DNA of 63,932 bases, filler included, from Licmophora abbreviata (GCA_900291995.1; 22 parts of 22 records of this genome joined end to end with filler, not necessarily neighbours in it); one strand, 5' to 3'; shown: positions 1 through 63,932, counted from the first letter of the whole stretch. The notes: generated by a model from the sequence alone, not told the origin. Numbers and translations are program-made.

Positions 1-85
1 GCATGAGGGATCCGTGCTTGCGGAGGGCAGTCTGGACCATGTCACGAAAAACCAGGAGGTGATCGATGTCTATCTGGGGCGGTGA
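1..85 (+). CDS. urtD: Urea ABC transporter ATP-binding subunit, 3' end (partial)
   Basis: Frame from base 2 reads HEGSVLAEGSLDHVTKNQEVIDVYLGR*, a typical UrtD C-terminus, directly upstream of urtE. Confidence 0.75.
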   Translation, partial: HEGSVLAEGSLDHVTKNQEVIDVYLGR

Positions 86-88
86 CAT

Positions 89-784
89 ATGCTGAGCGTC
101 GATGACCTGACCTTGCATTACGGGGCCTCGCAAATCCTGCATGGTGTCAGCCTGCAGGCGCGCCCGGGCGCCGTGACGGCGGTGATGGGCACCAATGGCG
201 TGGGCAAGACCAGTCTGCTCAAGGCAATCGCCGGGCGGCACCCCTATAGCGGGGGACGCATCGTGCTGGACGGAACCGAGCTGGATCGCTTCGGTGCAGT
301 CCAGGCGGCGAAACACGGGATCGCTTATGTTCCCCAGGGCCGTGAGATATTTCCACTCCTTACCGTGACCGAGAATTTGCAGACCGGTTTTGCCTGCCTC
401 CCGAAGTCCGAGCAACGGATACCCGAGCGCATTTATGGTCTTTTCCCGGTGCTTGCGCAGATGAGGGACCGGCGAGGTGGCGATCTGTCGGGTGGCCAGC
501 AACAACAGCTTGCCATCGCACGCGCCCTGATCACCCAGCCGCGCGTTCTGCTTCTGGACGAACCCACCGAAGGCATCCAGCCCAACATCATCAAACAGAT
601 TGGCGAGGTCATCCGCCTTTTGCGCAATGAGGGCAAGATCGCGATCGTACTTGTCGAACAGTTCTTCGATTTTGCCTATGATCTGGCCGACGATATTGTC
701 GTGCTGAACCGGGGGGTGGTCCGTCTGTCGGAACCGGCGGCCGACGTGGAGCGTGACAGGTTGCTGCGAGAAGTGTCTATCTGA
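89..784 (+). CDS. urtE: Urea ABC transporter ATP-binding subunit
   Basis: Walker A GTNGVGKT, signature LSGGQQQQLAIARAL, LLDEPTEGIQPNII characteristic of UrtE. Confidence 0.88.
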   Translation: MLSVDDLTLHYGASQILHGVSLQARPGAVTAVMGTNGVGKTSLLKAIAGRHPYSGGRIVLDGTELDRFGAVQAAKHGIAYVPQGREIFPLLTVTENLQTGFACLPKSEQRIPERIYGLFPVLAQMRDRRGGDLSGGQQQQLAIARALITQPRVLLLDEPTEGIQPNIIKQIGEVIRLLRNEGKIAIVLVEQFFDFAYDLADDIVVLNRGVVRLSEPAADVERDRLLREVSI

Positions 785-1262
785 GCAGTGTCGCAATGGC
801 ATGCCATTTGCGTTTCGTGCTGGCCCAATGCTCGATATTTTCGCACAGGTCTCGCGCCTGCATTGGCTAGGGCACTGAGTGCATTACGTGCCTTGAATGA
901 GCCTGTTTCCGCCAGAGGGCGGACGTTATCCCCATATATTGGATTGTTTGTGTTCCACGTATCATGCGTTTGCATCGACGAGCCTGAGACCGAGTGACAT
1001 CGATTTGGCGGCTATTTGAAGCGTGAGTGTGAAAAATATCTACGTTTCACGCTTCAGACCGTTCATCGGCCGGCTTACGTTGGGTAACCTAGCCTTATGG
1101 TTATAAATCTCTTTTCCTAATTGCATTCTCAAAAGAGAATAAGTTATCTCAAACGATTGTATGGCTTGGGCTATTTCAGGCCATAAGTCGTGTGGGTTGC
1201 GACATCCAATGGTCGCAAGTTTGTCTCCACCGTGTGAAGTAACGAGTGCAAGGACTGCGTAA

Positions 1263-4200
1263 ATGCTTGATAATTCTGTGATCCGTCTGGAAGTTCGTTC
1301 GGGTGCCGTTTCGGTTATTCCCGCGCAGAAATACCAAGTGTACGACAGTGTAACGGTCATTGACGGGTCAGGTAGCCTCGGCGAGCAGCCCTATGTAGCG
1401 GTCCGGCAAGGCAATGACCTTGTCCTGCTTTATGCGGATGGCACCGAGGTCGTTCTTCAGGNNNNNNNNNNNNNNNNNNNNNNNNNNNNNNNNNNNNNNN
1501 NNNNNTTAATTAATTAANNNNNNNNNNNNNNNNNNNNNNNNNNNNNNNNNNNNNNNNNNNNCGACGGCACCCGAGGCGCCGAGCCAGGTGGTCACGCCGA
1601 ATGACGATGGCACGCTGAGCGTGTCAGGCACGGGTGAGCCCGGCTCGACGGTAACGACCGAGTTCCCGGATGGAAGCACCGCCACGGCCACTGTCCTTTC
1701 CGATGGCAGCTACGGGCCGATCACCTCGGCAGCGCCGCAGACGACGGGTGAAGTATCTTCGACGCAGACCGACGAGGCTGGCAACACGTCTGATCCGCAA
1801 AGCGAGACGGTGACGGATGAGACCGCGCCGCTTGCGCCTTCGCATGATGTGACCACGAATGACGATGGCACGCTGAGCGTGTCGGGTACGGGTGAGCCCG
1901 GCTCGACCGTGACGACGACCTTCCCGGATGGGACCACCGGCACGGCGCTCGTGGCGGAGGACGGCAGCTATGGGCCGATCACGTCGGAGACGCCGCAGAC
2001 GACGGGGACCGTGTCTTCGACGCAGACCGACGAGGCTGGTAACACGTCGCCTGTGACGACCGAGGCCTACACCGACACCACGGCGCCGACCGCCCCGACC
2101 ATCGACACGCCGACGCCGAACGAGGATGGCACCTTGTCGGTCTCCGGCACGGGCGAGCCCGGGTCGACGGCGACGGTGCGCTTCCCTGACGGGACCATCG
2201 GCGCGGCTGTTGTCGGTCCGGATGGGACCTTTGGCCCGATCACCTCGTCTGCGCCGCAGACCTCTGGTGATGTGACGGCGACCCAGACCGATGGCGCGGG
2301 CAATGTCTCGCCCACAGCGACCGTGCCCTTCTCCGACGAGGTCGGCCCGCAGCCGCCGGTTCTTGGAGCCATCGAGCAGACCCTGGATGGGACGCTTTCG
2401 GTGTCCGGCACGGGTGAGCCCGGCGCCATCGCCACCGTGACCTTCCCCGATGGCAGCACGGGCACCACGACGGTTCGTCCTGATGGCTCTTTCGGCCCGG
2501 TGACCTCTGACGCACCGCAGACGGATGGCACTGTGTCGGCCATTCAGACGGATGAGGCGGGCAACCCGTCCGAGGCTGACACGGCTGAGTTTGACGATGG
2601 GCAGGCCCCGCTTGCGCCAGGCAACCTTGTCGCCACGTCCAATGAAGATGGCACGATCGATGTGAGCGGCACGGGCGAGCCCGGCTCCACCGCGACCGTG
2701 ACCTTCCCGGATGGGACAAGTGCGACCGCGCTGGTCGAGGCCGATGGCACGTTTGGCCCGGTGACCTCGGCTGCGCCGCAGACCACGGGGACCGTCTCGG
2801 CCACGCAGACCGATGAGGCGGGCAATACCTCTGCTCCCGCGGCGACGGAGGCCTATTTCGACGAGACGCCGCCGCTGCCGGTCAACCTGATCGTGACCCC
2901 GAATGACGACGGCACGATCGATGTGAGCGGCACGGGTGAGCCCGGCGCCACCGCGACCGTGATCTTCCCGGACGGCACGTCCGCAACCACGACGATCGGC
3001 GATGATGGCGCGTTCGGCCCGGTGACCTCAGAGGCGCCGCAGACGACGGGGACCGTCTCGGCCACGCAGACGGATGAGGCGAACAATGTCTCCGAGCCGT
3101 CGACCGAAGACTATGTGGACACGAACGAGCCGCTGAACCCGACCATCGATCCGGTCACGCCGAATGACGACGGCACGCTGTCGATCTCCGGCACGGGCGA
3201 GCCGGGTGCGACCATGACCGTGTTCTTCCCCGACGGCACGACGGCCACCGCGCTGGTTGAGGCCGATGGCAGCTATGGCCCGGTGACCTCGGAGGCGCCG
3301 CAGACCTCGGGTGACGTGATCGTGAACCAGGCCGATGAGGCCGGCAACCAGTCGGAAGACGTTGTCTCGGCCTACACGGACGAGACCGCGCCGCTTGAAC
3401 CCTTCCTCGATCCGGCGAGGCAGAACCAGGACGGCACCTTGTCCGTTTCGGGCACCGGTGAGCCGGGATCGACCGTTCAGGTCACCTTCCCCGATGGCAC
3501 CGTGGGCAATGCGCTGGTCGATGACAGCGGCGATTTCGGCCCGGTGATCTCGGCAGCGCCGCAGACCAGCGGCGAGGTATCCGCGACCCAGACCGACGAG
3601 GCCGGCAACACCTCCGCCCGGGCGACCGAAGACTATAGCGACANNNNNNNNNNNNNNNNNNNNNNNNNNNNNNNNNNNNNNNNNNNNTTAATTAATTAAN
3701 NNNNNNNNNNNNNNNNNNNNNNNNNNNNNNNNNNNNNNNNNNNCGGATGCGGCGGGCAACACCTCGGTGCCGCAGAGCGAGACGGTGACGGATGGGACGG
3801 CGCCGCTGGCGCCTTCGCAGGATGTGACGCCGAATGACGATGGCACGCTGAGCGTGTCGGGCACGGGTGAGCCTGGCTCCACCGTGACGACCGTGTTCCC
3901 CGACGGGACCTCCGGCACGGCGCTCGTGGCGGAGGACGGCAGCTATGGGCCGATCACGTCGGCAGCGCCGCAGACGACGGGTGAAGTGTCCTCGACGCAG
4001 ACCGATGCAGCCGGCAACACGTCTGAGCCGCAAAGCGAGACGGTGACGGATGAGACGGCGCCGCTTGCGCCGACTGCAAGTTCTGTCATGGATAGCAGCA
4101 CTGGAGCTATCACAACGACAGGAACTGCGGAGCCCGGTTCGATTGTGACGGTGACATTCCCAGATGGGACCTCCGAAACGGCCACCGCAGCACCGGATGG

Positions 4201-7200
4201 CAGTTACTCGGTGACCTCTGGTCCAGACCAGCCTTCGGGCAATGTCATGACGACGGCCACGGATGAGGCTGGCAACATATCCGATCCGGATACCGACCCG
4301 ATCGTTGAAAACGTGCCGCCTGCGGCGCCCACCATCAATCCCGGCATCACTGATCAGGCCAATACGGTCAGCGGGACCGGTGAGCCTGGCGCGACGGTGA
4401 CGGTGCTTGACGCCGGGAGCAACGTGATCGGCACCGCGAGTGTCTGGACCGACGGCACATGGTCTTTCGTGGCCGATCCGGCCGTGGCGGACGGGGCGGT
4501 GTTGACGGCGACGCAGGAAGATGCGGCGGGCAATGTCAGCCTATCCTCGGGCAATGTCACGACCTTCACCGATACGGATGGGGATGGCACGTCGAATCTG
4601 AACAGTGCCGACGATGACGGGGACGGGATTTCGGACGCAGTTGAAGCGGCGACGGAATCGGAGTCGGTCATCAGCTATCCCGCGCAAACTGTGCCTTTGA
4701 ACATGAGCATCGGGTCACCGACTCCGGGTTATACGAGCGGTACGACGACCGACAATTCCTCGGGAAGCCTGATCGACATCACGGCGGTTGCCCCCGGTGA
4801 GAGCGGGACCGGCACGACGACGACAGCGCTTGGCACGGGGACAATCTCGCGCTTCAACTACAAGGCAAATGTTGTCGGGGGCGAGACAGTCGAGGACCTG
4901 ACCATCGGGATCGCAATCGGATCTTTCGATGACGGCCTATACGTCGAGATTGATGGCACTGTGATCGTGGATTTCACTGGTCGCGATTACCAAAGCTTGC
5001 CCAGCATGTTGGATTACAACAGCGACGGCAATGCTGATGACTTCGGATTTGCTTGGGCGCCGTTCCGCGGCGAAGGCGACCCTGAACTGGTGGTGGATTT
5101 GGCCAATAGCACAGTTCAATTGCTGGTCACAGAAACCGACGGTATCACGCGGTCCGATATTTTTGCCGCAATGCTTGCCGACGGGTTTGATGCCACACCC
5201 AATGACGTGCCGGAAGTGGATGCGACGAGTCCGGAGGGGGTGACGATCGGAACGGGTTTCCGGAACGCGAACATCAATTCTGGCGATGGCGGGAACATCA
5301 GTGAGCAGACCATCACTGTCACCGGGCGGTTTGCCGGTGCCGATGATGTCGATGGTGATGTCGTGGCCGGTACGAGCGTGTTGATCGAGAACTGGGTCGA
5401 CATCGACAGCGACAACGATCGGGTCTGGGACAAGTACGACGGCACAGCCGATAGCGATGGCGATGGTGTGTCTGATTACCGCGATCCAGATAGCGACAAT
5501 GACGGCACGCTTGACGGTGTGCAGGCCAGCCTGAACCAAGCGCAGGTCAACGCCCTTGTCGCGGGCGGTACGTATGCGGACCAGTTCATCGTGCTGTCCG
5601 ATGCTGTCACGATGGACTTTACGGCTATTGGTAATACCGCCTTCAGCAATGTCGAGTATATCGACATGAATGAAGGCGCGAACGCGCAGACGGTGACAAT
5701 CGATGCCGACTCGCTGACCGCGATGACCGATGCCGACAATGAGCTGATCATCGTCGGTGACAGTAACGATACGGTCAATGCGATAGGCTTCGTCGATACG
5801 GGCAAGGACCAGTCCATACAGGGGCAGAGGTTCAACATCTACGAGTCGAATGACGCCACTCTGATCATCCGAGATGGAATGACCGTCTCGCTGACCGAGG
5901 AAGGCGCGATCTCTCGCCCGGGCACGCCGAGCCTTGACGCTGGCATCACCGATCAGGCCAATACCGTCAGCGGGACAGGTGATCCGGGGGCAACCGTGAC
6001 GGTGTCCGAAGGCGATATCGTGATCGGCAGCGCCGTTGCCTGGACGGACGGCACGTGGTCTTTCGTGGCGGATAGTCCGATTGCGGACGGGGCAGAGCTG
6101 ACGGTGACGCAATCCTTGGATGGCTTTACGAGTGCTGCATCGACGGTGACCACCTTCACCGATACGGATGGGGATGGTACGGCGAATTCGGTCGTCGACG
6201 ACGCTGACGGGGATCTTGTCACCGATACTGTCGAGGATGAAGCGTTCCGCAACACCACGGGCACTGGAACGAATGACCTGCGCTTCGTGCAATGGGGGAC
6301 GGATTTCGACAATGGCGTGCAGGTGGGTGACATCCAAACCCTTGTCCTGCCGGACGGTTCGGTCGTGACGTTTGAGGTCACGGGTGTCACCAGCTCCGTG
6401 GCGAACGGCACTGACGACAATATTGCCGGGGCCCCAAGCACATTTAGCGGAGCGTTCCTGAACACTCGCTACACATTGCCCGATGGCTCGATCAATGGTC
6501 CTGTCAACGGCACAGATACCTTTACGTTCGCGATCAGTGCCGTCGATGTGTTGGGGAATACCATCAGCCCGACCATCTTCTGGGTCGATTCCGAAGCGAC
6601 CGCCAATGGTACCGAGACGAATGGTGCGACGACCAACGGCGGGAACTGGACGGTGGTCGAGCAGGCAGGATCGCCTGGTGTCAACGGTGTGGGCACACAA
6701 ACCGTAACCGTCACGAACACGAATTTTGATGGTGGTACGGGTGGGGCGATTTACAGCTCGACCAACACAACGGAAGTGACCGTGACCATTCAGGGTAACG
6801 GGGGTGTTCAAGGCTTCTCGCTTGGTGTGGTTGGTAATCCGAACTTCGATTATCAGGACCTTGACCAGGATGGTATCGACAACAGTCTTGATATCGATAC
6901 CGACGGGGATCGGATCTGGGACAAGTATGAGACGGGTAGCGATGCCAACGGGGTTCCGAATTACCGCGATACCGACAGTGACAATAACGGCACGGCAGAT
7001 GGTGTCGAGGAAAGCGTCACAGCGGCGGAAATCACTGCTTTGACCTCTGGAACTGACACGTATGATGAAGGCTACATCCTGCTGAGCGAGCCTGTGACAC
7101 TGGACTTCACGCAGATCAACGATGCCAGGTTCACGGCAGATGTCGAATATATCGACATGAATGATGGCATCCGGCAGGTCGTGACGTTGAATGAAAGCGA

Positions 7201-7390
7201 GGTGATCGCGCTGACGGATGCCGACAATGAGTTGATCATCGTCGGTGACGCCAGCGATGTCGTCAATGCGACCGGGTTCGAAGACACGGGCAAGGACCAG
7301 TCGATCCAGGGGCAGAGCTTCAGCATCTACGAGGCCAATGGCGCCGCATTGTTCATCGACGACGAGATCACCAATATCGTCACGACGTGA
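1263..7390 (+). CDS. Large T1SS-secreted Ig-like repeat adhesin (BapA-like), split by assembly gaps at 1462-1561 and 3644-3743
   Basis: N-terminal BapA-prefix-like motif (VRQGNDLVLLYADGTEVVL); ~85-aa repeats SVSGTGEPGSTVTxTFPDG...QTDEAGN; DxDGDG Ca-binding motifs; directly upstream of TolC/ABC/HlyD genes. Joining of the three pieces is inferred. Confidence 0.82.
1562..4310 (+). repeat. Tandem ~255-bp coding repeats (bacterial Ig-like domains); true copy number unknown
   Basis: Recurrent GGCACGGGTGAGCCCGGC / ACGCAGACCGACGAGGC units; 3744-4070 is nearly identical to units in 1562-2050. Confidence 0.9.
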
Positions 7391-7401
7391 TATGCACCTG
7401 C

Positions 7402-7430
7402 AGGGCGGCCCTTTTACCGGGGGCCGCCCT
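7402..7430 (+). terminator. GC-rich stem-loop after adhesin stop (terminator or mRNA-stabilising hairpin)
   Basis: AGGGCGGCCC-N9-GGGCCGCCCT 12 nt after TGA. Confidence 0.6.
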
Positions 7431-7594
7431 TCGCCATTTCGCGTCTCGTTGACTGAACGCTCGGCGTATCGGCAAGGTGACACGGTCCAGAACTGCGGAA
7501 TAACTGATGGCTTTTGACGGAAGGTCCGTTATTTTTCCTACAAAAATCGCATGGCACGACCGTTGTGAACCATGCGAGGCGTGAGGCGGGTAAA

Positions 7595-9016
7595 ATGGTA
7601 ACAAGTTCGACGGTCTCCGGTCCTCCGTTTCGGTTTTGCGGACAAAGCGGTTTAGGGGTATGTCGTGTCACATGCACTGCGTTGTCTGCCGCTTGGCTTT
7701 TGGCGGGCTGTGTTCCGCAAGATGGCGGATCGGCCCTGTTGGCCGACCCGGCTCACACTGGACAAGACGCCTCTGCGACAGACGATCCGGGTAATGCCGC
7801 GCTGACGGCGACATATGTTCTGAGTGGCGCATATCTCGAAGATTGGCAGCCGGCGCTGCGCAATGACACGGCGATCTCCGAGGTCGCGCTTGAGGCCAAC
7901 CGGATGTCGATTGACCGGTCGCCGACCCTGTTCTTGCTGCGCGCGGCCGAGGCCGAGAGTGCCGCCGAGAAAGCGGCCTGGTTCCCGCGAATACGGCCTA
8001 CGGCTTCGTTGGGGGTCGGATCTACGGGACCGGGCATCGGTATTTCCGTCACCCAGATGATCTATGATTTCAGCCAGACCCGGACCCGCCGGGAAAAGGC
8101 CGAGATTTCGCGCGCCATGACCGAGATCCAGTTCTGGCAGGAGCGCAACGAGGATGTTCGTGACGCGCTGCTGTCCTATGTCGATGCGGTCGAGGCGAAC
8201 GAGATCATCGCCGCGCGCCAGGACCTTGAGCAAAGGCTGATGGAATTGGCCATGCAAGAGGCCGACCGTGTGCAATCGGGTGTGACGGGGCAGGGCGACA
8301 CCCTGTTTCTGGATGTGAGCCGGCAGGAAAACCGGCGCGACATGATCCGGCAACGCGCCAAGCTGACCGACGCGCGTGCCCGTCTCTTGCGCGACGCGGG
8401 GGTCCGGTTGGATCAGGCGCCGCAGTTGCGGTTTGCGGCTTTGTCGGGGGCATGTCAGGCGCCGCAACAGCGCGATCATGCGCCCGATCTGTTGCGGGCG
8501 CGGCTGGCGGTCGAGTTGGCCACGATGTCCGAGCTGGAAGTGCGGAAAAACCTTTTTCCGCGTATCGTGGCGGCAGCCGATCTGACGACCGGGACCGGTG
8601 GGTCACCAGAAGACAACACCCGGATTGCGTTCGAGGGTGGATCTATTGCTGGTGGCGGGGCACGTCTGCGGATCGAGGCGGAAAGACAGAGAACTCTGGC
8701 GGCGGAACGTGGGTTCACGACTGCGCGTCATGACCTGGCCCGCGAGTTGGAACGTTTGGAGATCGACACGCACGCCTTGCGCAACACGCTGCGGGAATAT
8801 GGCGAACTTGTGCAGACCACCGACCGGAGTCTCGCGCTGTTCAAGGATCGGTTTCTGGCCGGTGCCGCATCCGTCGCCGAGGCGGTGCGCCTTGAGGTGG
8901 AGCGTAGTGCCAACCTTGTCGCGATTGCCGAAACGCGCGGCGCGATAGAGCGCAACTGCGTCGAGGCCGCGCGGCTTTACGGGGCGCTTTCTGCGGCTGA
9001 TATCGATCTGGAATGA
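7595..9016 (+). CDS. TolC-family outer membrane efflux protein of T1SS locus 1 (probable lipoprotein)
   Basis: Lipobox LLAGC, OEP-like motifs (WFPRI, QMIYDF, FPRI), ATGA overlap with ABC gene; start codon uncertain. Confidence 0.8.
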   Translation: MVTSSTVSGPPFRFCGQSGLGVCRVTCTALSAAWLLAGCVPQDGGSALLADPAHTGQDASATDDPGNAALTATYVLSGAYLEDWQPALRNDTAISEVALEANRMSIDRSPTLFLLRAAEAESAAEKAAWFPRIRPTASLGVGSTGPGIGISVTQMIYDFSQTRTRREKAEISRAMTEIQFWQERNEDVRDALLSYVDAVEANEIIAARQDLEQRLMELAMQEADRVQSGVTGQGDTLFLDVSRQENRRDMIRQRAKLTDARARLLRDAGVRLDQAPQLRFAALSGACQAPQQRDHAPDLLRARLAVELATMSELEVRKNLFPRIVAAADLTTGTGGSPEDNTRIAFEGGSIAGGGARLRIEAERQRTLAAERGFTTARHDLARELERLEIDTHALRNTLREYGELVQTTDRSLALFKDRFLAGAASVAEAVRLEVERSANLVAIAETRGAIERNCVEAARLYGALSAADIDLE

Positions 9017-11338
9017 ACATGTTTTGGAAGCGCAAGGGACGGGATGCACGGCCGCTGACGTTAGGGCCGTCGAGCCGGATTTCCACAGCGACCGATCTGG
9101 ATCAGATCAGCTTTTCCGATCTTGACCGATCCGCAGCCAGCTACCTGTCGCATCTGGGCCAGCCTGTCACGGTAGATCGTCTGTGGACCGGATTGCCGAG
9201 TGCCGCCAGTGGGATGGATATGGCCTTGCTGGCGCGTGCCTTGGGAAATGTGGGCTACGAGATGTCGCATCACTCGTCGGTGGGCCTGTCGCGTATCGAG
9301 ACCCCCTGCCTTCTGCGCCTGACCGATGGGCGTTATGTTCTGGTCATCGGGCGCGAAAATGACGGCCAGTATTTCGTGGCGGCGGATCCCGCCTCCCAGG
9401 CAAGGGTTCTGGTTGCCCAAGAGCTTCTTGCGGAAAAATACGCTGGCGAAACACTGTCCTTTTTTCCGCGTCTTGATGCCTTGGCCGAGCGCCACGTCGG
9501 ACAGCGCCCCAACAAGCATTGGTTCTGGCGGCATTTCGAACCGATGCGTGGTCAGGTATTCGATGTCGTGCTGGCCTCTGGCTTCGCCAACCTGCTAGCT
9601 GTCGCGGTATCGCTGTTTGCGCTGCAGGTCTATGACAGGGTCGTGCCCAACCAGAACGAGGCGACACTGTGGGTTTTGGCCAGCGGTGCGGCGCTTGCCA
9701 TCGGGTTGGAATTCCTGCTGCGGATATCAAGGGCGCGTCTGATCGACACCGCCGGCCGCGAGATTGAAATTGCCGTGAATCGCGATCTATACGAGCGGTT
9801 GCTCAACATGCGGCTTGATGCGCGGCCCATGCCTCCGGGCTCTTTGGTCAACACCATGCGCGAATTCGCCTCGGTCAAAGAATTCTTTGCGGTCTCTGCC
9901 GTCNNNNNNNNNNNNNNNNNNNNNNNNNNNNNNNNNNNNNNNNNNNNTTAATTAATTAANNNNNNNNNNNNNNNNNNNNNNNNNNNNNNNNNNNNNNNNN
10001 NNNGTCGTTACCGATTTGCCCTTTGTACTGATCTTTTTGTTGGTGATCTACGCCATTGCCGGTCCGCTTGTGGTGATCGTCGCGTTGGGCGCTTTGGTCA
10101 TGATCATCGCTGGTTTGGTTTTCCAATACCGCATTCATGCCCTTTCGCGTGATATGCTTGGTGGAGCGACCGCGGCGCTGCGGCTGTTGACCGAAACCGC
10201 TTATGGGCTTGAAACCTTGCGGAGCCACCGCTTTGCGCCCTTGTTTCAGCGCAATTGGGAAGAGGTGACGACGCTCAACGCTCTTCAAAGCTCACGGCAT
10301 CGACGCCTTTCGGCAGGTCTTTCTTTTCTATCATCCTCGCTTCAGATGCTCACCTATGTCGCTGCGATCACCGGTGGGGTTTATCTGTTCTTCGCGGATG
10401 CCCTGTCTGTTGGCGGCATCATTGCGGTGTCCATTCTAACCAGTCGAACGCTTGCTCCGATTGTGCAATTGTCCGGAATTCTCTCACGTTGGAAATACAC
10501 GACAGCAGCGCTCGAGGCGTTGGAGGTGATCGCTGAGTCGCCGCAGGACCGTGACGCCGCGCGAAGCTATATTCGTAGGACCCAAATTGCAGGTGATCTG
10601 CGGTTGCGCGATATTCGCACCGCCTATCCCGGTGCGGAGGATGTTCAGCTCGTTATCCCCGATCTCAAGCTAAACCCTGGTGCGCGCGTCGCAGTCTTGG
10701 GTGAGAACGGGTCGGGGAAATCCCTGCTTTTGCGGATATTGGCAGGGCTTTATGTCCCCAATCAGGGCAGTTACCTTGTTGATGGCCTTGAGGCACAGCA
10801 GATCGATCCGGACGACCTCCGAAAGGCAGTCGGGTACCTTCCACAGGAGCCACGCCTGTTCAAGGGCACCTTGCGCGAAAACCTGTCGATGGGCGCTTCG
10901 CAAGTCAGTGATACCCGATTGTTCGAGGCCTTGGACTTTGCTGGCTTGGGCAAGTTGGTCGCGTCGACCACCCGAGGGCTCGATCTTGAGATTCATGATG
11001 GTGGCGAGGGGCTTTCGGTGGGTCAGCGAGCCGCTGTTGGGTTGGCCCGATTGCATCTTCAGAACCCCTCGATCGTGCTTCTGGATGAACCAACCGCCGC
11101 CATGGACAGTCGCAGCGAAGCAACATTCGTTGTGCGCTTCAAGGAATGGCTGGCCGAGCGCAGCGCGATCATTTGCACGCACCGCATGCCTTTGATGGAC
11201 GCGGTGGATGAGGTGGTCATCTTGGCGGATGGTCGCATGCTGGCGCATGGGCCAAAAGATGAAATCCTTGCAAAATTCACGCGTGTCGGCGGTGGCGCAC
11301 AAAGCCCTAAACTGCCCGAACCGAGGGTCGCGCAATGA
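9013..11338 (+). CDS. T1SS ABC transporter (C39-like domain + TMD + ATPase), gap at 9904-10003
   Basis: HWFW, LQVYDRVVPN, Walker A GENGSGKS, LSVGQR, LLDEPT. Confidence 0.9.
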
Positions 11339-12519
11339 AATCGTTAGGCGTTATAGACGCGACTGCACCTTCGGTCGCACGGTCCCGAAGTGTCGTGTAT
11401 ATCGTTATCGGCGTCATACTGGTTTTCCTGCTCTGGAGTTATTATGCGCCGCTCAATGCTGTTGTTCGGGGCACTGGCCGGGTCGAACCGCGCGATGCCA
11501 CGCAAAGCATCCAGAATCTCGAGGGTGGCATTGTCCAGTCTATCCTTGTTCGCGAAGGCGACATGGTGACTGCAGGCCAGCTTTTGGCGCAGATGGACGA
11601 CACTGCTTACAGAAGCGCCTATGATGAACTGCTGGGTCGAGAAGCGCTGCTCGAAATGCAGATCCTGCGCCTTCAGGCAGAAGCCAATCCTGAACAGTCC
11701 GCTACCCTTACCATCCCCGAACGCCTTGCTGAACGCGCGCCTCAGGCGGCCCGAACAGAGCAGAGTCTGTTCATTGCCCGGATGGATCAATATCGCGAAA
11801 CGCTTGATGCCTTGTCTCGGATCAAGGCGTCGCGCGATGCCGAGCTGGTTTTGCTCAAGCCCCTTGTCGAACGGGGAGCCATTCCTGAAACCGACCTCAT
11901 ACGGGTGCAGCAATCTGTTCTGATGGTCGCGCAGGAAATAACCGAGCATCGAACAGGCGTTGAAGCAGCGCGGATGCAGGCGCTTTCCGAGCAGCAGGCT
12001 GAACTGGCCCAGATCCGTCAGCAGTTGCGCGTCCGGGCCGCCCAGGTGGAGCGGGCCGAACTGCGTGCGCCCATGGATGGGATCGTCAATCGCGTTGTGG
12101 TCCGTACAGCCGGCGGCGTGATCGCCCCGGGTGGTCCGATCCTCGAAATCATTCCGCTCGACGATGCGTTGGTGGTTGCGGGTCGGATCAAACCGCAGGA
12201 TATCGGACCGGTATTTGTCGGCATGCGGGCAAGCGTCAAATTGACGGCATTTGATTATCGAGACTATGGCAGCCTGGCCGGCGCAGTGGTTCATCTGAGC
12301 GCAGACACGGTGACCGATCCGGAAACCAATGATCCCGAACCCTATTACGAAATCGTGGTCGAACTGGACAGTCAGACCCTGACCGGCCCCAAGGGCGAGG
12401 TCTTCATCCGCCCGGGCATGCAGGCCACAGTCGAGTTGGACGCAGGGCAAAATACCGTCTTCCACTATCTGTTCAATCCGATCCTGCGCGCGAGCGAGGC
12501 GTTTTCCGAACCTGACTGA
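11335..12519 (+). CDS. HlyD-family T1SS membrane fusion protein
   Basis: N-terminal TM, IQNLEGGIV, LRAPMDGIV, IRPGMQATV, YLFNPI. Confidence 0.92.
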   Translation: MKSLGVIDATAPSVARSRSVVYIVIGVILVFLLWSYYAPLNAVVRGTGRVEPRDATQSIQNLEGGIVQSILVREGDMVTAGQLLAQMDDTAYRSAYDELLGREALLEMQILRLQAEANPEQSATLTIPERLAERAPQAARTEQSLFIARMDQYRETLDALSRIKASRDAELVLLKPLVERGAIPETDLIRVQQSVLMVAQEITEHRTGVEAARMQALSEQQAELAQIRQQLRVRAAQVERAELRAPMDGIVNRVVVRTAGGVIAPGGPILEIIPLDDALVVAGRIKPQDIGPVFVGMRASVKLTAFDYRDYGSLAGAVVHLSADTVTDPETNDPEPYYEIVVELDSQTLTGPKGEVFIRPGMQATVELDAGQNTVFHYLFNPILRASEAFSEPD

Positions 12520-12734
12520 ACTTGGTATGGGTTTTGGGGGCTTCCCGTCGAACAGGGCGCGGCGTCAGTGGCCGGTTCGTCGAATACTCAACTTTTTTGC
12601 ACAATGCGTGTTCACAGGCTTTGGCAGGCGCCTGCTTGAGGTCCTGCTACCTGCATGGTCGTGATTTGGAATTGTGGTGATACGGATCCATCACCTTGGC
12701 GTGCCGCGCAAGACCGACAGAGCCCTTAATTGAT

Positions 12735-12808
12735 TGGAGGCGAGTACCGGAATCGAACCGGTGTACACGGATTTGCAATCCGCTGCGTCACCACTCCGCC
12801 AACTCGCC
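12735..12808 (-). tRNA. tRNA-Cys (GCA)
   Basis: Reverse complement GGCGAGTTGGCGGAGTGG...GCGGA-TTGCAAA-TCCGT...GGTTCGATTCC...CTCGCCTCCA; 74 nt, encoded CCA. Confidence 0.96.
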
Positions 12809-12951
12809 ATCCAAGTGGTTGGGATCGGTTATCCGATCATTGCTCTTTGTGCAAGACCTGCCGAACAACTTGGCCAGCAGCAATTGCGTTGCCGGCTATC
12901 AGCGTATATGCGAAAAGCAGGTCGTCATTTCATAGCACAAGAGCCCGGTCG

Positions 12952-13605
12952 ATGACAGATTACGCAGCCCGCCGCACCGTCATGGTCGATACACAAGTCC
13001 GACCATCCGACGTGACGAAGTTTCCCATCATCGACGCCATGCTGGACGTGCCGCGCGAGGCCTTCGTGCCGCGCCACCTGCGCGAGGCTGCCTATATGGG
13101 TGAAAACATCGATCTGGGCGGCGGTCGGGTGATCCTGGAACCGCGCACCTTGTCCAAGCTTTTGGATTCTCTCGATATCCGGTCCAGTGAGCTGGTTCTG
13201 GATGTGGGCAGCGCCCTTGGATATTCCGCAGCTGTCATTGCCCGGATGGCCGAAGCGGTTGTCGCTGTCGAGGAAGACCGTGACATGGCAAATGAAGCGC
13301 AGGGTCTCTTGTCCGAACACGGCGCCGACAACGTTATCGTTCATCATGGGCCTCTGGCAGAAGGGGCGCCGGAGCATGGTCCCTATGATGTCATGGTCGT
13401 TGAGGGCGGGGTTGGTGATCTTCCGCAGACCCTGATCGAGCAGGTCAAGCAGGGTGGGCGCATTGCATGTCTGTTCATGGAGGGCGCTTTGGGTGCGGTG
13501 CGCATCGGGTACAAGGTTGATGGGGACATATCATGGCGCTATGCCTTCAACGCCGGTGCTCCTGTTCTGCCCGGGTTCGAACGGTACAAGGTTTTTACGT
13601 TTTGA
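12952..13605 (+). CDS. pcm: Protein-L-isoaspartate O-methyltransferase
   Basis: MVDTQVRPSDVT, VPREAFVP, SAM motif VLDVGSALGYSAA; pcm-tolC synteny. Confidence 0.9.
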   Translation: MTDYAARRTVMVDTQVRPSDVTKFPIIDAMLDVPREAFVPRHLREAAYMGENIDLGGGRVILEPRTLSKLLDSLDIRSSELVLDVGSALGYSAAVIARMAEAVVAVEEDRDMANEAQGLLSEHGADNVIVHHGPLAEGAPEHGPYDVMVVEGGVGDLPQTLIEQVKQGGRIACLFMEGALGAVRIGYKVDGDISWRYAFNAGAPVLPGFERYKVFTF

Positions 13606-13624
13606 TCCTTGCCAAAGTCGGGGC

Positions 13625-15052
13625 ATGAAGTTGGAGAGCAAATTGAAAAGAATTTTGACAAGACGTTTTCTTGGTCCCGTGCTCGCAGCGGCACTGGCAG
13701 GTACAGCGCCTGTTGCGGCAAACGCGGAAAACCTGGCCGACACGTTGGCGGATGCCTACCGCAACAGTGGTCTACTGGAGCAGAACCGCGCTCTGCTGAG
13801 AGCCGCTGACGAAGATGTCGCTGTCACCGTGTCACGTCTGCGACCGATCCTGAACTGGTCTGCGAATGTCACCCGCAACTTTGGCCGCAACCGCACCGGG
13901 AACGGCAGCACGTCGATCGATTCTACGGATGCCGGCATCGGTGTGACGGCACAGCTTCTGCTGTATGATTTCGGACGCACCGGCCTGCAGGTCGACGCGG
14001 CCAAGGAAACCGTTTTGTCCACGCGCGAGACACTGCGCAGCATTGAGCAACAGGTTCTTTTGCGCGCTGTCGTGGCCTTCATGAATGTGCGCCGGAACAG
14101 CGAATTCGTCTCGCTGCGCCAGAATAACCTGCGACTGCTGGAAGAAGAACTTCGCGCGGCGCAGGACCGTTTCGAGGTGGGTGAGGTGACCCGTACCGAT
14201 GTGGCACAGGCCGAGGCGCGGCTGGCGTCGGCGCAAAGCGGACTGGCTTCGGCGCAGGGCAATCTGGCCCGTGCGATCGAGGAATTCACAAGTGCGGTCG
14301 GGCGCCAGCCGGGCCCGCTTCGGACGCCGCAATCGCTTCCGAGCCTCGCAGGTGGCGTCGATGCGTCCAAAACGGTGGCACTGCGGAATCATCCGGATAT
14401 TCTCAAGGCGCAGCATGATGTTGCCGCGGCGGAACTGGCCATCAAGGCAGCCGATGCCGCAACCCGCCCGCGGGTAAACCTGAACGCGCGGGCCGGAGTC
14501 GAGGATGAATGGAGCGGTGGCGATTATGTCCGTTCCGGCAGTATTGGCGTCGAGATCACAGGCCCGATTTATCAAGGCGGTCAGCTGAGCGCCCTTGAGC
14601 GGCAGGCCGTCGCGCGCCGCGACGCGGTGCGCGGTGGGTTGCTTCTGGCGCAACTGGCCGTTCAACAGGATGTCGGTAATGCCTATGCCGATCTGCGCGC
14701 CGCCCGGGCCAGCCGCGAAGCCAGCCAGGAAGCCGTTCGCGCGGCAACCGTGGCCTTCCGCGGTGTCCGGGAAGAGGCACAGCTGGGCGCGCGGACCACA
14801 TTGGACGTTCTTGATGCCGAACAGGCGCTTCTGGACGCGCGCACGAATCTGATATCGGCGGAAATCGATGTCTATATCGCGGCTTATGCGATCTTGTCGT
14901 CGATCGGGCAGTTGACGGCAAGGGATCTCAATCTTGCGGTGCAGACCTATGATCCGGCGGCCTATTACAACCTGGTCAAGACGGCTCCGACTGAGCTCAG
15001 CCGGCAGGGCCGTCAGCTTGATCGGGTTCTGCGATCCTTGGGGAAAGAGTAA
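13625..15052 (+). CDS. tolC: Core TolC-family outer membrane protein
   Basis: Signal peptide, RFEVGEVTRTDVAQAEARL, GARTTLDVLDAEQ. Confidence 0.9.
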   Translation: MKLESKLKRILTRRFLGPVLAAALAGTAPVAANAENLADTLADAYRNSGLLEQNRALLRAADEDVAVTVSRLRPILNWSANVTRNFGRNRTGNGSTSIDSTDAGIGVTAQLLLYDFGRTGLQVDAAKETVLSTRETLRSIEQQVLLRAVVAFMNVRRNSEFVSLRQNNLRLLEEELRAAQDRFEVGEVTRTDVAQAEARLASAQSGLASAQGNLARAIEEFTSAVGRQPGPLRTPQSLPSLAGGVDASKTVALRNHPDILKAQHDVAAAELAIKAADAATRPRVNLNARAGVEDEWSGGDYVRSGSIGVEITGPIYQGGQLSALERQAVARRDAVRGGLLLAQLAVQQDVGNAYADLRAARASREASQEAVRAATVAFRGVREEAQLGARTTLDVLDAEQALLDARTNLISAEIDVYIAAYAILSSIGQLTARDLNLAVQTYDPAAYYNLVKTAPTELSRQGRQLDRVLRSLGKE

Positions 15053-15124
15053 AAAACGTCCTATTCTGTTGTGTGACCATGCCGGCAAGGGTAAACTCGG
15101 GCGAGGCAAGAGTGGTGCAGAATT

Positions 15125-16244
15125 ATGTCAGATCCCGTCAGTAACGCGGAAATAGAGGACGTGCTGTCTTCTATCCGGCGGTTGGTTTCCAACGGCGACC
15201 GAGACAAAACCCATGTTTTGCCGGCTGCAAAGACGGATTCGGCTGACAAGCTGGTTCTGACGCCAGCGCTTCGCGTGGACGCTTCTGAGGATGATGGCGA
15301 CAGGGAATCGCATCAGGTCGAGAATGACTCGGGCCTTTCCGCGATCGGTGACAGTTTCGAATTTCATCATGTCCCGCAAGAGGGCGAGGCGGAAACCGAC
15401 GATCACCCGCAAGATGCCTTGGTGCTGAAAGAGGGCGACGAGGTTAAAGCCGAAGAGGCCGCGACAGCGGAAATGTCGGACGCTGAAACCACGTCCGAGA
15501 CTTTGCCCGAACCCGAGCATCATGACAGTGCGGAGGCGTCCGATGATCCTGTGTCGCAGGAGCATTCTCCCGACAATTATGAAGCGGATGCCGAGCGTCA
15601 CGGGAGCGAACCGTCGCCTGAGCCTGAAACGCAGGACGACGAAGGCGCCGTTAAGAAGGCCGTCCTTGGAGACCGGATCGCGGAAGTCGAAGACGCAGTC
15701 GCGGCGCGCGAGGACGAATGGGAGCCGGACGGGGAAAGCGACGATCCCTATTCAGGTTCCGAAGTCACTCCCATGGCGTGGGAGNNNNNNNNNNNNNNNN
15801 NNNNNNNNNNNNNNNNNNNNNNNNNNNNTTAATTAATTAANNNNNNNNNNNNNNNNNNNNNNNNNNNNNNNNNNNNNNNNNNNNGAACCCGAGCATGAAG
15901 AGAGCGCGCCTGTCACGAGAGGGCCGGCCCTTGTCTATGCGAGCCCTGATTGGGGATTGGCGGGTGCCGACGATCGGTCCACCTCTGAAGCCCGTGACGA
16001 CGCGGGATCATCCGATAGCGTGACCGATCCGGAGGATGGATCGGAAAAGACCCGCGAAAACGAAGCCGCGCTCTGGTCGGATGAGGGCGAAGCGATCATC
16101 GATGAAGACACGCTGCGCGATATGGTCAGCGAGATTGTGCGCCAGGAACTTCAGGGGGCCTTGGGCGAAAGAATAACGCGCAATGTCCGCAAACTCGTGC
16201 GGCGCGAAATTCACCGCGCCCTGACCAGCCAGGAATTCGACTAG
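15125..16244 (+). CDS. PopZ-like acidic disordered protein, gap at 15785-15884
   Basis: N-helix [13 protein letters not shown], long D/E/P-rich linker, C-terminal helices [13 protein letters not shown]...[11 protein letters not shown]; follows pcm-tolC. Confidence 0.6.
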
Positions 16245-17695
16245 AGCGCGGGCTCTTCAGCCAGTCCGAGCAGCATATCGAGATCAAGATGTGTCTCGAC
16301 ATGCCGGGCCAAGTCATCAAGCGTCTGGTCCACACTGTCCGAATAGTCCAAGCCCGTCTGCACGCCGAAATCCGCCAGGAACGCCGCGCGGAACTTGTCC
16401 GAGGCAAAAAGACCGTGCAGGTAACACCCGCGCACACGGCCCGAAGGCGATGCCGCGCCCTCGTCAAGCGGACCCACCCCAAGCCACGCCCGTGCGCAAT
16501 CCGGGCCGGTCGTCTCGCCCAGATGGATTTCATAGCCTGAAACCGCATCCCCGGTGGGAAGATAGACGGCCTCGGTCAAAGCGAGCCGTTTTTCCGGTTT
16601 CATGACCGTGACCACATCCAGATGCCCCAAACCCGGCACCGAACCTGGCGTGCCTTCGATGCCGTCGGGATCGTTGATTTCGCGGCCTAGCATCTGGTAG
16701 CCGCCACAAATCCCCAGAACATGGCCTCCGCGCCGGATATGGGCCGTGAGGTCGATATCCCAGCCCTGCGCCCGGAAATGCGCCAGATCGGCAATCGTGG
16801 ACTTGCTTCCGGGGATCAGGACGAGGTCTGCATCGCCGGGCAAGGGGGTTCCGGCTTCGATGATTTCGACGCTGACATTCGGTTCGGACGACAAGGGATC
16901 AAGATCGTCGAAATTCGCGATCCGGTTCAGGCGGGGAACGACCAGTTTGAAGGCGCCGCCGCGTTTTGAGCGGATATCCATCACGTCCTCTGCGGGCAGG
17001 CGCCAGGCGTCGGCGAACCAAGGCAGCACACCAAGCGATGGCCAGCCGGTGCGCTTCGTGATTTCGACCAACCCCTCGTCGAACAGGCTGACATCGCCAC
17101 GGAACTTGTTGATCGCATAGGCCTTGATTCGTCCGGCATCTTCGGGCGGCAGGATATATTGCGTGCCGACCACCTGTGCGATCACACCGCCCCGGTCTAT
17201 GTCGCCGATCAGGATCACCGGCACCCCGGCGGCTTCGGCAAAGCCCATATTGGCGATATCTCCTGCGCGCAGGTTGATCTCGGCGGGGCTGCCCGCGCCC
17301 TCGATCAGCACAAGATCCACCCCGGCGCAGAGCCTGCGAAAGCTGTCGGGCGCCGGGGCCAGAAGCTGCGGTTTGGCCTTGGCATAGTCGCGCGCCCGCA
17401 AAGTGGCAAAGCGTTTTCCCTGCACGATGACCTGTGCCCCGGTGTCGGTCTCGGGTTTCAGCAGAACGGGGTTCATGTCGGTATGGGGCGCGCGGCGCGC
17501 GGCCAGCGCTTGCAGGGCCTGTGCGCGTCCGATCTCGCCTCCATCCTCGGTTACGGCGGCATTGTTCGACATGTTCTGCGGCTTGAAGGGTGCCACTGAC
17601 AGGCCACGGTTCACGAAGGCGCGCGCCAGTCCCGCGACAAGCATGGACTTGCCCACGTTCGATCCCGCGCCCTGAATCATGATGGACCGTGTCAT
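16241..17695 (-). CDS. cobQ: Cobyric acid synthase
   Basis: [48 protein letters not shown]. Confidence 0.95.
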
Positions 17696-17789
17696 GACGA
17701 TGCCTCCTGTCGCCGGTCAGAGCGTGATACAAACAGGCGCCGCCCAAGGAAAGCCGTTCCGGTCGCTGCCCGTGAAATTCGGTATCCCG

Positions 17790-17826
17790 AAAAGAAAAGG
17801 CCCCGCCGCGTTGGGCAGGGCCATTT
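17790..17826 (-). terminator. Probable rho-independent terminator after the 106-aa conserved protein
   Basis: On + strand AAAAGAAAA followed by GGCCCC...GGGCC stem, i.e. hairpin then U-tract on - strand. Confidence 0.5.
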
Positions 17827-17846
17827 CGCAGGAATATGCAGTTGCG

Positions 17847-18167
17847 TCAGGCGGCTTCAGCCTGAGCGGCGGCATTCCGGCGTTCACTTTCCTCACGTGA
17901 CAGGGCGACCGAGGTGCGCACACCCTTGCCCACAAACTCCATCAGACCCTGAACCACACGTTCGTTGGGGTCGATGCCCGCACAGGACAGCACTTCGCGC
18001 CCATCACGAGACCGAGCCCACCGAGCGATCTGCTCGGGGCCATTGCCATATTTTTTGTCATCTGCGATGGCGTCATCCAGCGCAGCCAATACAACGGCAG
18101 CAAATAGTTTACGGGCACGGTTGCCCTGTTCGGCATTGAAGGCCGTGCCGTCAACGAAATCCGTCAT
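17847..18167 (-). CDS. Conserved Rhodobacteraceae hypothetical protein (DUF6280-like, by recall)
   Basis: Clean 106-aa ORF with AAGGA RBS; resembles conserved protein found beside efp. Confidence 0.7.
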   Translation of the reverse strand: MTDFVDGTAFNAEQGNRARKLFAAVVLAALDDAIADDKKYGNGPEQIARWARSRDGREVLSCAGIDPNERVVQGLMEFVGKGVRTSVALSREESERRNAAAQAEAA

Positions 18168-18383
18168 GGTTCGTCCTTGATGTTATTGCTCTTGTCTTTC
18201 CGGCGTGGCGATGGTTATGGCGAAGTTTGAACGATTCGGATAGAGCACATATGCATAGCATGTATGCTCTAGGTGCATAACTATTCGATGCTCCATACGA
18301 TATATCGTCGTCTTGCCAGTCATCCCCTCCCCAGATATAGGGATGGTGGACCCACCATCAACCTTATGTCACGGTTTTGCCCA

Positions 18384-18947
18384 ATGCCAAAGATCAATGG
18401 AAACGAGATCAGACCAGGCAATATCCTGGAACACAACGGCGGTCTGTGGACCGCAGTGAAGGTCGATCACGTAAAGCCCGGAAAAGGCGGGGCTTTTGCT
18501 CAGGTCGAGATGAGAAACCTGCGCAATGGTTCCAAGTTGAACGAACGGTTTCGCAGCGCCGACAAGGTCGAGCGCGTCCGTCTGGAACAAAAAGACCAGC
18601 AGTTTCTTTATGAAATGGACGGCAACCTTGTGTTCATGGACACCGAAACATTCGAGCAGATCGAGCTTCCTGCAGACATCCTAGGCGAGCGCCGCGCTTT
18701 CCTTCAGGACGGCATGACCGTGTTGATCGAGTATCACGAGAACGAAGCGCTTAACGCAACGTTACCTCAGAAAGTCGTCTGCAAGGTGGTCGAGACCGAG
18801 CCTGTAGTGAAGGGGCAGACCGCAGCCAACAGCTTCAAGCCGGCGATTCTCGACAATGGCGTCAAGGTGATGGTGCCGCCCTTTGTCGGACCTGACGAGG
18901 ATATCGTCGTCAACACCGAGACCATCGAATATTCCGAACGCGCCTGA
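18384..18947 (+). CDS. efp: Elongation factor P
   Basis: [24 protein letters not shown]-terminus. Confidence 0.96.
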
Positions 18948-19010
18948 GCGCTATCGGCAGATGCCAATATGGTCCGGCAAAGGCTGATGTCCTTGCCGGA
19001 CTTTTTCGTA

Positions 19011-19745
19011 TCACCCTGCCGAATATGTGACCGTGGCGCTTTCAGCCTGCATAGGGCCAGAGGCGCGGTCGAACCGCAGATAGGCGATGCCCTTGCCGCC
19101 CGATTGGGTGAACAAGGTGCCCGCCGGCTTTTCGGAAGATGTGATCTGTGTCCCGACGGGCGCTGTGCCCTCGACCTCAACCGTTGCCAGCCCTTTGCGC
19201 AACTCTGTCTTGTGCTTCATGCGGGCGGTCACTTCCTGGCCGACATAGCAGCCTTTCTTGAAGTCGACGCCGTTGAGACGCTCGAATCCGGCCTCCAGAA
19301 TGAAGGTGTCGGGCGACAGCTCGATGCCGGTTTCCGGGATGCAATGGGCCACGCGAATGGCCTCCCAGTCGGTGCCGTCATCCCCGCCTTCCGCCCCATA
19401 AAGACGCCATCCCAGATCGGGGTGGCGCGGATCGGCAAGCGCGCCGTCCGGGGCAGGGCCGGTTCCGCGCATCACCTGCAACTCGCTTTGCGTGATCGTC
19501 ACATCTGCCCTCAATTTGTACATCGAAAGCCGCTGCATCAGCTGTGCCGACAGACTTTCATCAACGTCCAGAAGAATCGCCTCCCCATGCCCGGCAAGAA
19601 AGAAATCCGCGATATACTTGCCCTGAGGCGTCAGCATGGCCGCATAGACAAGACCCTGATCCAGTTTGCACATATCGTTGGTCACAAGGCCTTGCAGGAA
19701 GTCCTGCGCCTCGGAACCGGTGATTTCCAGAATCGTGCGTGTCAT
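19011..19745 (-). CDS. ygfZ: YgfZ/GcvT-like folate-binding protein
   Basis: Signature KGCYVGQE, FLQGLVTND. Confidence 0.9.
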   Translation of the reverse strand: MTRTILEITGSEAQDFLQGLVTNDMCKLDQGLVYAAMLTPQGKYIADFFLAGHGEAILLDVDESLSAQLMQRLSMYKLRADVTITQSELQVMRGTGPAPDGALADPRHPDLGWRLYGAEGGDDGTDWEAIRVAHCIPETGIELSPDTFILEAGFERLNGVDFKKGCYVGQEVTARMKHKTELRKGLATVEVEGTAPVGTQITSSEKPAGTLFTQSGGKGIAYLRFDRASGPMQAESATVTYSAG

Positions 19746-19810
19746 TGCCACTCCCGTCAGCTTGTGCCTTGTAATATAGTTCATGACGCGCGGCACAACA
19801 GGGGGCGTGA

Positions 19811-20485
19811 ATGCGGGCGAGACTCTCGGTGGTGATGCCGACGCTGGATGCGGCGCCGGGGCTGGCGCGCAGTCTTCCGGCGTTGGCCGAAGGGCTTGAT
19901 GNNNNNNNNNNNNNNNNNNNNNNNNNNNNNNNNNNNNNNNNNNNNTTAATTAATTAANNNNNNNNNNNNNNNNNNNNNNNNNNNNNNNNNNNNNNNNNNN
20001 NAGCGTCGCGCGGAGGGCAATTGCGCCGCGGGGCCGATGCAGCGACAGGGGAATGGCTGTTATTCCTGCACGCCGATACGGTCCTGCCCTCAGGGTGGGC
20101 CGAGATGCTCCAGGACCAGATATCTACCGGGCGGCCCGCTTATTTCAGGATGCGTTTCGATGCAGACGGGCTTGCCCCGATGCTGGTGGCAGGATGGGCA
20201 AACCTGCGCGCAAGGCGGTTTCATTTGCCCTATGGCGATCAAGGCTTGCTCATTTCGCGGGCGGAATATGATGCGGTTGGTGGATTTCGGGATATCCCCC
20301 TGATGGAGGATGTCGCCATGTCCCGTGCGCTTGGCGCGCGGCTTGAGGGTCTGCCGGGTGTCGTGACCACCAGTGCGGTGCGCTATGCCCGTGACGGCTG
20401 GCTGCGGCGTGGGGCGCGCAACCTGTCCTTGTTGCTCAGATACCTGATGGGGGCCGATCCCGAGAGCCTAGCGCGCCGCTACTAG
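19811..20485 (+). CDS. GT2-family glycosyltransferase (TIGR04283-like), gap at 19902-20001
   Basis: MRARLSVVMPTL..., RGGQL, WLLFLHADT, PYGDQGL, IPLMEDV. Confidence 0.82.
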
Positions 20486-20532
20486 CTCCGACAGGCGACA
20501 CCCGGCTTCACCTTGGCCACAGGCGAAAACCC

Positions 20533-21216
20533 TTAGAATATCGGCTTGTGGGTCGCCTCGTAATCGGCCTGCATCGCGTCATGCTGATACTCTGCCTCCA
20601 GCCAATCCTCAAAGCTGATGCCGGTCGCCGCGTGGCTTTGCTCATAGCGATCAAGGATATGATCCAGAACGCCGGTCTTCGACCATTTGAGATGGATATA
20701 CTTCACCCCCAACATCTTGCGGGCCTGTGATACGGGGCGTCCCTCGATCACCAGCAGGTAGACGGCAGCGGCAAAGCCCGCGCGATCTGCACCGGATTTG
20801 CAATGCATGACAAAGGGTTTTTCAATCTCGCGGAAGGCGCGGATCAGAGCCTTGATTTCGGTCCCCGGCGCGGCCTGACGGGCCATCAGGTTCACATTGA
20901 CCAGCGTCAGACCAAGGGTGCGGCAGCTTTCCTCTTCCACCAGATAATGTGCGGTCCCGCCTGCGCCGCGAAGGTTGAGGATCGTCTTGACCCCCTTCTT
21001 CTTCAGTTTGACGAAGCGTTCATGGGTCGGCTGGTTCGAGCGATAGACATCCGGCGCCACCTGATGGAAATTGGTCCAGATCTTGCGGAGAACCGCATGG
21101 TCGAACCACAGGTTATAGATATTTGCCCGGCGGCGGTTTTCCGGTGTCGACAGGTCCGTGTCGAACGAATTACGCAGGTTTCGTTCCCAATCGACGAGTC
21201 TTCTGAAAAGTTTCAT
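20533..21216 (-). CDS. Tyrosine/dual-specificity phosphatase family protein
   Basis: CX5R motif HCKSGADRAG, VYRSNQP, ILNLRG. Confidence 0.85.
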   Translation of the reverse strand: MKLFRRLVDWERNLRNSFDTDLSTPENRRRANIYNLWFDHAVLRKIWTNFHQVAPDVYRSNQPTHERFVKLKKKGVKTILNLRGAGGTAHYLVEEESCRTLGLTLVNVNLMARQAAPGTEIKALIRAFREIEKPFVMHCKSGADRAGFAAAVYLLVIEGRPVSQARKMLGVKYIHLKWSKTGVLDHILDRYEQSHAATGISFEDWLEAEYQHDAMQADYEATHKPIF

Positions 21217-21363
21217 GAAAGGGAAGCGCTCCATCCGGCAGGTCCGATTGCCTGAACGCCCCATTTATTCGGCGGCGGCCCTCATGGCAAGGCGCGCGGG
21301 GCCGATTGACGGCAGGCTGATGCAAGGTAATGTCACCCCATTCATGTCAGGAGACCCCATCCC

Positions 21364-22429
21364 GTGAGCCTCAGCCAAGGACGCCCCTATCTGGCCATTC
21401 CCGGCCCGTCAGTCATGCCCGATGCCGTGTTGCGCGCCATGCACCGCGCCTCGCCCAATATTTACGAGGGTGATCTGATCGACCTGACCGCCGGGCTGAT
21501 CCCCGATCTGCGGCGCGTAGCCCGTACGAAGGGCCATGTCGCGATCTATATCGCCAATGGGCATGGGGCGTGGGAGGCTGCGTTGGCCAATGTGGTCGCA
21601 CCGGGCGAAAGGGTGCTGATGGCGGCGACGGGGCGGTTTGGACACGGTTGGGGCGATATTGCCACCGGCCTTGGCGCAGAGGTCGAAATACTTGATTTCG
21701 GCAAGCAAAGCCCGCTTGATCCGGGTCGTGTGGAGGATGCCCTGCGCGCCGATAAAGCCCATAAGATCAAAGCGGTGCTGGTCACTCATGTCGATACCTC
21801 GACCTCGATTCTCAATGATGTGGCAGCCGTGCGCACAGCCCTTGATGCCACCCGGCACCCGGCGCTTTTGATGGCTGATTGCATCGCGTCGCTGGCCTGT
21901 GACCGGTTCGAGATGGACGCCTGGGGCGTGGATGTGATGGTGGCGGCAAGCCAGAAAGGGTTGATGACGCCGCCCGGTCTGAGCTTTGTCTTCTTCGGCG
22001 ACAAGGCGGTTGAGGTGCGCGCCGGCATGGAGCGGGTCAGCCGCTATTGGGATTGGACGACGCGAGCACAGCCCGAGATGTTCTATCAGTATTTCGGCGG
22101 AACCGCCCCGACACATCATCTGTTCGGGCTGCGCGCCGCACTGGACATGATCCACGAGGAAGGAATCGAGGCTGTCTGGGCACGCCATGACCTGCTGGCG
22201 CAAGCCATATGGGCAGCCTGCGAGGCTTGGGGGCAGGACGGGCCTTTGCGGCTGAACGTGGACACTCCGGCCTGCCGCAGCCGCGCGGTCACGTCGCTGA
22301 GGATTGGTGCCCCGCACGGGTCGGCGCTGCGCAAATGGGTGCAGGACAAGGCCGGCGTGACCTTGGGCATCGGGCTTGGCATGGCCGAGCCGGGTGATCC
22401 CGCGTGGCACGGATTCTTTCGCATGGGAC
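21364..22429 (+). CDS. Class V PLP aminotransferase (serine-glyoxylate/alanine-glyoxylate type), 3' truncated by gap
   Basis: IPGPSVMP, HVDTST, DCIASL, ASQKGLMTPPG. Confidence 0.87.
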
Positions 22430-22529
22430 NNNNNNNNNNNNNNNNNNNNNNNNNNNNNNNNNNNNNNNNNNNNTTAATTAATTAANNNNNNNNNNNNNNN
22501 NNNNNNNNNNNNNNNNNNNNNNNNNNNNN

Positions 22530-24995
22530 TTCGGCGCGGGTGGCGCCGTCGCCATCCAGAAGGAGGGGCTTGGAAAACTCCACATACCAGTCGCAGACCT
22601 TGCCCCAGACGAAGGCATAAAGCGCGTTGGCCGCATCGTTGAAGCGGAAGGCCGCAAGTGCGTCGTCCACGGTTTCGCGGACCTTGGCGGTTTCGCCGAT
22701 GATCCACTTGTTCACGGTGGCCGTTGGCTGCGGAATGGTGCCGGTGCTGCCGGTGGCGCCGTTCATTTCGGCAAAGCGGGCGGCATTCCAGAGCTTCGTG
22801 GTGAAGTTGCGATAGCCCGCGATCCGGTCCTTTGAGAGTTTCAGGTCGCGGCCCATGGCGGCCATCGCCGTAAGGGTAAAGCGCACCGCATCGGCGCCGT
22901 AATCGTCGATCAGGTCCAGCGGATCGAGCACGTTGCCGAGCGATTTGGACATCTTCTTGCCCTTCTCGTCGCGGACAAGGGCGTGGACATAGACATGGCT
23001 GAACGGTTTTTGACCGACCACGGCATATTGCATCATCATCATGCGGGCGACCCAGAAGAAGATGATGTCGAATCCGGTGATCAGGACCGATGTGGGGAAG
23101 TATTTTTGCAGCTCCGGCGTGTCATCGGGCCAGCCGAGCGTGCCGATGGGCCAGAGGCCCGAGGAGAACCATGTGTCGAGGACGTCGGGATCGCGGTAAA
23201 GGCTCACTACGAAATTTTCACCTACACCCTGCGTCAACTGCTCTTCGTTCCAGTGTGCAAGAAAGGCATGATGGCCTGGAATTATATCAGAGCCTTGGTT
23301 CCGCATGATTTCGCCCGCGTCTGCGCTTGAAATGCGGACATTGAACCGAGAGGGATAGTAAGCTTTTGCGAGTTTGATAGCTTCGTCTTCTGAAGCAGCA
23401 CAGAATGCTTTGTGCGCGTTTTGGAACTTGCCTTCTGCGAAAACAGGCCCATACCAGACCGGGATCTGATGGCCCCACCAAAGCTGGCGCGAGATGCACC
23501 ACGGCTCGATATTCTCGAGCCAGTGGAAATACACCTTGCGGTCGGCATCGGGCATGATGGTGGTTTCGCCCGAGCGCACGGCGTCGAGCGCGGGACCGAC
23601 GATCTTGGCGGTGTCGACGAACCATTGATCGGTCAGCATCGGCTCGATCACCACTTTCGAGCGGTCGCCGAAGGGCTGCATGATGGGCTTGGATTCGACC
23701 AGCGGCACAAGCGACAGCTCGCGCGGGTCGCCGCCTTCTTCGGGGGCGACAGGCGTGTGGGCGGCCTTGCCCAGACGGGGGTCGTTTTCAGGCACCATGA
23801 CGGCGAGGCCCTCATGGGAGATTTCGGCGATCACGCGGGCGCGCGCCTCGAACCTGTCGAGCCCGCGCAGGTGATCGGGCACGAGGTTGAGCGCATCGAC
23901 CTCGGCGGCGGTGAAGGCGGCGCCATTGGCGATCTCTTGCGCGCGTTTTGCTGCCTCGGCATAGGGCAGGCCGTCGTCGCGCATATGGGCGCGGGTGTCC
24001 ATCAGGCGGTACATCGGGATGCCGCCGCGCTTGGCCACCTCGTAGTCGTTGAAGTCATGCGCGCCGGTGATCTTGACCGCGCCCGAGCCGAAATCGGGAT
24101 CGGGGTAGTCATCGGTGATGATCGGGATCAGGCGGCGGTGTTCCTTGGGGCCAACGGGAATTTCACAGAGTTTTCCGACGATTGGCGCATAACGTTGATC
24201 CGAAGGATGAACGGCGACGGCGCCATCGCCCAACATGGTTTCGGGCCGCGTGGTGGCAATCGAGATGTAATCGCGCTCTTCCTCGAACAGGACATTGCCG
24301 TCCTCATCGCGTTCGACATAGGTGTAGGTCTCGCCGCCGGCCAGCGGGTATTTGAAGTGCCACATATGGCCGGGGGTCTCGATATTCTCGACCTCAAGAT
24401 CCGAGATCGCGGTTTCGAAATGCGGATCCCAGTTGACCAGCCGCTTGCCGCGATAGATCAGCCCCTTGTTGTACATGTCCACGAAGACCTTGATGACGGC
24501 GTCGTGGAAATTGCCCTCTTCCCCGGCGGGGGCGCCGGGGGCGCCGGACATGGTGAAGGCGTTGCGCGACCAGTCGCAGGAGGCGCCGAGGCGCTTGAGC
24601 TGATTGATGATCGTGCCGCCGGATTGGGTTTTCCAGTCCCAGACCTTTTCGAGGAACGCGTCGCGGCCCAAGTCGCGGCGGCCGGGCTGGCCTTCGGCGG
24701 CCAGCTTGCGTTCGACGACCATCTGCGTGGCGATCCCTGCGTGATCCTGCCCCGGCTGCCACAGCGTGTCATCGCCGCGCATCCGGTGCCAGCGGATCAG
24801 GATATCCTGCAGGGTGTTGTTGAAGGCATGGCCCATATGCAGGCTGCCCGTCACGTTGGGCGGCGGGATCATGATGCAGAACGGCTCGGCGCCGGGCTTG
24901 GCATTGGCGCCGGCCTTGAAGGCGCCGGTCTGTTCCCATGCCTCGTAGATGCGGCCTTCGGCCTGTGCTGCGTTGAAGGTCTTTTCCATCGCCAT
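22530..24995 (-). CDS. valS: Valyl-tRNA synthetase, 3' end lost in gap
   Basis: [38 protein letters not shown]. Confidence 0.97.
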
Positions 24996-25072
24996 GGTCT
25001 TGATCCCGTGGTCATTCCGCTTGGTCCCGCACCCCTTAGCGAATGTGGCGCGAGAGTGGAAGCGGTTAAGGC

Positions 25073-25137
25073 TCAGGTGCTGCGATCCAGCTTGGTGGAC
25101 AGGTGGATGAGGCTTTCCGAGCCCTTGACGCCACGGG
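25073..25137 (-). CDS. Probable Lrp/AsnC-family regulator, C-terminal fragment
   Basis: Reads [20 protein letters not shown], like the Lrp regulators divergent from ornithine decarboxylase. Confidence 0.5.
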
Positions 25138-25237
25138 NNNNNNNNNNNNNNNNNNNNNNNNNNNNNNNNNNNNNNNNNNNNTTAATTAATTAANNNNNNN
25201 NNNNNNNNNNNNNNNNNNNNNNNNNNNNNNNNNNNNN

Positions 25238-26057
25238 GGCGCGGGCCTATGGCGTGGCGTCCTGTTCGGTGGATTGCCCAAGGGAGCTGGACAAGCTGGA
25301 GAGCCTGCCGAAAACCACGGAAATCGCGGTGCGCCTGGCCTTGCCGGTCAAAGGGGCGGCGTATGATTTCGGCGAGAAGTTCGGGCTTGAGCCCAAGCGC
25401 GCGGCGGTCTTGTTGCGCAAGGTGGCCGAGCGCGGATTTGTGCCGGCGATCACCTTTCATCCCGGCACGCAATGCGCCGATCCGGCAGCATGGGGGGCGT
25501 ATATCGCGGCGGCGGCCAAGGTGGCGCGCGCGGCCGATGTGCAGATTGCCCGGTTGAATGTGGGGGGCGGCTTTGCCTCGCATCGCAGCGGTGCGGCCCC
25601 CGATCTGGAGGCGATATTCGCGCATATCCGCGCCGAGACGGATCGCTGTTTCGGGGCGCAGGCGCCAAGGCTGGTGTGTGAGCCGGGCCGCGCCATGGTG
25701 GCCGATGCGCTGACGCTGGCCACGCGGGTCAAGGCGCTGCGCGCCTGTGGTGCGGTGTTCCTGAACGATGGGATCTATGGCGGGCTGATGGAGATGCGCG
25801 ATATCGGCGCGCCGGGCCGTCTCCGGGTGATTGACCCGCTAGGGCGCGCGCGCCAAGGCGCCCCGGTGCCGCGTGTGGTCTTTGGTCCCACCTGTGACAG
25901 CCTGGACCGGCTGCCCGAACCGCTGCCGCTGCCGGGGGATATCGCCGAGGGGGATTATATTCTCTTTGACGGCATGGGTGCCTATTCGCGCAGCTTGACC
26001 ACGCGTTTCAACGGCTACGGGTTGGAAGATATGGTCACGGTGGCCGATCTTATGTGA
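25238..26057 (+). CDS. Fold-type III PLP decarboxylase (ornithine/lysine decarboxylase-like), 5' partial
   Basis: KFG, FHPGTQC, LNVGGGF, EPGR, GPTCDSLD, GMGAY. Confidence 0.87.
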
Positions 26058-26131
26058 CTGGCTCTGGACTTGTCGGCCCGTCCCGCTAGGGTCCGCCCAG
26101 ACGATGCGGCAGACATGCGAAAGGGCGGATC

Positions 26132-27548
26132 ATGGACAAGTTCGGCAAAAGCCAGCCGGTGACACGGGTCGAGGATCAGAGATTTCTGACCGGTCATGGC
26201 CGCTACGTGGATGATATCGCCCCGAAAGGCGCTCTGGTGGCATATGTGCTGCGCGCCTCGGTGGCCCATGCCGAGATCACCGCGCTGGATGTCGAGGCGG
26301 CGCGGCAGGCGCCGGGGGTGCATCTTGTGCTGACCGCGGACGATCTGGCGCAGGATGGCGTAACCGAGGGGATGGCCTTCAACCTTGTGCAGAACAGGGA
26401 TGGCACCAAGGGGGCGGCCCCGCGCAGGCCGATCCTGGCCGAGGGGCGGGTACGCTTTGTGGGCGAGCCTGTGGCCTTGATCGTGGCCGAAAGCCTCATG
26501 GCGGCGCGCGATGCCGCCGAGCTGATCGAGCTGGAGCTTGAGGATCTGCCGGTGCATATGGAGATCGGCCCCGGCGGCACGGCTCTGCATGACGAGGCGC
26601 CGGACAACCGCGCCTTTGACTGGGGCATGGGCGACGAAGCGGCGGTCGAGGCGGCGGTGGCACGTGCGGCGCATGTGGTGCGCATGAGCCTGCATGACAA
26701 CCGGATCATCGCCAACCCGATGGAGCCGCGCGGCTGCTATGCCGAGATCGAGGGAAACCGCCTGCATCTGGCGGTGAACGGGCAGGGCGTCTGGGGCACC
26801 AAGCGCAATCTGGCGCGGGTTCTGGGACTGTCGCCTGACGATATTCGCGTGACCAACCCCGATGTGGGGGGCGGGTTCGGCACCAAGGCGATGGATTATC
26901 CCGAGACTTATCTGGTGGCCCATGCCGCACGCAGGCTGGGGCGGCCGGTGCGCTGGATGGCGGATCGCACCGAGACCATGCTGAGCGACAATGCCGGGCG
27001 CGGGCTGGATCACGATCTGATGATGGCGTTCGATGCCGATCTGAAGATCACGGCCTACCGTGTGGACAGCCGGGTGGATCTGGGCGCCTATAACAGCACG
27101 ATGGCCCAAGCGATCCAGTCGGAGCTTTTCTCGAAGGTTCTGATGGGGGTCTATGACGTGCAGGACACCTATCTGCATGTCGAAGGCTATTACACCAACA
27201 CCACGCAGGTCGATGCCTATCGCGGGGCGGGCCGCCCCGAGGCGATCTATGCGCTGGAGCGGATCATGGACCGCGCGGCGCGCGAATTGGGCGTGGATAC
27301 ATGGGATCTGCACCGGCGCAACTTCATCCCGAAAGAGGCGTTCCCTTATGTGTCGTCCACGGGCGAGACCTATGATGTGGGCGATTTCGACCGGGTGCTG
27401 AGCCGCGCCGAGGCCGAATGCGACCGCGCGGGGTTTGCGGCGCGCAAGGCCGAGAGTGCGGCGCGCGGCAAGCTGCGCGGCATGGGGCTGTGCTATTACA
27501 TCGAGAGCATTCTGGGCAATCCGTCGGAGACCGCCAAGGTGGCGTTCA
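26132..27548 (+). CDS. Xanthine dehydrogenase family molybdopterin-binding subunit (CoxL-like), 3' partial
   Basis: RVEDQRFLTG, PMEPRG, VGGGFG, AYRGAGRPEA (not the form I AYRCSFR motif). Confidence 0.87.
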
Positions 27549-27648
27549 NNNNNNNNNNNNNNNNNNNNNNNNNNNNNNNNNNNNNNNNNNNNTTAATTAA
27601 TTAANNNNNNNNNNNNNNNNNNNNNNNNNNNNNNNNNNNNNNNNNNNN

Positions 27649-28224
27649 CGCGTCGATCCCGGCCTTGACGCAGGCGTCACGGAACCGGAAGAACGTCTCG
27701 GCCTCGAAGAAAAACTGGGTGATCGCTTCGGCGGCACCGGCATCCAGCTTGCGCTTGAGCCAGTCGATATCGGCTTTGGCGTCGGCGGCTTCGGGATGCT
27801 TCTCGGGATAGGCGCCGACGCGGATGTTGAATTTGCCGGTCTCTGCCAGCGCTTCGATCAGCTCGCAGGAATTGGCAAAACCTTCGGGATGGGCGGTGAA
27901 GCCGCCCGATCCTTTGGGGGGATCACCGCGCAGCGCGACGATCTCGGTGACGCCGGCCTGGTGGAAGCTGTCGGCGATGGCGAGGGTTTCTTCTCGGGTG
28001 GCTTCGACGCATGTCAGATGGGCGGCGACGTTGAGGCCGGTGGCCTTGTGGAGCGTGCCCACAGCCTCGCGGGTCAGTTCGCGGGTGGTGCCGCCAGCGC
28101 CGTAGGTGACCGACACGAAGCGCGGGTCGAGCGGGGCGAGAACCTGAATGGTGTCCCAAAGGCGGAACGAGGCCTCAAGCGTTTTGGGCGGGAAGAATTC
28201 GAACGAAACCTTGGGCGTTGTCAT
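27649..28224 (-). CDS. metF: 5,10-methylenetetrahydrofolate reductase, 3' partial
   Basis: SFEFFPPK, SVTYGAGG, AHLTCV, ALRGDPP, ITQFFF. Confidence 0.95.
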
Positions 28225-28277
28225 CTGGGGTATCCTGCGGATTGCACTGTTCACCACTTGTTGCAGGCGCCACACTG

Positions 28278-28290
28278 TGAGACAACTTCA
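28278..28290. promoter_or_regulatory. Candidate MetR-binding site in metF/metR divergent region
   Basis: TGAG-ACAAC-TTCA, one mismatch to TGAA-N5-TTCA. Confidence 0.35.
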
Positions 28291-28324
28291 TAATATTCAT
28301 GGTTACAATGAGGCGCGTTAATAT

Positions 28325-29224
28325 ATGCATATCGAGCTTCGGCATCTGAGAACGATCCGGGCCATCCATCAGGCGGGCGGAATCGCGCGCGCGGCGGATC
28401 TTCTGCACATCACCCAATCGGCATTGAGCCATCAGATCAAGGGGTTGGAGGATCAGGCGGGGGTTGAATTGTTCGTGCGCCGCTCCAAACCGTTGAAGCT
28501 GTCGGCGGCGGGGCACCGGTTGCTGCGGGTGGCCGAGAAGGTGCTGCCCGAGGTCGAGGCGCTGGAGGATGAGTTCGGAGGCTTGCGGCAGGGCAGCGCC
28601 GGGCGGATGCATATTGCCATTGAATGCCATGCCTGTTTCGAATGGCTGTTCCCGGTGCTGGAGAGGTTCCGCAAGGCCTGGCCGGATGTGGATGTGGATA
28701 TCAAGCCGGGTCTGGCTTTTGACGCATTGCCCGCTCTGCGAAAGGAAGAGGTAGATCTGGTGGTCTCGTCGGACCCCGAGGATCTGCCTGGCATCGGCTT
28801 CAAGCCGCTCTTCGATTACGAGCCGGTTTTCGTGGCCTCGAGCCTGCACCCATTGGCCGACAAGGCGTATGTCGAGGCGGAGGATTTCCGCGACGAGACG
28901 CTCATCACCTATCCGGTGGACCGCTCGCGCTTGGATGTGTTCACCGAACTGCTGACGCCTGCCAAGGTCGAGCCGCGCGCGACCCGGCAGGTGGAGCTGA
29001 CGGCGGTGATCCTGCTGCTGGTTGCGTCCAATCGTGGCGTGGCGGTCTTGCCTGACTGGGTGGTGCGGGAAGTGCGGACCAGCACCGATTACGTGACCCG
29101 GCCGATCACGGAAAAGGGTTTGACCAAAAGGCTTTACGCGGCGATCCGCGAGGATGATGCGGACAAGCCCTATGTCGCCCACCTGATCCGGCTGGCCCGA
29201 GAGATCCCGGTCAGGATGCAACGC
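28325..29224 (+). CDS. metR: LysR-family regulator MetR
   Basis: LysR HTH (TQSALSHQIK), AIECHACFEWL, divergent from metF. Confidence 0.9.
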
Positions 29225-29324
29225 NNNNNNNNNNNNNNNNNNNNNNNNNNNNNNNNNNNNNNNNNNNNTTAATTAATTAANNNNNNNNNNNNNNNNNNNN
29301 NNNNNNNNNNNNNNNNNNNNNNNN

Positions 29325-29910
29325 CGAGGAAAATGGTGGCGAGGATGGTGAAGATCCCACCCGGCGCTGGATCGTCGATCCGCTGGACGGGACCACCAAT
29401 TTCCTGCATGGCCTGCCCCATTGGGCAGTGTCCATCGCTTTGGAACACAAGGGAAAAATCGTCTCGGGCGTGATCTATGATCCGGCCAAGGACGAGATGT
29501 TCTTTGCTGAAAAAGGCGAGGGCGCGTGGATGAATGACAGCCGCTTGCGGGTGTCGGGGCGCGGCAAGATGATCGAGTCGATCTTTGCCACGGGCCTGCC
29601 CTTCGGGGGGCGGTCGGACCTGCCCGAGACGCTGCAGGACCTGGCCCGGCTGATGCCGGTCTGTGCCGGGGTGCGGCGCTGGGGATCGGCGGCGCTGGAC
29701 ATGGCCTATGTGGCGGCCGGGCGCTATGAGGGGTTCTGGGAACGGCGGCTGAACGCCTGGGATCTGGCGGCGGGCATCATCATCGTGCAGGAGGCGGGGG
29801 GCTTTGTCGAACCGCTGAACGAAGGCGATGACATCCTGGCGGATGGCAATGTCATTTGCGCCAATGAGCTGATTTTTGACAAGTTCACCAAGGCGGTGCG
29901 CGGCCGGTAA
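29325..29910 (+). CDS. suhB: Inositol monophosphatase family protein, 5' partial
   Basis: WIVDPLDGTTNFLHG, GSAALD, WDLAAG. Confidence 0.88.
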
Positions 29911-29954
29911 CCCGAATCAGGGTTAATGCGCTGAAAACCAAGCGAAAAGAGCGT

Positions 29955-29993
29955 TCGGTATCACGTCGGTAAAACGTCGGTATCGCGTCGGTG
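29955..29993 (+). repeat. 11-bp tandem repeat TCGGTATCRCG (about 3.5 units)
   Basis: TCGGTATCACG TCGGTAAAACG TCGGTATCGCG TCGGTG. Confidence 0.75.
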
Positions 29994-30292
29994 TAGGGGG
30001 CGGTGCCCGGGTCTGCGAAGGCCGGGGTTAACGCGGCGTGCGCTGGTGCGGATGGGGCAGCCTTGCCGGCCATGACAGGTCGTCTCGGGCCGTCACGGGC
30101 GGTCGCGGACGCGGGATCGGAGCGGTTCCGGCACTGTGCCCGGTGCGATCTGCGACGCATATCTGCAGGGCCATGCCGTTAGGTGAGGATTGTAACAGGC
30201 CCAAGACGCGGTTAATGCTGGTCGTGTGTTTTTAACGAATTCGAATATGTGTGTCGTAGCCACTTCCGCCTGTCCAAGTTTTGTGGAGGATC

Positions 30293-31075
30293 ATGGTGAG
30301 AAAGCCAGATGCGGCCCAAAAGGCCGAGCTTTTGCAAATAATCCGAAGCAATGATTGGTTCGACGTCGAAGATTTATTGTCAGAGCCGGACCTTGTCACC
30401 AGCCTGTGGGCGGATGAGGTCGCCAAGGCGGCCTCGGAGCATATCGCGGATAACCGGTGGGAGGCGTTCGCCCTGGCCGGCATCCGGCAATATGCGCATG
30501 CCGACAGTCTGGCGGAGGTCAAGATCGCGAATATCGTCAAACAGGCCGGGTATTCGAGATCCACGTTCTTTCGCATTTTCGACAATCTGACGAAATATCA
30601 GCTGCGCCTTTACCAGCTTGTGTCCCAGCTGTCGGTGGATGTCTACAAACAGCGGGTTTTCGCAAAACCCCGATCGCCGCTCGACTTTGCCAATTTCACC
30701 ATCAATCTTTTCTACAGCGCCGATTGCACCATTCCGAATGACTGGGTTGCCATGTTGTGGAAGAAATACGGGCATCTCGGGCATGAAAGCTTTCATCCGC
30801 AGCTGGCGGATATTTCGAGGATCATCACGCAATTCACTCAGAAACACCGCGCCCTTGGCTATGCGGAGCTGACGGTCTCCGACGTGCACCCAGTTGTCTG
30901 TCTCTATGAGAGGGAGGTTCTTGAAAGCCGGCTTGGACCCCAGCCCTCGTTCCCGTCTGCAGAGCAGTCCTTGAGGTGGAAACGCATGTTGTTCGGGCTG
31001 GTCGCGGATCCCAAGGTTTTGGAACGCACCTCATCGGGCGGGCGGCATCATTCCTTCCTTGATTACTACAAATAA
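30293..31075 (+). CDS. TetR/AcrR-like regulator with N-terminal extension
   Basis: GGAGG RBS; internal HTH VKIANIVKQAGYSRSTFFRIF. Confidence 0.6.
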   Translation: MVRKPDAAQKAELLQIIRSNDWFDVEDLLSEPDLVTSLWADEVAKAASEHIADNRWEAFALAGIRQYAHADSLAEVKIANIVKQAGYSRSTFFRIFDNLTKYQLRLYQLVSQLSVDVYKQRVFAKPRSPLDFANFTINLFYSADCTIPNDWVAMLWKKYGHLGHESFHPQLADISRIITQFTQKHRALGYAELTVSDVHPVVCLYEREVLESRLGPQPSFPSAEQSLRWKRMLFGLVADPKVLERTSSGGRHHSFLDYYK

Positions 31076-31795
31076 AGCGTTTCGCGAAAAACCTGTCTCA
31101 CGGATGTTCGCGGAATGCAGTGTTCTGTTCANNNNNNNNNNNNNNNNNNNNNNNNNNNNNNNNNNNNNNNNNNNNTTAATTAATTAANNNNNNNNNNNNN
31201 NNNNNNNNNNNNNNNNNNNNNNNNNNNNNNNCTTGCAACGACCATCGGCATTGAGACCCCGCACAGAGGCGCGACAGAGACCCTGTAGGATGACATGGGC
31301 CGATTCCCCTTGCTTGGTTGCTCTGAGTTGCCAATGGCTGAGGCAAGACACCTGCTCAAATTCCGATACTTGCTCGTGCGCGCACACAGGGGTTTTTCAC
31401 GGCAGGTTAGGAATGCACGGCCTTGGGCTTTCGTATCGGCGAGCAATTACATTCACTGATGTATCATGACGTGATGGCAGAGCAGGAGGGCGGGAACGCA
31501 TCAGACGCCATGAAAAATGTTGCAGATCATTTCATGAACAGATGAGATCAGAGGCTCTCTGTTCAAGCAATACCTTGCCTCATGCCGAGCGTGGCGGCCT
31601 GCTTCATGTATGCCAAGCACCGAAGTCTTCGATAGGCTTACCGGTTTTTGGCTCGAGAAAACATGTACATTTTTGATACATAATTTCCAGAATTGAGCGC
31701 TCAATTTCCGTGTGACAACTAAGCTCATGCGTAATCCGGAATTTCTTCATCGCATGGGGAAATCCGACATAGAAGCCTCAAGGAGCGTTATCAAC

Positions 31796-34644
31796 ATGGC
31801 TAAAGACTTTGCGGAACTCAACCGCTTGGAAAACGAGGCTGGTATTCAGGCACCTGAAGCCGGCACGAAAGAACAACTTGTCAACAAATTCGTTAAGGCA
31901 TGGGAAAACGAAACAGCACGGCGTGCTGTGAAAGGCGGTACTGGCCTTTCCATGGCACTGACACTGGCTGCCTGTGGCTCGGATAGCGGTGGTGGATTTG
32001 CTTTTGCACCGTCCACTCAGGGCCCGGCTCCGACTGGTGAGACGATTGCTCTGACGCCAGGCATTGATAACCTGGACGGTACGGCTGGAGATGACGTCTT
32101 TGATGCGTCTCCTATCCTGAATGACGCGCTGGCTTTGGTTGATACTCTCGGTGCTCTGGACGTAATCAACGGTGGCGACGGAACAGATACACTGAACGTG
32201 GTAGATACGAATAATTTCGTGGCTCCTGCCGGCGTTGACCTCAATTCAATTGAAATTGTGAATGTAAACGCTGCGGGCACAGTAACGTTTGACCTGTCAA
32301 CAGAGACAGACGTTCAGCAAATGAATGTCACAGGTATTGGTGGGCTTAATCTCGACGCTGGTGCTGCAACTGCAGTAGCGGCAACTTCCACTAACGTTGG
32401 TGGTGCAGCTGTACTGATAGATGGCGGAAGCACTGTCGACGTCACGGCTGCAGGTATCAACAACGGGACAATTACGGTCGGCGCGAATTCCGCTGCAAGC
32501 GGTGATGTTGTGGTGAATGCTACGGGCACATCAGGTACGTCTGCAATTGGCGCGATCAGCGTGACTGGCGGCGATACTGTGACCATCAATCAAACAGCGA
32601 GTAACGTCGTCAACACTACTACGACGCTTGGTGCTGTTACCGTAAATGGCGACGCGGCCACTACCGCAGTCACTGTGAATAATGCTTCTTCGGCAACCGT
32701 TTCAGCAACTGTTGCTGGGGTGACTGGAAATACTATTGTCATCGAAGATAACGACACCAACGCGGGAGTTGGTAACGATACTGACGCAGATACGATTACA
32801 TCTGTGACAATTTCGAATTTCACAGATGCAGATATCATTTCTTCGGCTCTGACAACGCTAAATGTTACCGGTGGCGGTGACGATGCGCCGGTGTCTGGTG
32901 GTATTGAGCTTATCGCAGATAGCTCGGTTTCGCCAGCAACTACGCTTGCCTTGAACAGCGCAGGCGGTGCAATGGGAGCCATCTTTGGCACGCAGGCAAA
33001 CGCCTATACAACGATCAATGTTGCTTCGTCGGCCGATACGACCATCGCAAACCTCACGGCTACTGCTCTTGAGACAATAAACTTCACCGGAGNNNNNNNN
33101 NNNNNNNNNNNNNNNNNNNNNNNNNNNNNNNNNNNNTTAATTAATTAANNNNNNNNNNNNNNNNNNNNNNNNNNNNNNNNNNNNNNNNNNNNGGAGCGGG
33201 CGATACAACACTGACGGTGAGTACTCTTGGTGGTGCGACAACTACTGATATCAACGTAACGGGTTCTGGCGGTGTTACATTGGGTTCCGTATTGGCAGAC
33301 GGCACGGACTTCGACGGCAATTCCGGTGATGATAGCATCATTGTTGGTAATACTACACAAGGCATCACGATGGGTGCTGGTAACGACACAGTGCAAGTTG
33401 ACGTCGCTGCGTTCGGTGCTGCCACTGCTTCTGTCGATGCCGGGACAGGTGCAGAGGATACTCTTGTAATGTCCGCTGCGAACGCCGTTACCGCATCTGC
33501 CACCGCAACTTTTGAGGCCGATATTTCGGGCTTTGAGATCCTCACGATTAACACGGCGTTTGCCGGTGGGGCGAATGCGACAGTTGACCTAGCGAATCTT
33601 GACGAAATAAACGCTGTTAACTTTGCCGGGGCAGCTGCAGGAGCAGGTGCGGCGTACACGTTTGATAATTTTGCCAATAATGGTACGCTGACGTACACTG
33701 GGACCATGGTGGAGGCAGCAGACGTTGTGAATGCCAATGTGGCAGGCGCTGCAATTGGGAGCCAGACGTTCAATGTTGGTATTGAGTCGGCTGCTGCGGT
33801 AAACACCGGAGCTCTGACAGTTGCCGATGTCGAGACGATTGTGATCGATGCTCCCGACGCTACGGCTACTGGGGGTGCTGCTGTTCGTCATACGGTTGAC
33901 TTGGATGCGGCTGCGGCAACATCACTGACTGTTTCGGGCAATAACGGTTTCATCATTGACACGGCTGGTAGCACTGCAATTACATCGTTTGACGCTTCGG
34001 GTGTCGTTGGTAACGGTGACGCTGATACAGCTGCGAATCTAGCTGTCACTTTCGCTTCGGGAAACACGACGGCGACTGCAGAAGTTTCAATCACCGGTGG
34101 TGAAGGCGATGACAACCTCACGGGTAACGCCTCTATTGACACTATTAGTGGTGGCGCTGGTGACGATACCATTAATGGTGGTGATAACTCTGACGTGCTT
34201 ACTGGTGGTGCTGGTGCTGACACGTTTGTGTTTGGTCCTGGCAGCTCTGGCGGTAATCCCACTGTTGCTGGAAACTTTGACGAGATCACCGACTTCAACA
34301 CTGGTGGAAGTGATGTAATTAGCTTGGGACTGGGACCTAATCTTACCATTGACGCTTCCTCTAACTCGGCTCCAATTGGAACTGCTGCAATCTCGAATGA
34401 GGGCATCGCTACCTTCAATGCGGCTGATAATCTCCTGTCTGAGCAAGTTATCGCCGTAGAAGATGCACTTGGTGGCGACATTGCCGGTGAATTTGCAGTC
34501 TTTGAGAACGAAAATGGAAACAGCTACGTTTTCGTAAGTGACAATGTTGCGGGCGTTGGTGCAGGTGACGTTCTCATTCAGCTTACCAGTGTAACAGGTC
34601 TTAGCGATACAACTCTGACTGGTGGTGACTTGACAATTGCATAA
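31796..34644 (+). CDS. RsaA-like S-layer / RTX surface protein with N-terminal lipobox leader, gap at 33093-33192
   Basis: AGGAG RBS at 31781; LTLAAC60; T/A/G/N/V-rich beta-helix repeats resembling Caulobacter RsaA; RTX nonapeptides GGEGDDNLT, GGAGDDTIN, GGDNSDVLT, GGAGADTFV near C-terminus. Confidence 0.8.
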
Positions 34645-34651
34645 GCCAATA

Positions 34652-34677
34652 AGGCCCCGCCGTTCGCGGCGGGGCCT
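34652..34677 (+). terminator. Perfect 11-bp stem hairpin with UUCG loop after S-layer gene
   Basis: AGGCCCCGCCG-TTCG-CGGCGGGGCCT; no U-tract. Confidence 0.7.
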
Positions 34678-34848
34678 CCCTGTCCCTCAAGCAGCGCCAA
34701 AAATTTCAAATCGCTCTTTGGCTCTGCGGCTTAACGAGTATCGCTGAAAATACGCTCCTTATGGTTACAGCGAAGAAGATCCTCAGGGCCTCCTGGGGGT
34801 CTTCTTTTGAACATGGTGCAACTGGATAAAAACTAGGAGAACCACAAC

Positions 34849-35091
34849 ATGGCGAATGCTGACCTCCCGGCTCCCAAAATCTCGATTGATGGTGCTGAGT
34901 ATGAGCTGAGTTCGTTGACTGAACAGGCACGAGCTCAGATGCAGAATATTCGCTTTTGCGAAGAACGTATCCGACAGCTGGAAAGTGAATGGGCCATCGC
35001 TGATACTGCTCGTCTGGCCTACAGCCAAGCCCTGATGTCTGAGTTGAACGCCAAAAAGGCCGTGTTGCATGATCAAGACATTGAAGATTGA
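34849..35091 (+). CDS. Small coiled-coil protein, paralogue 1 (DUF6447-like, by recall)
   Basis: AGGAG RBS; IDGAEYELSSLTEQARAQMQNIRF...TARLAYSQAL. Confidence 0.75.
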   Translation: MANADLPAPKISIDGAEYELSSLTEQARAQMQNIRFCEERIRQLESEWAIADTARLAYSQALMSELNAKKAVLHDQDIED

Positions 35092-35296
35092 TGATCAAGA
35101 ATATGATGTTTCGACGCTGAGCGAAACAGGTCGAGAAAACTTGGCGCAGTTCCAGCACGTGACGGCGCAGCTGCAAGAAGCTCAAAACTTTCATGCCGTT
35201 CTCAATAAAGCGCGTCACGCTTATATCGCCGACCTCAAAAACGAAATCGTCAAAGGTAAGAGCGGCGTTGATCTCAGCGCCCTGTTCGATGACTGA
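35069..35296 (+). CDS. Small coiled-coil protein, paralogue 2 (DUF6447-like)
   Basis: IDDQEYDVSTLSETGRENLAQFQH...KARHAYIADLK; overlaps paralogue 1. Confidence 0.72.
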   Translation: MIKTLKIDDQEYDVSTLSETGRENLAQFQHVTAQLQEAQNFHAVLNKARHAYIADLKNEIVKGKSGVDLSALFDD

Positions 35297-35314
35297 ACCG
35301 AAAAGGGAAACACG

Positions 35315-35521
35315 ATGCCAAAGATCACTGTAGACGGTACTGAATACAATACCGAAGACCTCACCGACAACGGCAAGGCACAATTGGCAAGCCTGCAGTT
35401 TCTGGAACAGCAGATGGCCAAGCTGAAAAGCGAGATTGCTGTCTATCAGACGGCCCGAAACGCATATGCACAGGCACTGAAGGCCGAGCTGGAAAAGGCG
35501 AGCCAGGGCGAGAATGCCTGA
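35315..35521 (+). CDS. Small coiled-coil protein, paralogue 3 (DUF6447-like)
   Basis: VDGTEYNTEDLTDNGKAQLASLQF...TARNAYAQALK. Confidence 0.78.
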   Translation: MPKITVDGTEYNTEDLTDNGKAQLASLQFLEQQMAKLKSEIAVYQTARNAYAQALKAELEKASQGENA

Positions 35522-35565
35522 TTGAGAATTCCCAGATTTGCAAATCAAACGGGTCAATCAAGGCT

Positions 35566-35682
35566 ATGGCAGAAAAAGCAGCAGTTATCGTAGCACTGAT
35601 CCTGATCTGCAGCATTGGCTTGGTGGTTGCTGAGCCACTCTTCATGCTTGGTGACCCCGTGGAATGGGATGAGATAAACTGA
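35566..35682 (+). CDS. 38-aa single-pass membrane microprotein (absent from ORF track)
   Basis: MAEKAAVIVALILICSIGLVVAEPLFMLGDPVEWDEIN*; stop overlaps next start (TGATG). Confidence 0.55.
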   Translation: MAEKAAVIVALILICSIGLVVAEPLFMLGDPVEWDEIN

Positions 35683-36086
35683 TGTGCTGGCTTGGCCAAA
35701 TCTTGCGATTCCTGCTTCTGCTGTCGTCACGTGTGGTGCTGATCGGTGGCGTGATATGTGGCGCAGCAGCAGCGTGGGGTTATTACGGCTATCAGCGCAT
35801 CGGCTGTCATCCCATGTTCTCGTCGGCCAACATCGAATGCGGTACTGTGCAGGTCATGTCAGCTGAGCATTCCCTGGCCATGGTGCGTATGTTCGCGCCT
35901 TACCAACAGCAGCTCAGAGACAATCAAACCGAGCTGATGCTGTATGCCGGTGCAGTAATCATATGGGCGATTTTGATTGAATTGGTGTTTGGCGCCTTCG
36001 CGATCATGCGTCGACGCAGGCACAAACGCGATCTTTTCAAAGGCGCTACGCATATCAAAGCCGAAGAAAGCACTGAGCCGCTATGA
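35682..36086 (+). CDS. Two-TM hypothetical membrane protein
   Basis: Two hydrophobic segments, loop with Cys pair, RRRRHKR after TM2; ATGA overlap with lspA homologue. Confidence 0.65.
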   Translation: MCWLGQILRFLLLLSSRVVLIGGVICGAAAAWGYYGYQRIGCHPMFSSANIECGTVQVMSAEHSLAMVRMFAPYQQQLRDNQTELMLYAGAVIIWAILIELVFGAFAIMRRRRHKRDLFKGATHIKAEESTEPL

Positions 36087-36556
36087 GCAGTGAGAAAGAC
36101 CCGATCCCGGTTTTTGTCTTAACCGTAGCCACGATTTTCATATTTCTGCTGTGCCAGATCATCACCTGGTACCTGACTGCACATGCGGATTTGCCGATAC
36201 AGGTCTTTTCCACGACTTTGTTGGAACTCAATCTCGTGCATTCGGAAAATCGCGGCGTGAACTTTGGATTGATGGCCGGCGACGACCGCAGCAATCAATT
36301 CATCTTGGCCGGTATCGCCATTGTGGTCGGTGTCGTGATGGCCACGATCCTGCTTGGGAAGCGGCGTTTGTCGCATGCAGTTGCTGGTGGCATGATTCTC
36401 GGCGGTGCGATGTCCAACGTGATGGATCGACTGACGTTTGGATATGTGTTCGACTACATCAATACCCCGTTTCTGGGCATGACCAACCCGTTCAGCTACA
36501 ACATAGCCGACATCTTTATAGTGCTGCCCATCATTTGGTGGGTGTTCAAGTCATGA
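36083..36556 (+). CDS. lspA: Lipoprotein signal peptidase II homologue (island-encoded)
   Basis: NRGVNFG, GGAMSNVMDRLTFGYVFDY, YNIADIFI; both catalytic Asp positions present; four TM segments. Confidence 0.85.
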   Translation: MSSEKDPIPVFVLTVATIFIFLLCQIITWYLTAHADLPIQVFSTTLLELNLVHSENRGVNFGLMAGDDRSNQFILAGIAIVVGVVMATILLGKRRLSHAVAGGMILGGAMSNVMDRLTFGYVFDYINTPFLGMTNPFSYNIADIFIVLPIIWWVFKS

Positions 36557-36788
36557 GAACACAGACCGCATGATCAGTATTTGATCCCGCATCACTATAC
36601 TGGCAGGCTCTTTGCGTCAAAAAAACTGGCCTGCTGAACCGTTCGTCAAAATAACCGCGAAATCCCCGCACACAGCACGTCAATGACGTTGGCCACTACA
36701 TGACATGCTGAGCGGCATGGTCCAGGCATAGCATGGTGCCGACAGCGTGTGTTTGACGCTGAACACATCCCGAAGCTCACGGCCCCAA

Positions 36789-37193
36789 TCAAGTTGAGGT
36801 ATTTGAGCGCACCGCTGACGGGATGGGTGTAACGGGCACAGTGACGCTTGATCCGATCCAATTGAGGTGTTCCTCAAGCTCGTCTCGGAGTTGATCGCTC
36901 AGTTTGAGCGTCTTGCGACTTTTCTTGGTGGAGTTCACCACAACCAGGGAGCCTTCAGCGATCCGGTCCCGGATAAAGTTTTGCATTGTGAGATTTGTAC
37001 GCCTGTTCGATCTTACACGAGCAACGTAGTCTCCAATCCCGTAATCGGGATCGCCGTCACACGTATAAATCACAAGAAGCAGTTCCCAATACTCGACAAC
37101 GTGGGTGTATTTATACAGGAACGTGGTTTTTTTCCTGCTCGCTAGGCGCTGCAGTTCGCGTCTCGCCATGATTTTTGTGAAACACTTTCCCAT
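36789..37193 (-). CDS. Hypothetical protein, possible winged-helix DNA-binding
   Basis: 134-aa ORF; helix TMQNFIRDRIAEG then wing-like LVVVNSTKKSRKTLKLS. Confidence 0.5.
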   Translation of the reverse strand: MGKCFTKIMARRELQRLASRKKTTFLYKYTHVVEYWELLLVIYTCDGDPDYGIGDYVARVRSNRRTNLTMQNFIRDRIAEGSLVVVNSTKKSRKTLKLSDQLRDELEEHLNWIGSSVTVPVTPIPSAVRSNTST

Positions 37194-37427
37194 ATATGTT
37201 TAATACCAAAAATGGGACTAAGTCTCCAAGTTCTCATTCACATAATTTACCTATAATTTTCATATAAATCAGGGACTTCCAGCTTAGTGGTGTAAATCGA
37301 AAGTGAATTTTTCTACTCCATAAAAATATTAATTTGAGTAATTGGATACTCGTTTCACGATGTTAGTAGAAATTAATCTCGGTGTATGATCTCGAGTCTC
37401 ATATGGCACTGCATTGTCACGATAGTT

Positions 37428-37474
37428 TGCAGTGCTCCCCAACCTTGGACCGCCGGAAGCTGGGTTTTTCCGGG
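37428..37474 (+). repeat. 47-bp inverted repeat, left copy (IS3-family-like end)
   Basis: TGCAGTGCTCCCCAACCTTGGACCGCCGGAAGCTGGGTTTTTCCGGG, exact reverse complement of 43856-43902. Confidence 0.93.
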
Positions 37475-37531
37475 TCTTTCACGATGACGGGCTGGTGACG
37501 CCATCGGCATAATGCATTTTTTCGGCGCGTT

Positions 37532-37878
37532 GAGCCAGGTCACGTCTTTCGCCTGGACGGACCGGTTGCGCCGGACCGGCATGGGCATCTTGATGGTGCG
37601 AAGGGCGCTTGCTCGACAATATCCTCATCGTGCGGCTGTGACGGAGGCTAAAATACGGATGCGTCTACCTGCATGCTTGGGAACCCGGCTCAGAGGCAAA
37701 GGCAGGCATCCGAAAATGGATGACCGTCGACAATCGCCAACGCCCACACTCAGCCCTCGGCGGCAGGCCACCCATCTTGGACTTCTGGCTGAGAAGTGAA
37801 ACAACTAGCCTTGGTCAGCTGTTGCAGAGAGTAGCGTAATTTACGCTAGATCCTGTCCAGCCGATGGGGAGTGGCTTA
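37532..37878 (+). pseudogene. Degenerate IS3-family transposase 3' fragment with its right end
   Basis: SQVTSFAWTDRLRR, then after frameshifts/stop LKYGCVYLHAWEPGSEAKAGIRKW...RPHSALGGRPP...QRVA*; followed by CTGTCC...TGGGGAGTGGCTTA end. Confidence 0.85.
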
Positions 37879-38001
37879 TCTCCTTGATGCTGCGGGAAAT
37901 ATAACCTTTCTGGACAGTTTATTATGCTGTTCAACAGCGCCGTATTTACAAATGAAACAATTTGATCCATATTTTGAGACGAGATTACTTGGGAACGTTT
38001 G

Positions 38002-38357
38002 ATGGCCTATGACGCTCTAATCACCCTTCGTCACCTGCGCTGCGCCATGAAACACGTCGCAAATCAAATGGGTTTATCGGATTTAAATGAAGCTGAGTTG
38101 GATGCTTTGTCTGCCATAGGGGATCTTGCTGAAAAAGCGCTGACGTTCCAAGCTTGTCAAGTTGCTGAGCACGAGAGCATGTGCGGAGTGTCGCGCACTT
38201 CAAAATATCGAGCAGTAAAGTCCCTGGAGGATAGGGGTGTCATTGCACGTGTTTGCCTAAACGGGAAACGTGTGCTGACTTTGAATCCAGACTTTTTCGC
38301 TCCTACTTCCCGCAACTGGGATGCAGATAAATCAATGAGCCCAGACAAAACGCTTTC
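38002..38357 (+). CDS. MarR-like winged-helix regulator, runs into gap
   Basis: GLSDLNEAELDAL...VSRTSKYRAVKSLEDRGVI. Confidence 0.6.
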
Positions 38358-38758
38358 NNNNNNNNNNNNNNNNNNNNNNNNNNNNNNNNNNNNNNNNNNN
38401 NTTAATTAATTAANNNNNNNNNNNNNNNNNNNNNNNNNNNNNNNNNNNNNNNNNNNNGATGCGGGCTTGAGCAGTGATTTTCCAGGCTGACGGCGCTGAG
38501 CCGTTTCAGGCCTCCAACACTTGGCTCAGTATCTGGGCAACCAATGGAGCAGGATCATTGGAGGCATCATATAGGCCGGGTTCGTGTCTGCGTCAGGCGC
38601 TTGGGTTTTGTGTCTTCTCATGCTCGATGGTGGCGCGGAGCGCCATCACACAAACCGCCCGACTTGCCCGTTGGTCTTGTCTTGGCGCGGTCGCTGATCG
38701 GCAGTCGCGCGTTGACGGGGCATGGCGGAACCTTTCTCTTCCGAGCGGAGTTCATTGC

Positions 38759-40111
38759 ATGGACCACCGTCATTATGTGCTTTTGTTGGGGGTATTTGTT
38801 CTCTCGGCATGTGCGAAAACGTCGCCTCAGCTGGACCATCTGGATGATGAGATCGTGGTCCGGTTGGCTGCCGGTGACATGCTGGCCCAACAGGCGGAAA
38901 CGCTGGATACGCGTGTCGATGTAAGCAAGGGATTCAAGGCCGCGCTGCTGGAGGCTCTTGAGGAAAATCCCGGGTACCGGGCAGCCGTCAAGCTGGAGGA
39001 AGAGGCCGCGGCATCGATCGATGTTGCCGCAAGCGGTCAGCGTCCACAGATCACGAGTGACTCCACGCTTGGAGCAATCTATGAGGGCGATCCCGTCTCG
39101 GACACGACAGCGGGCATTGCGGGCGGGCTGACCCTGTCGCAGTTGCTCTATGATGGTGGTGCCACTCTCGGCTCGATCAATCGCGCGACGGCAGACGCGG
39201 TTGCCGCGCGTGCCGAGCGTTTGGATCGAGGAAATGCAATTGTTCTTGAGTCGGCTCGCGCCTGGGTTGATGTCTGGCAATATCATCAGCGTTTGGTTTG
39301 GCTAACCACCAAGACGTCTGAAATGGATGGGGTTGTCTCACAGATCGAGCGGATGGCATCGAATGGCATGCTCGATCGGGCATCGCTGGATAGCGCGAAG
39401 CGTCAAATCGTAGACATCGCACTTGAACGCGCGACATTGGAAAGCCAACTCGGTGATGCAAAGTCACGATTTGAGCGATACTTCGGCGGGACGCCCGGAT
39501 CTGTAGAAAATCCAGCAAAGATCATGACTGGCCAGGCGGCGCGTCTTAGGGCAACGGATTGGAAGACAGCGCCGCGTCTACGACGCAGTGCGGCAGAACT
39601 TGTGTCGGCGCAAGGTGCGCTGGCAGAGGCTGAAGCCGCATTCAAACCCCGCGTGAGTTTGCAGACGGGCGTCATGTCGCCAATGAACAGCGATGATACA
39701 ACGGATGTGACCGCTGGCTTTCGAGTCGAATATACCTTTGGTGACGGTGGCCGCCGAAAAGCTCGGCTCGAGGCAGCCAGAGCCCGCGTGGATGCGCTTG
39801 AGGCCAAGCTTGCGGATGACCAACGTGATGCAGAATCTCAAATGGGGGCCGCGCTCGATCGTTTGACGTCGATTGAACGGTCGATGCCTCTCTTGAAGCA
39901 GAAGATCGCCTTGAGCGCCTCGGAGGCCAAAACGGCACGGTCGCAGATCGCTACGGGTCAATCCAACTTACGAAACTTGGTGGAAGCGGAGGTAGAGAAT
40001 TACCGGGCTCGTGACCAGGAGATACGCATGCAAGCGGAACTCCGTCTTTTGTTGCTGGAAATTGCTGCACGCTCAGGGATGCTTACAAAACTCATTGGGG
40101 CCTCGGATTGA
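38759..40111 (+). CDS. TolC-family outer membrane protein of island T1SS (lipoprotein)
   Basis: Lipobox VLSAC, QLLYDGG, FKPRVSL; upstream of ABC and HlyD genes. Confidence 0.87.
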   Translation: MDHRHYVLLLGVFVLSACAKTSPQLDHLDDEIVVRLAAGDMLAQQAETLDTRVDVSKGFKAALLEALEENPGYRAAVKLEEEAAASIDVAASGQRPQITSDSTLGAIYEGDPVSDTTAGIAGGLTLSQLLYDGGATLGSINRATADAVAARAERLDRGNAIVLESARAWVDVWQYHQRLVWLTTKTSEMDGVVSQIERMASNGMLDRASLDSAKRQIVDIALERATLESQLGDAKSRFERYFGGTPGSVENPAKIMTGQAARLRATDWKTAPRLRRSAAELVSAQGALAEAEAAFKPRVSLQTGVMSPMNSDDTTDVTAGFRVEYTFGDGGRRKARLEAARARVDALEAKLADDQRDAESQMGAALDRLTSIERSMPLLKQKIALSASEAKTARSQIATGQSNLRNLVEAEVENYRARDQEIRMQAELRLLLLEIAARSGMLTKLIGASD

Positions 40112-40164
40112 GGCGGCCCACCTTTTGTTGAGTGCGCGTGAACCTAACAGGAGGTGGAAAGACC

Positions 40165-42505
40165 TTGTCCTCAAAGACCATTGAAATTCTGCGTGGTGAC
40201 GCCGAAGGCACACGAGCAGAAGGCACGGAAGTTAAGGACGTTGAGAGCTGTCCGATAGATTCCAAGGCCGAGCACGAGATATCCGGAGAAATCCCACAGG
40301 AGTTGCGCGGCCACCTGCAGCAAGGCGAGCTACTTGTTCTGTGTGTGCAGCACATCTTGTCTCATTCGGGAATGGCATTTTCCGAAGGCGCGGTGCGTGA
40401 TTTGCCCGAATTGACAAGTGAAGTCTTTGATCCGCAGGCGGCAGTGTCCGCACTGATGCATGTTGGTTTCGACGCAAATTTCGGTGAAATGCCTGTTCAA
40501 AAGTTGCGCGAGGGACACTTGCCCGCGATCGGCTTTACCAAGGCGGGCGAGCCGTTGGTGATCCGCAGTGTTGCATCTTCCGGCAAAGCTGAGCTTTGGG
40601 ACCCGCAAACCTCAGAAGTCCATTCTGTGGCGACAAAGGAACTGACGAACCAGCTGATACCCTATTTTGTCTTGGCGCGTCCGCGGCACAAGGCAACAAT
40701 AAAACGCGTCAAGAACGATTGGTTCTGGGGGTCGTTCGCACAAAGCAAATGGCTGTACCTGCAAGTCATAGCCGCGGCAGGATTGACCAACTTCCTGGGG
40801 CTGTCGACGTCTCTCTTCATCATGGTCGTCTATGACAGGGTGGTGCCGAACGAGGCAATGGAATCTCTGATTGCTTTGACAATCGGTGTGCTCCTGGCCT
40901 TGAGTTTCGATTTTATCATCAAGACATTGCGTGCGCAGTTTGTCGACCGGGCCGGCAAGCGCGCCGATCTGAGAATGTCGCGGTTGATATTCGATAAGAT
41001 CCTGAACATGCGGCTTGATCGACAGCGGCGCAAGGCTGGTGCGTTGGCCAGCATCGTCAGAGAATTCGACACGTTGCGCGAGTTTTTTACCTCTGCAACT
41101 CTGGTCGCGATCGTCGATCTGCCGTTCATCTTCTTCTTTATTTGGGTCATTTCCCTTATTGCAGGGCCTTTGGCACTGGTGCCGCTTATTGCCGTGCCGT
41201 TGGTGATTTTGAGTGGCTTGGTGATACAGCCGTTTCTGGCACGGATCTCTGAAGGATCCCTCGAAAGCAATATGTCCAAGCAGGCTGTACTGGTTGAAAC
41301 GCTGAATGGGTTGGAAACTGTTCAAGCCACAGGGTCTGGCAGATTGATGCGCAAACGCTTCGAAGAGGCGGCCAGTGCGCAATCCGATCTTGGCCTGAAA
41401 AACCGCATGTTGTCGCAGTTTGCCATAAACGCGGCCGCGTCCATTCAGCAGCTCGCGCAAGTCGCAACAATCTTCTACGGCGTGTTTCTTATCCAAGACG
41501 GTACGATCACGATGGGGGCCTTGATCGCTGCAGTGATCCTGGGCGGTAGAACTCTTGCTCCACTATCACAATTGGCGTCTGCAATGTCTCGTGCCAATGG
41601 CGCACGCCAGGCGTTCCGGTCTTTGTCTGACGTCATGCAAGAAGATGAGGGTGACTTGGCGGCAGACCAGCCGCGTTTGAGCCGACCACATCTCAGTGGA
41701 GACGTCGAATTCAAAAATGTCTCTTACACGTTCCCTGGTGCGAAAGAACCTGTCATTCGGAATTTGTCGCTGAAAATTCCTGCCGGACAGAAAGTTGCGA
41801 TTCTGGGCAAGATGGGATCTGGCAAATCTACTTTGGCGCGGTTGATCTCAGGGTTAGCAGAGCCGTCTGAAGGAGCTGTCATGCTTGATGGTGTGGATTT
41901 ACGCCAGATTGACAGATCTGACGTCCGGCGAAACCTTGGGGTGATGCTTCAGGAAACATGGCTGTTTTCAGGATCCGTCAAGGAAAATCTCCAGATGGGT
42001 TTCTTCGAGTATGATGATGCGCACCTTTTGAAGATTGCTGAAGTGTCCGGGGTCGACGATTTTGTGGCGAGGCACCCACAAGGCTATGACATGCAACTCA
42101 AGGAGCGCGGTGAGGGGTTATCCGGNNNNNNNNNNNNNNNNNNNNNNNNNNNNNNNNNNNNNNNNNNNNTTAATTAATTAANNNNNNNNNNNNNNNNNNN
42201 NNNNNNNNNNNNNNNNNNNNNNNNNCGGTGAGGGGTTATCCGGGGGGCAGCGTCAATCCATCAATCTTGCGCGGGCGCTTTTGCATGATCCCAATTTGCT
42301 TGTGCTGGATGAACCTACCAGTTCGATGGATACAGGCACTGAAAAAGCCGTTCTCGAACGCCTGAAAGCTTGGTCGGCCGATCGCACGCTGGTGATGATC
42401 ACTCATCGCAACAGTCTTTTGGAGCTGGCGGACCGGGTTCTGGTTCTCGACAAGGGGATCGTGCTTGCAGACACGACACCCGAAAAGATCAAAGCGGGGC
42501 GGTAG
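40165..42505 (+). CDS. T1SS ABC transporter, gap at 42126-42225 (flanks overlap by 18 bp)
   Basis: GGAGG RBS before TTG; WFWG, VYDRVVPN, GKMGSGKS, LSGGQRQ, VLDEPTS. Confidence 0.9.
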
Positions 42506-42512
42506 GAGAACA

Positions 42513-43817
42513 ATGTCGGATATTGATTTCAAGACTTTGTCACGAGATATGGCAGGCCACGAAGGAGTCAGTGGCTCAGCTATTTTGGTGACTATCGCAG
42601 CGCTGATTTCAGTACTCTTGTTCTGGGCATCTTACGCCGAGCTTGACAATGTGACGAGAGGCGAAGGCCGTATCGTGTCATCGGTTCAGAACCAGATGAT
42701 TCAGGCGGCCGAGGGTGGTGTGATCTTGCGACGGTATGTGTCTGAAAACACACATGTTGTGACAGATCAGGTTCTCTTTGAACTTGATCCCATAGATGCC
42801 AGCAGCGAATTAAATCGAACGGCCAAGCGCATGGCAGCTCTCAACATTAAGGAAGCCCGTCTCCGCGCCGAAATTAGTGGGGCCCCCTTTGTTCTAGAGG
42901 CTGCATTGCGTAGTCAGGCCCCAACAGTCGCTTTGACAGAGGAAAGCCTGTTTGCTGCACGTAAGGCCGAGCTAGCAGGCACGATTTCTGTGCTTGAACA
43001 GCGCAAGCAGCAGCGCATGCAAGATTTTCAGGCGGCCGAAGCAGGTGCGTTGACCGCACAACGGACCATGGCACTCTTGGAGGAAGAAATTCAGGTTGTT
43101 GAGCCACTGGTTAGAGACAACATTGCTCCGGCGACACGTCTACTGGAATTGCAGCGCCAGTTTGAACAAGCGCGAGGGGATCGCGATCGCTCACGCGTCT
43201 CGATGGATCAGGCAAAATCTGGGATCCAAGAACTAGAGAATGAAATAGAGAACGCGCGAGAAGCTTACACGCTTACGGCGATGGAGGAGTTGAATGGCGC
43301 GGTGGCAGAAAAATCAGAATTGCAGGAAGCACTGCCGCGACTAGAGGAGCGGGTCAGTCGGACCGTGATCAGAGCCCCCATGGCCGGTATTATCAACCGT
43401 TTAAATTTCCGTACTCCAGGCGGCTACGTGAATACGGGTGACGTGGTGCTTGAACTCGTTCCGACCGGGGAGGCGCTTGTTATCGAGGCTAAGATTGCGC
43501 CTAAGGATATTTCAAATATTCGCCCCGAAGACGCAGTACGGATACGATTTTCAGCGTACGATTCTGCAAAATATGGCTCCGTGGATGGGCGCGTCCTAAG
43601 GATCAGCCCCGATGCAATCGTCGATCAACAAAACGAAGGCCTCAGTCATTATTTGATTGATGTTGCCATCGAGGGAAAGCTGAATGTGGATGGAGAGCCA
43701 GTAACATTTATGCCAGGTATGACCGCCACTGTGGATGTCCTTTCGGGCAAGCGGACGGTCCTTGAGTATATCTGGCAACCCGTTGCCAAGGTTCAGGAGC
43801 TTGCGTTGCGCGACTAA
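42513..43817 (+). CDS. HlyD-family T1SS membrane fusion protein
   Basis: IQAAEGGVI, IRAPMAGII, PGMTATVDV, LEYIWQP. Confidence 0.92.
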   Translation: MSDIDFKTLSRDMAGHEGVSGSAILVTIAALISVLLFWASYAELDNVTRGEGRIVSSVQNQMIQAAEGGVILRRYVSENTHVVTDQVLFELDPIDASSELNRTAKRMAALNIKEARLRAEISGAPFVLEAALRSQAPTVALTEESLFAARKAELAGTISVLEQRKQQRMQDFQAAEAGALTAQRTMALLEEEIQVVEPLVRDNIAPATRLLELQRQFEQARGDRDRSRVSMDQAKSGIQELENEIENAREAYTLTAMEELNGAVAEKSELQEALPRLEERVSRTVIRAPMAGIINRLNFRTPGGYVNTGDVVLELVPTGEALVIEAKIAPKDISNIRPEDAVRIRFSAYDSAKYGSVDGRVLRISPDAIVDQQNEGLSHYLIDVAIEGKLNVDGEPVTFMPGMTATVDVLSGKRTVLEYIWQPVAKVQELALRD

Positions 43818-43855
43818 TGCCAGGATTGTTGAGCTTCCGACCAACTTGCTCTGCC

Positions 43856-43902
43856 CCCGGAAAAACCCAGCTTCCGGCGGTCCAAGGTTGGGGAGCACTG
43901 CA
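43856..43902 (-). repeat. 47-bp inverted repeat, right copy
   Basis: CCCGGAAAAACCCAGCTTCCGGCGGTCCAAGGTTGGGGAGCACTGCA. Confidence 0.93.
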
Positions 43903-43944
43903 GAAGCAGGAAAACTCTCGCCAACGGTGGTAGAAGGTTCGGGG

Positions 43945-44757
43945 TCAGACCAGTGGGCGCACACGTGCGAAAAGAGACTTTTCGTCGTCCTGCAAAATAT
44001 CTTCACGGGCCAACCCTGCAGCTTCTGCCAACCGCATCCCGGTGTCTGATACTAGAGCAACAAGCCAACGCAGATCGTCATCGACTTCTTGGCTTCGTGC
44101 TTGAACCGAGGCTATAGCTTCCTGTACGAAAGGCGTCCGTTCTGAGACGCCTGCGTTTCGGTCATAGTAAACACCAGTAAAGGGGTTGTTGAGGGTGAGG
44201 CCCTGTTCGCTCGCAGCAAAATTGATCACTTCTCTGACGGTGCCAAAGACCCAAGTAATGCTGCTGCCTGAGAGGCCACGAGCAATCAACGCATCGCGAA
44301 AGGCGTTGGCATCTGCTCTTGTGTACGCCTCTAGATGCTTATCGCCACAGGTATCAATGACGTATCCACAAGACCTCTCGGCCGCTCTGTGAAAAGTAAT
44401 TGAGCGCCCTTTGCCTTTTAGGCCCAAGTAGACACTGACGGCCTCTGACAACAATACAGATGAGAAAGACACGTCTGGCGCTTGGATATTCGGCTGAGCG
44501 GGGATGCTCCCCTGTTGGCGAAGCATATGCTTTCCCGGCATTTGAACGTCTTGGCACCTCAAATGATACCAGTACTCGTCGAGCTGGTCGGCAACCTTTC
44601 TAGCTCGAGCCTCTGCAATTTTTGGCGACTTTGTGCGCAGCGAAAACGCAATCCGAGGTGATGTGTAATGGGATTTCAGCTCGTTAGGAACTCGACGGCT
44701 GAAGTAGAAGATCCCTTCTTTGACGAAGGTGAATGGGCGCGAAATGGTCTCCGACAT
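43945..44757 (-). pseudogene. Truncated tyrosine recombinase/integrase (DUF6538-type N-terminus)
   Basis: [16 protein letters not shown], catalytic TGMRLAEA; stops shortly after, with no HxxR or catalytic Tyr region. Confidence 0.82.
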
Positions 44758-44818
44758 GGTCTACGGCTCCTAGCAGTTGTTAAAAGCTGGAGCAAAACCA
44801 ATGAGTTAGATAATGAGG

Positions 44819-44904
44819 TGGTGCCCGCGGCCGGACTCGAACCGGCACGGCCTTGCGGCCTGGAGATTTTAAGTCTCCTGTGTCTACCATTCCACCACGC
44901 GGGC
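44819..44904 (-). tRNA. tRNA-Leu (TAA)
   Basis: Reverse complement GCCCGCGTGGTGGAATGGTAGACAC-AGGAGA-CTTAAAA-TCTCC, long variable arm, GGTTCGAGTCC, CCA; 86 nt. Confidence 0.96.
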
Positions 44905-44949
44905 CTCGAGCGCGGACAATATCCGTTCGGGGGCGGGTGTAAAGCGGTG

Positions 44950-45522
44950 TCAGAGCTCTTGTTCGGCGGCTTCGAGAACCGGCAACAGGTGGCGTTCGCT
45001 GAGCCAGGGGTTCATGGCGAGCGCCTTGCGCAGGGCGAGCACCGCCTCGGCCTTGCGTTCGAGCGCCGACAGCGTCAGCGCGCGCCCGGTGATTGCCGCC
45101 ACATGGCGCGGCGATAAGGCGAGGGTCCGGTCGAGATCGGGCAGGGCGGCCGAGAAATCTTCGCGCAGGAAATGGATGAACGCGCGCTGGTTGTAGCCTT
45201 CGGCGTAATCCGGGCAGTAGGCGATCAGCGCCTCGAAGGCCTTCATCGCGCCGTCGTAATCGTAGATATTGCGGCGCGACATCCCCTCGTCCAGCAACTC
45301 TTGTGCGTAGCTGTCGGGGGCGTCGGACCAGAGCGCCCACATGTCGTTGGAGAGCATGCGCCCGCTGCGTTCATCCTCGGCGGCTTGGGCGGCGCGGATC
45401 AGGTCGGTCAGGGCGGCGGAATGATCGGGGGCGGGCGGGCATGTCTGCTCCTGCGCGAGGGCAGGACCATGACAGGCCAATGACAGGGCCAGAGCGAGAC
45501 TTGACGCAGCGACATGCTTCAT
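44950..45522 (-). CDS. Exported TPR-repeat protein
   Basis: Signal peptide (ALA-QE), TPR motifs [19 protein letters not shown]. Confidence 0.8.
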
Positions 45523-45554
45523 GAGCGCATTAGATGATGCGCCCGCGGCTTCCG

Positions 45555-46031
45555 TCAAATGATATCTGACAGAGCGTTTTCCTTTACCGCCTGCATCGCC
45601 ACATATGTCGAGGTGTTGGAGACATGCGGCAGGGTCGAGATATGTTCGGCCAGCACGCGGCGGTAATCGGACATGTTCTGGGTGCGCACCTTCATCAGGT
45701 AGTCGAAATTCCCGGCGATCAGGTGGACCTGTTCGATTTCGGGCACGCGCGCGACGGCGGCGTTGAATTCGGCCAAAGCGGCTTCGCGGGTGTCCTGCAG
45801 GCGGACCTCGACAAAGCTGACGTGATCGAGGCCGAGGCGGATCGGATCGAAGAGCGCGCGGTAGCCGGTGATGACCCCGTCCGCCTCGAGCCGCCGGAGA
45901 CGGGCCTGGGTCGGTGATTTCGAAAGTCCGATCTTGCGCGCCAGATCTGTTATGCTGATGCGGCCATCCACGGCGAGCACGCCGAGAATCGCCCGGTCGA
46001 AACGGTCCAGTTCCGGGTGGTCGTTTTTCAT
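45555..46031 (-). CDS. putR: Lrp/AsnC-family proline utilisation regulator
   Basis: Lrp HTH, GNFDYLMKV; divergent from putA. Confidence 0.85.
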   Translation of the reverse strand: MKNDHPELDRFDRAILGVLAVDGRISITDLARKIGLSKSPTQARLRRLEADGVITGYRALFDPIRLGLDHVSFVEVRLQDTREAALAEFNAAVARVPEIEQVHLIAGNFDYLMKVRTQNMSDYRRVLAEHISTLPHVSNTSTYVAMQAVKENALSDII

Positions 46032-46139
46032 CGCAAACCCTCGTTATTTTGTCCGCTTTGGATTGCGGTTCCTCGTTAATCAGGAGAAATGACTTATCGC
46101 ACGGTGGTATCATGGGTCAATGCACTTGGAGGAAACGCC

Positions 46140-49100
46140 ATGCCCTATGACAGTGATCTGCGCCGCGCCATCGACATCGCCACCTATGCCGACGAGGCCG
46201 CCACGATCGAGCGGCTGACCGAGATCGCCGCGCTGTCGGAGACCGATCGCGCGAAGATCTGCGCGCACGGCGCGCAGTTGGTGCGCGACATCCGGGGGCA
46301 GTCCAGCCCGGGGCTGATGGAGGTGTTTCTTGCGGAATATGGCCTGTCGACCAATGAGGGCATCGCGCTCATGTGTCTGGCCGAGGCGCTGCTGAGGGTG
46401 CCGGATGCCCTGACCATCGACGCGCTGATCGAAGACAAGATCGCGCCGTCGGACTGGNNNNNNNNNNNNNNNNNNNNNNNNNNNNNNNNNNNNNNNNNNN
46501 NTTAATTAATTAANNNNNNNNNNNNNNNNNNNNNNNNNNNNNNNNNNNNNNNNNNNNGACATGCTGGGCGAGGCGGCGCGCACCGATGCGGATGCCACGC
46601 GTTATCACCTGAGCTATTCACGCGCGATCACCGCGATCGCCGAGGCCTGCACCAATGCCGATATCCGCGACAATCCCGGTATCTCGGTCAAGCTGTCGGC
46701 GCTGCATCCGCGCTATGAGGTGGCGCAGCGCGATCAGGTGATGGATGTGCTGGTGCCGCGTCTGCGCAGTCTGGCGCTGCTGGCGAAATCGGCGCGCATG
46801 GGGCTGAATATCGACGCCGAGGAGGCCGACCGTCTGTCGCTGTCGCTGGATGTGATCGAGACGGTGCTGAGCGAGCCGGCGCTGGCGGGTTGGGACGGAT
46901 TCGGTGTCGTCGTGCAGGCCTATGGGCAGCGCGCGGCCTATGTGCTGGATTACCTGCATGATCTCGCCACCCGGCTGGATCGCCGGATCATGGTGCGGCT
47001 GGTCAAGGGGGCCTATTGGGATACCGAGATCAAGCTGGCGCAGGTCGAGGGCGTCGAGGGGTTCCCGGTCTTTACCTCGAAGGCGGCGACCGACATTTCC
47101 TATATCGCCAATGCGCGCAAGCTGCTTGGGATGACCGACCGGATCTATCCGCAATTCGCCACCCATAACGCGCATACCGCCGAGGCGATCCTGTATATGG
47201 CCGATGACAAGGACAGCTTTGAGTTTCAGCGGCTGCACGGGATGGGCGAGGCGCTGCACGATATCATCCTGCAATCCGAGGGCACGCGCTGTCGGATCTA
47301 TGCTCCCGTTGGCGCGCATCGCGATTTGCTGGCCTATCTGGTGCGGCGGCTTCTGGAGAACGGTGCGAATTCCAGCTTCGTCAACCAGATCGTCGACGAG
47401 GACGTGCCGCCCGAGACCGTTGCCCGCGATCCGTTCGAGGCGTTGAGGGATGAGCAGCCGGCATTGCCGACCGGCCCCGATCTGTTCCAGCCCGAGCGGC
47501 GCAATTCGATGGGGTTCGATCTGAGCCACCAGCCGACGCTGGACCATATCGAGGCGGCACGCGGCCCGTTTGCCAAGCACAGCTGGACGGTGACGCCGAT
47601 CCTTGCCGGGCAGGCCGCGCCGCACGCGCCCGAGCCGGTGATCAACCCGGCCGATCCCGCCGACAGCCCCGGCACGGTCGCCTGGGCCAGCCCGGCGGAT
47701 GTGGAGACGGCGCTGGCGGCGGCCAAGCCCTGGGATGCGCCGGGGGCGACACGGGCCGAGGTGCTGAACAAGGTGGCCGATCTTTATGAAGAGAATTTCG
47801 GCGAATTGTTCGCGGCGATCCATCGCGAGGCCGGGAAATCGGTAATGGATGCGGTGGCCGAATTGCGCGAGGCGGTGGATTTCCTGCGCTATTATGCGGC
47901 CAATGCGCCCGAGGGCGAGGCGGTGGGCACCTTCACCTGCATCAGCCCGTGGAACTTTCCGCTGGCGATCTTCACCGGTCAGATCAGCGCGGCGCTGGCG
48001 GCGGGCAATGCGGTGCTGTCGAAGCCTGCCGAGCAGACGCCGATCATCTCGGCGCTGGCGGTGCGGTTGATGCACAAGGCGGGCGTGCCCGAGACCGCGC
48101 TGCAACTGCTGCCCGGCGCAGGCGAAGTGGGTGCGGCGCTGACATCCGATCCGAGGGTGGACGGGGTGGCCTTCACCGGCTCGACCGAGACGGCGATGAA
48201 GATCCGCGCCGCGATGGCCGAAAATCTGGCGCCCGGAGCGCCGCTGATCGCCGAAACAGGCGGGTTGAACGCGATGATCGTGGATTCGACGGCGCTGCCG
48301 GAGCAGGCGGTGCAGGCGATCGTGGAATCGGCCTTCCAGTCGGCGGGTCAGCGGTGCTCGGCGCTTCGCTGTCTTTATGTGCAGGAGGATATCGCCAAGC
48401 CCTTTACCGAGATGCTGACCGGCGCGATGGATGCGCTGCGTCTCGGGATGCCGTGGCACCTGTCGACGGATGTCGGACCGGTGATCGACGACGAGGCCAA
48501 GCGCGGGATCGATGCGCATATCCAACAGGCCCGCGCCGAGGGCCGGTTGATCCACGAGCTGAAAACACCCAATGCGGGAACCTATGTGGCGCCGACGCTG
48601 ATCCGGGTGGACGGTATCGGTGAAATGGAGCGTGAGATTTTCGGCCCCGTACTGCATCTGGCGACGTTCAAGGCCCATGAGCTGGACCGCGTGATCGACG
48701 CGATCAACGCCACGGGATACGGGCTGACCTTCGGGTTGCAGACCCGGATCGACGACCGGGTGCAGCATGTCACCGACCGGATCAAGGCGGGCAATATGTA
48801 TGTGAATCGCAACCAGATCGGGGCGATTGTCGGCTCGCAGCCGTTTGGCGGAGAGGGGATGTCGGGTACCGGGCCGAAGGCGGGCGGACCGAATTACCTG
48901 ACCCGCTTCACAGGGCGTGCGGCACAGGCCTGCGCCGAAGCGTGGCTCAGAGACATGTCGGCCAAGGACCTGCGGAGTGCGCTGGATTATGCCAATGCCC
49001 GCAAGGCCGAGCGCCGCGAGGCGCTGGTCTTGCCCGGGCCGACGGGGGAATCGAACCGCCTGACCACGCATACGCGCGATGCGGTCCTGTGTCTGGGGCC

Positions 49101-49392
49101 GGGGGCGCAAGCCGCGGCGGCGCAGGCCCATGCGGTGCGAAAGCTGGGGGGGGATCGCGGTTGAGGCCACGGGCCATGTGCCCTGCGAGACACTGCGCAC
49201 GGTCGAGGGGCTTTCCGGCGTGCTGTATTGGGGGGACGACACCACCACGGCCCGCGCCTATGCACAGGCATTGAGCNNNNNNNNNNNNNNNNNNNNNNNN
49301 NNNNNNNNNNNNNNNNNNNNTTAATTAATTAANNNNNNNNNNNNNNNNNNNNNNNNNNNNNNNNNNNNNNNNNNNNGGGGGGCATGGCCTGA
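46140..49392 (+). CDS. putA: Bifunctional proline dehydrogenase/P5C dehydrogenase; two gaps and an apparent frameshift in G8 at 49146-49153
   Basis: SVKLSALHPRY, RLVKGAYWD, FQRLHGMG, YLVRRLLENGAN, SAGQRCS, GPKAGGP; end coordinate tentative. Confidence 0.93.
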
Positions 49393-49500
49393 GCGGTCAG
49401 CCCCACCAAGCGCCTGAGCGTGGACGTGTTTTTGCGGCATCCGGTCTGGTAACGAGGCTGTGCGCTTGACCTGAGGCCGGGGGCGCGCCAACTATCCGGC

Positions 49501-50247
49501 ATGTTTCCGATCCGTGATCACAACCCGTCGCGCCATACGCCGTTCGTCACCTATGCGTTGATCGCGATCAACGTGGTGGTGTTCCTGAGCTATTGGCCGC
49601 TTTTCTCGGATCCGCGGGAGTTGAACCTGTTTTTCTACGAATGGGCGCTGGTGCCCGCGCTGGTCAGTGAACAGGGGACATGGTCAACGATGGCCACGTC
49701 GATGTTCCTGCATGGCGGATGGATGCATCTTGCGGGCAACATGCTGTTCCTGTGGATTTTCGGCGACAATCTCGAAGACGAGATGGGGCATCTGGGATAT
49801 CTCGCCTTTTATCTTGCGTCGGGGATCGGGGCGGCGGCGGCGCACATGATCTCGGCGCCTTATAGCCCGGTGCCGACGGTGGGCGCGTCGGGGGCCATTG
49901 CGGGCGTGATGGGGGGCTATCTGCTGATGTTTCCCAAGGCGCGGGTGGATGTGCTTTTGTTTTTCGTCATCATTATCAGGATCATACCCGTGCCGGCCTG
50001 GATCATGCTTTGCCTGTGGTTCGGCCTGCAATTGTTCAGCAGTATCGGGGCCGATCCGATGGCGGGCGGCGTGGCCTATTGGGCGCATGCGGGCGGTTTT
50101 CTGGTGGGGATGGCGCTGACCGTGCCGCTGTTCCTGCGGCGCGGCGGGCCGCGTTTCTGGCGGAGCACCGATGGGCATCCGCCGCATCCCGAGGCGAGCT
50201 ATACCTATCGCCGCACGGATATTCCCCGCGTCAGGCGTCGCCGGTAA
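49501..50247 (+). CDS. Rhomboid intramembrane serine protease
   Basis: HGGWMHLAGNM, GASG, AYWAHAGG. Confidence 0.92.
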   Translation: MFPIRDHNPSRHTPFVTYALIAINVVVFLSYWPLFSDPRELNLFFYEWALVPALVSEQGTWSTMATSMFLHGGWMHLAGNMLFLWIFGDNLEDEMGHLGYLAFYLASGIGAAAAHMISAPYSPVPTVGASGAIAGVMGGYLLMFPKARVDVLLFFVIIIRIIPVPAWIMLCLWFGLQLFSSIGADPMAGGVAYWAHAGGFLVGMALTVPLFLRRGGPRFWRSTDGHPPHPEASYTYRRTDIPRVRRRR

Positions 50248-50254
50248 GGGAGGT

Positions 50255-50284
50255 AAAAGCCGGGGAGGGGTGATCCCCGGCCTT
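50255..50284. terminator. Hairpin between convergent rhomboid and metG genes
   Basis: AAAA-GCCGGGGA-GGGGTGA-TCCCCGGC-CTT. Confidence 0.55.
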
Positions 50285-50299
50285 GTGGTCTTGTGCGGG

Positions 50300-51465
50300 T
50301 CAGGTGCGGGTGCCGGAGAACCGGGTTTCCCAATCCTCGCGCTGCTCGTCGGTGATCTTGGTGAACAGAACCTCGGGCACGCTGAAGGCATGGCCCGCCT
50401 CCAGATGCGCCAGAGCCTGCGCCACGTCATCTGGCCAGTCGGTATCGGTTGTGTGCATGGCGGCCAGCATCGTGTCGGAGGCATCGGGAATGAAGGGCGC
50501 TGAGAGCACCGCGTAAAGCCGGATCAGGTTGAGCGCGAGCCGGATTTGTGCTGCGGCCTGTTCGGGGTCTTCCTTGTAGGTGGACCACGGGGCTGCCTCT
50601 TGCAGGTATTCGTTGCCAGCCACCCAGATCGCGCGCAATTCCTGCGAGGCCTTGCGGACCTCGATTGCGTCCATATGGGCCTGATAGGTGCGGATGCGGG
50701 CGCCCAGATCGTCGATCAGCGCGCGTTCGCGCGCCCGCATCTCGCCGCCATCGGGCACGGCTTCGCCGAATTTCGAGCGGCAGAACTTGGTCACGCGGCT
50801 GACGAAATTGCCCAGAACATCGGCCAGATCCTTGTTGACCGATTGCTGGAAATTCTCCCACGTGAATTCAGAGTCCGAGCTTTCGGGCGCATGGCTGAGC
50901 AGCCACCAGCGCCAGTAATCGGCGGGCAGGATATCAAGCGCCTGATCCATGAACACGCCGCGGCCCTGGCTGGTGCTGAACTGGCCGCCGTCATAGTTCA
51001 GGTAGTTGAAGGATTTGATGTAATCCACCAGCTTCCAATCCTCGCCCGAGCCAAGGATCGTGGCGGGAAAGCTGAGGGTGTGGAAGGGCACGTTGTCCTT
51101 GCCCATGAACTGGGTGTAGCGCACATCCTCGGCGCCGCGTTCGGTGCGCCACCAGCGTTCCCATGCGCTGTCGTCCAGTGAATGCGCCTCGGCCCATTCG
51201 GCGGCGCAGGCGATGTATTCGATGGGGGCGTCGAACCAGACATAGAACACCTTGCCGTCCATGCCGGGCCAGTCTTCGTCGCCGCGCTTGACGGGAATGC
51301 CCCAGTCCAGATCGCGGGTGATCCCGCGATCCTGCAGGCCGTCGCCATCGTTGAGCCATTTGCGGGCGATCGAGGTGGTCAGGATCGGCCAGTCGGTCTT
51401 GGAGTCGATCCAGTCGCTGAGTTGGACACGCATCTGGGACTGGCGCAGGTAAAGATGCGTGGTCT
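50300..51465 (-). CDS. metG: Methionyl-tRNA synthetase, 5' partial
   Basis: [33 protein letters not shown]. Confidence 0.93.
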
Positions 51466-51565
51466 NNNNNNNNNNNNNNNNNNNNNNNNNNNNNNNNNNN
51501 NNNNNNNNNTTAATTAATTAANNNNNNNNNNNNNNNNNNNNNNNNNNNNNNNNNNNNNNNNNNNN

Positions 51566-52471
51566 AAAGGTCGTCAGGCCAAAGAAGAACGCGGTGAGCA
51601 GCACCCCTGTCGAGCTCAGGTCATGGGCGAGGGCCGTCGTGACGCAGCTGATGATCGCGGCGACCGAGAGCCAGAGCATGACCCAACGGCGGTCGAACCT
51701 GTCGGCCAACCAGCCCACCGGGTATTGCGCCAGCGCGCCGCCCAGAACGAAGGCGGCGAGGAACCACGCGATCTGGTCCACGACAAGGCCGACCTGCTGG
51801 CCATAGACCGGCCCGACCATGCGGAAGGTCGCACTGGACAGGGCCGCCACGATGACGCCCATGGCCGCCAGTGGTGAGCATCGCACGGCAAGGCCGGGGC
51901 GCAGGCGCGGGGCGGCGGGGGTCTCGGGCTGGCTGACGCGGGTGATGGTGAGCGGCAGAAGCGAGGCGCAGCACAGGATCGCCAGAAGATTGTACGAGAC
52001 ATAGGAGGCCGGTTCGAGCACCGAGATCATCATCTGCGCCACGAGGGACGCGCCCATGTCGGCCACCCGGTAGACGCCCATCGTGCGGCCTCGGGTCTCG
52101 TTGGTGACCTTGGCCTGAAGCCATGCCTCGATCACCGTGTAGCAGCCCGCCACGCAGAGCCCCGACGCCACCCGCATCACCGCCCAGGCATAGGGGTCCA
52201 CCACCATCATATGCATGAGCAATCCGATGGCGCCGGTGGCGGTGAAGGCGGCGAAGGCGCGCGAATGGCCGACGCTGCCCATCAGGCGCGGCGCCCACCA
52301 GCATCCGATGAAGAAGCCCATGAAATGCGCCGAGCCGAGAAAGCCGATCTGGGCGGTGGTGAAATCCAGCGCCAGTCCCGAGATCGCATCAAGCGGCGCC
52401 ACGCCCCCCGTCGAGAGTTGCAGAAGGATGACCGACAGGAAAAGGGCGGCGAAGGAAATGAGAAGGCGCAT
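51566..52471 (-). CDS. MFS transporter (YcaD-like), 3' partial
   Basis: Multiple TMs, GWLADRFDRR motif. Confidence 0.85.
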
Positions 52472-52550
52472 GTTCCGGCCAGACTGTCAGTCTGGCTGCG
52501 GCATGCCTGCGGTTTTTCGACAAAAACGCGTCGTTTTCCGCGCTGTGCGG

Positions 52551-52707
52551 TTATTTCGTGATCCGAGCGACGATGCGGATGCCGATCGTGTCGCCCACGA
52601 GCCCGGCATAGCCTGTGGCGCCGAAGGCCGAGCGGCTGACGCTGCCGGTCAGCAGCACGGTCAGGTTGTCACGGTCGCCCGGCTGCGTGCCGCGCTGGCG
52701 GTAAAGG
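52551..52707 (-). CDS. YceI-family protein, C-terminal fragment
   Basis: LTGSVSRSAFGATGYAGLVGDTIGIRIVARITK*. Confidence 0.65.
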
Positions 52708-52807
52708 NNNNNNNNNNNNNNNNNNNNNNNNNNNNNNNNNNNNNNNNNNNNTTAATTAATTAANNNNNNNNNNNNNNNNNNNNNNNNNNNNNNNNNNNNN
52801 NNNNNNN

Positions 52808-52912
52808 ACCGCAGGCTTCGTGCAGCCGCGCCAAGGGCAGCGCCATGTCGCCCAGCACCGGCAGGGCGGGGCGGCCGGCATGGTGGCGGCGATCGAGCAA
52901 ATGGGCTGTCAT
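52808..52912 (-). CDS. imuA: ImuA-like protein, N-terminal fragment
   Basis: MTAHLLDRR...LPLARLHEACG, preceded by a LexA box. Confidence 0.6.
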
Positions 52913-52929
52913 GCGGTGAGCGATAGCAT

Positions 52930-52944
52930 GTTCACTAAATGTTC
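52930..52944. promoter_or_regulatory. Alphaproteobacterial LexA (SOS) box
   Basis: GTTC-ACTAAAT-GTTC matches GTTC-N7-GTTC, 18 nt upstream of imuA-like start. Confidence 0.8.
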
Positions 52945-53043
52945 TCAAGCGCGCAATCCGGGGGAGAGGGGGGTGACCACAGGCGGAAAAAGCGTAAGCT
53001 GCGCCGGGAAAAGCATAATGCGACGATACGGAAGGAATGACGG

Positions 53044-54087
53044 ATGAAGAGGGTCCCGCTTGGCCGCACAGGGCTTGAGGTGAGCGCGCTGTGCCTTGGC
53101 TCGATGACATGGGGCAGCCAGAACACCCCGGAAGAGGGCCATGCCCAGATCGACAGGGCGTTGGACAGGGGCGTCAACTTCATCGACACTGCCGAGATGT
53201 ATCCGGTCAATCCGACGCTGAAGGAAACCACTGGCCGCACCGAAGAGATCATCGGTCAGTGGTTCGCCAAGACCGGGCGGCGCGACGAGGTGATCCTAGC
53301 CACCAAGCATTCCGGCGAAGGGTTCATGCATGCGCGCGACGGGGTGCCGATCAGCTCGGCCACGATCCCCGAAACGGTCGAAGGATCGCTGCGGCGGCTG
53401 CAGACCGATCATATCGATCTCTATCAGCTGCATTGGCCGAACCGTGGCAGCTACATGTTTCGCAAGAACTGGAGTTTCGATCCGTCGGGCCAGAACCGAA
53501 CCGAGACCATCGCGCATATGGAAGACACGCTCGAGGCGCTGCAAAAGCAGGTCGACAAGGGCAATATCGGGCATTTCGGGCTGAGCAACGAAAGCGCCTG
53601 GGGCACGGCGCAATGGCTGCGGATCGCTGAGGCGCATGGCTGGCCAAGGGTGGCCTCGATCCAGAACGAATATTCGCTGCTGTGCCGGCTCTATGACACC
53701 GATCTGGCGGAACTGAGCGTGAACGAGGATGTGGGACTGCTGGCGTTTTCGCCGCTGGCGGCGGGGCTGCTGAGCGGCAAGTATCAGGGTGGTGCGATGC
53801 CCGGCACGTCGCGCATGGCGCTGAACAGCACGCTTGGCGGGCGCGTGACGGACCGGGTGTTCGACGCGGTGGACGCCTATCTGCAGATCGCCGGACGGCA
53901 TGGGCTGAACCCCGTTGAGATGGCGCTTTCCTGGTGCCTGACGCGGCCCTTCATGTGCGCGGCCATCTTCGGGGCGACCACGCTGGAGCAGTTGGACACA
54001 GCGCTGAACAGTGTCGATCTGGTGCTGTCGGACGAGGTCCTGACCGAGATCGACACCGCGCATCGCGCCCATCCCATGCCATTCTGA
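53044..54087 (+). CDS. Aldo/keto reductase (Tas-like)
   Basis: LGSMTWG, IDTAEMYP, LYQLHWP, GLSNE, QNEYSLL. Confidence 0.9.
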   Translation: MKRVPLGRTGLEVSALCLGSMTWGSQNTPEEGHAQIDRALDRGVNFIDTAEMYPVNPTLKETTGRTEEIIGQWFAKTGRRDEVILATKHSGEGFMHARDGVPISSATIPETVEGSLRRLQTDHIDLYQLHWPNRGSYMFRKNWSFDPSGQNRTETIAHMEDTLEALQKQVDKGNIGHFGLSNESAWGTAQWLRIAEAHGWPRVASIQNEYSLLCRLYDTDLAELSVNEDVGLLAFSPLAAGLLSGKYQGGAMPGTSRMALNSTLGGRVTDRVFDAVDAYLQIAGRHGLNPVEMALSWCLTRPFMCAAIFGATTLEQLDTALNSVDLVLSDEVLTEIDTAHRAHPMPF

Positions 54088-54111
54088 GGCGGAGCACGGC
54101 CCGCGTCAGCC

Positions 54112-54834
54112 CTATGGCAGCTCCTCGCGCAGGGCGCGCAGGTGATCGGGCAACTGCCGGGCGGTGACGTNNNNNNNNNNNNNNNNNNNNNNNNNNNNNN
54201 NNNNNNNNNNNNNNTTAATTAATTAANNNNNNNNNNNNNNNNNNNNNNNNNNNNNNNNNNNNNNNNNNNNGGTATAATAGCCCTCGCCGCGCACGAGGCT
54301 GCGGATTTCCGAGAGCGGCATCGCAATCTCGTAATCCGATTGGGTGCCGCGCATCCACTCGAGCCGGTCCTCGGAGGCGCCGATCGCCTGCTGGGTGCTG
54401 CGGCCCAGATGGGGCGTGTATTCCCATTCCAGCATCTCGCGGGTCTTGAGCATGTCCGACAGCCCCGCCGGCACATGGCGGATCTTGTAGCCCGCGGCTT
54501 CCTTGTGCCACTGGAAGATCTGCTCATCCACCAGCGCACGGGGGGCTTCGGTGAGCGACATCGAGGTGGCCAAAATGTCGGCGGCGGTTTCGGGGCGGTC
54601 GGTGAGGCCGAGCAGCCAGTCCGCCGATACGCCAAGCGCACGAGCGCATTCGCCGACCACCTGCGCATTGGGCAGCCGCGCTCCTTGTCCTTTGAGCAGT
54701 TGCGAAATCGTCGAACGATCCACCCCGACCGCCCGGGCCAGCGCGCTTTGACTGCTGCCCCGCTCGTTCAGCGCCGCGGTCAGGCGCAGACGAAAGAGAT
54801 CGGCCCGAAGGCGCTTGTCGGTTTTTTCCACCAT
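54112..54834 (-). CDS. XRE-family HTH regulator, gap at 54171-54270
   Basis: SQSALARAVGVDRSTISQLL, GVSADWLLG; C-terminal piece ...LRALREELP* beyond gap. Confidence 0.8.
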
Positions 54835-54941
54835 GTGGTGAATAATATCACAGATGCAGAGAAATGTTAACCAAGTGCGGAATGGTCCGTCAGTGTGATG
54901 GCGCGTAGCTCTGAGGGTGGGAACAGCATCGGAGATTACAC

Positions 54942-55148
54942 ATGGAGACGCGGCGGCGCACGCTTGTGAAGGCGATTGTCTGGAACCTGATCGGGCTTCT
55001 CGTGATGTCCCTTGTGGGGCTGGCGATGACCGGATCGGCCACGATCGGCGGCGCCATGGCGGTGGTCAATACCGCGATCGGGTTGAGCATGTATGTCGCC
55101 TATGAGCGGGTCTGGTCGCGGATCGATTGGGGGCGCGTGCGGGGCTGA
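54942..55148 (+). CDS. Small membrane protein (DUF2061-like)
   Basis: RTLVKAIVW...YERVWSRIDWG. Confidence 0.75.
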   Translation: METRRRTLVKAIVWNLIGLLVMSLVGLAMTGSATIGGAMAVVNTAIGLSMYVAYERVWSRIDWGRVRG

Positions 55149-55240
55149 TCCGGTGGACCGCGTGCAACGCATGCACAAAACACTGCGTTTCGCGAAAATC
55201 TGTAATTCAGGTTTTCCGCGAAACGCTTTAGCTATGCGCC

Positions 55241-55705
55241 ATGGACGCATGGATCATCCTTTCCGTGGCGGCTGCGGCGTTTCAGACGTTGCGGTTCATG
55301 CTGCAAAAACAACTCAGTATCGGCACGCTGTCGGCGGGCGGAGCCACATTCGCACGCTTTGCCTATTCAGCGCCTCTGGTGGTGCTGGGGCTGGCGGGAT
55401 ATCTGGTCTGGAGCGGCGCGGCATTGCCTGCGCGGGGTGGGGGCTTCTGGGCCTATGCGCTGATCGGGGCGCTGATGCAGGTGTTGGCGACGTGGTGCGT
55501 CGTGGCCTTGTTCGCGGCGCGGAATTTCGCGGTGGGCATCACGTTCAAGAAGACCGAGGTGATACAGACCGCACTGGTCGGACTGCTGGTGCTGGGAGAC
55601 AAGATCAGCGGGCTGGCGCTGGCGGCGATCATCCTGGGATTGGTCGGGGTGCTTGTGCTGTCGGACAATGCGGGCCTGCCGGGGCTGAGCCTGCGGCGGA
55701 TGATG
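55241..55705 (+). CDS. DMT/EamA-family transporter, 3' partial
   Basis: Hydrophobic helices, RNFAVGITFKKTE. Confidence 0.8.
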
Positions 55706-55805
55706 NNNNNNNNNNNNNNNNNNNNNNNNNNNNNNNNNNNNNNNNNNNNTTAATTAATTAANNNNNNNNNNNNNNNNNNNNNNNNNNNNNNNNNNNNNNN
55801 NNNNN

Positions 55806-55920
55806 CGAGGCCATGGACATCAGCGTCGAGGCGGCTGAAAGCCTGCTGGCGCGAGGGAAACGGGCATTGTCGGTCGATCTGATCGACCGGCGCGAGGAAT
55901 TGGGGTTCACCGATGAGTAA
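55806..55920 (+). CDS. ECF sigma factor, region 4 fragment
   Basis: EAMDISVEAAESLLARGKRAL. Confidence 0.7.
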
Positions 55921-56278
55921 AGACCAAGACGACATCCGGGCGCTCGATGCCTGTTTCAAGGCAGCGCGCGCGGCCCCGCTCGAGCCGTCGAGCGCCTTGC
56001 TGGCGAGGGTGCTGGCCGATGCCGAGGCGGTTCAGTCCGACATGCAGCGCCGGCGCGTCCGCGCGCCTCGGGCGCGTGGCGGTCGCCTGCGTCAGGCGGT
56101 CCGGGCGCTTGGCGGATGGCCTGCCATGGGAGGGCTTGCCGCTGCGACCGTGGCCGGCATCTGGATCGGGCTTAGTCCGCCCGAGCAGGTGCAGGCCTAT
56201 CTCTCGGGGCCTGACGCCGCGTATATCGTCGATCTCGCTCCGGGGGCGGGGTTCGATCTTGCAGGAGGATCGCTGTGA
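55913..56278 (+). CDS. Probable membrane anti-sigma factor
   Basis: Overlaps sigma stop; PSSALLARVLADA, one TM (GGLAAATVAGIWIG). Confidence 0.6.
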   Translation: MSKDQDDIRALDACFKAARAAPLEPSSALLARVLADAEAVQSDMQRRRVRAPRARGGRLRQAVRALGGWPAMGGLAAATVAGIWIGLSPPEQVQAYLSGPDAAYIVDLAPGAGFDLAGGSL

Positions 56279-56775
56279 TGGCGCAGGATCAAGAACAGCC
56301 GAAACGCGACAACGCCCCGATGGGCAACTGGATGCGCGGTCTTCTGGTGGTGTCACTTGCGCTGAACCTGCTGGTGGCAGGGGCGGTTGCGGGTCATCTG
56401 ATCTCGGGGGGGGCAGGCCATGGCAGGCATCACGCGCCCGGTATCGACGCGGCGGGCGGGCCGATGACCCGCGCGCTGGACGAGCGCGACCGACGCGCCA
56501 TCGCCCGGCAGTTGCGCGAGGCCTATCGCGACGGCAGGCCCGGCCGCGCCGAGCAGCGCGCGGCATTCGATGCGCTGATTGACGATCTGCGCAAGACACC
56601 GTTCGACCGGATGGCGATCGAGGGCCATATGGCGCGTATCCGGGGGATGCTGGTCGGTCGGCTCGAGCTTGGTCAGGGGCTTTTGGTGGATCGGCTGGAA
56701 GGCATGGAACCGCAGGAGCGGGCGGTCTTTGCGGACAGGCTCGAAGCGGGTTGGCAGCGCGGTCGCGACAGGTAA
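56278..56775 (+). CDS. Periplasmic heavy-metal sensor / Spy-CpxP-like protein
   Basis: LLVVSLALNLLVAG TM then helical domain ending ..PQERAVFADRL. Confidence 0.7.
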   Translation: MAQDQEQPKRDNAPMGNWMRGLLVVSLALNLLVAGAVAGHLISGGAGHGRHHAPGIDAAGGPMTRALDERDRRAIARQLREAYRDGRPGRAEQRAAFDALIDDLRKTPFDRMAIEGHMARIRGMLVGRLELGQGLLVDRLEGMEPQERAVFADRLEAGWQRGRDR

Positions 56776-56803
56776 CGCGCCGCCGGGGGGGTCTTGTGGC
56801 GGA

Positions 56804-58195
56804 TCAGGCGGCGGGGCGGCGGCTGAAGGTCACCATGTTGCGCCCATCGGATTTCGAGCCGTAAAGCGCGCGGTCGGCCTCGTCCAGAAGGGTGTCCACC
56901 CGTGGCGTTTCCGCATCGGGCCGGGGATGGCCCAAGGTGGCGCCGATGCTGATGGTCACGTTCAACGGCGCCTCGCTGGACATCACGTGCAAGGGGCTGC
57001 GCCGGACTGCGGCGCAGAGCCGACGCGCCATGCGACTGGCTTCGTCGCGGCCCGTATCGGGCATGACGATCAGGAATTCCTCGCCGCCGATGCGGGCGAT
57101 CATGTCTTCGTCGCGCAAGTTGGATTTCAACAGGCGCGCGATCTGGCTGAGCACGGCATCCCCGGCGGCATGGCCGTGCCGATCATTGATTCGCTTGAAA
57201 TGATCGAGATCGGCCACCATCACCGCAAATCCGCGCCCGTCGCGCCGCGTCTCGTCGATCAACCGGTCGAGGAAGGGCAGGGCATAACGGCGGTTATATA
57301 GGCCGGTCAGCGGATCGATCACCGCCGCTTCAAGCCCGGTCTGGAGCTGTTCGCGCATGGATTCGGCCTTGCGGGCACGGGCCAGTTGCCGGTCGAGCCG
57401 CAACTGCAATTCACGCGTGTCGCAGGTTTCGTCGATCACGTCATCCGCCCCCATATCCAGCAGCCCCGGCGTGAGGCCGGCTGCATCGGGCGAAAGCAGG
57501 GCGATGATCGGGCGTTTGCGGCTGTGCGGCGATGCGTTGAGGCGGGCGATCAGGTCGACGCTGTCATCGCGGCTGTCCGGACAGACCCGGAGCAGGTACA
57601 GATCCGGCATGGTGCCGTCGCGCGGGTTTGCCAGCGCGCTTTCGGGGTCGAGCGGCTTGACCTTGTAGCGGCTGAGTTGACCCAGTTTGGCCGCCAGCGC
57701 AACAGCCTCTTTCTGGCCATGCGCCACAAGTCCGATATGGCATATCCGGTCGAAAATCGGCGCGGTTTCGGCGAATCCCAATGCCGATGCCGTGCCGGCA
57801 TGAACGCGCAGGTCACGGGCCATCTGATGTTGGCGCAGGAGGCTGCGCAGCCGTGCGAGCAGCATGCTCTCATCCACGGGTTTGACGAGGATCTCGTCGG
57901 CACCGGCCTGCAACGCGGCAAGCCGCGCCTGATGATCGTCGTGATGCAGGAACATGATGACCGGCGCCGCCTCGACCCCGTCGCGGGCCTTGAGGCTTTG
58001 GACAAAGCCATGGCTCGACATATCGCTAAGCGAGGGCGCGCAGATCACCAGATCCGGGTTTTCCTGTGCGGCCAGCGCCAACGCTTCGGCCCCGGTGCGC
58101 GCCTGTATCACATCGTAATAGGCGGCCGACAGCTTGACCTTCAGGACGATCCTGTTGGTCGCAAGGTCGTCGAGGATGAGAATTTTGCCGGACAT
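56804..58195 (-). CDS. PleD-like REC-REC-GGDEF diguanylate cyclase
   Basis: DPLTGLYNRRY, RDED I-site, GGEEF. Confidence 0.88.
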   Translation of the reverse strand: MSGKILILDDLATNRIVLKVKLSAAYYDVIQARTGAEALALAAQENPDLVICAPSLSDMSSHGFVQSLKARDGVEAAPVIMFLHHDDHQARLAALQAGADEILVKPVDESMLLARLRSLLRQHQMARDLRVHAGTASALGFAETAPIFDRICHIGLVAHGQKEAVALAAKLGQLSRYKVKPLDPESALANPRDGTMPDLYLLRVCPDSRDDSVDLIARLNASPHSRKRPIIALLSPDAAGLTPGLLDMGADDVIDETCDTRELQLRLDRQLARARKAESMREQLQTGLEAAVIDPLTGLYNRRYALPFLDRLIDETRRDGRGFAVMVADLDHFKRINDRHGHAAGDAVLSQIARLLKSNLRDEDMIARIGGEEFLIVMPDTGRDEASRMARRLCAAVRRSPLHVMSSEAPLNVTISIGATLGHPRPDAETPRVDTLLDEADRALYGSKSDGRNMVTFSRRPAA

Positions 58196-58281
58196 CGGAG
58201 GTTGCCTTTCGGACTTGCTCTTTTCGTGACCATGACTATCCCTGTGAGTGGTTAAGAAAACCTTTCCGGGAATTAATCATT

Positions 58282-58566
58282 TTGACGCTGACGCAGGATA
58301 AAGCTGAAACAGTCGCCTTGCGCTGCCTGGGGTGGCTTGCGGGGAACGAAGATCTTTTGCCCGTTTTCATGGGCGCCACCGGGGTTTCCGAGGCCGACAT
58401 GAGGGCAAACGCGCAAGATGTTGAGTTTCTTGGATCCGTTCTGGATTTCATCCTGATGGATGATGCCTGGGTCGTGCAATGTTGCAGCGCATTGGGCATC
58501 GCGAACGACATGCCGATGCGGGCCCGTGCGGCTCTTCCGGGCGGGCAGCAGGTCAACTGGACATGA
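58282..58566 (+). CDS. DUF3572-like protein
   Basis: AETVALRCLGWLA, FLGSVLDFIL, LPGG. Confidence 0.75.
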   Translation: MTLTQDKAETVALRCLGWLAGNEDLLPVFMGATGVSEADMRANAQDVEFLGSVLDFILMDDAWVVQCCSALGIANDMPMRARAALPGGQQVNWT

Positions 58567-59279
58567 CGACCATTGCCTCGGGGATCGCAAGAAAGATTGA
58601 CGGCATTCTCTTTGACAAGGATGGCACGCTGTTCGATTTCAATGCCACCTGGAATGTCTGGGCGCAGAGCACGATTCATGATCTTGCAGGCGGAGAGCCG
58701 ACGGTCATGGCCCGGATCGCGCTTGAAATCGACTTCGATCTCGAGAATGGCCGCTTCGATCCGCAAAGCCCGGTGATCGCGGGCACCAATCGCGAGGCCG
58801 CCGAATGCATGGGCCGCGCCCTGCCGGAGCGCAGCGTTGAGGAGATCGAATATCTGCTCATGATGAGCGCCGCCGCCGCTCCGCTGGCGCCCGCGGTGCC
58901 GCTGGCGGCGTTTCTCGAAGGCTTGGCGGCGCAGGGCATCGCTCTTGGCGTGATGACCAATGATACCGAATACGGTGCCCGCAGCCATTTGCGCAATGCC
59001 GGGGTCGAGGAACTATTCGATTTCATTGCCGGGTTCGATTCAGGCCATGGTGCGAAACCCGAGCCGGGGCCTCTGCTGGCTTTTGCGCGCCATGTCAGCC
59101 TTTTGCCTCAACGGGTGGTGATGGTGGGCGACAGCACGCATGACCTGCTGGCGGGCCGCGCGGCTGGAATGCAGACGGTGGGTGTTCTGACGGGCCTTGC
59201 CGGCCATGACGATCTGGCGCCCCTGGCGGATGCCGTGCTGCCGGATATCGGGCATCTGCCGGCCTGGATGCTGGCATGA
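58563..59279 (+). CDS. HAD-superfamily hydrolase
   Basis: FDKDGTL, KPEP, MVGDSTHD. Confidence 0.9.
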   Translation: MTTIASGIARKIDGILFDKDGTLFDFNATWNVWAQSTIHDLAGGEPTVMARIALEIDFDLENGRFDPQSPVIAGTNREAAECMGRALPERSVEEIEYLLMMSAAAAPLAPAVPLAAFLEGLAAQGIALGVMTNDTEYGARSHLRNAGVEELFDFIAGFDSGHGAKPEPGPLLAFARHVSLLPQRVVMVGDSTHDLLAGRAAGMQTVGVLTGLAGHDDLAPLADAVLPDIGHLPAWMLA

Positions 59280-60168
59280 CACGGCATCCGCTCTTCGGGA
59301 TCCTGCTGGCGGTGTTCGGGACGCTGGTTCTGACGCCCGACACGATGTTCATGCGCTGGTCCGAGATGGGCGGCTTCGAGATGGTCGCCTGGCGCGGTCT
59401 TCTGATGGGGACGGCCATGCTGGTGATGTGGGCGATCCTCAGCCGCGACCGGCGCGCGGACCTGCTGATCCTTGGCTCGGGCTTTGGCCTGACCATCGTG
59501 GTGTGTCAGTTCTTCAACGCCACGTTATTCGGTCTGGGCATATCGGTGGCGCCGGTTGCCGTGGTGCTGTTCGGGCTGGCGACCGTGCCGGTCTTTTCGG
59601 CGATCCTGGCGTGGTTGATCCTTGGTGAGCCGACGCGGAGGGCCACTTGGGTCACCATCGCGGCGGTGATGACGGGGATCGGCATCGCGGTTTTCAGCGG
59701 CGACAAGGGCCAGATCGGGCTGGACCGGAATTCGCTTTATGGGGCGCTGTTCGGGCTTGGTACGGCGCTGGTGCTGGCGCTCAACTTCGTGGTGATGCGC
59801 CGTCGTCCGCAACTGCCGATCCTTCTTGTGATCGGGGTGGGGCCGCGCTGGCCGGGGCCACGGCGCTCGGTGTGGCGGGGCCGCAGGCCATGACCGATGG
59901 CAAGGTCTGGGCGATTGCCGTGACCGGTCTGGTCATTCTGCCGGTGTCGTTCTTCACGCTGTCGCTGGCCTCGCGCTATACGCATGCGTCGAATGTGAGC
60001 CTGCTTTTGTTGCTGGAAACCGTGCTGGGGCCGGTCTGGGTCTGGGTGGGCACGGGCGAGGCGCCGACACCCATGATGATCGTTGGCGGTGCGATCGTGG
60101 TGGGCAGTCTTGCGGTGTATATCATGTGGACCGGTCGCCGCCCAGGGCCGGGCGGGCCTGTGCATTGA
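59276..60168 (+). CDS. DMT/EamA-family transporter with apparent 1-bp frameshift at ~59840
   Basis: Two overlapping hydrophobic ORFs joined at a G-run; LLETVLGPVWVW...GE. Confidence 0.78.
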
Positions 60169-60292
60169 TGACGGCGCGCATCTGAGCAACTCGGGCCAGT
60201 TTTCCAAAAACGACAGCATCAGTCGCAAAGCGGCAAACGCAAAGCCTTGTGCGGTGGTTCCATGATCCAGAGCCGCAAAAGGAATCCCGGCG

Positions 60293-61909
60293 ATGGCAAA
60301 AGCTTTGAGACGCAGGCAGCGCGCGGGCGGGCGGGCAGGCAACGCGGAGCGTCGGGGCACCGCGGCGATCGAGCAGATGCCATGGGCGCCGCCGGTCAAT
60401 ATCGACCGGCCCGTCGAGCCGCTGGATGAGGCCGGGATCGCCGCGATCCATGATGGCGCGATGCGGATTCTCGAAGAGATCGGGATCGAGTTTCTGAACC
60501 CCGAGGCGTTGGAGGTCCTGCGCGGATCTGGCGGCTGCACCATACGCGGAGAGNNNNNNNNNNNNNNNNNNNNNNNNNNNNNNNNNNNNNNNNNNNNTTA
60601 ATTAATTAANNNNNNNNNNNNNNNNNNNNNNNNNNNNNNNNNNNNNNNNNNNNCGCCGCGCGAATGGACGATCACGCCCCGCAATCCCGCAAGGCAGCTG
60701 GCTATCGGGGGGCGCAACATGGTGTTCGGCAATGTTTCGTCGCCGCCGAATTACTGGGATATGGCGCTTGGCCGCAAGGTGGCGGGCAATCGTGAGATGT
60801 GCCGCAACCTTTTGAAACTGAGCCAGTATTTCAACTGCGTGCATTTCATCGGCGGTTATCCGGTGGAACCGCAGGACATCCATGCCAGCGATCGCCATCT
60901 GGATGTGCTTTATGACAAGCTGACCCTGACCGACAAGGTGGCCCATGCCTATTGCCTGGGCCAAGAGCGGGTCGAGGACGTGATGGAAATGGTCCGTATC
61001 GCCGCCGGGCTGAGCGATGCCGAATTCGAAGCGCGGCCGCATATGTATACCAACATCAACTCCACCTCGCCGCTCAAGCATGACTACCCCATGCTGGATG
61101 GCTGGATGCGAGTGGCGCGGCGCAATCAGGGGCTTGTGGTCACGCCGTTCACCTTGGCCGGAGCGATGGCGCCGGTTACGATGTCGGGGGCGGTGACGCT
61201 TAGTCTGGCGGAGGGATTGTGTGCGGTGGTGCTGGCGCAGATTATCCGACCGGGGGCGTGTTGTGCGATCGGAACCTTCACATCGAATGTGGATATGAAA
61301 ACCGGAGCGCCGGCCTTCGGGACGCCGGAATACATGCGCGCCACGCAGATGACGGGGCAGATGGCGCGGTTCTACGGTCTGCCGATGCGGGCCAGCGGGG
61401 TGTGTGCCGCGAATGTGCCCGATGGACAGGCCATGTGGGAGACTTCGAACAGCCTGTGGTCGGCGGTTCAGTCGGGCGCCAACATGGTCTATCACGCCGC
61501 CGGTTGGCTGGAGGGCGGGTTGATTGCCAGCCCCGAGAAATTTGTGATGGATTGCGAGATTTTGCAGCATATTCAACGTTATATGGACCCTGCCCTGACT
61601 GCGACCGGCCCCGAGGACATCGCGCTCGAGGCGGTGCGGGAGGTGGGATGCCAAAGCCATTACTTCGGGATCCAGCACACTCAGGACCGTTATACCACGG
61701 CCTTCTATCAGCCCTTCCTGAGCGACTGGAGCAACTACGAGGCATGGGAGGCGGCGGGGGCTGTCTGGACGGCGCAGAGGGCGCATCAGGTCTTTCACGA
61801 CATCATCGCAAGCTTCGAGCCGCCGCCGATGGATGCGGCCATCCATGAGGAGCTTGCGGCCTTCGTGGAGCGGCGCAAGGCCGAGGGTGGGGCCCCCACG
61901 GATTTCTGA
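60293..61909 (+). CDS. Trimethylamine methyltransferase (MttB superfamily, non-pyrrolysine), gap at 60554-60653
   Basis: ILEEIGIEF, NINSTSPL, LAGAMAPVT, GAPAFGTPE, HAAGWLEGGL. Confidence 0.88.
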
Positions 61910-61919
61910 AAAACGGGCT

Positions 61920-61969
61920 TCGGTATCGCGTCGGTATCACGTCAGTATTGCGTCGGTATCGTATCGGTG
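61920..61969 (+). repeat. 11-bp tandem repeat TCGGTATCRCG (about 4.5 units)
   Basis: TCGGTATCGCG TCGGTATCACG TCAGTATTGCG TCGGTATCGTA TCGGTG. Confidence 0.78.
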
Positions 61970-62125
61970 AAATCCGGTCCGCGCGCAGGCGTGAGATCGG
62001 GCCGCTCACCCCGGCGCAGTGCCCGAAAAATTTCCCGTCAATTTGATCTGTTGAGGAGGTTTTAATCCTCATGCGCGATCCTCGAGCCTGTCGGAAACCG
62101 GAGCCTTCTGAGAAGGGAGCGTTGA

Positions 62126-62718
62126 ATGCAGGGATTGGTCAACCGCGCGGTGGAGCGGTTCGTATGCGATACATATGGGCGCGAGACATGGCAGGCGATC
62201 ATGCGCGGCCTCGATCTGGGGTTTTCCGAGTTCGAGGCGATGCTGAATTACGATCCCGAGATCACGCCGCGTCTGCTGGTGGCGGTGGCGGCTGCGCTGG
62301 ACAGCCGCAGGCGGACATCCTTGAGGATATCGGGACATATCTTGTCTCGCATCCCAACGCGGCGGCGGTGCGGCGGTTGCTGCGCTTCGGAGGAGACACG
62401 TTCGAGGAGGTGCTGCATTCACTGGAGGACCTTCCGGGGCGGGCGGCGCTTGCGGTGTCGGACCTGCGCCTGCCGCCGATGGATGTGTCGGAAGAGGCGG
62501 ACGGCCGGTTCTGTCTGCGGATCGGCGCAGCGAACAGCCCCGGGCAGGGCTTTGGCCATCTGGCGGTGGGTCTTTTCCGGGCGCTGGCGGACGATTACGG
62601 CGCACTTGTGCTGCTGGAGCATAAGGGCGAGCAGGCCGGTGTGGAGCATGTGGAGATCGACTTTCTGAGCGCCGATCATGCAAGGGGTCGGGCGTTTTCC
62701 CTCGGGGCGGTCGGGTGA
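62126..62718 (+). CDS. H-NOX (HNOB) domain protein with apparent 1-bp frameshift at ~62303
   Basis: MQGLVNRAVERFVCDTYGRETW...YD, then in shifted frame LEDIGTYLVSHP..RRLLRFGG. Confidence 0.75.
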
Positions 62719-62887
62719 GGGATTGCGGCGCGGCAGCGTCGCCGGATCAGGCGGCTTTGGATGTGCTCTGCCCGATGCATGCGCGGCNNNNNNNNNNNNN
62801 NNNNNNNNNNNNNNNNNNNNNNNNNNNNNNNTTAATTAATTAANNNNNNNNNNNNNNNNNNNNNNNNNNNNNNNNNNNNNNNNNNNN

Positions 62888-63468
62888 AGGATCGAGCTGG
62901 CGCCCGACACGTGCACGGCGAAGATCGCCAGATCCATCGAGATCCCGGTCTCGTTCGTCGAGAGCGGCGGGTACAGAACCCAGCCGACACCGGACCCGAG
63001 TTGACCGTTGCCGCCAGGCGCAAGCAGCGAGGCCACCCCAAGCGATGTCCCGGCGACGAACAGCCAGAAGCTGAGGTTGTTCATCCGCGGGAACGCCATG
63101 TCCGGCGCACCGATCTGAAGAGGCATGAAATAGTTGCCGAAGCCGCCGAACAGGGCGGGGATCACGACGAAGAACATCATAAGCACACCGTGATAGGTGA
63201 TCATGACGTTCCACAGATGACCGTTGGGTGTGCATTCGCCTGCGGCCGCGGCCGTGAAGCGAGCGCCTTCGAGGCACATATACTGCACCCCCGGCTCCAT
63301 GAGTTCCATCCGCATGTAGACGGTGAATAGAACCGAGATCAGGCCGACGATCGCCGAGGTGATCAGGTAAAGGATACCGATATCCTTGTGGTTCGTGGAC
63401 ATGAACCACCGGGTGAAGAACCCGCGCTGATCCTCATGCTCGTGGCCGTGAATGGCTGCGTCTGCCAT
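62888..63468 (-). CDS. ctaD: Cytochrome c oxidase (aa3) subunit I, 3' partial
   Basis: [42 protein letters not shown]. Confidence 0.96.
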
Positions 63469-63575
63469 TTTATGCCTCCTGCTAGGTAATTTCATGGACA
63501 CACGATTCCCGTCACCGCATGCCCGCTATCCATTCAGGTTTTAGAATGCCGATGCATGCAGGGCAATGCGTGAAG

Positions 63576-63589
63576 TTGACCTAAATCAA
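63576..63589. promoter_or_regulatory. FNR/FnrL box upstream of ctaD
   Basis: TTGAC-CTAA-ATCAA vs consensus TTGAT-N4-ATCAA. Confidence 0.7.
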
Positions 63590-63725
63590 ATAATTTTGTC
63601 GCACCCCCCCTGCGGCGGGCCACGGGCGCTTCGTCGATGTGGATGAAGCGCAAAGTATTGAAAAGGCTACATATCAGCCGTGGCTATCCGTCCTGCGGCG
63701 GTGGGCACAGGGCGGGTGCGGCATG

Positions 63726-63932
63726 TCAGCCCGCCGTGCTTGATCGGGTCAGTGGCGGGAAGCTGTCCTCGAAGGTGCGTTTGAGGGCGACATCCAGATC
63801 GGTCATGCTGACCGGCAGGCCGAGATCGACGAGGCTTGTCACGCCATGCTCGGTGATGCCGCAAGGCACGATGCCGGAAAAATGCTCGAGATCGGGTTCC
63901 ACATTGATCGAGATGCCGTGAAAGCTGATCCA
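63726..63932 (-). CDS. lipB: Lipoyl(octanoyl) transferase, 3' end
   Basis: [30 protein letters not shown]. Confidence 0.88.

Follow-up and report, generated by a model that had tools for sequence, protein, structure and literature searches.

Among the described systems that come closest to the locus studied here, the Caulobacter RsaA surface layer is held by its first ~225 residues, which bind the O-antigen of lipopolysaccharide (LPS), and its exporter RsaD is of the PrtD type. RTX proteins fold with Ca2+ and hence should avoid the periplasm; exporters of the HlyB/LssB type load their substrate from the cytoplasm, and HlyA crosses a type I secretion system (T1SS) while bearing acyl chains. 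A signal peptidase II leader normally implies Sec export, and the lipoprotein Cys is usually found some 15-35 residues from the start. Enteroaggregative E. coli has, in its Aat system, a T1SS-like machine whose exported protein receives an N-terminal lipid: the substrate is small and travels via Sec, and the lipid is placed on its N-terminal Gly through an Lnt homologue, dispersin being acylated by AatD. Myxococcus xanthus and Listeria carry a second signal peptidase II within a specialised gene cluster, for antibiotic self-resistance or general processing, and the extra lspA genes of Myxococcus confer resistance to globomycin- or myxovirescin-type inhibitors. We know of no T1SS substrate that is handled by Lgt/Lsp, and we found no published description of such a system. 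Here we describe an island from a marine Roseobacter-group bacterium whose lipobox leader, T1SS and extra signal peptidase II point to an undescribed route for fixing secreted proteins to the surface.

A mobile island with an RsaA-type gene and a lipobox leader

The window (the whole stretch of DNA analysed, 63,932 nt) consists of 22 short separate contigs of 1-6 kb, artificially joined by 44 N, TTAATTAATTAA and 44 N; the supposed gaps are these linkers. The island genes listed in the original prediction are all present and all co-oriented (Table 1). Per contig, GC content drops from 59-68% in the flanks to 51-57% in the island. In the nearest genome, G001, which lacks the island, positions 31131 and 44819 are separated by only 117 bp, and the window flanks are 92-98% identical to it and colinear from 23098 to 52933. 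The island is mobile; by eye, the ORF of its integrase remnant ends shortly past the first conserved Arg box. The orfm gene, which by eye may encode a regulator, is again part of the module in two genomes, G198 and G301, and follows lspA2 in the cassettes. A dispersed repeat at ~37428-37725 breaks other assemblies.

Table 1. Features of the island, with window coordinates and the matches or traits on which each assignment rests
Feature	Coordinates	Strand	Evidence or remark
Genomic island	31232..44818	.	>=13.3 kb, four contigs, inserted at tRNA-Leu 3' end
Extended lipoprotein-type leader, 60 aa	31796..31975	+	ends LTLAA-C, lipobox LAA-C60
Putative S-layer gene, 5' part, residues 1-432	31796..33092	+	runs off contig end
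Putative S-layer gene, 3' part, residues 433-914	33193..34644	+	RTX nonapeptide repeats, C-terminal T1SS-type end
sm1, cytoplasmic coiled-coil, DUF6447-like, 80 aa	34849..35091	+	
sm2, paralogue, 75 aa	35069..35296	+	phrog_21153 E 6.9e-5
sm3, most conserved paralogue, 68 aa	35315..35521	+	phrog_21153 E 3.5e-8
Single-pass membrane peptide, 38 aa	35566..35682	+	stop codon overlaps next gene's start
mem1, membrane protein, 134 aa	35682..36086	+	two hydrophobic stretches by eye
lspA2, divergent signal peptidase II paralogue, 157 aa	36083..36556	+	PF01252 78.4 bits, cut-off 25
orfm, 134 aa	36789..37193	-	no known family
Weak winged-helix (MarR/TrmB-like) ORF	37999..38357	+	runs off contig end; every match below cut-offs
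Outer-membrane factor (OMF), TolC/NodT-like	38759..40111	+	PF02321 (OEP) E 2.5e-37
T1SS ABC exporter, LssB type, 5' part	40132..42125	+	TIGR03375 635.7 bits, profile 3-605
Same ABC gene, 3' part	42226..42505	+	TIGR03375 130.6 bits, positions 601-688
HlyD-family periplasmic adaptor	42513..43817	+	TIGR01843 319.4 bits, cut-off 208.65
Integrase remnant	43945..44757	-	DUF6538 N-domain, PF20172 E 5.7e-19; XerC only E 1.9e-4
tRNA-Leu(taa), insertion site	44819..44904	-	

The two halves of the substrate (31796-33092 and 33193-34644) are one gene of 914 aa. At the join the contig ends overlap by 4 nt, a contig of run X14 extends 3842 nt beyond 33193, and the orthologue P0028 (914 aa) reads through, its residues 1-433 being 62% identical to the 5' part and its residues 433-914 71% identical to the 3' part. 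The match to RsaA continues from one piece to the next: residues 58-432 of the 5' part correspond to RsaA (5N8P) residues 226-594 (E 1.5e-30) and residues 2-448 of the 3' part to residues 593-989 (E 2e-26), while P0028 aligns to RsaA 248-1025 (E 9e-63). The 3' part also matches HemolysinCabind (E 1.5e-14). The region of Caulobacter RsaA to which the substrate is homologous, residues ~226-989, is the one that forms the lattice. The LPS-binding N-domain (1-~225) is absent from the substrate, the alignments starting at RsaA 226 or 248, and nothing but the 60-aa leader and ~20 aa of linker precedes the RsaA-like body. What had been predicted as an RTX/RsaA-like protein is, by the alignments of both the window pieces and P0028, a true RsaA homologue without that domain, and it would be expected to form a surface lattice. 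An AAGGAG (Shine-Dalgarno) lies 11 nt upstream of the ATG, and the MAKDF start is conserved.

The leader is made up of an acidic/zwitterionic N-terminal extension, a conserved basic amphipathic stretch (KFVKAWENETARRAVK), an uncharged stretch and the lipobox. In the window the basic RRAVK precedes 13 uncharged residues, LAA-C follows them, and the Cys60 codon, read straight from the sequence, occupies 31973-31975. The leader has no match in Pfam or NCBIfam and marks out a family of its own. The WE...C leader was present in 106 of 159 proteins examined, all of which carry L-[AST]-A-C (LAAC, LSAC or LTAC). The distance from the invariant WE to the Cys is 23-24 residues in 105 of the 106, the uncharged stretch ahead of the Cys measures 13-16 residues, and 94 members have no second Cys. 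A lipobox core pattern, which we take to be that of PROSITE PS51257, fits 105 of the 106; among the 80 members that are 500 aa or longer, 54 have at least two GGxGxD motifs. The lipobox is found in all six genome copies of leader genes as well, its Cys being invariant in both sets. Cys60 falls outside the usual 15-35 position rule, and in the family the Cys stands at a median position of 54 (range 28-118). Genome G066 has a T1SS-adjacent RTX protein with a different leader that likewise ends ALAAC. Lipidation of Cys60 and cleavage of the leader are predicted from these features.

The T1SS genes and the cassette with lspA2

TIGR03375 is by far the best model for the ABC exporter, although the gene is split and its pieces (635.7 and 130.6 bits) face a whole-protein cut-off of 693.1. 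At the join 42125/42226 the contig ends overlap by 18 nt, and the profile runs on across it. The N-domain of the exporter is degenerate C39-like (Peptidase_C39 18.9 bits, below the cut-off of 22). The OMF scores 105.5 with TIGR01844, below 225.15, and itself carries a short classical lipobox (VLSA-C18). Six leader-bearing genomes were found among 401. In four of them (G198, G126, G367 and G301), OMF, ABC (55-61% identical) and HlyD genes together with small genes adjoin the leader gene; in G037 the T1SS module is on a different contig from the leader gene, and in G202, whose leader is 69% identical, there are no small genes and the best ABC match, 37% identical, lies about 1 Mb off. Other genomes carry this gene set on contigs that are complete or long. 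Synteny of leader genes with an orthologous T1SS across several genera, expected from the original prediction, was observed in four of six genomes, and export of the substrate may depend on the T1SS.

Against DUF6447 (PF20045), the three small proteins give weak scores (17.9, 19.9 and 22.2 bits, below the cut-off of 27); the nearest Atlas clusters are named DUF6447 at 0.95 (sm3). The sm3 model has a beta-hairpin and then a single helix of 50 residues (pLDDT 91.4), with no fold match in the PDB. These coiled-coil genes, which the original prediction listed with the candidate system, are T1SS-associated in general and not specific to the leader. The 38-aa membrane peptide is 100%, 95% and 71% identical in the metagenome contigs L053, L052 and L055, respectively. 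Its neighbour mem1, with no family in Pfam, NCBIfam or PHROG, is translationally coupled to lspA2 via an ATGA overlap and is kept at 75-91% beside lspA2 in the same three contigs.

LspA2 scores 66.1 bits with the NCBIfam equivalog TIGR00077, below the cut-off of 73.95. In an alignment with P. aeruginosa LspA it keeps Asp at D124 and D143, the catalytic pair. In a neighbour-joining tree lspA2 forms a separate clade, which is rare, and N56, G58, N112, R116, D124, N140, A142 and D143 are all kept in 18 of its 18 members. The Asp and Lys of TM1 (D23 and K27 of P. aeruginosa LspA), by contrast, are present in 0/18 of the clade and in 28/28 housekeeping copies whose N-terminus was captured; the window LspA2 has Cys and Thr there. 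The gene was seen in one cassette order only, in which the substrate gene is followed by the three small genes, the two genes for small membrane proteins and lspA2. All four metagenome contigs that carry lspA2 at >=78% identity contain this cassette, and the substrate gene is visible in the one that is long enough; sharing 78-94% identity with the window, these contexts are not independent. Five lspA2/leader-protein pairs sit on contigs of equal size.

The original prediction gave the system its own, dedicated LspA. As a general part of the system this does not hold: lspA2 was found in 0/401 family genomes and 0/147 genus genomes (E<=1e-30), and the five leader-bearing genomes scanned with the Pfam model have ordinary lspA copies only, far from the locus. 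Because none of the six other leader-bearing genomes carries lspA2, it cannot be required and is accessory. The same absence suits a view of lspA2 as a gene unrelated to the S-layer protein, a spare island peptidase that may serve the lipoprotein OMF, add capacity or resist globomycin- or myxovirescin-type inhibitors; so do the classical lipobox of the OMF and the altered TM1 residues, which presumably lie near inhibitor and substrate binding. We nevertheless consider this view, which concerns lspA2 only and is compatible with the main reading, rather doubtful: lspA2 always comes directly after the substrate, the small genes and the pair of membrane genes, stop codons overlapping the starts that follow, no OMF is seen in the 10.8 kb of L055, and Roseobacter sp. 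AzwK-3b has three lspA2 copies alongside three or more leader proteins.

A proposed export route and its alternatives

We give about an even chance to the reading that the island carries a gene cassette for an RsaA-type surface layer that is anchored by a lipid and exported by the T1SS. The substrate would be threaded C-terminus first through ABC, HlyD and OMF, so that the leader would be the last to arrive, its basic amphipathic n-region remaining at the cytoplasmic face and its short hydrophobic stretch leaving the transporter sideways into the inner membrane. Lgt would then diacylate Cys60 and a signal peptidase II would cleave before it; here this peptidase would be the cassette LspA2 with its two small membrane partners, and in other lineages the housekeeping LspA. 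The acylated N-terminus would trail the chain outward and insert into the outer leaflet of the outer membrane, the ~20-residue linker tethering the lattice to its lipid anchor. Both the sideways release of the leader and the movement of a triacylated end along the channel are speculative. The acyl chains that HlyA bears across its T1SS and the Ca2+-dependent folding of RTX proteins speak for this reading; the Sec export that such a leader normally implies, the distance of Cys60 from the start and the G202 leader protein speak against it. Of the hybrid T1SS/lipoprotein route originally proposed, the RsaA homology, the invariant Cys and the T1SS synteny are supported, and a dedicated LspA as a general component is not.

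The substrate might instead be an ordinary Sec/Lgt/Lsp/Lol lipoprotein, with the T1SS exporting another protein or only taking the lipoprotein, once in the periplasm, over the outer membrane as the second of two steps, as for Aat/dispersin. Such a protein would account for the 105/106 leaders that fit a lipoprotein signal pattern, for the G202 leader protein without an orthologous T1SS nearby and for the L055 cassette, which has no T1SS genes within 6.3 kb upstream. It would leave unexplained why the substrate retains the RsaA C-terminal end and RTX repeats, why the ABC protein is of the HlyB/LssB type with a C39-like domain and why the T1SS is syntenic in 4/6 genomes, and an RTX lattice protein would presumably encounter Ca2+ and fold in the periplasm. 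We judge this explanation unlikely.

Equally improbable, in our estimate, is that the leader acts as a LapA-like retention and release device, the N-terminus being kept in the inner membrane or the channel and LspA2 cutting in the manner of LapG to shed the layer. A linker of only about 20 residues between Cys60 and the RsaA-like body could not reach through an OMF channel, given the dimensions of such channels, and mere retention needs no invariant lipobox. Pfam and NCBIfam scans of the island ORFs gave no hit to a retention module, LapG or LapD. The idea draws its appeal from the LssB-type ABC protein, whose NCBIfam model is named for the Legionella system, from the lineage-specific occurrence of lspA2, as might be expected of a release regulator, and from the precedent of Legionella RtxA, which, according to PMC11264772, is held on the cell surface and set free by LapD/LapG.

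That the locus is an assembly or binning artefact, its contigs coming from different organisms or places, is extremely improbable: the window is a set of linker-joined contigs, the putative join 38357/38458 between cassette and T1SS has no overlap and the repeat at ~37428-37725 interrupts other assemblies, but of the three joins that the original prediction had noted as assembly gaps, 33092/33193 and 42125/42226 are supported by overlap, profile or orthologue, both flanks of 38357/38458 lie within the same insertion relative to G001, complete or long contigs from other genomes show this gene set too, and run X14 contains 0.98 of the cassette's sampled words, with contigs of 8106 and 6955 nt passing both cassette ends.

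Comparison with known systems

The lipid-anchored, T1SS-exported layer that we favour resembles the Caulobacter crescentus RsaA S-layer and its T1SS (PDB 5N8P, 5N97, 6P5T, 6Z7P) in its homologous lattice body, RTX Ca-binding repeats, T1SS-type C-terminus and nearby T1SS. It differs in that a lipobox leader stands where the ~225-residue N-domain of RsaA was, that the exporter is LssB-type with a C39-like domain, and that DUF6447-like genes and lspA2 are additional here. With LapA/LapBCE plus LapG/LapD and with Legionella RtxA plus LssBD it shares a big repeat protein, an LssB-type T1SS and an N-terminal hold on the cell, whereas its N-terminus resembles a lipoprotein signal and its candidate processor is an aspartyl signal peptidase II, not a periplasmic cysteine protease. 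Like Aat, it would join a T1SS-like machine with a predicted N-terminal lipid modification, but at a classical lipobox Cys, and no Lnt/AatD-like (CN-hydrolase) gene was hit among the 14 island ORFs scanned with Pfam and NCBIfam. The distinction from Aat and LapA/LapG drawn in the original prediction is upheld, no AatD-like, LapG or LapD gene being found in the island.

Two further comparisons draw on one paper. In the Haloferax volcanii S-layer glycoprotein, PGF-CTERM is cleaved by the archaeosortase ArtA and the anchor is a covalent lipid (refs 30-31 in PMC11784148); both systems would share a covalent-lipid hold after a dedicated membrane peptidase cuts a terminal sorting signal, while the Haloferax one is archaeal, with a C-terminal signal, unrelated enzymes and no T1SS. 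MEALZ_0971 of Methylotuvimicrobium alcaliphilum 20Z is RsaA-like and adjoins all three T1SS genes; a membrane segment is predicted near its N-terminus (residues 86-95), a small protein is co-expressed with it, and its secretion is blocked by C-terminal tagging (PMC11784148). Compared by description only, that segment may be likened to the leader family member P0072, whose Cys is residue 95; no named methanotroph turned up in a search with P0072 as query, and PMC11784148 mentions lipobox or lipoprotein 0 times. Finally, as in Myxococcus xanthus and Listeria, an additional signal peptidase II lies inside a specialised cluster, but unlike those extra genes the lspA2 clade is tied to a T1SS substrate cassette and bears a family-wide change in TM1.

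An island of joined contigs carrying the substrate and T1SS genes

The window consists of 22 contigs of 1.0–6.2 kb each, separated by an artificial linker (44 N, TTAATTAATTAA and 44 N), so that the assembly gaps about which the original prediction had cautioned are artificial joins. Comparison with G001, the nearest genome, showed that window 23098–52933 is colinear with it at 92–98% identity. Within this stretch, the four contigs covering 31232–44818 have a GC content of 51–57%, versus 59–68% in the surroundings. In G001, the positions corresponding to 31131 and 44819 are separated by only 117 bp and, therefore, region 31232–44818 is an inserted segment of 13.3 kb or more. G001 contains neither the substrate gene, nor lspA2, nor the island, and carries one ordinary lspA elsewhere. 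No repeat of the tRNA end (att) longer than 12 nt was found at the island's far side. Because the integrase stops early, the island may no longer be able to excise.

Features of the island, in window coordinates
Feature	Position	Strand	Remarks
Substrate gene	31796–33092 and 33193–34644		in two pieces
lspA2	36083–36556		
orfm	36789–37193	-	134-aa protein
Short dispersed repeat	37428–37725		
OMF gene	38759–40111		
OMF lipoprotein signal	38759–38815		MDHRHYVLLLGVFVLSA-C18
ABC gene	40132–42125 and 42226–42505		in two pieces
HlyD gene	42513–43817		
Integrase, truncated	43945–44757	-	DUF6538 N-domain; ends after ~270 aa, right against the hlyD end; beside tRNA-Leu(taa)
tRNA-Leu(taa)	44819–44904		insertion at its 3′ end

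Several lines of evidence agree that the two substrate pieces form one gene: 4 nt are shared between the contig ends; P0028, a 914-aa metagenomic orthologue, aligns through residues 1–433 with the 5′ piece and through 433–914 with the 3′ piece; the RsaA matches described below concur; and a contig from sequencing run X14, which contains 0.98 of the sampled words of the cassette, extends 3842 nt beyond 33193. At the join inside the ABC gene, the contig ends share 18 nt and the TIGR03375 profile is covered at positions 3–605 and then 601–688. The ends at 38357/38458 show zero overlap, and a direct joining of the cassette contig to the T1SS contig is unproven. An X14 contig passes 38357 by 6293 nt and would end inside tRNA-Leu if the contigs abut, which is arithmetic only and not evidence. 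Several X14 contigs break at the short dispersed repeat, where the summed contig depth in this run rises from ~7.5 to 94–144 (bin means), with a maximum of ~300 at single positions. This repeat has no Rfam family, and G001 carries two partial copies elsewhere, at 86% and 95% identity.

An RsaA-like substrate and its lipobox leader

P0028 matched the solved chains of RsaA, the Caulobacter S-layer protein, across residues 248–1025 (E 9e-63), and the two window pieces matched residues 226–594 (E 1.5e-30) and 593–989 (E 2e-26). RTX nonapeptides were also found, confirming the earlier description of the gene as RTX/RsaA-like; on sequence grounds, its product is a true homologue of RsaA. Since the alignment begins at RsaA ~226, the LPS-binding part of RsaA, N-terminal to this position, has no counterpart in the substrate. 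Instead, the substrate carries a 60-residue leader (MAKDF...KFVKAWENETARRAVK-GGTGLSMALTLAA-C60) and a linker of about 20 residues. The sequence AAGGAG lies 11 nt 5′ of the ATG, and the MAKDF start is common to relatives.

Scanning 1.84 billion representative proteins with the first 140 residues (E<=1e-3) gave 178 matches. We inspected 159 proteins, namely the best 150 of the 178 and 9 from a further search, and found an invariant WE followed by a Cys in 106, at a distance of 23–24 residues in 105 of them. The lipobox reads LAAC in 101 of the 106, LSAC in 3 and LTAC in 2, and is followed by GG or GS in 100; 94 proteins have no second Cys. The lipoprotein core pattern fits 105, with an uncharged stretch of 13–16 residues ahead of the Cys. 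Cys60, whose lack of conservation would have spoken against the original prediction, is thus conserved in all 106 proteins and in the six genome copies described below. At least two GGxGxD motifs occur in 54 of the 80 leader proteins of at least 500 aa, and the same leader precedes widely varying passenger regions. The leader matched no Pfam or NCBIfam family. Only a few members come from named sources (Roseobacter sp. AzwK-3b, Roseovarius sp., Planktomarina temperata), and two members bear the JGI label “S-layer protein”.

In the remaining 53 proteins, similarity is confined to the first repeat region. Among these and similar proteins (P0089, P0105, P0106 and ~50 others, as well as L063 of G336, 10315–14103), many begin, by eye, with a DUF4214-like motif, YxGYFxRAPDxxGLxYW.

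Two other readings of the leader were weighed. A double-glycine leader processed by an active C39 peptidase was rejected, because the Peptidase_C39 match falls below the cut-off; the window exporter best fits the LssB type and has a C39-like domain that is degenerate, and the aligned Cys is absent, by eye, from the G198 and G031 orthologues. A Tat signal was rejected because the RR pair is limited to the MAKDF subgroup and is not family-wide.

Genomic neighbourhood of the leader and accessory genes

A search with the 70-aa leader against 401 family genomes, one per genus, identified six carriers, all with the WE...LAAC box. In four (G198, G126, G367 and G301) the leader gene adjoins OMF, ABC and HlyD adaptor genes together with one to three small DUF6447-like genes, and the ABC exporters are 55–61% identical to that of the window. 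G037 carries the OMF/ABC/HlyD/small-gene module on a different contig, and G202 has the leader protein only. The anticipated co-occurrence of leader, T1SS and small genes therefore holds as adjacency in four of the six carriers, while lspA2 is absent from all six. Such comparative evidence ties the invariant lipobox to predicted T1SS substrates.

Other lipobox-like and disrupted sequences were observed near T1SS genes. In G066, the RTX protein beside the T1SS has another leader, likewise ending in ALAAC. The window OMF itself, like its G198 counterpart, has a short classical lipoprotein signal. At L057 (G375:C3, 14074–16406), a transposase-like ORF lies directly against the 5′ side of an RTX ORF that neighbours T1SS genes and lacks its N-terminus; this looks like an IS-disrupted substrate gene.

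LspA2 scored 78 bits on PF01252 but does not reach the cut-off of the NCBIfam equivalog, and is 34% identical to LspA of G001. It has 27 relatives at 53–100% identity, including three in AzwK-3b; P0018–P0026 are relatives at 50–62% identity. In four metagenome contigs, whose lspA2 is 78–94% identical, the order is common: three small genes, the gene of a conserved 38-aa membrane peptide, mem1, lspA2 and, on the opposite strand, orfm. From the 38-aa peptide gene through lspA2, stop and start codons overlap. A leader protein precedes the cassette in the sole contig of sufficient extent, and five more lspA2/leader-protein pairs on contigs of equal size (80375, 93538, 13664, 8972 and 5137) are suggestive only. 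The X14 contig is one base short relative to the window at 36834, within orfm, which implies a frameshift in this gene in either the X14 or the window assembly.

Eighteen LspA2 sequences formed their own long-branch clade in a neighbour-joining tree built without support values. All 18 keep N56, G58, N112, R116, V122, D124, N140, A142 and D143, each matched one-to-one by a position of P. aeruginosa LspA. In TM1, the Asp and Lys of the housekeeping copies (28 of 28) occur in none of the 18. The fixed cassette position and the altered TM1 suggest that LspA2 is specialised. However, the proposal of a dedicated LspA was not borne out as a general part of the system, as searches at E<=1e-30 recovered lspA2 from none of the 401 family genomes and from none of the 147 genomes of the genus. 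Of the six leader-bearing genomes, five were scanned, and these contain ordinary lspA copies only, remote from the locus. Scanning the genome collection with LspA2 returned 29 loci, all ordinary lspA (26–45% identity) and none near cassette genes, and the plasmid collection gave no match at E<=1e-20. Thus, lspA2 and its two membrane partners belong to a single lineage as an accessory, and the leader family clearly does not need lspA2.

A profile of the small proteins matched 11 of the 401 family genomes, 10 of which have ABC and HlyD homologues in the surrounding stretch examined. Three show other kinds of T1SS or substrate: the substrate has a DUF4214-type N-terminus in G336 and is a giant RTX protein in G337, and the exporter of G244 is PrtD-like. 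The small proteins thus accompany T1SS genes generally, which weakens the idea that they are leader-specific chaperones. The sm3 model is a beta-hairpin with a single long helix, and its fold found no match in the PDB (best Foldseek E-value 4.7). The nearest Atlas clusters of sm3, named DUF6447, consist chiefly of viral records (55–100% of members with a record), and sm2 and sm3 match phrog_21153, a PHROG whose function is not known, so this family also occurs in phages. A fourth DUF6447-like gene in G198 (G198:C1:2802346-2802531; L047 12872–13069), ~9 kb off the main module and beside more RTX-repeat ORFs, may be part of a second substrate cassette. Mem1 has no Pfam, NCBIfam or PHROGs family, with Atlas scores of at most 0.88.

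A possible lipid anchor for a T1SS-exported surface layer

Textbook T1SS substrates lack an N-terminal signal, and textbook lipoproteins depend on Lol and on Sec or Tat. Both rules are challenged by a family of more than 100 proteins combining a predicted T1SS C-terminus with an invariant lipobox beside T1SS genes. Because RsaA's LPS-binding domain has been lost, the lipobox would have an obvious job in anchoring the layer, and our data suggest that the lipobox leader, DUF4214 and the RsaA N-domain may replace one another as N-terminal anchors of T1SS-exported proteins with similar bodies. Once the exporter is engaged, the leader would be released laterally, modified by Lgt and cleaved, and the acylated end would then pass out; this last step is less far-fetched because acylated HlyA passes through its T1SS. 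For the full mechanism of a lipobox-anchored, T1SS-exported surface layer, we judge the case evenly balanced.

A broader proposal, which we put forward tentatively and with some doubt, is that marine Rhodobacterales place lipoproteins on their surface by a general, as yet undescribed T1SS-based route. The more than 100 large T1SS substrates seen here, S-layer proteins and other repeat proteins, would share a conserved, extended leader of the signal-peptidase-II type. As transport ends, the exporter would pass this leader sideways to the lipoprotein-modification enzymes, and the acylated N-terminus would come to lie in the outer-membrane outer leaflet, bypassing both Sec and Lol. LspA2, altered in TM1 and accompanied by two small membrane proteins, would then represent a clade of signal peptidase II specialised for substrates still engaged in the T1SS.

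The open-access main texts covered contained no account of a T1SS substrate with a lipobox, of DUF6447 or of a lipid-anchored Gram-negative S-layer. The claim is open to direct test in culturable roseobacters such as AzwK-3b. For surface display, a short leader that fixes T1SS cargo covalently to the cell surface would be a practical tool, and a clade of signal peptidase II whose substrate pocket is probably altered merits attention in work on LspA inhibitors.

The methanotroph S-layer protein MEALZ_0971, with homologues in Oceanicola sp. HL-35 and Halomonas salina, is reported to be RsaA-like, to adjoin T1SS genes, and to have a small co-expressed protein and an unexplained N-terminal membrane segment (PMC11784148). 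MEALZ_0971 may be a relative, and the leader might account for its membrane segment. No named methanotroph appeared among the matches of a search from P0072, a family member with its Cys at position 95.

Gram-negative S-layers are known to be anchored by LPS binding or by outer-membrane protein partners; a lipobox anchor, if true, would be a third way, for which the lipid-anchored archaeal S-layer offers a natural parallel.
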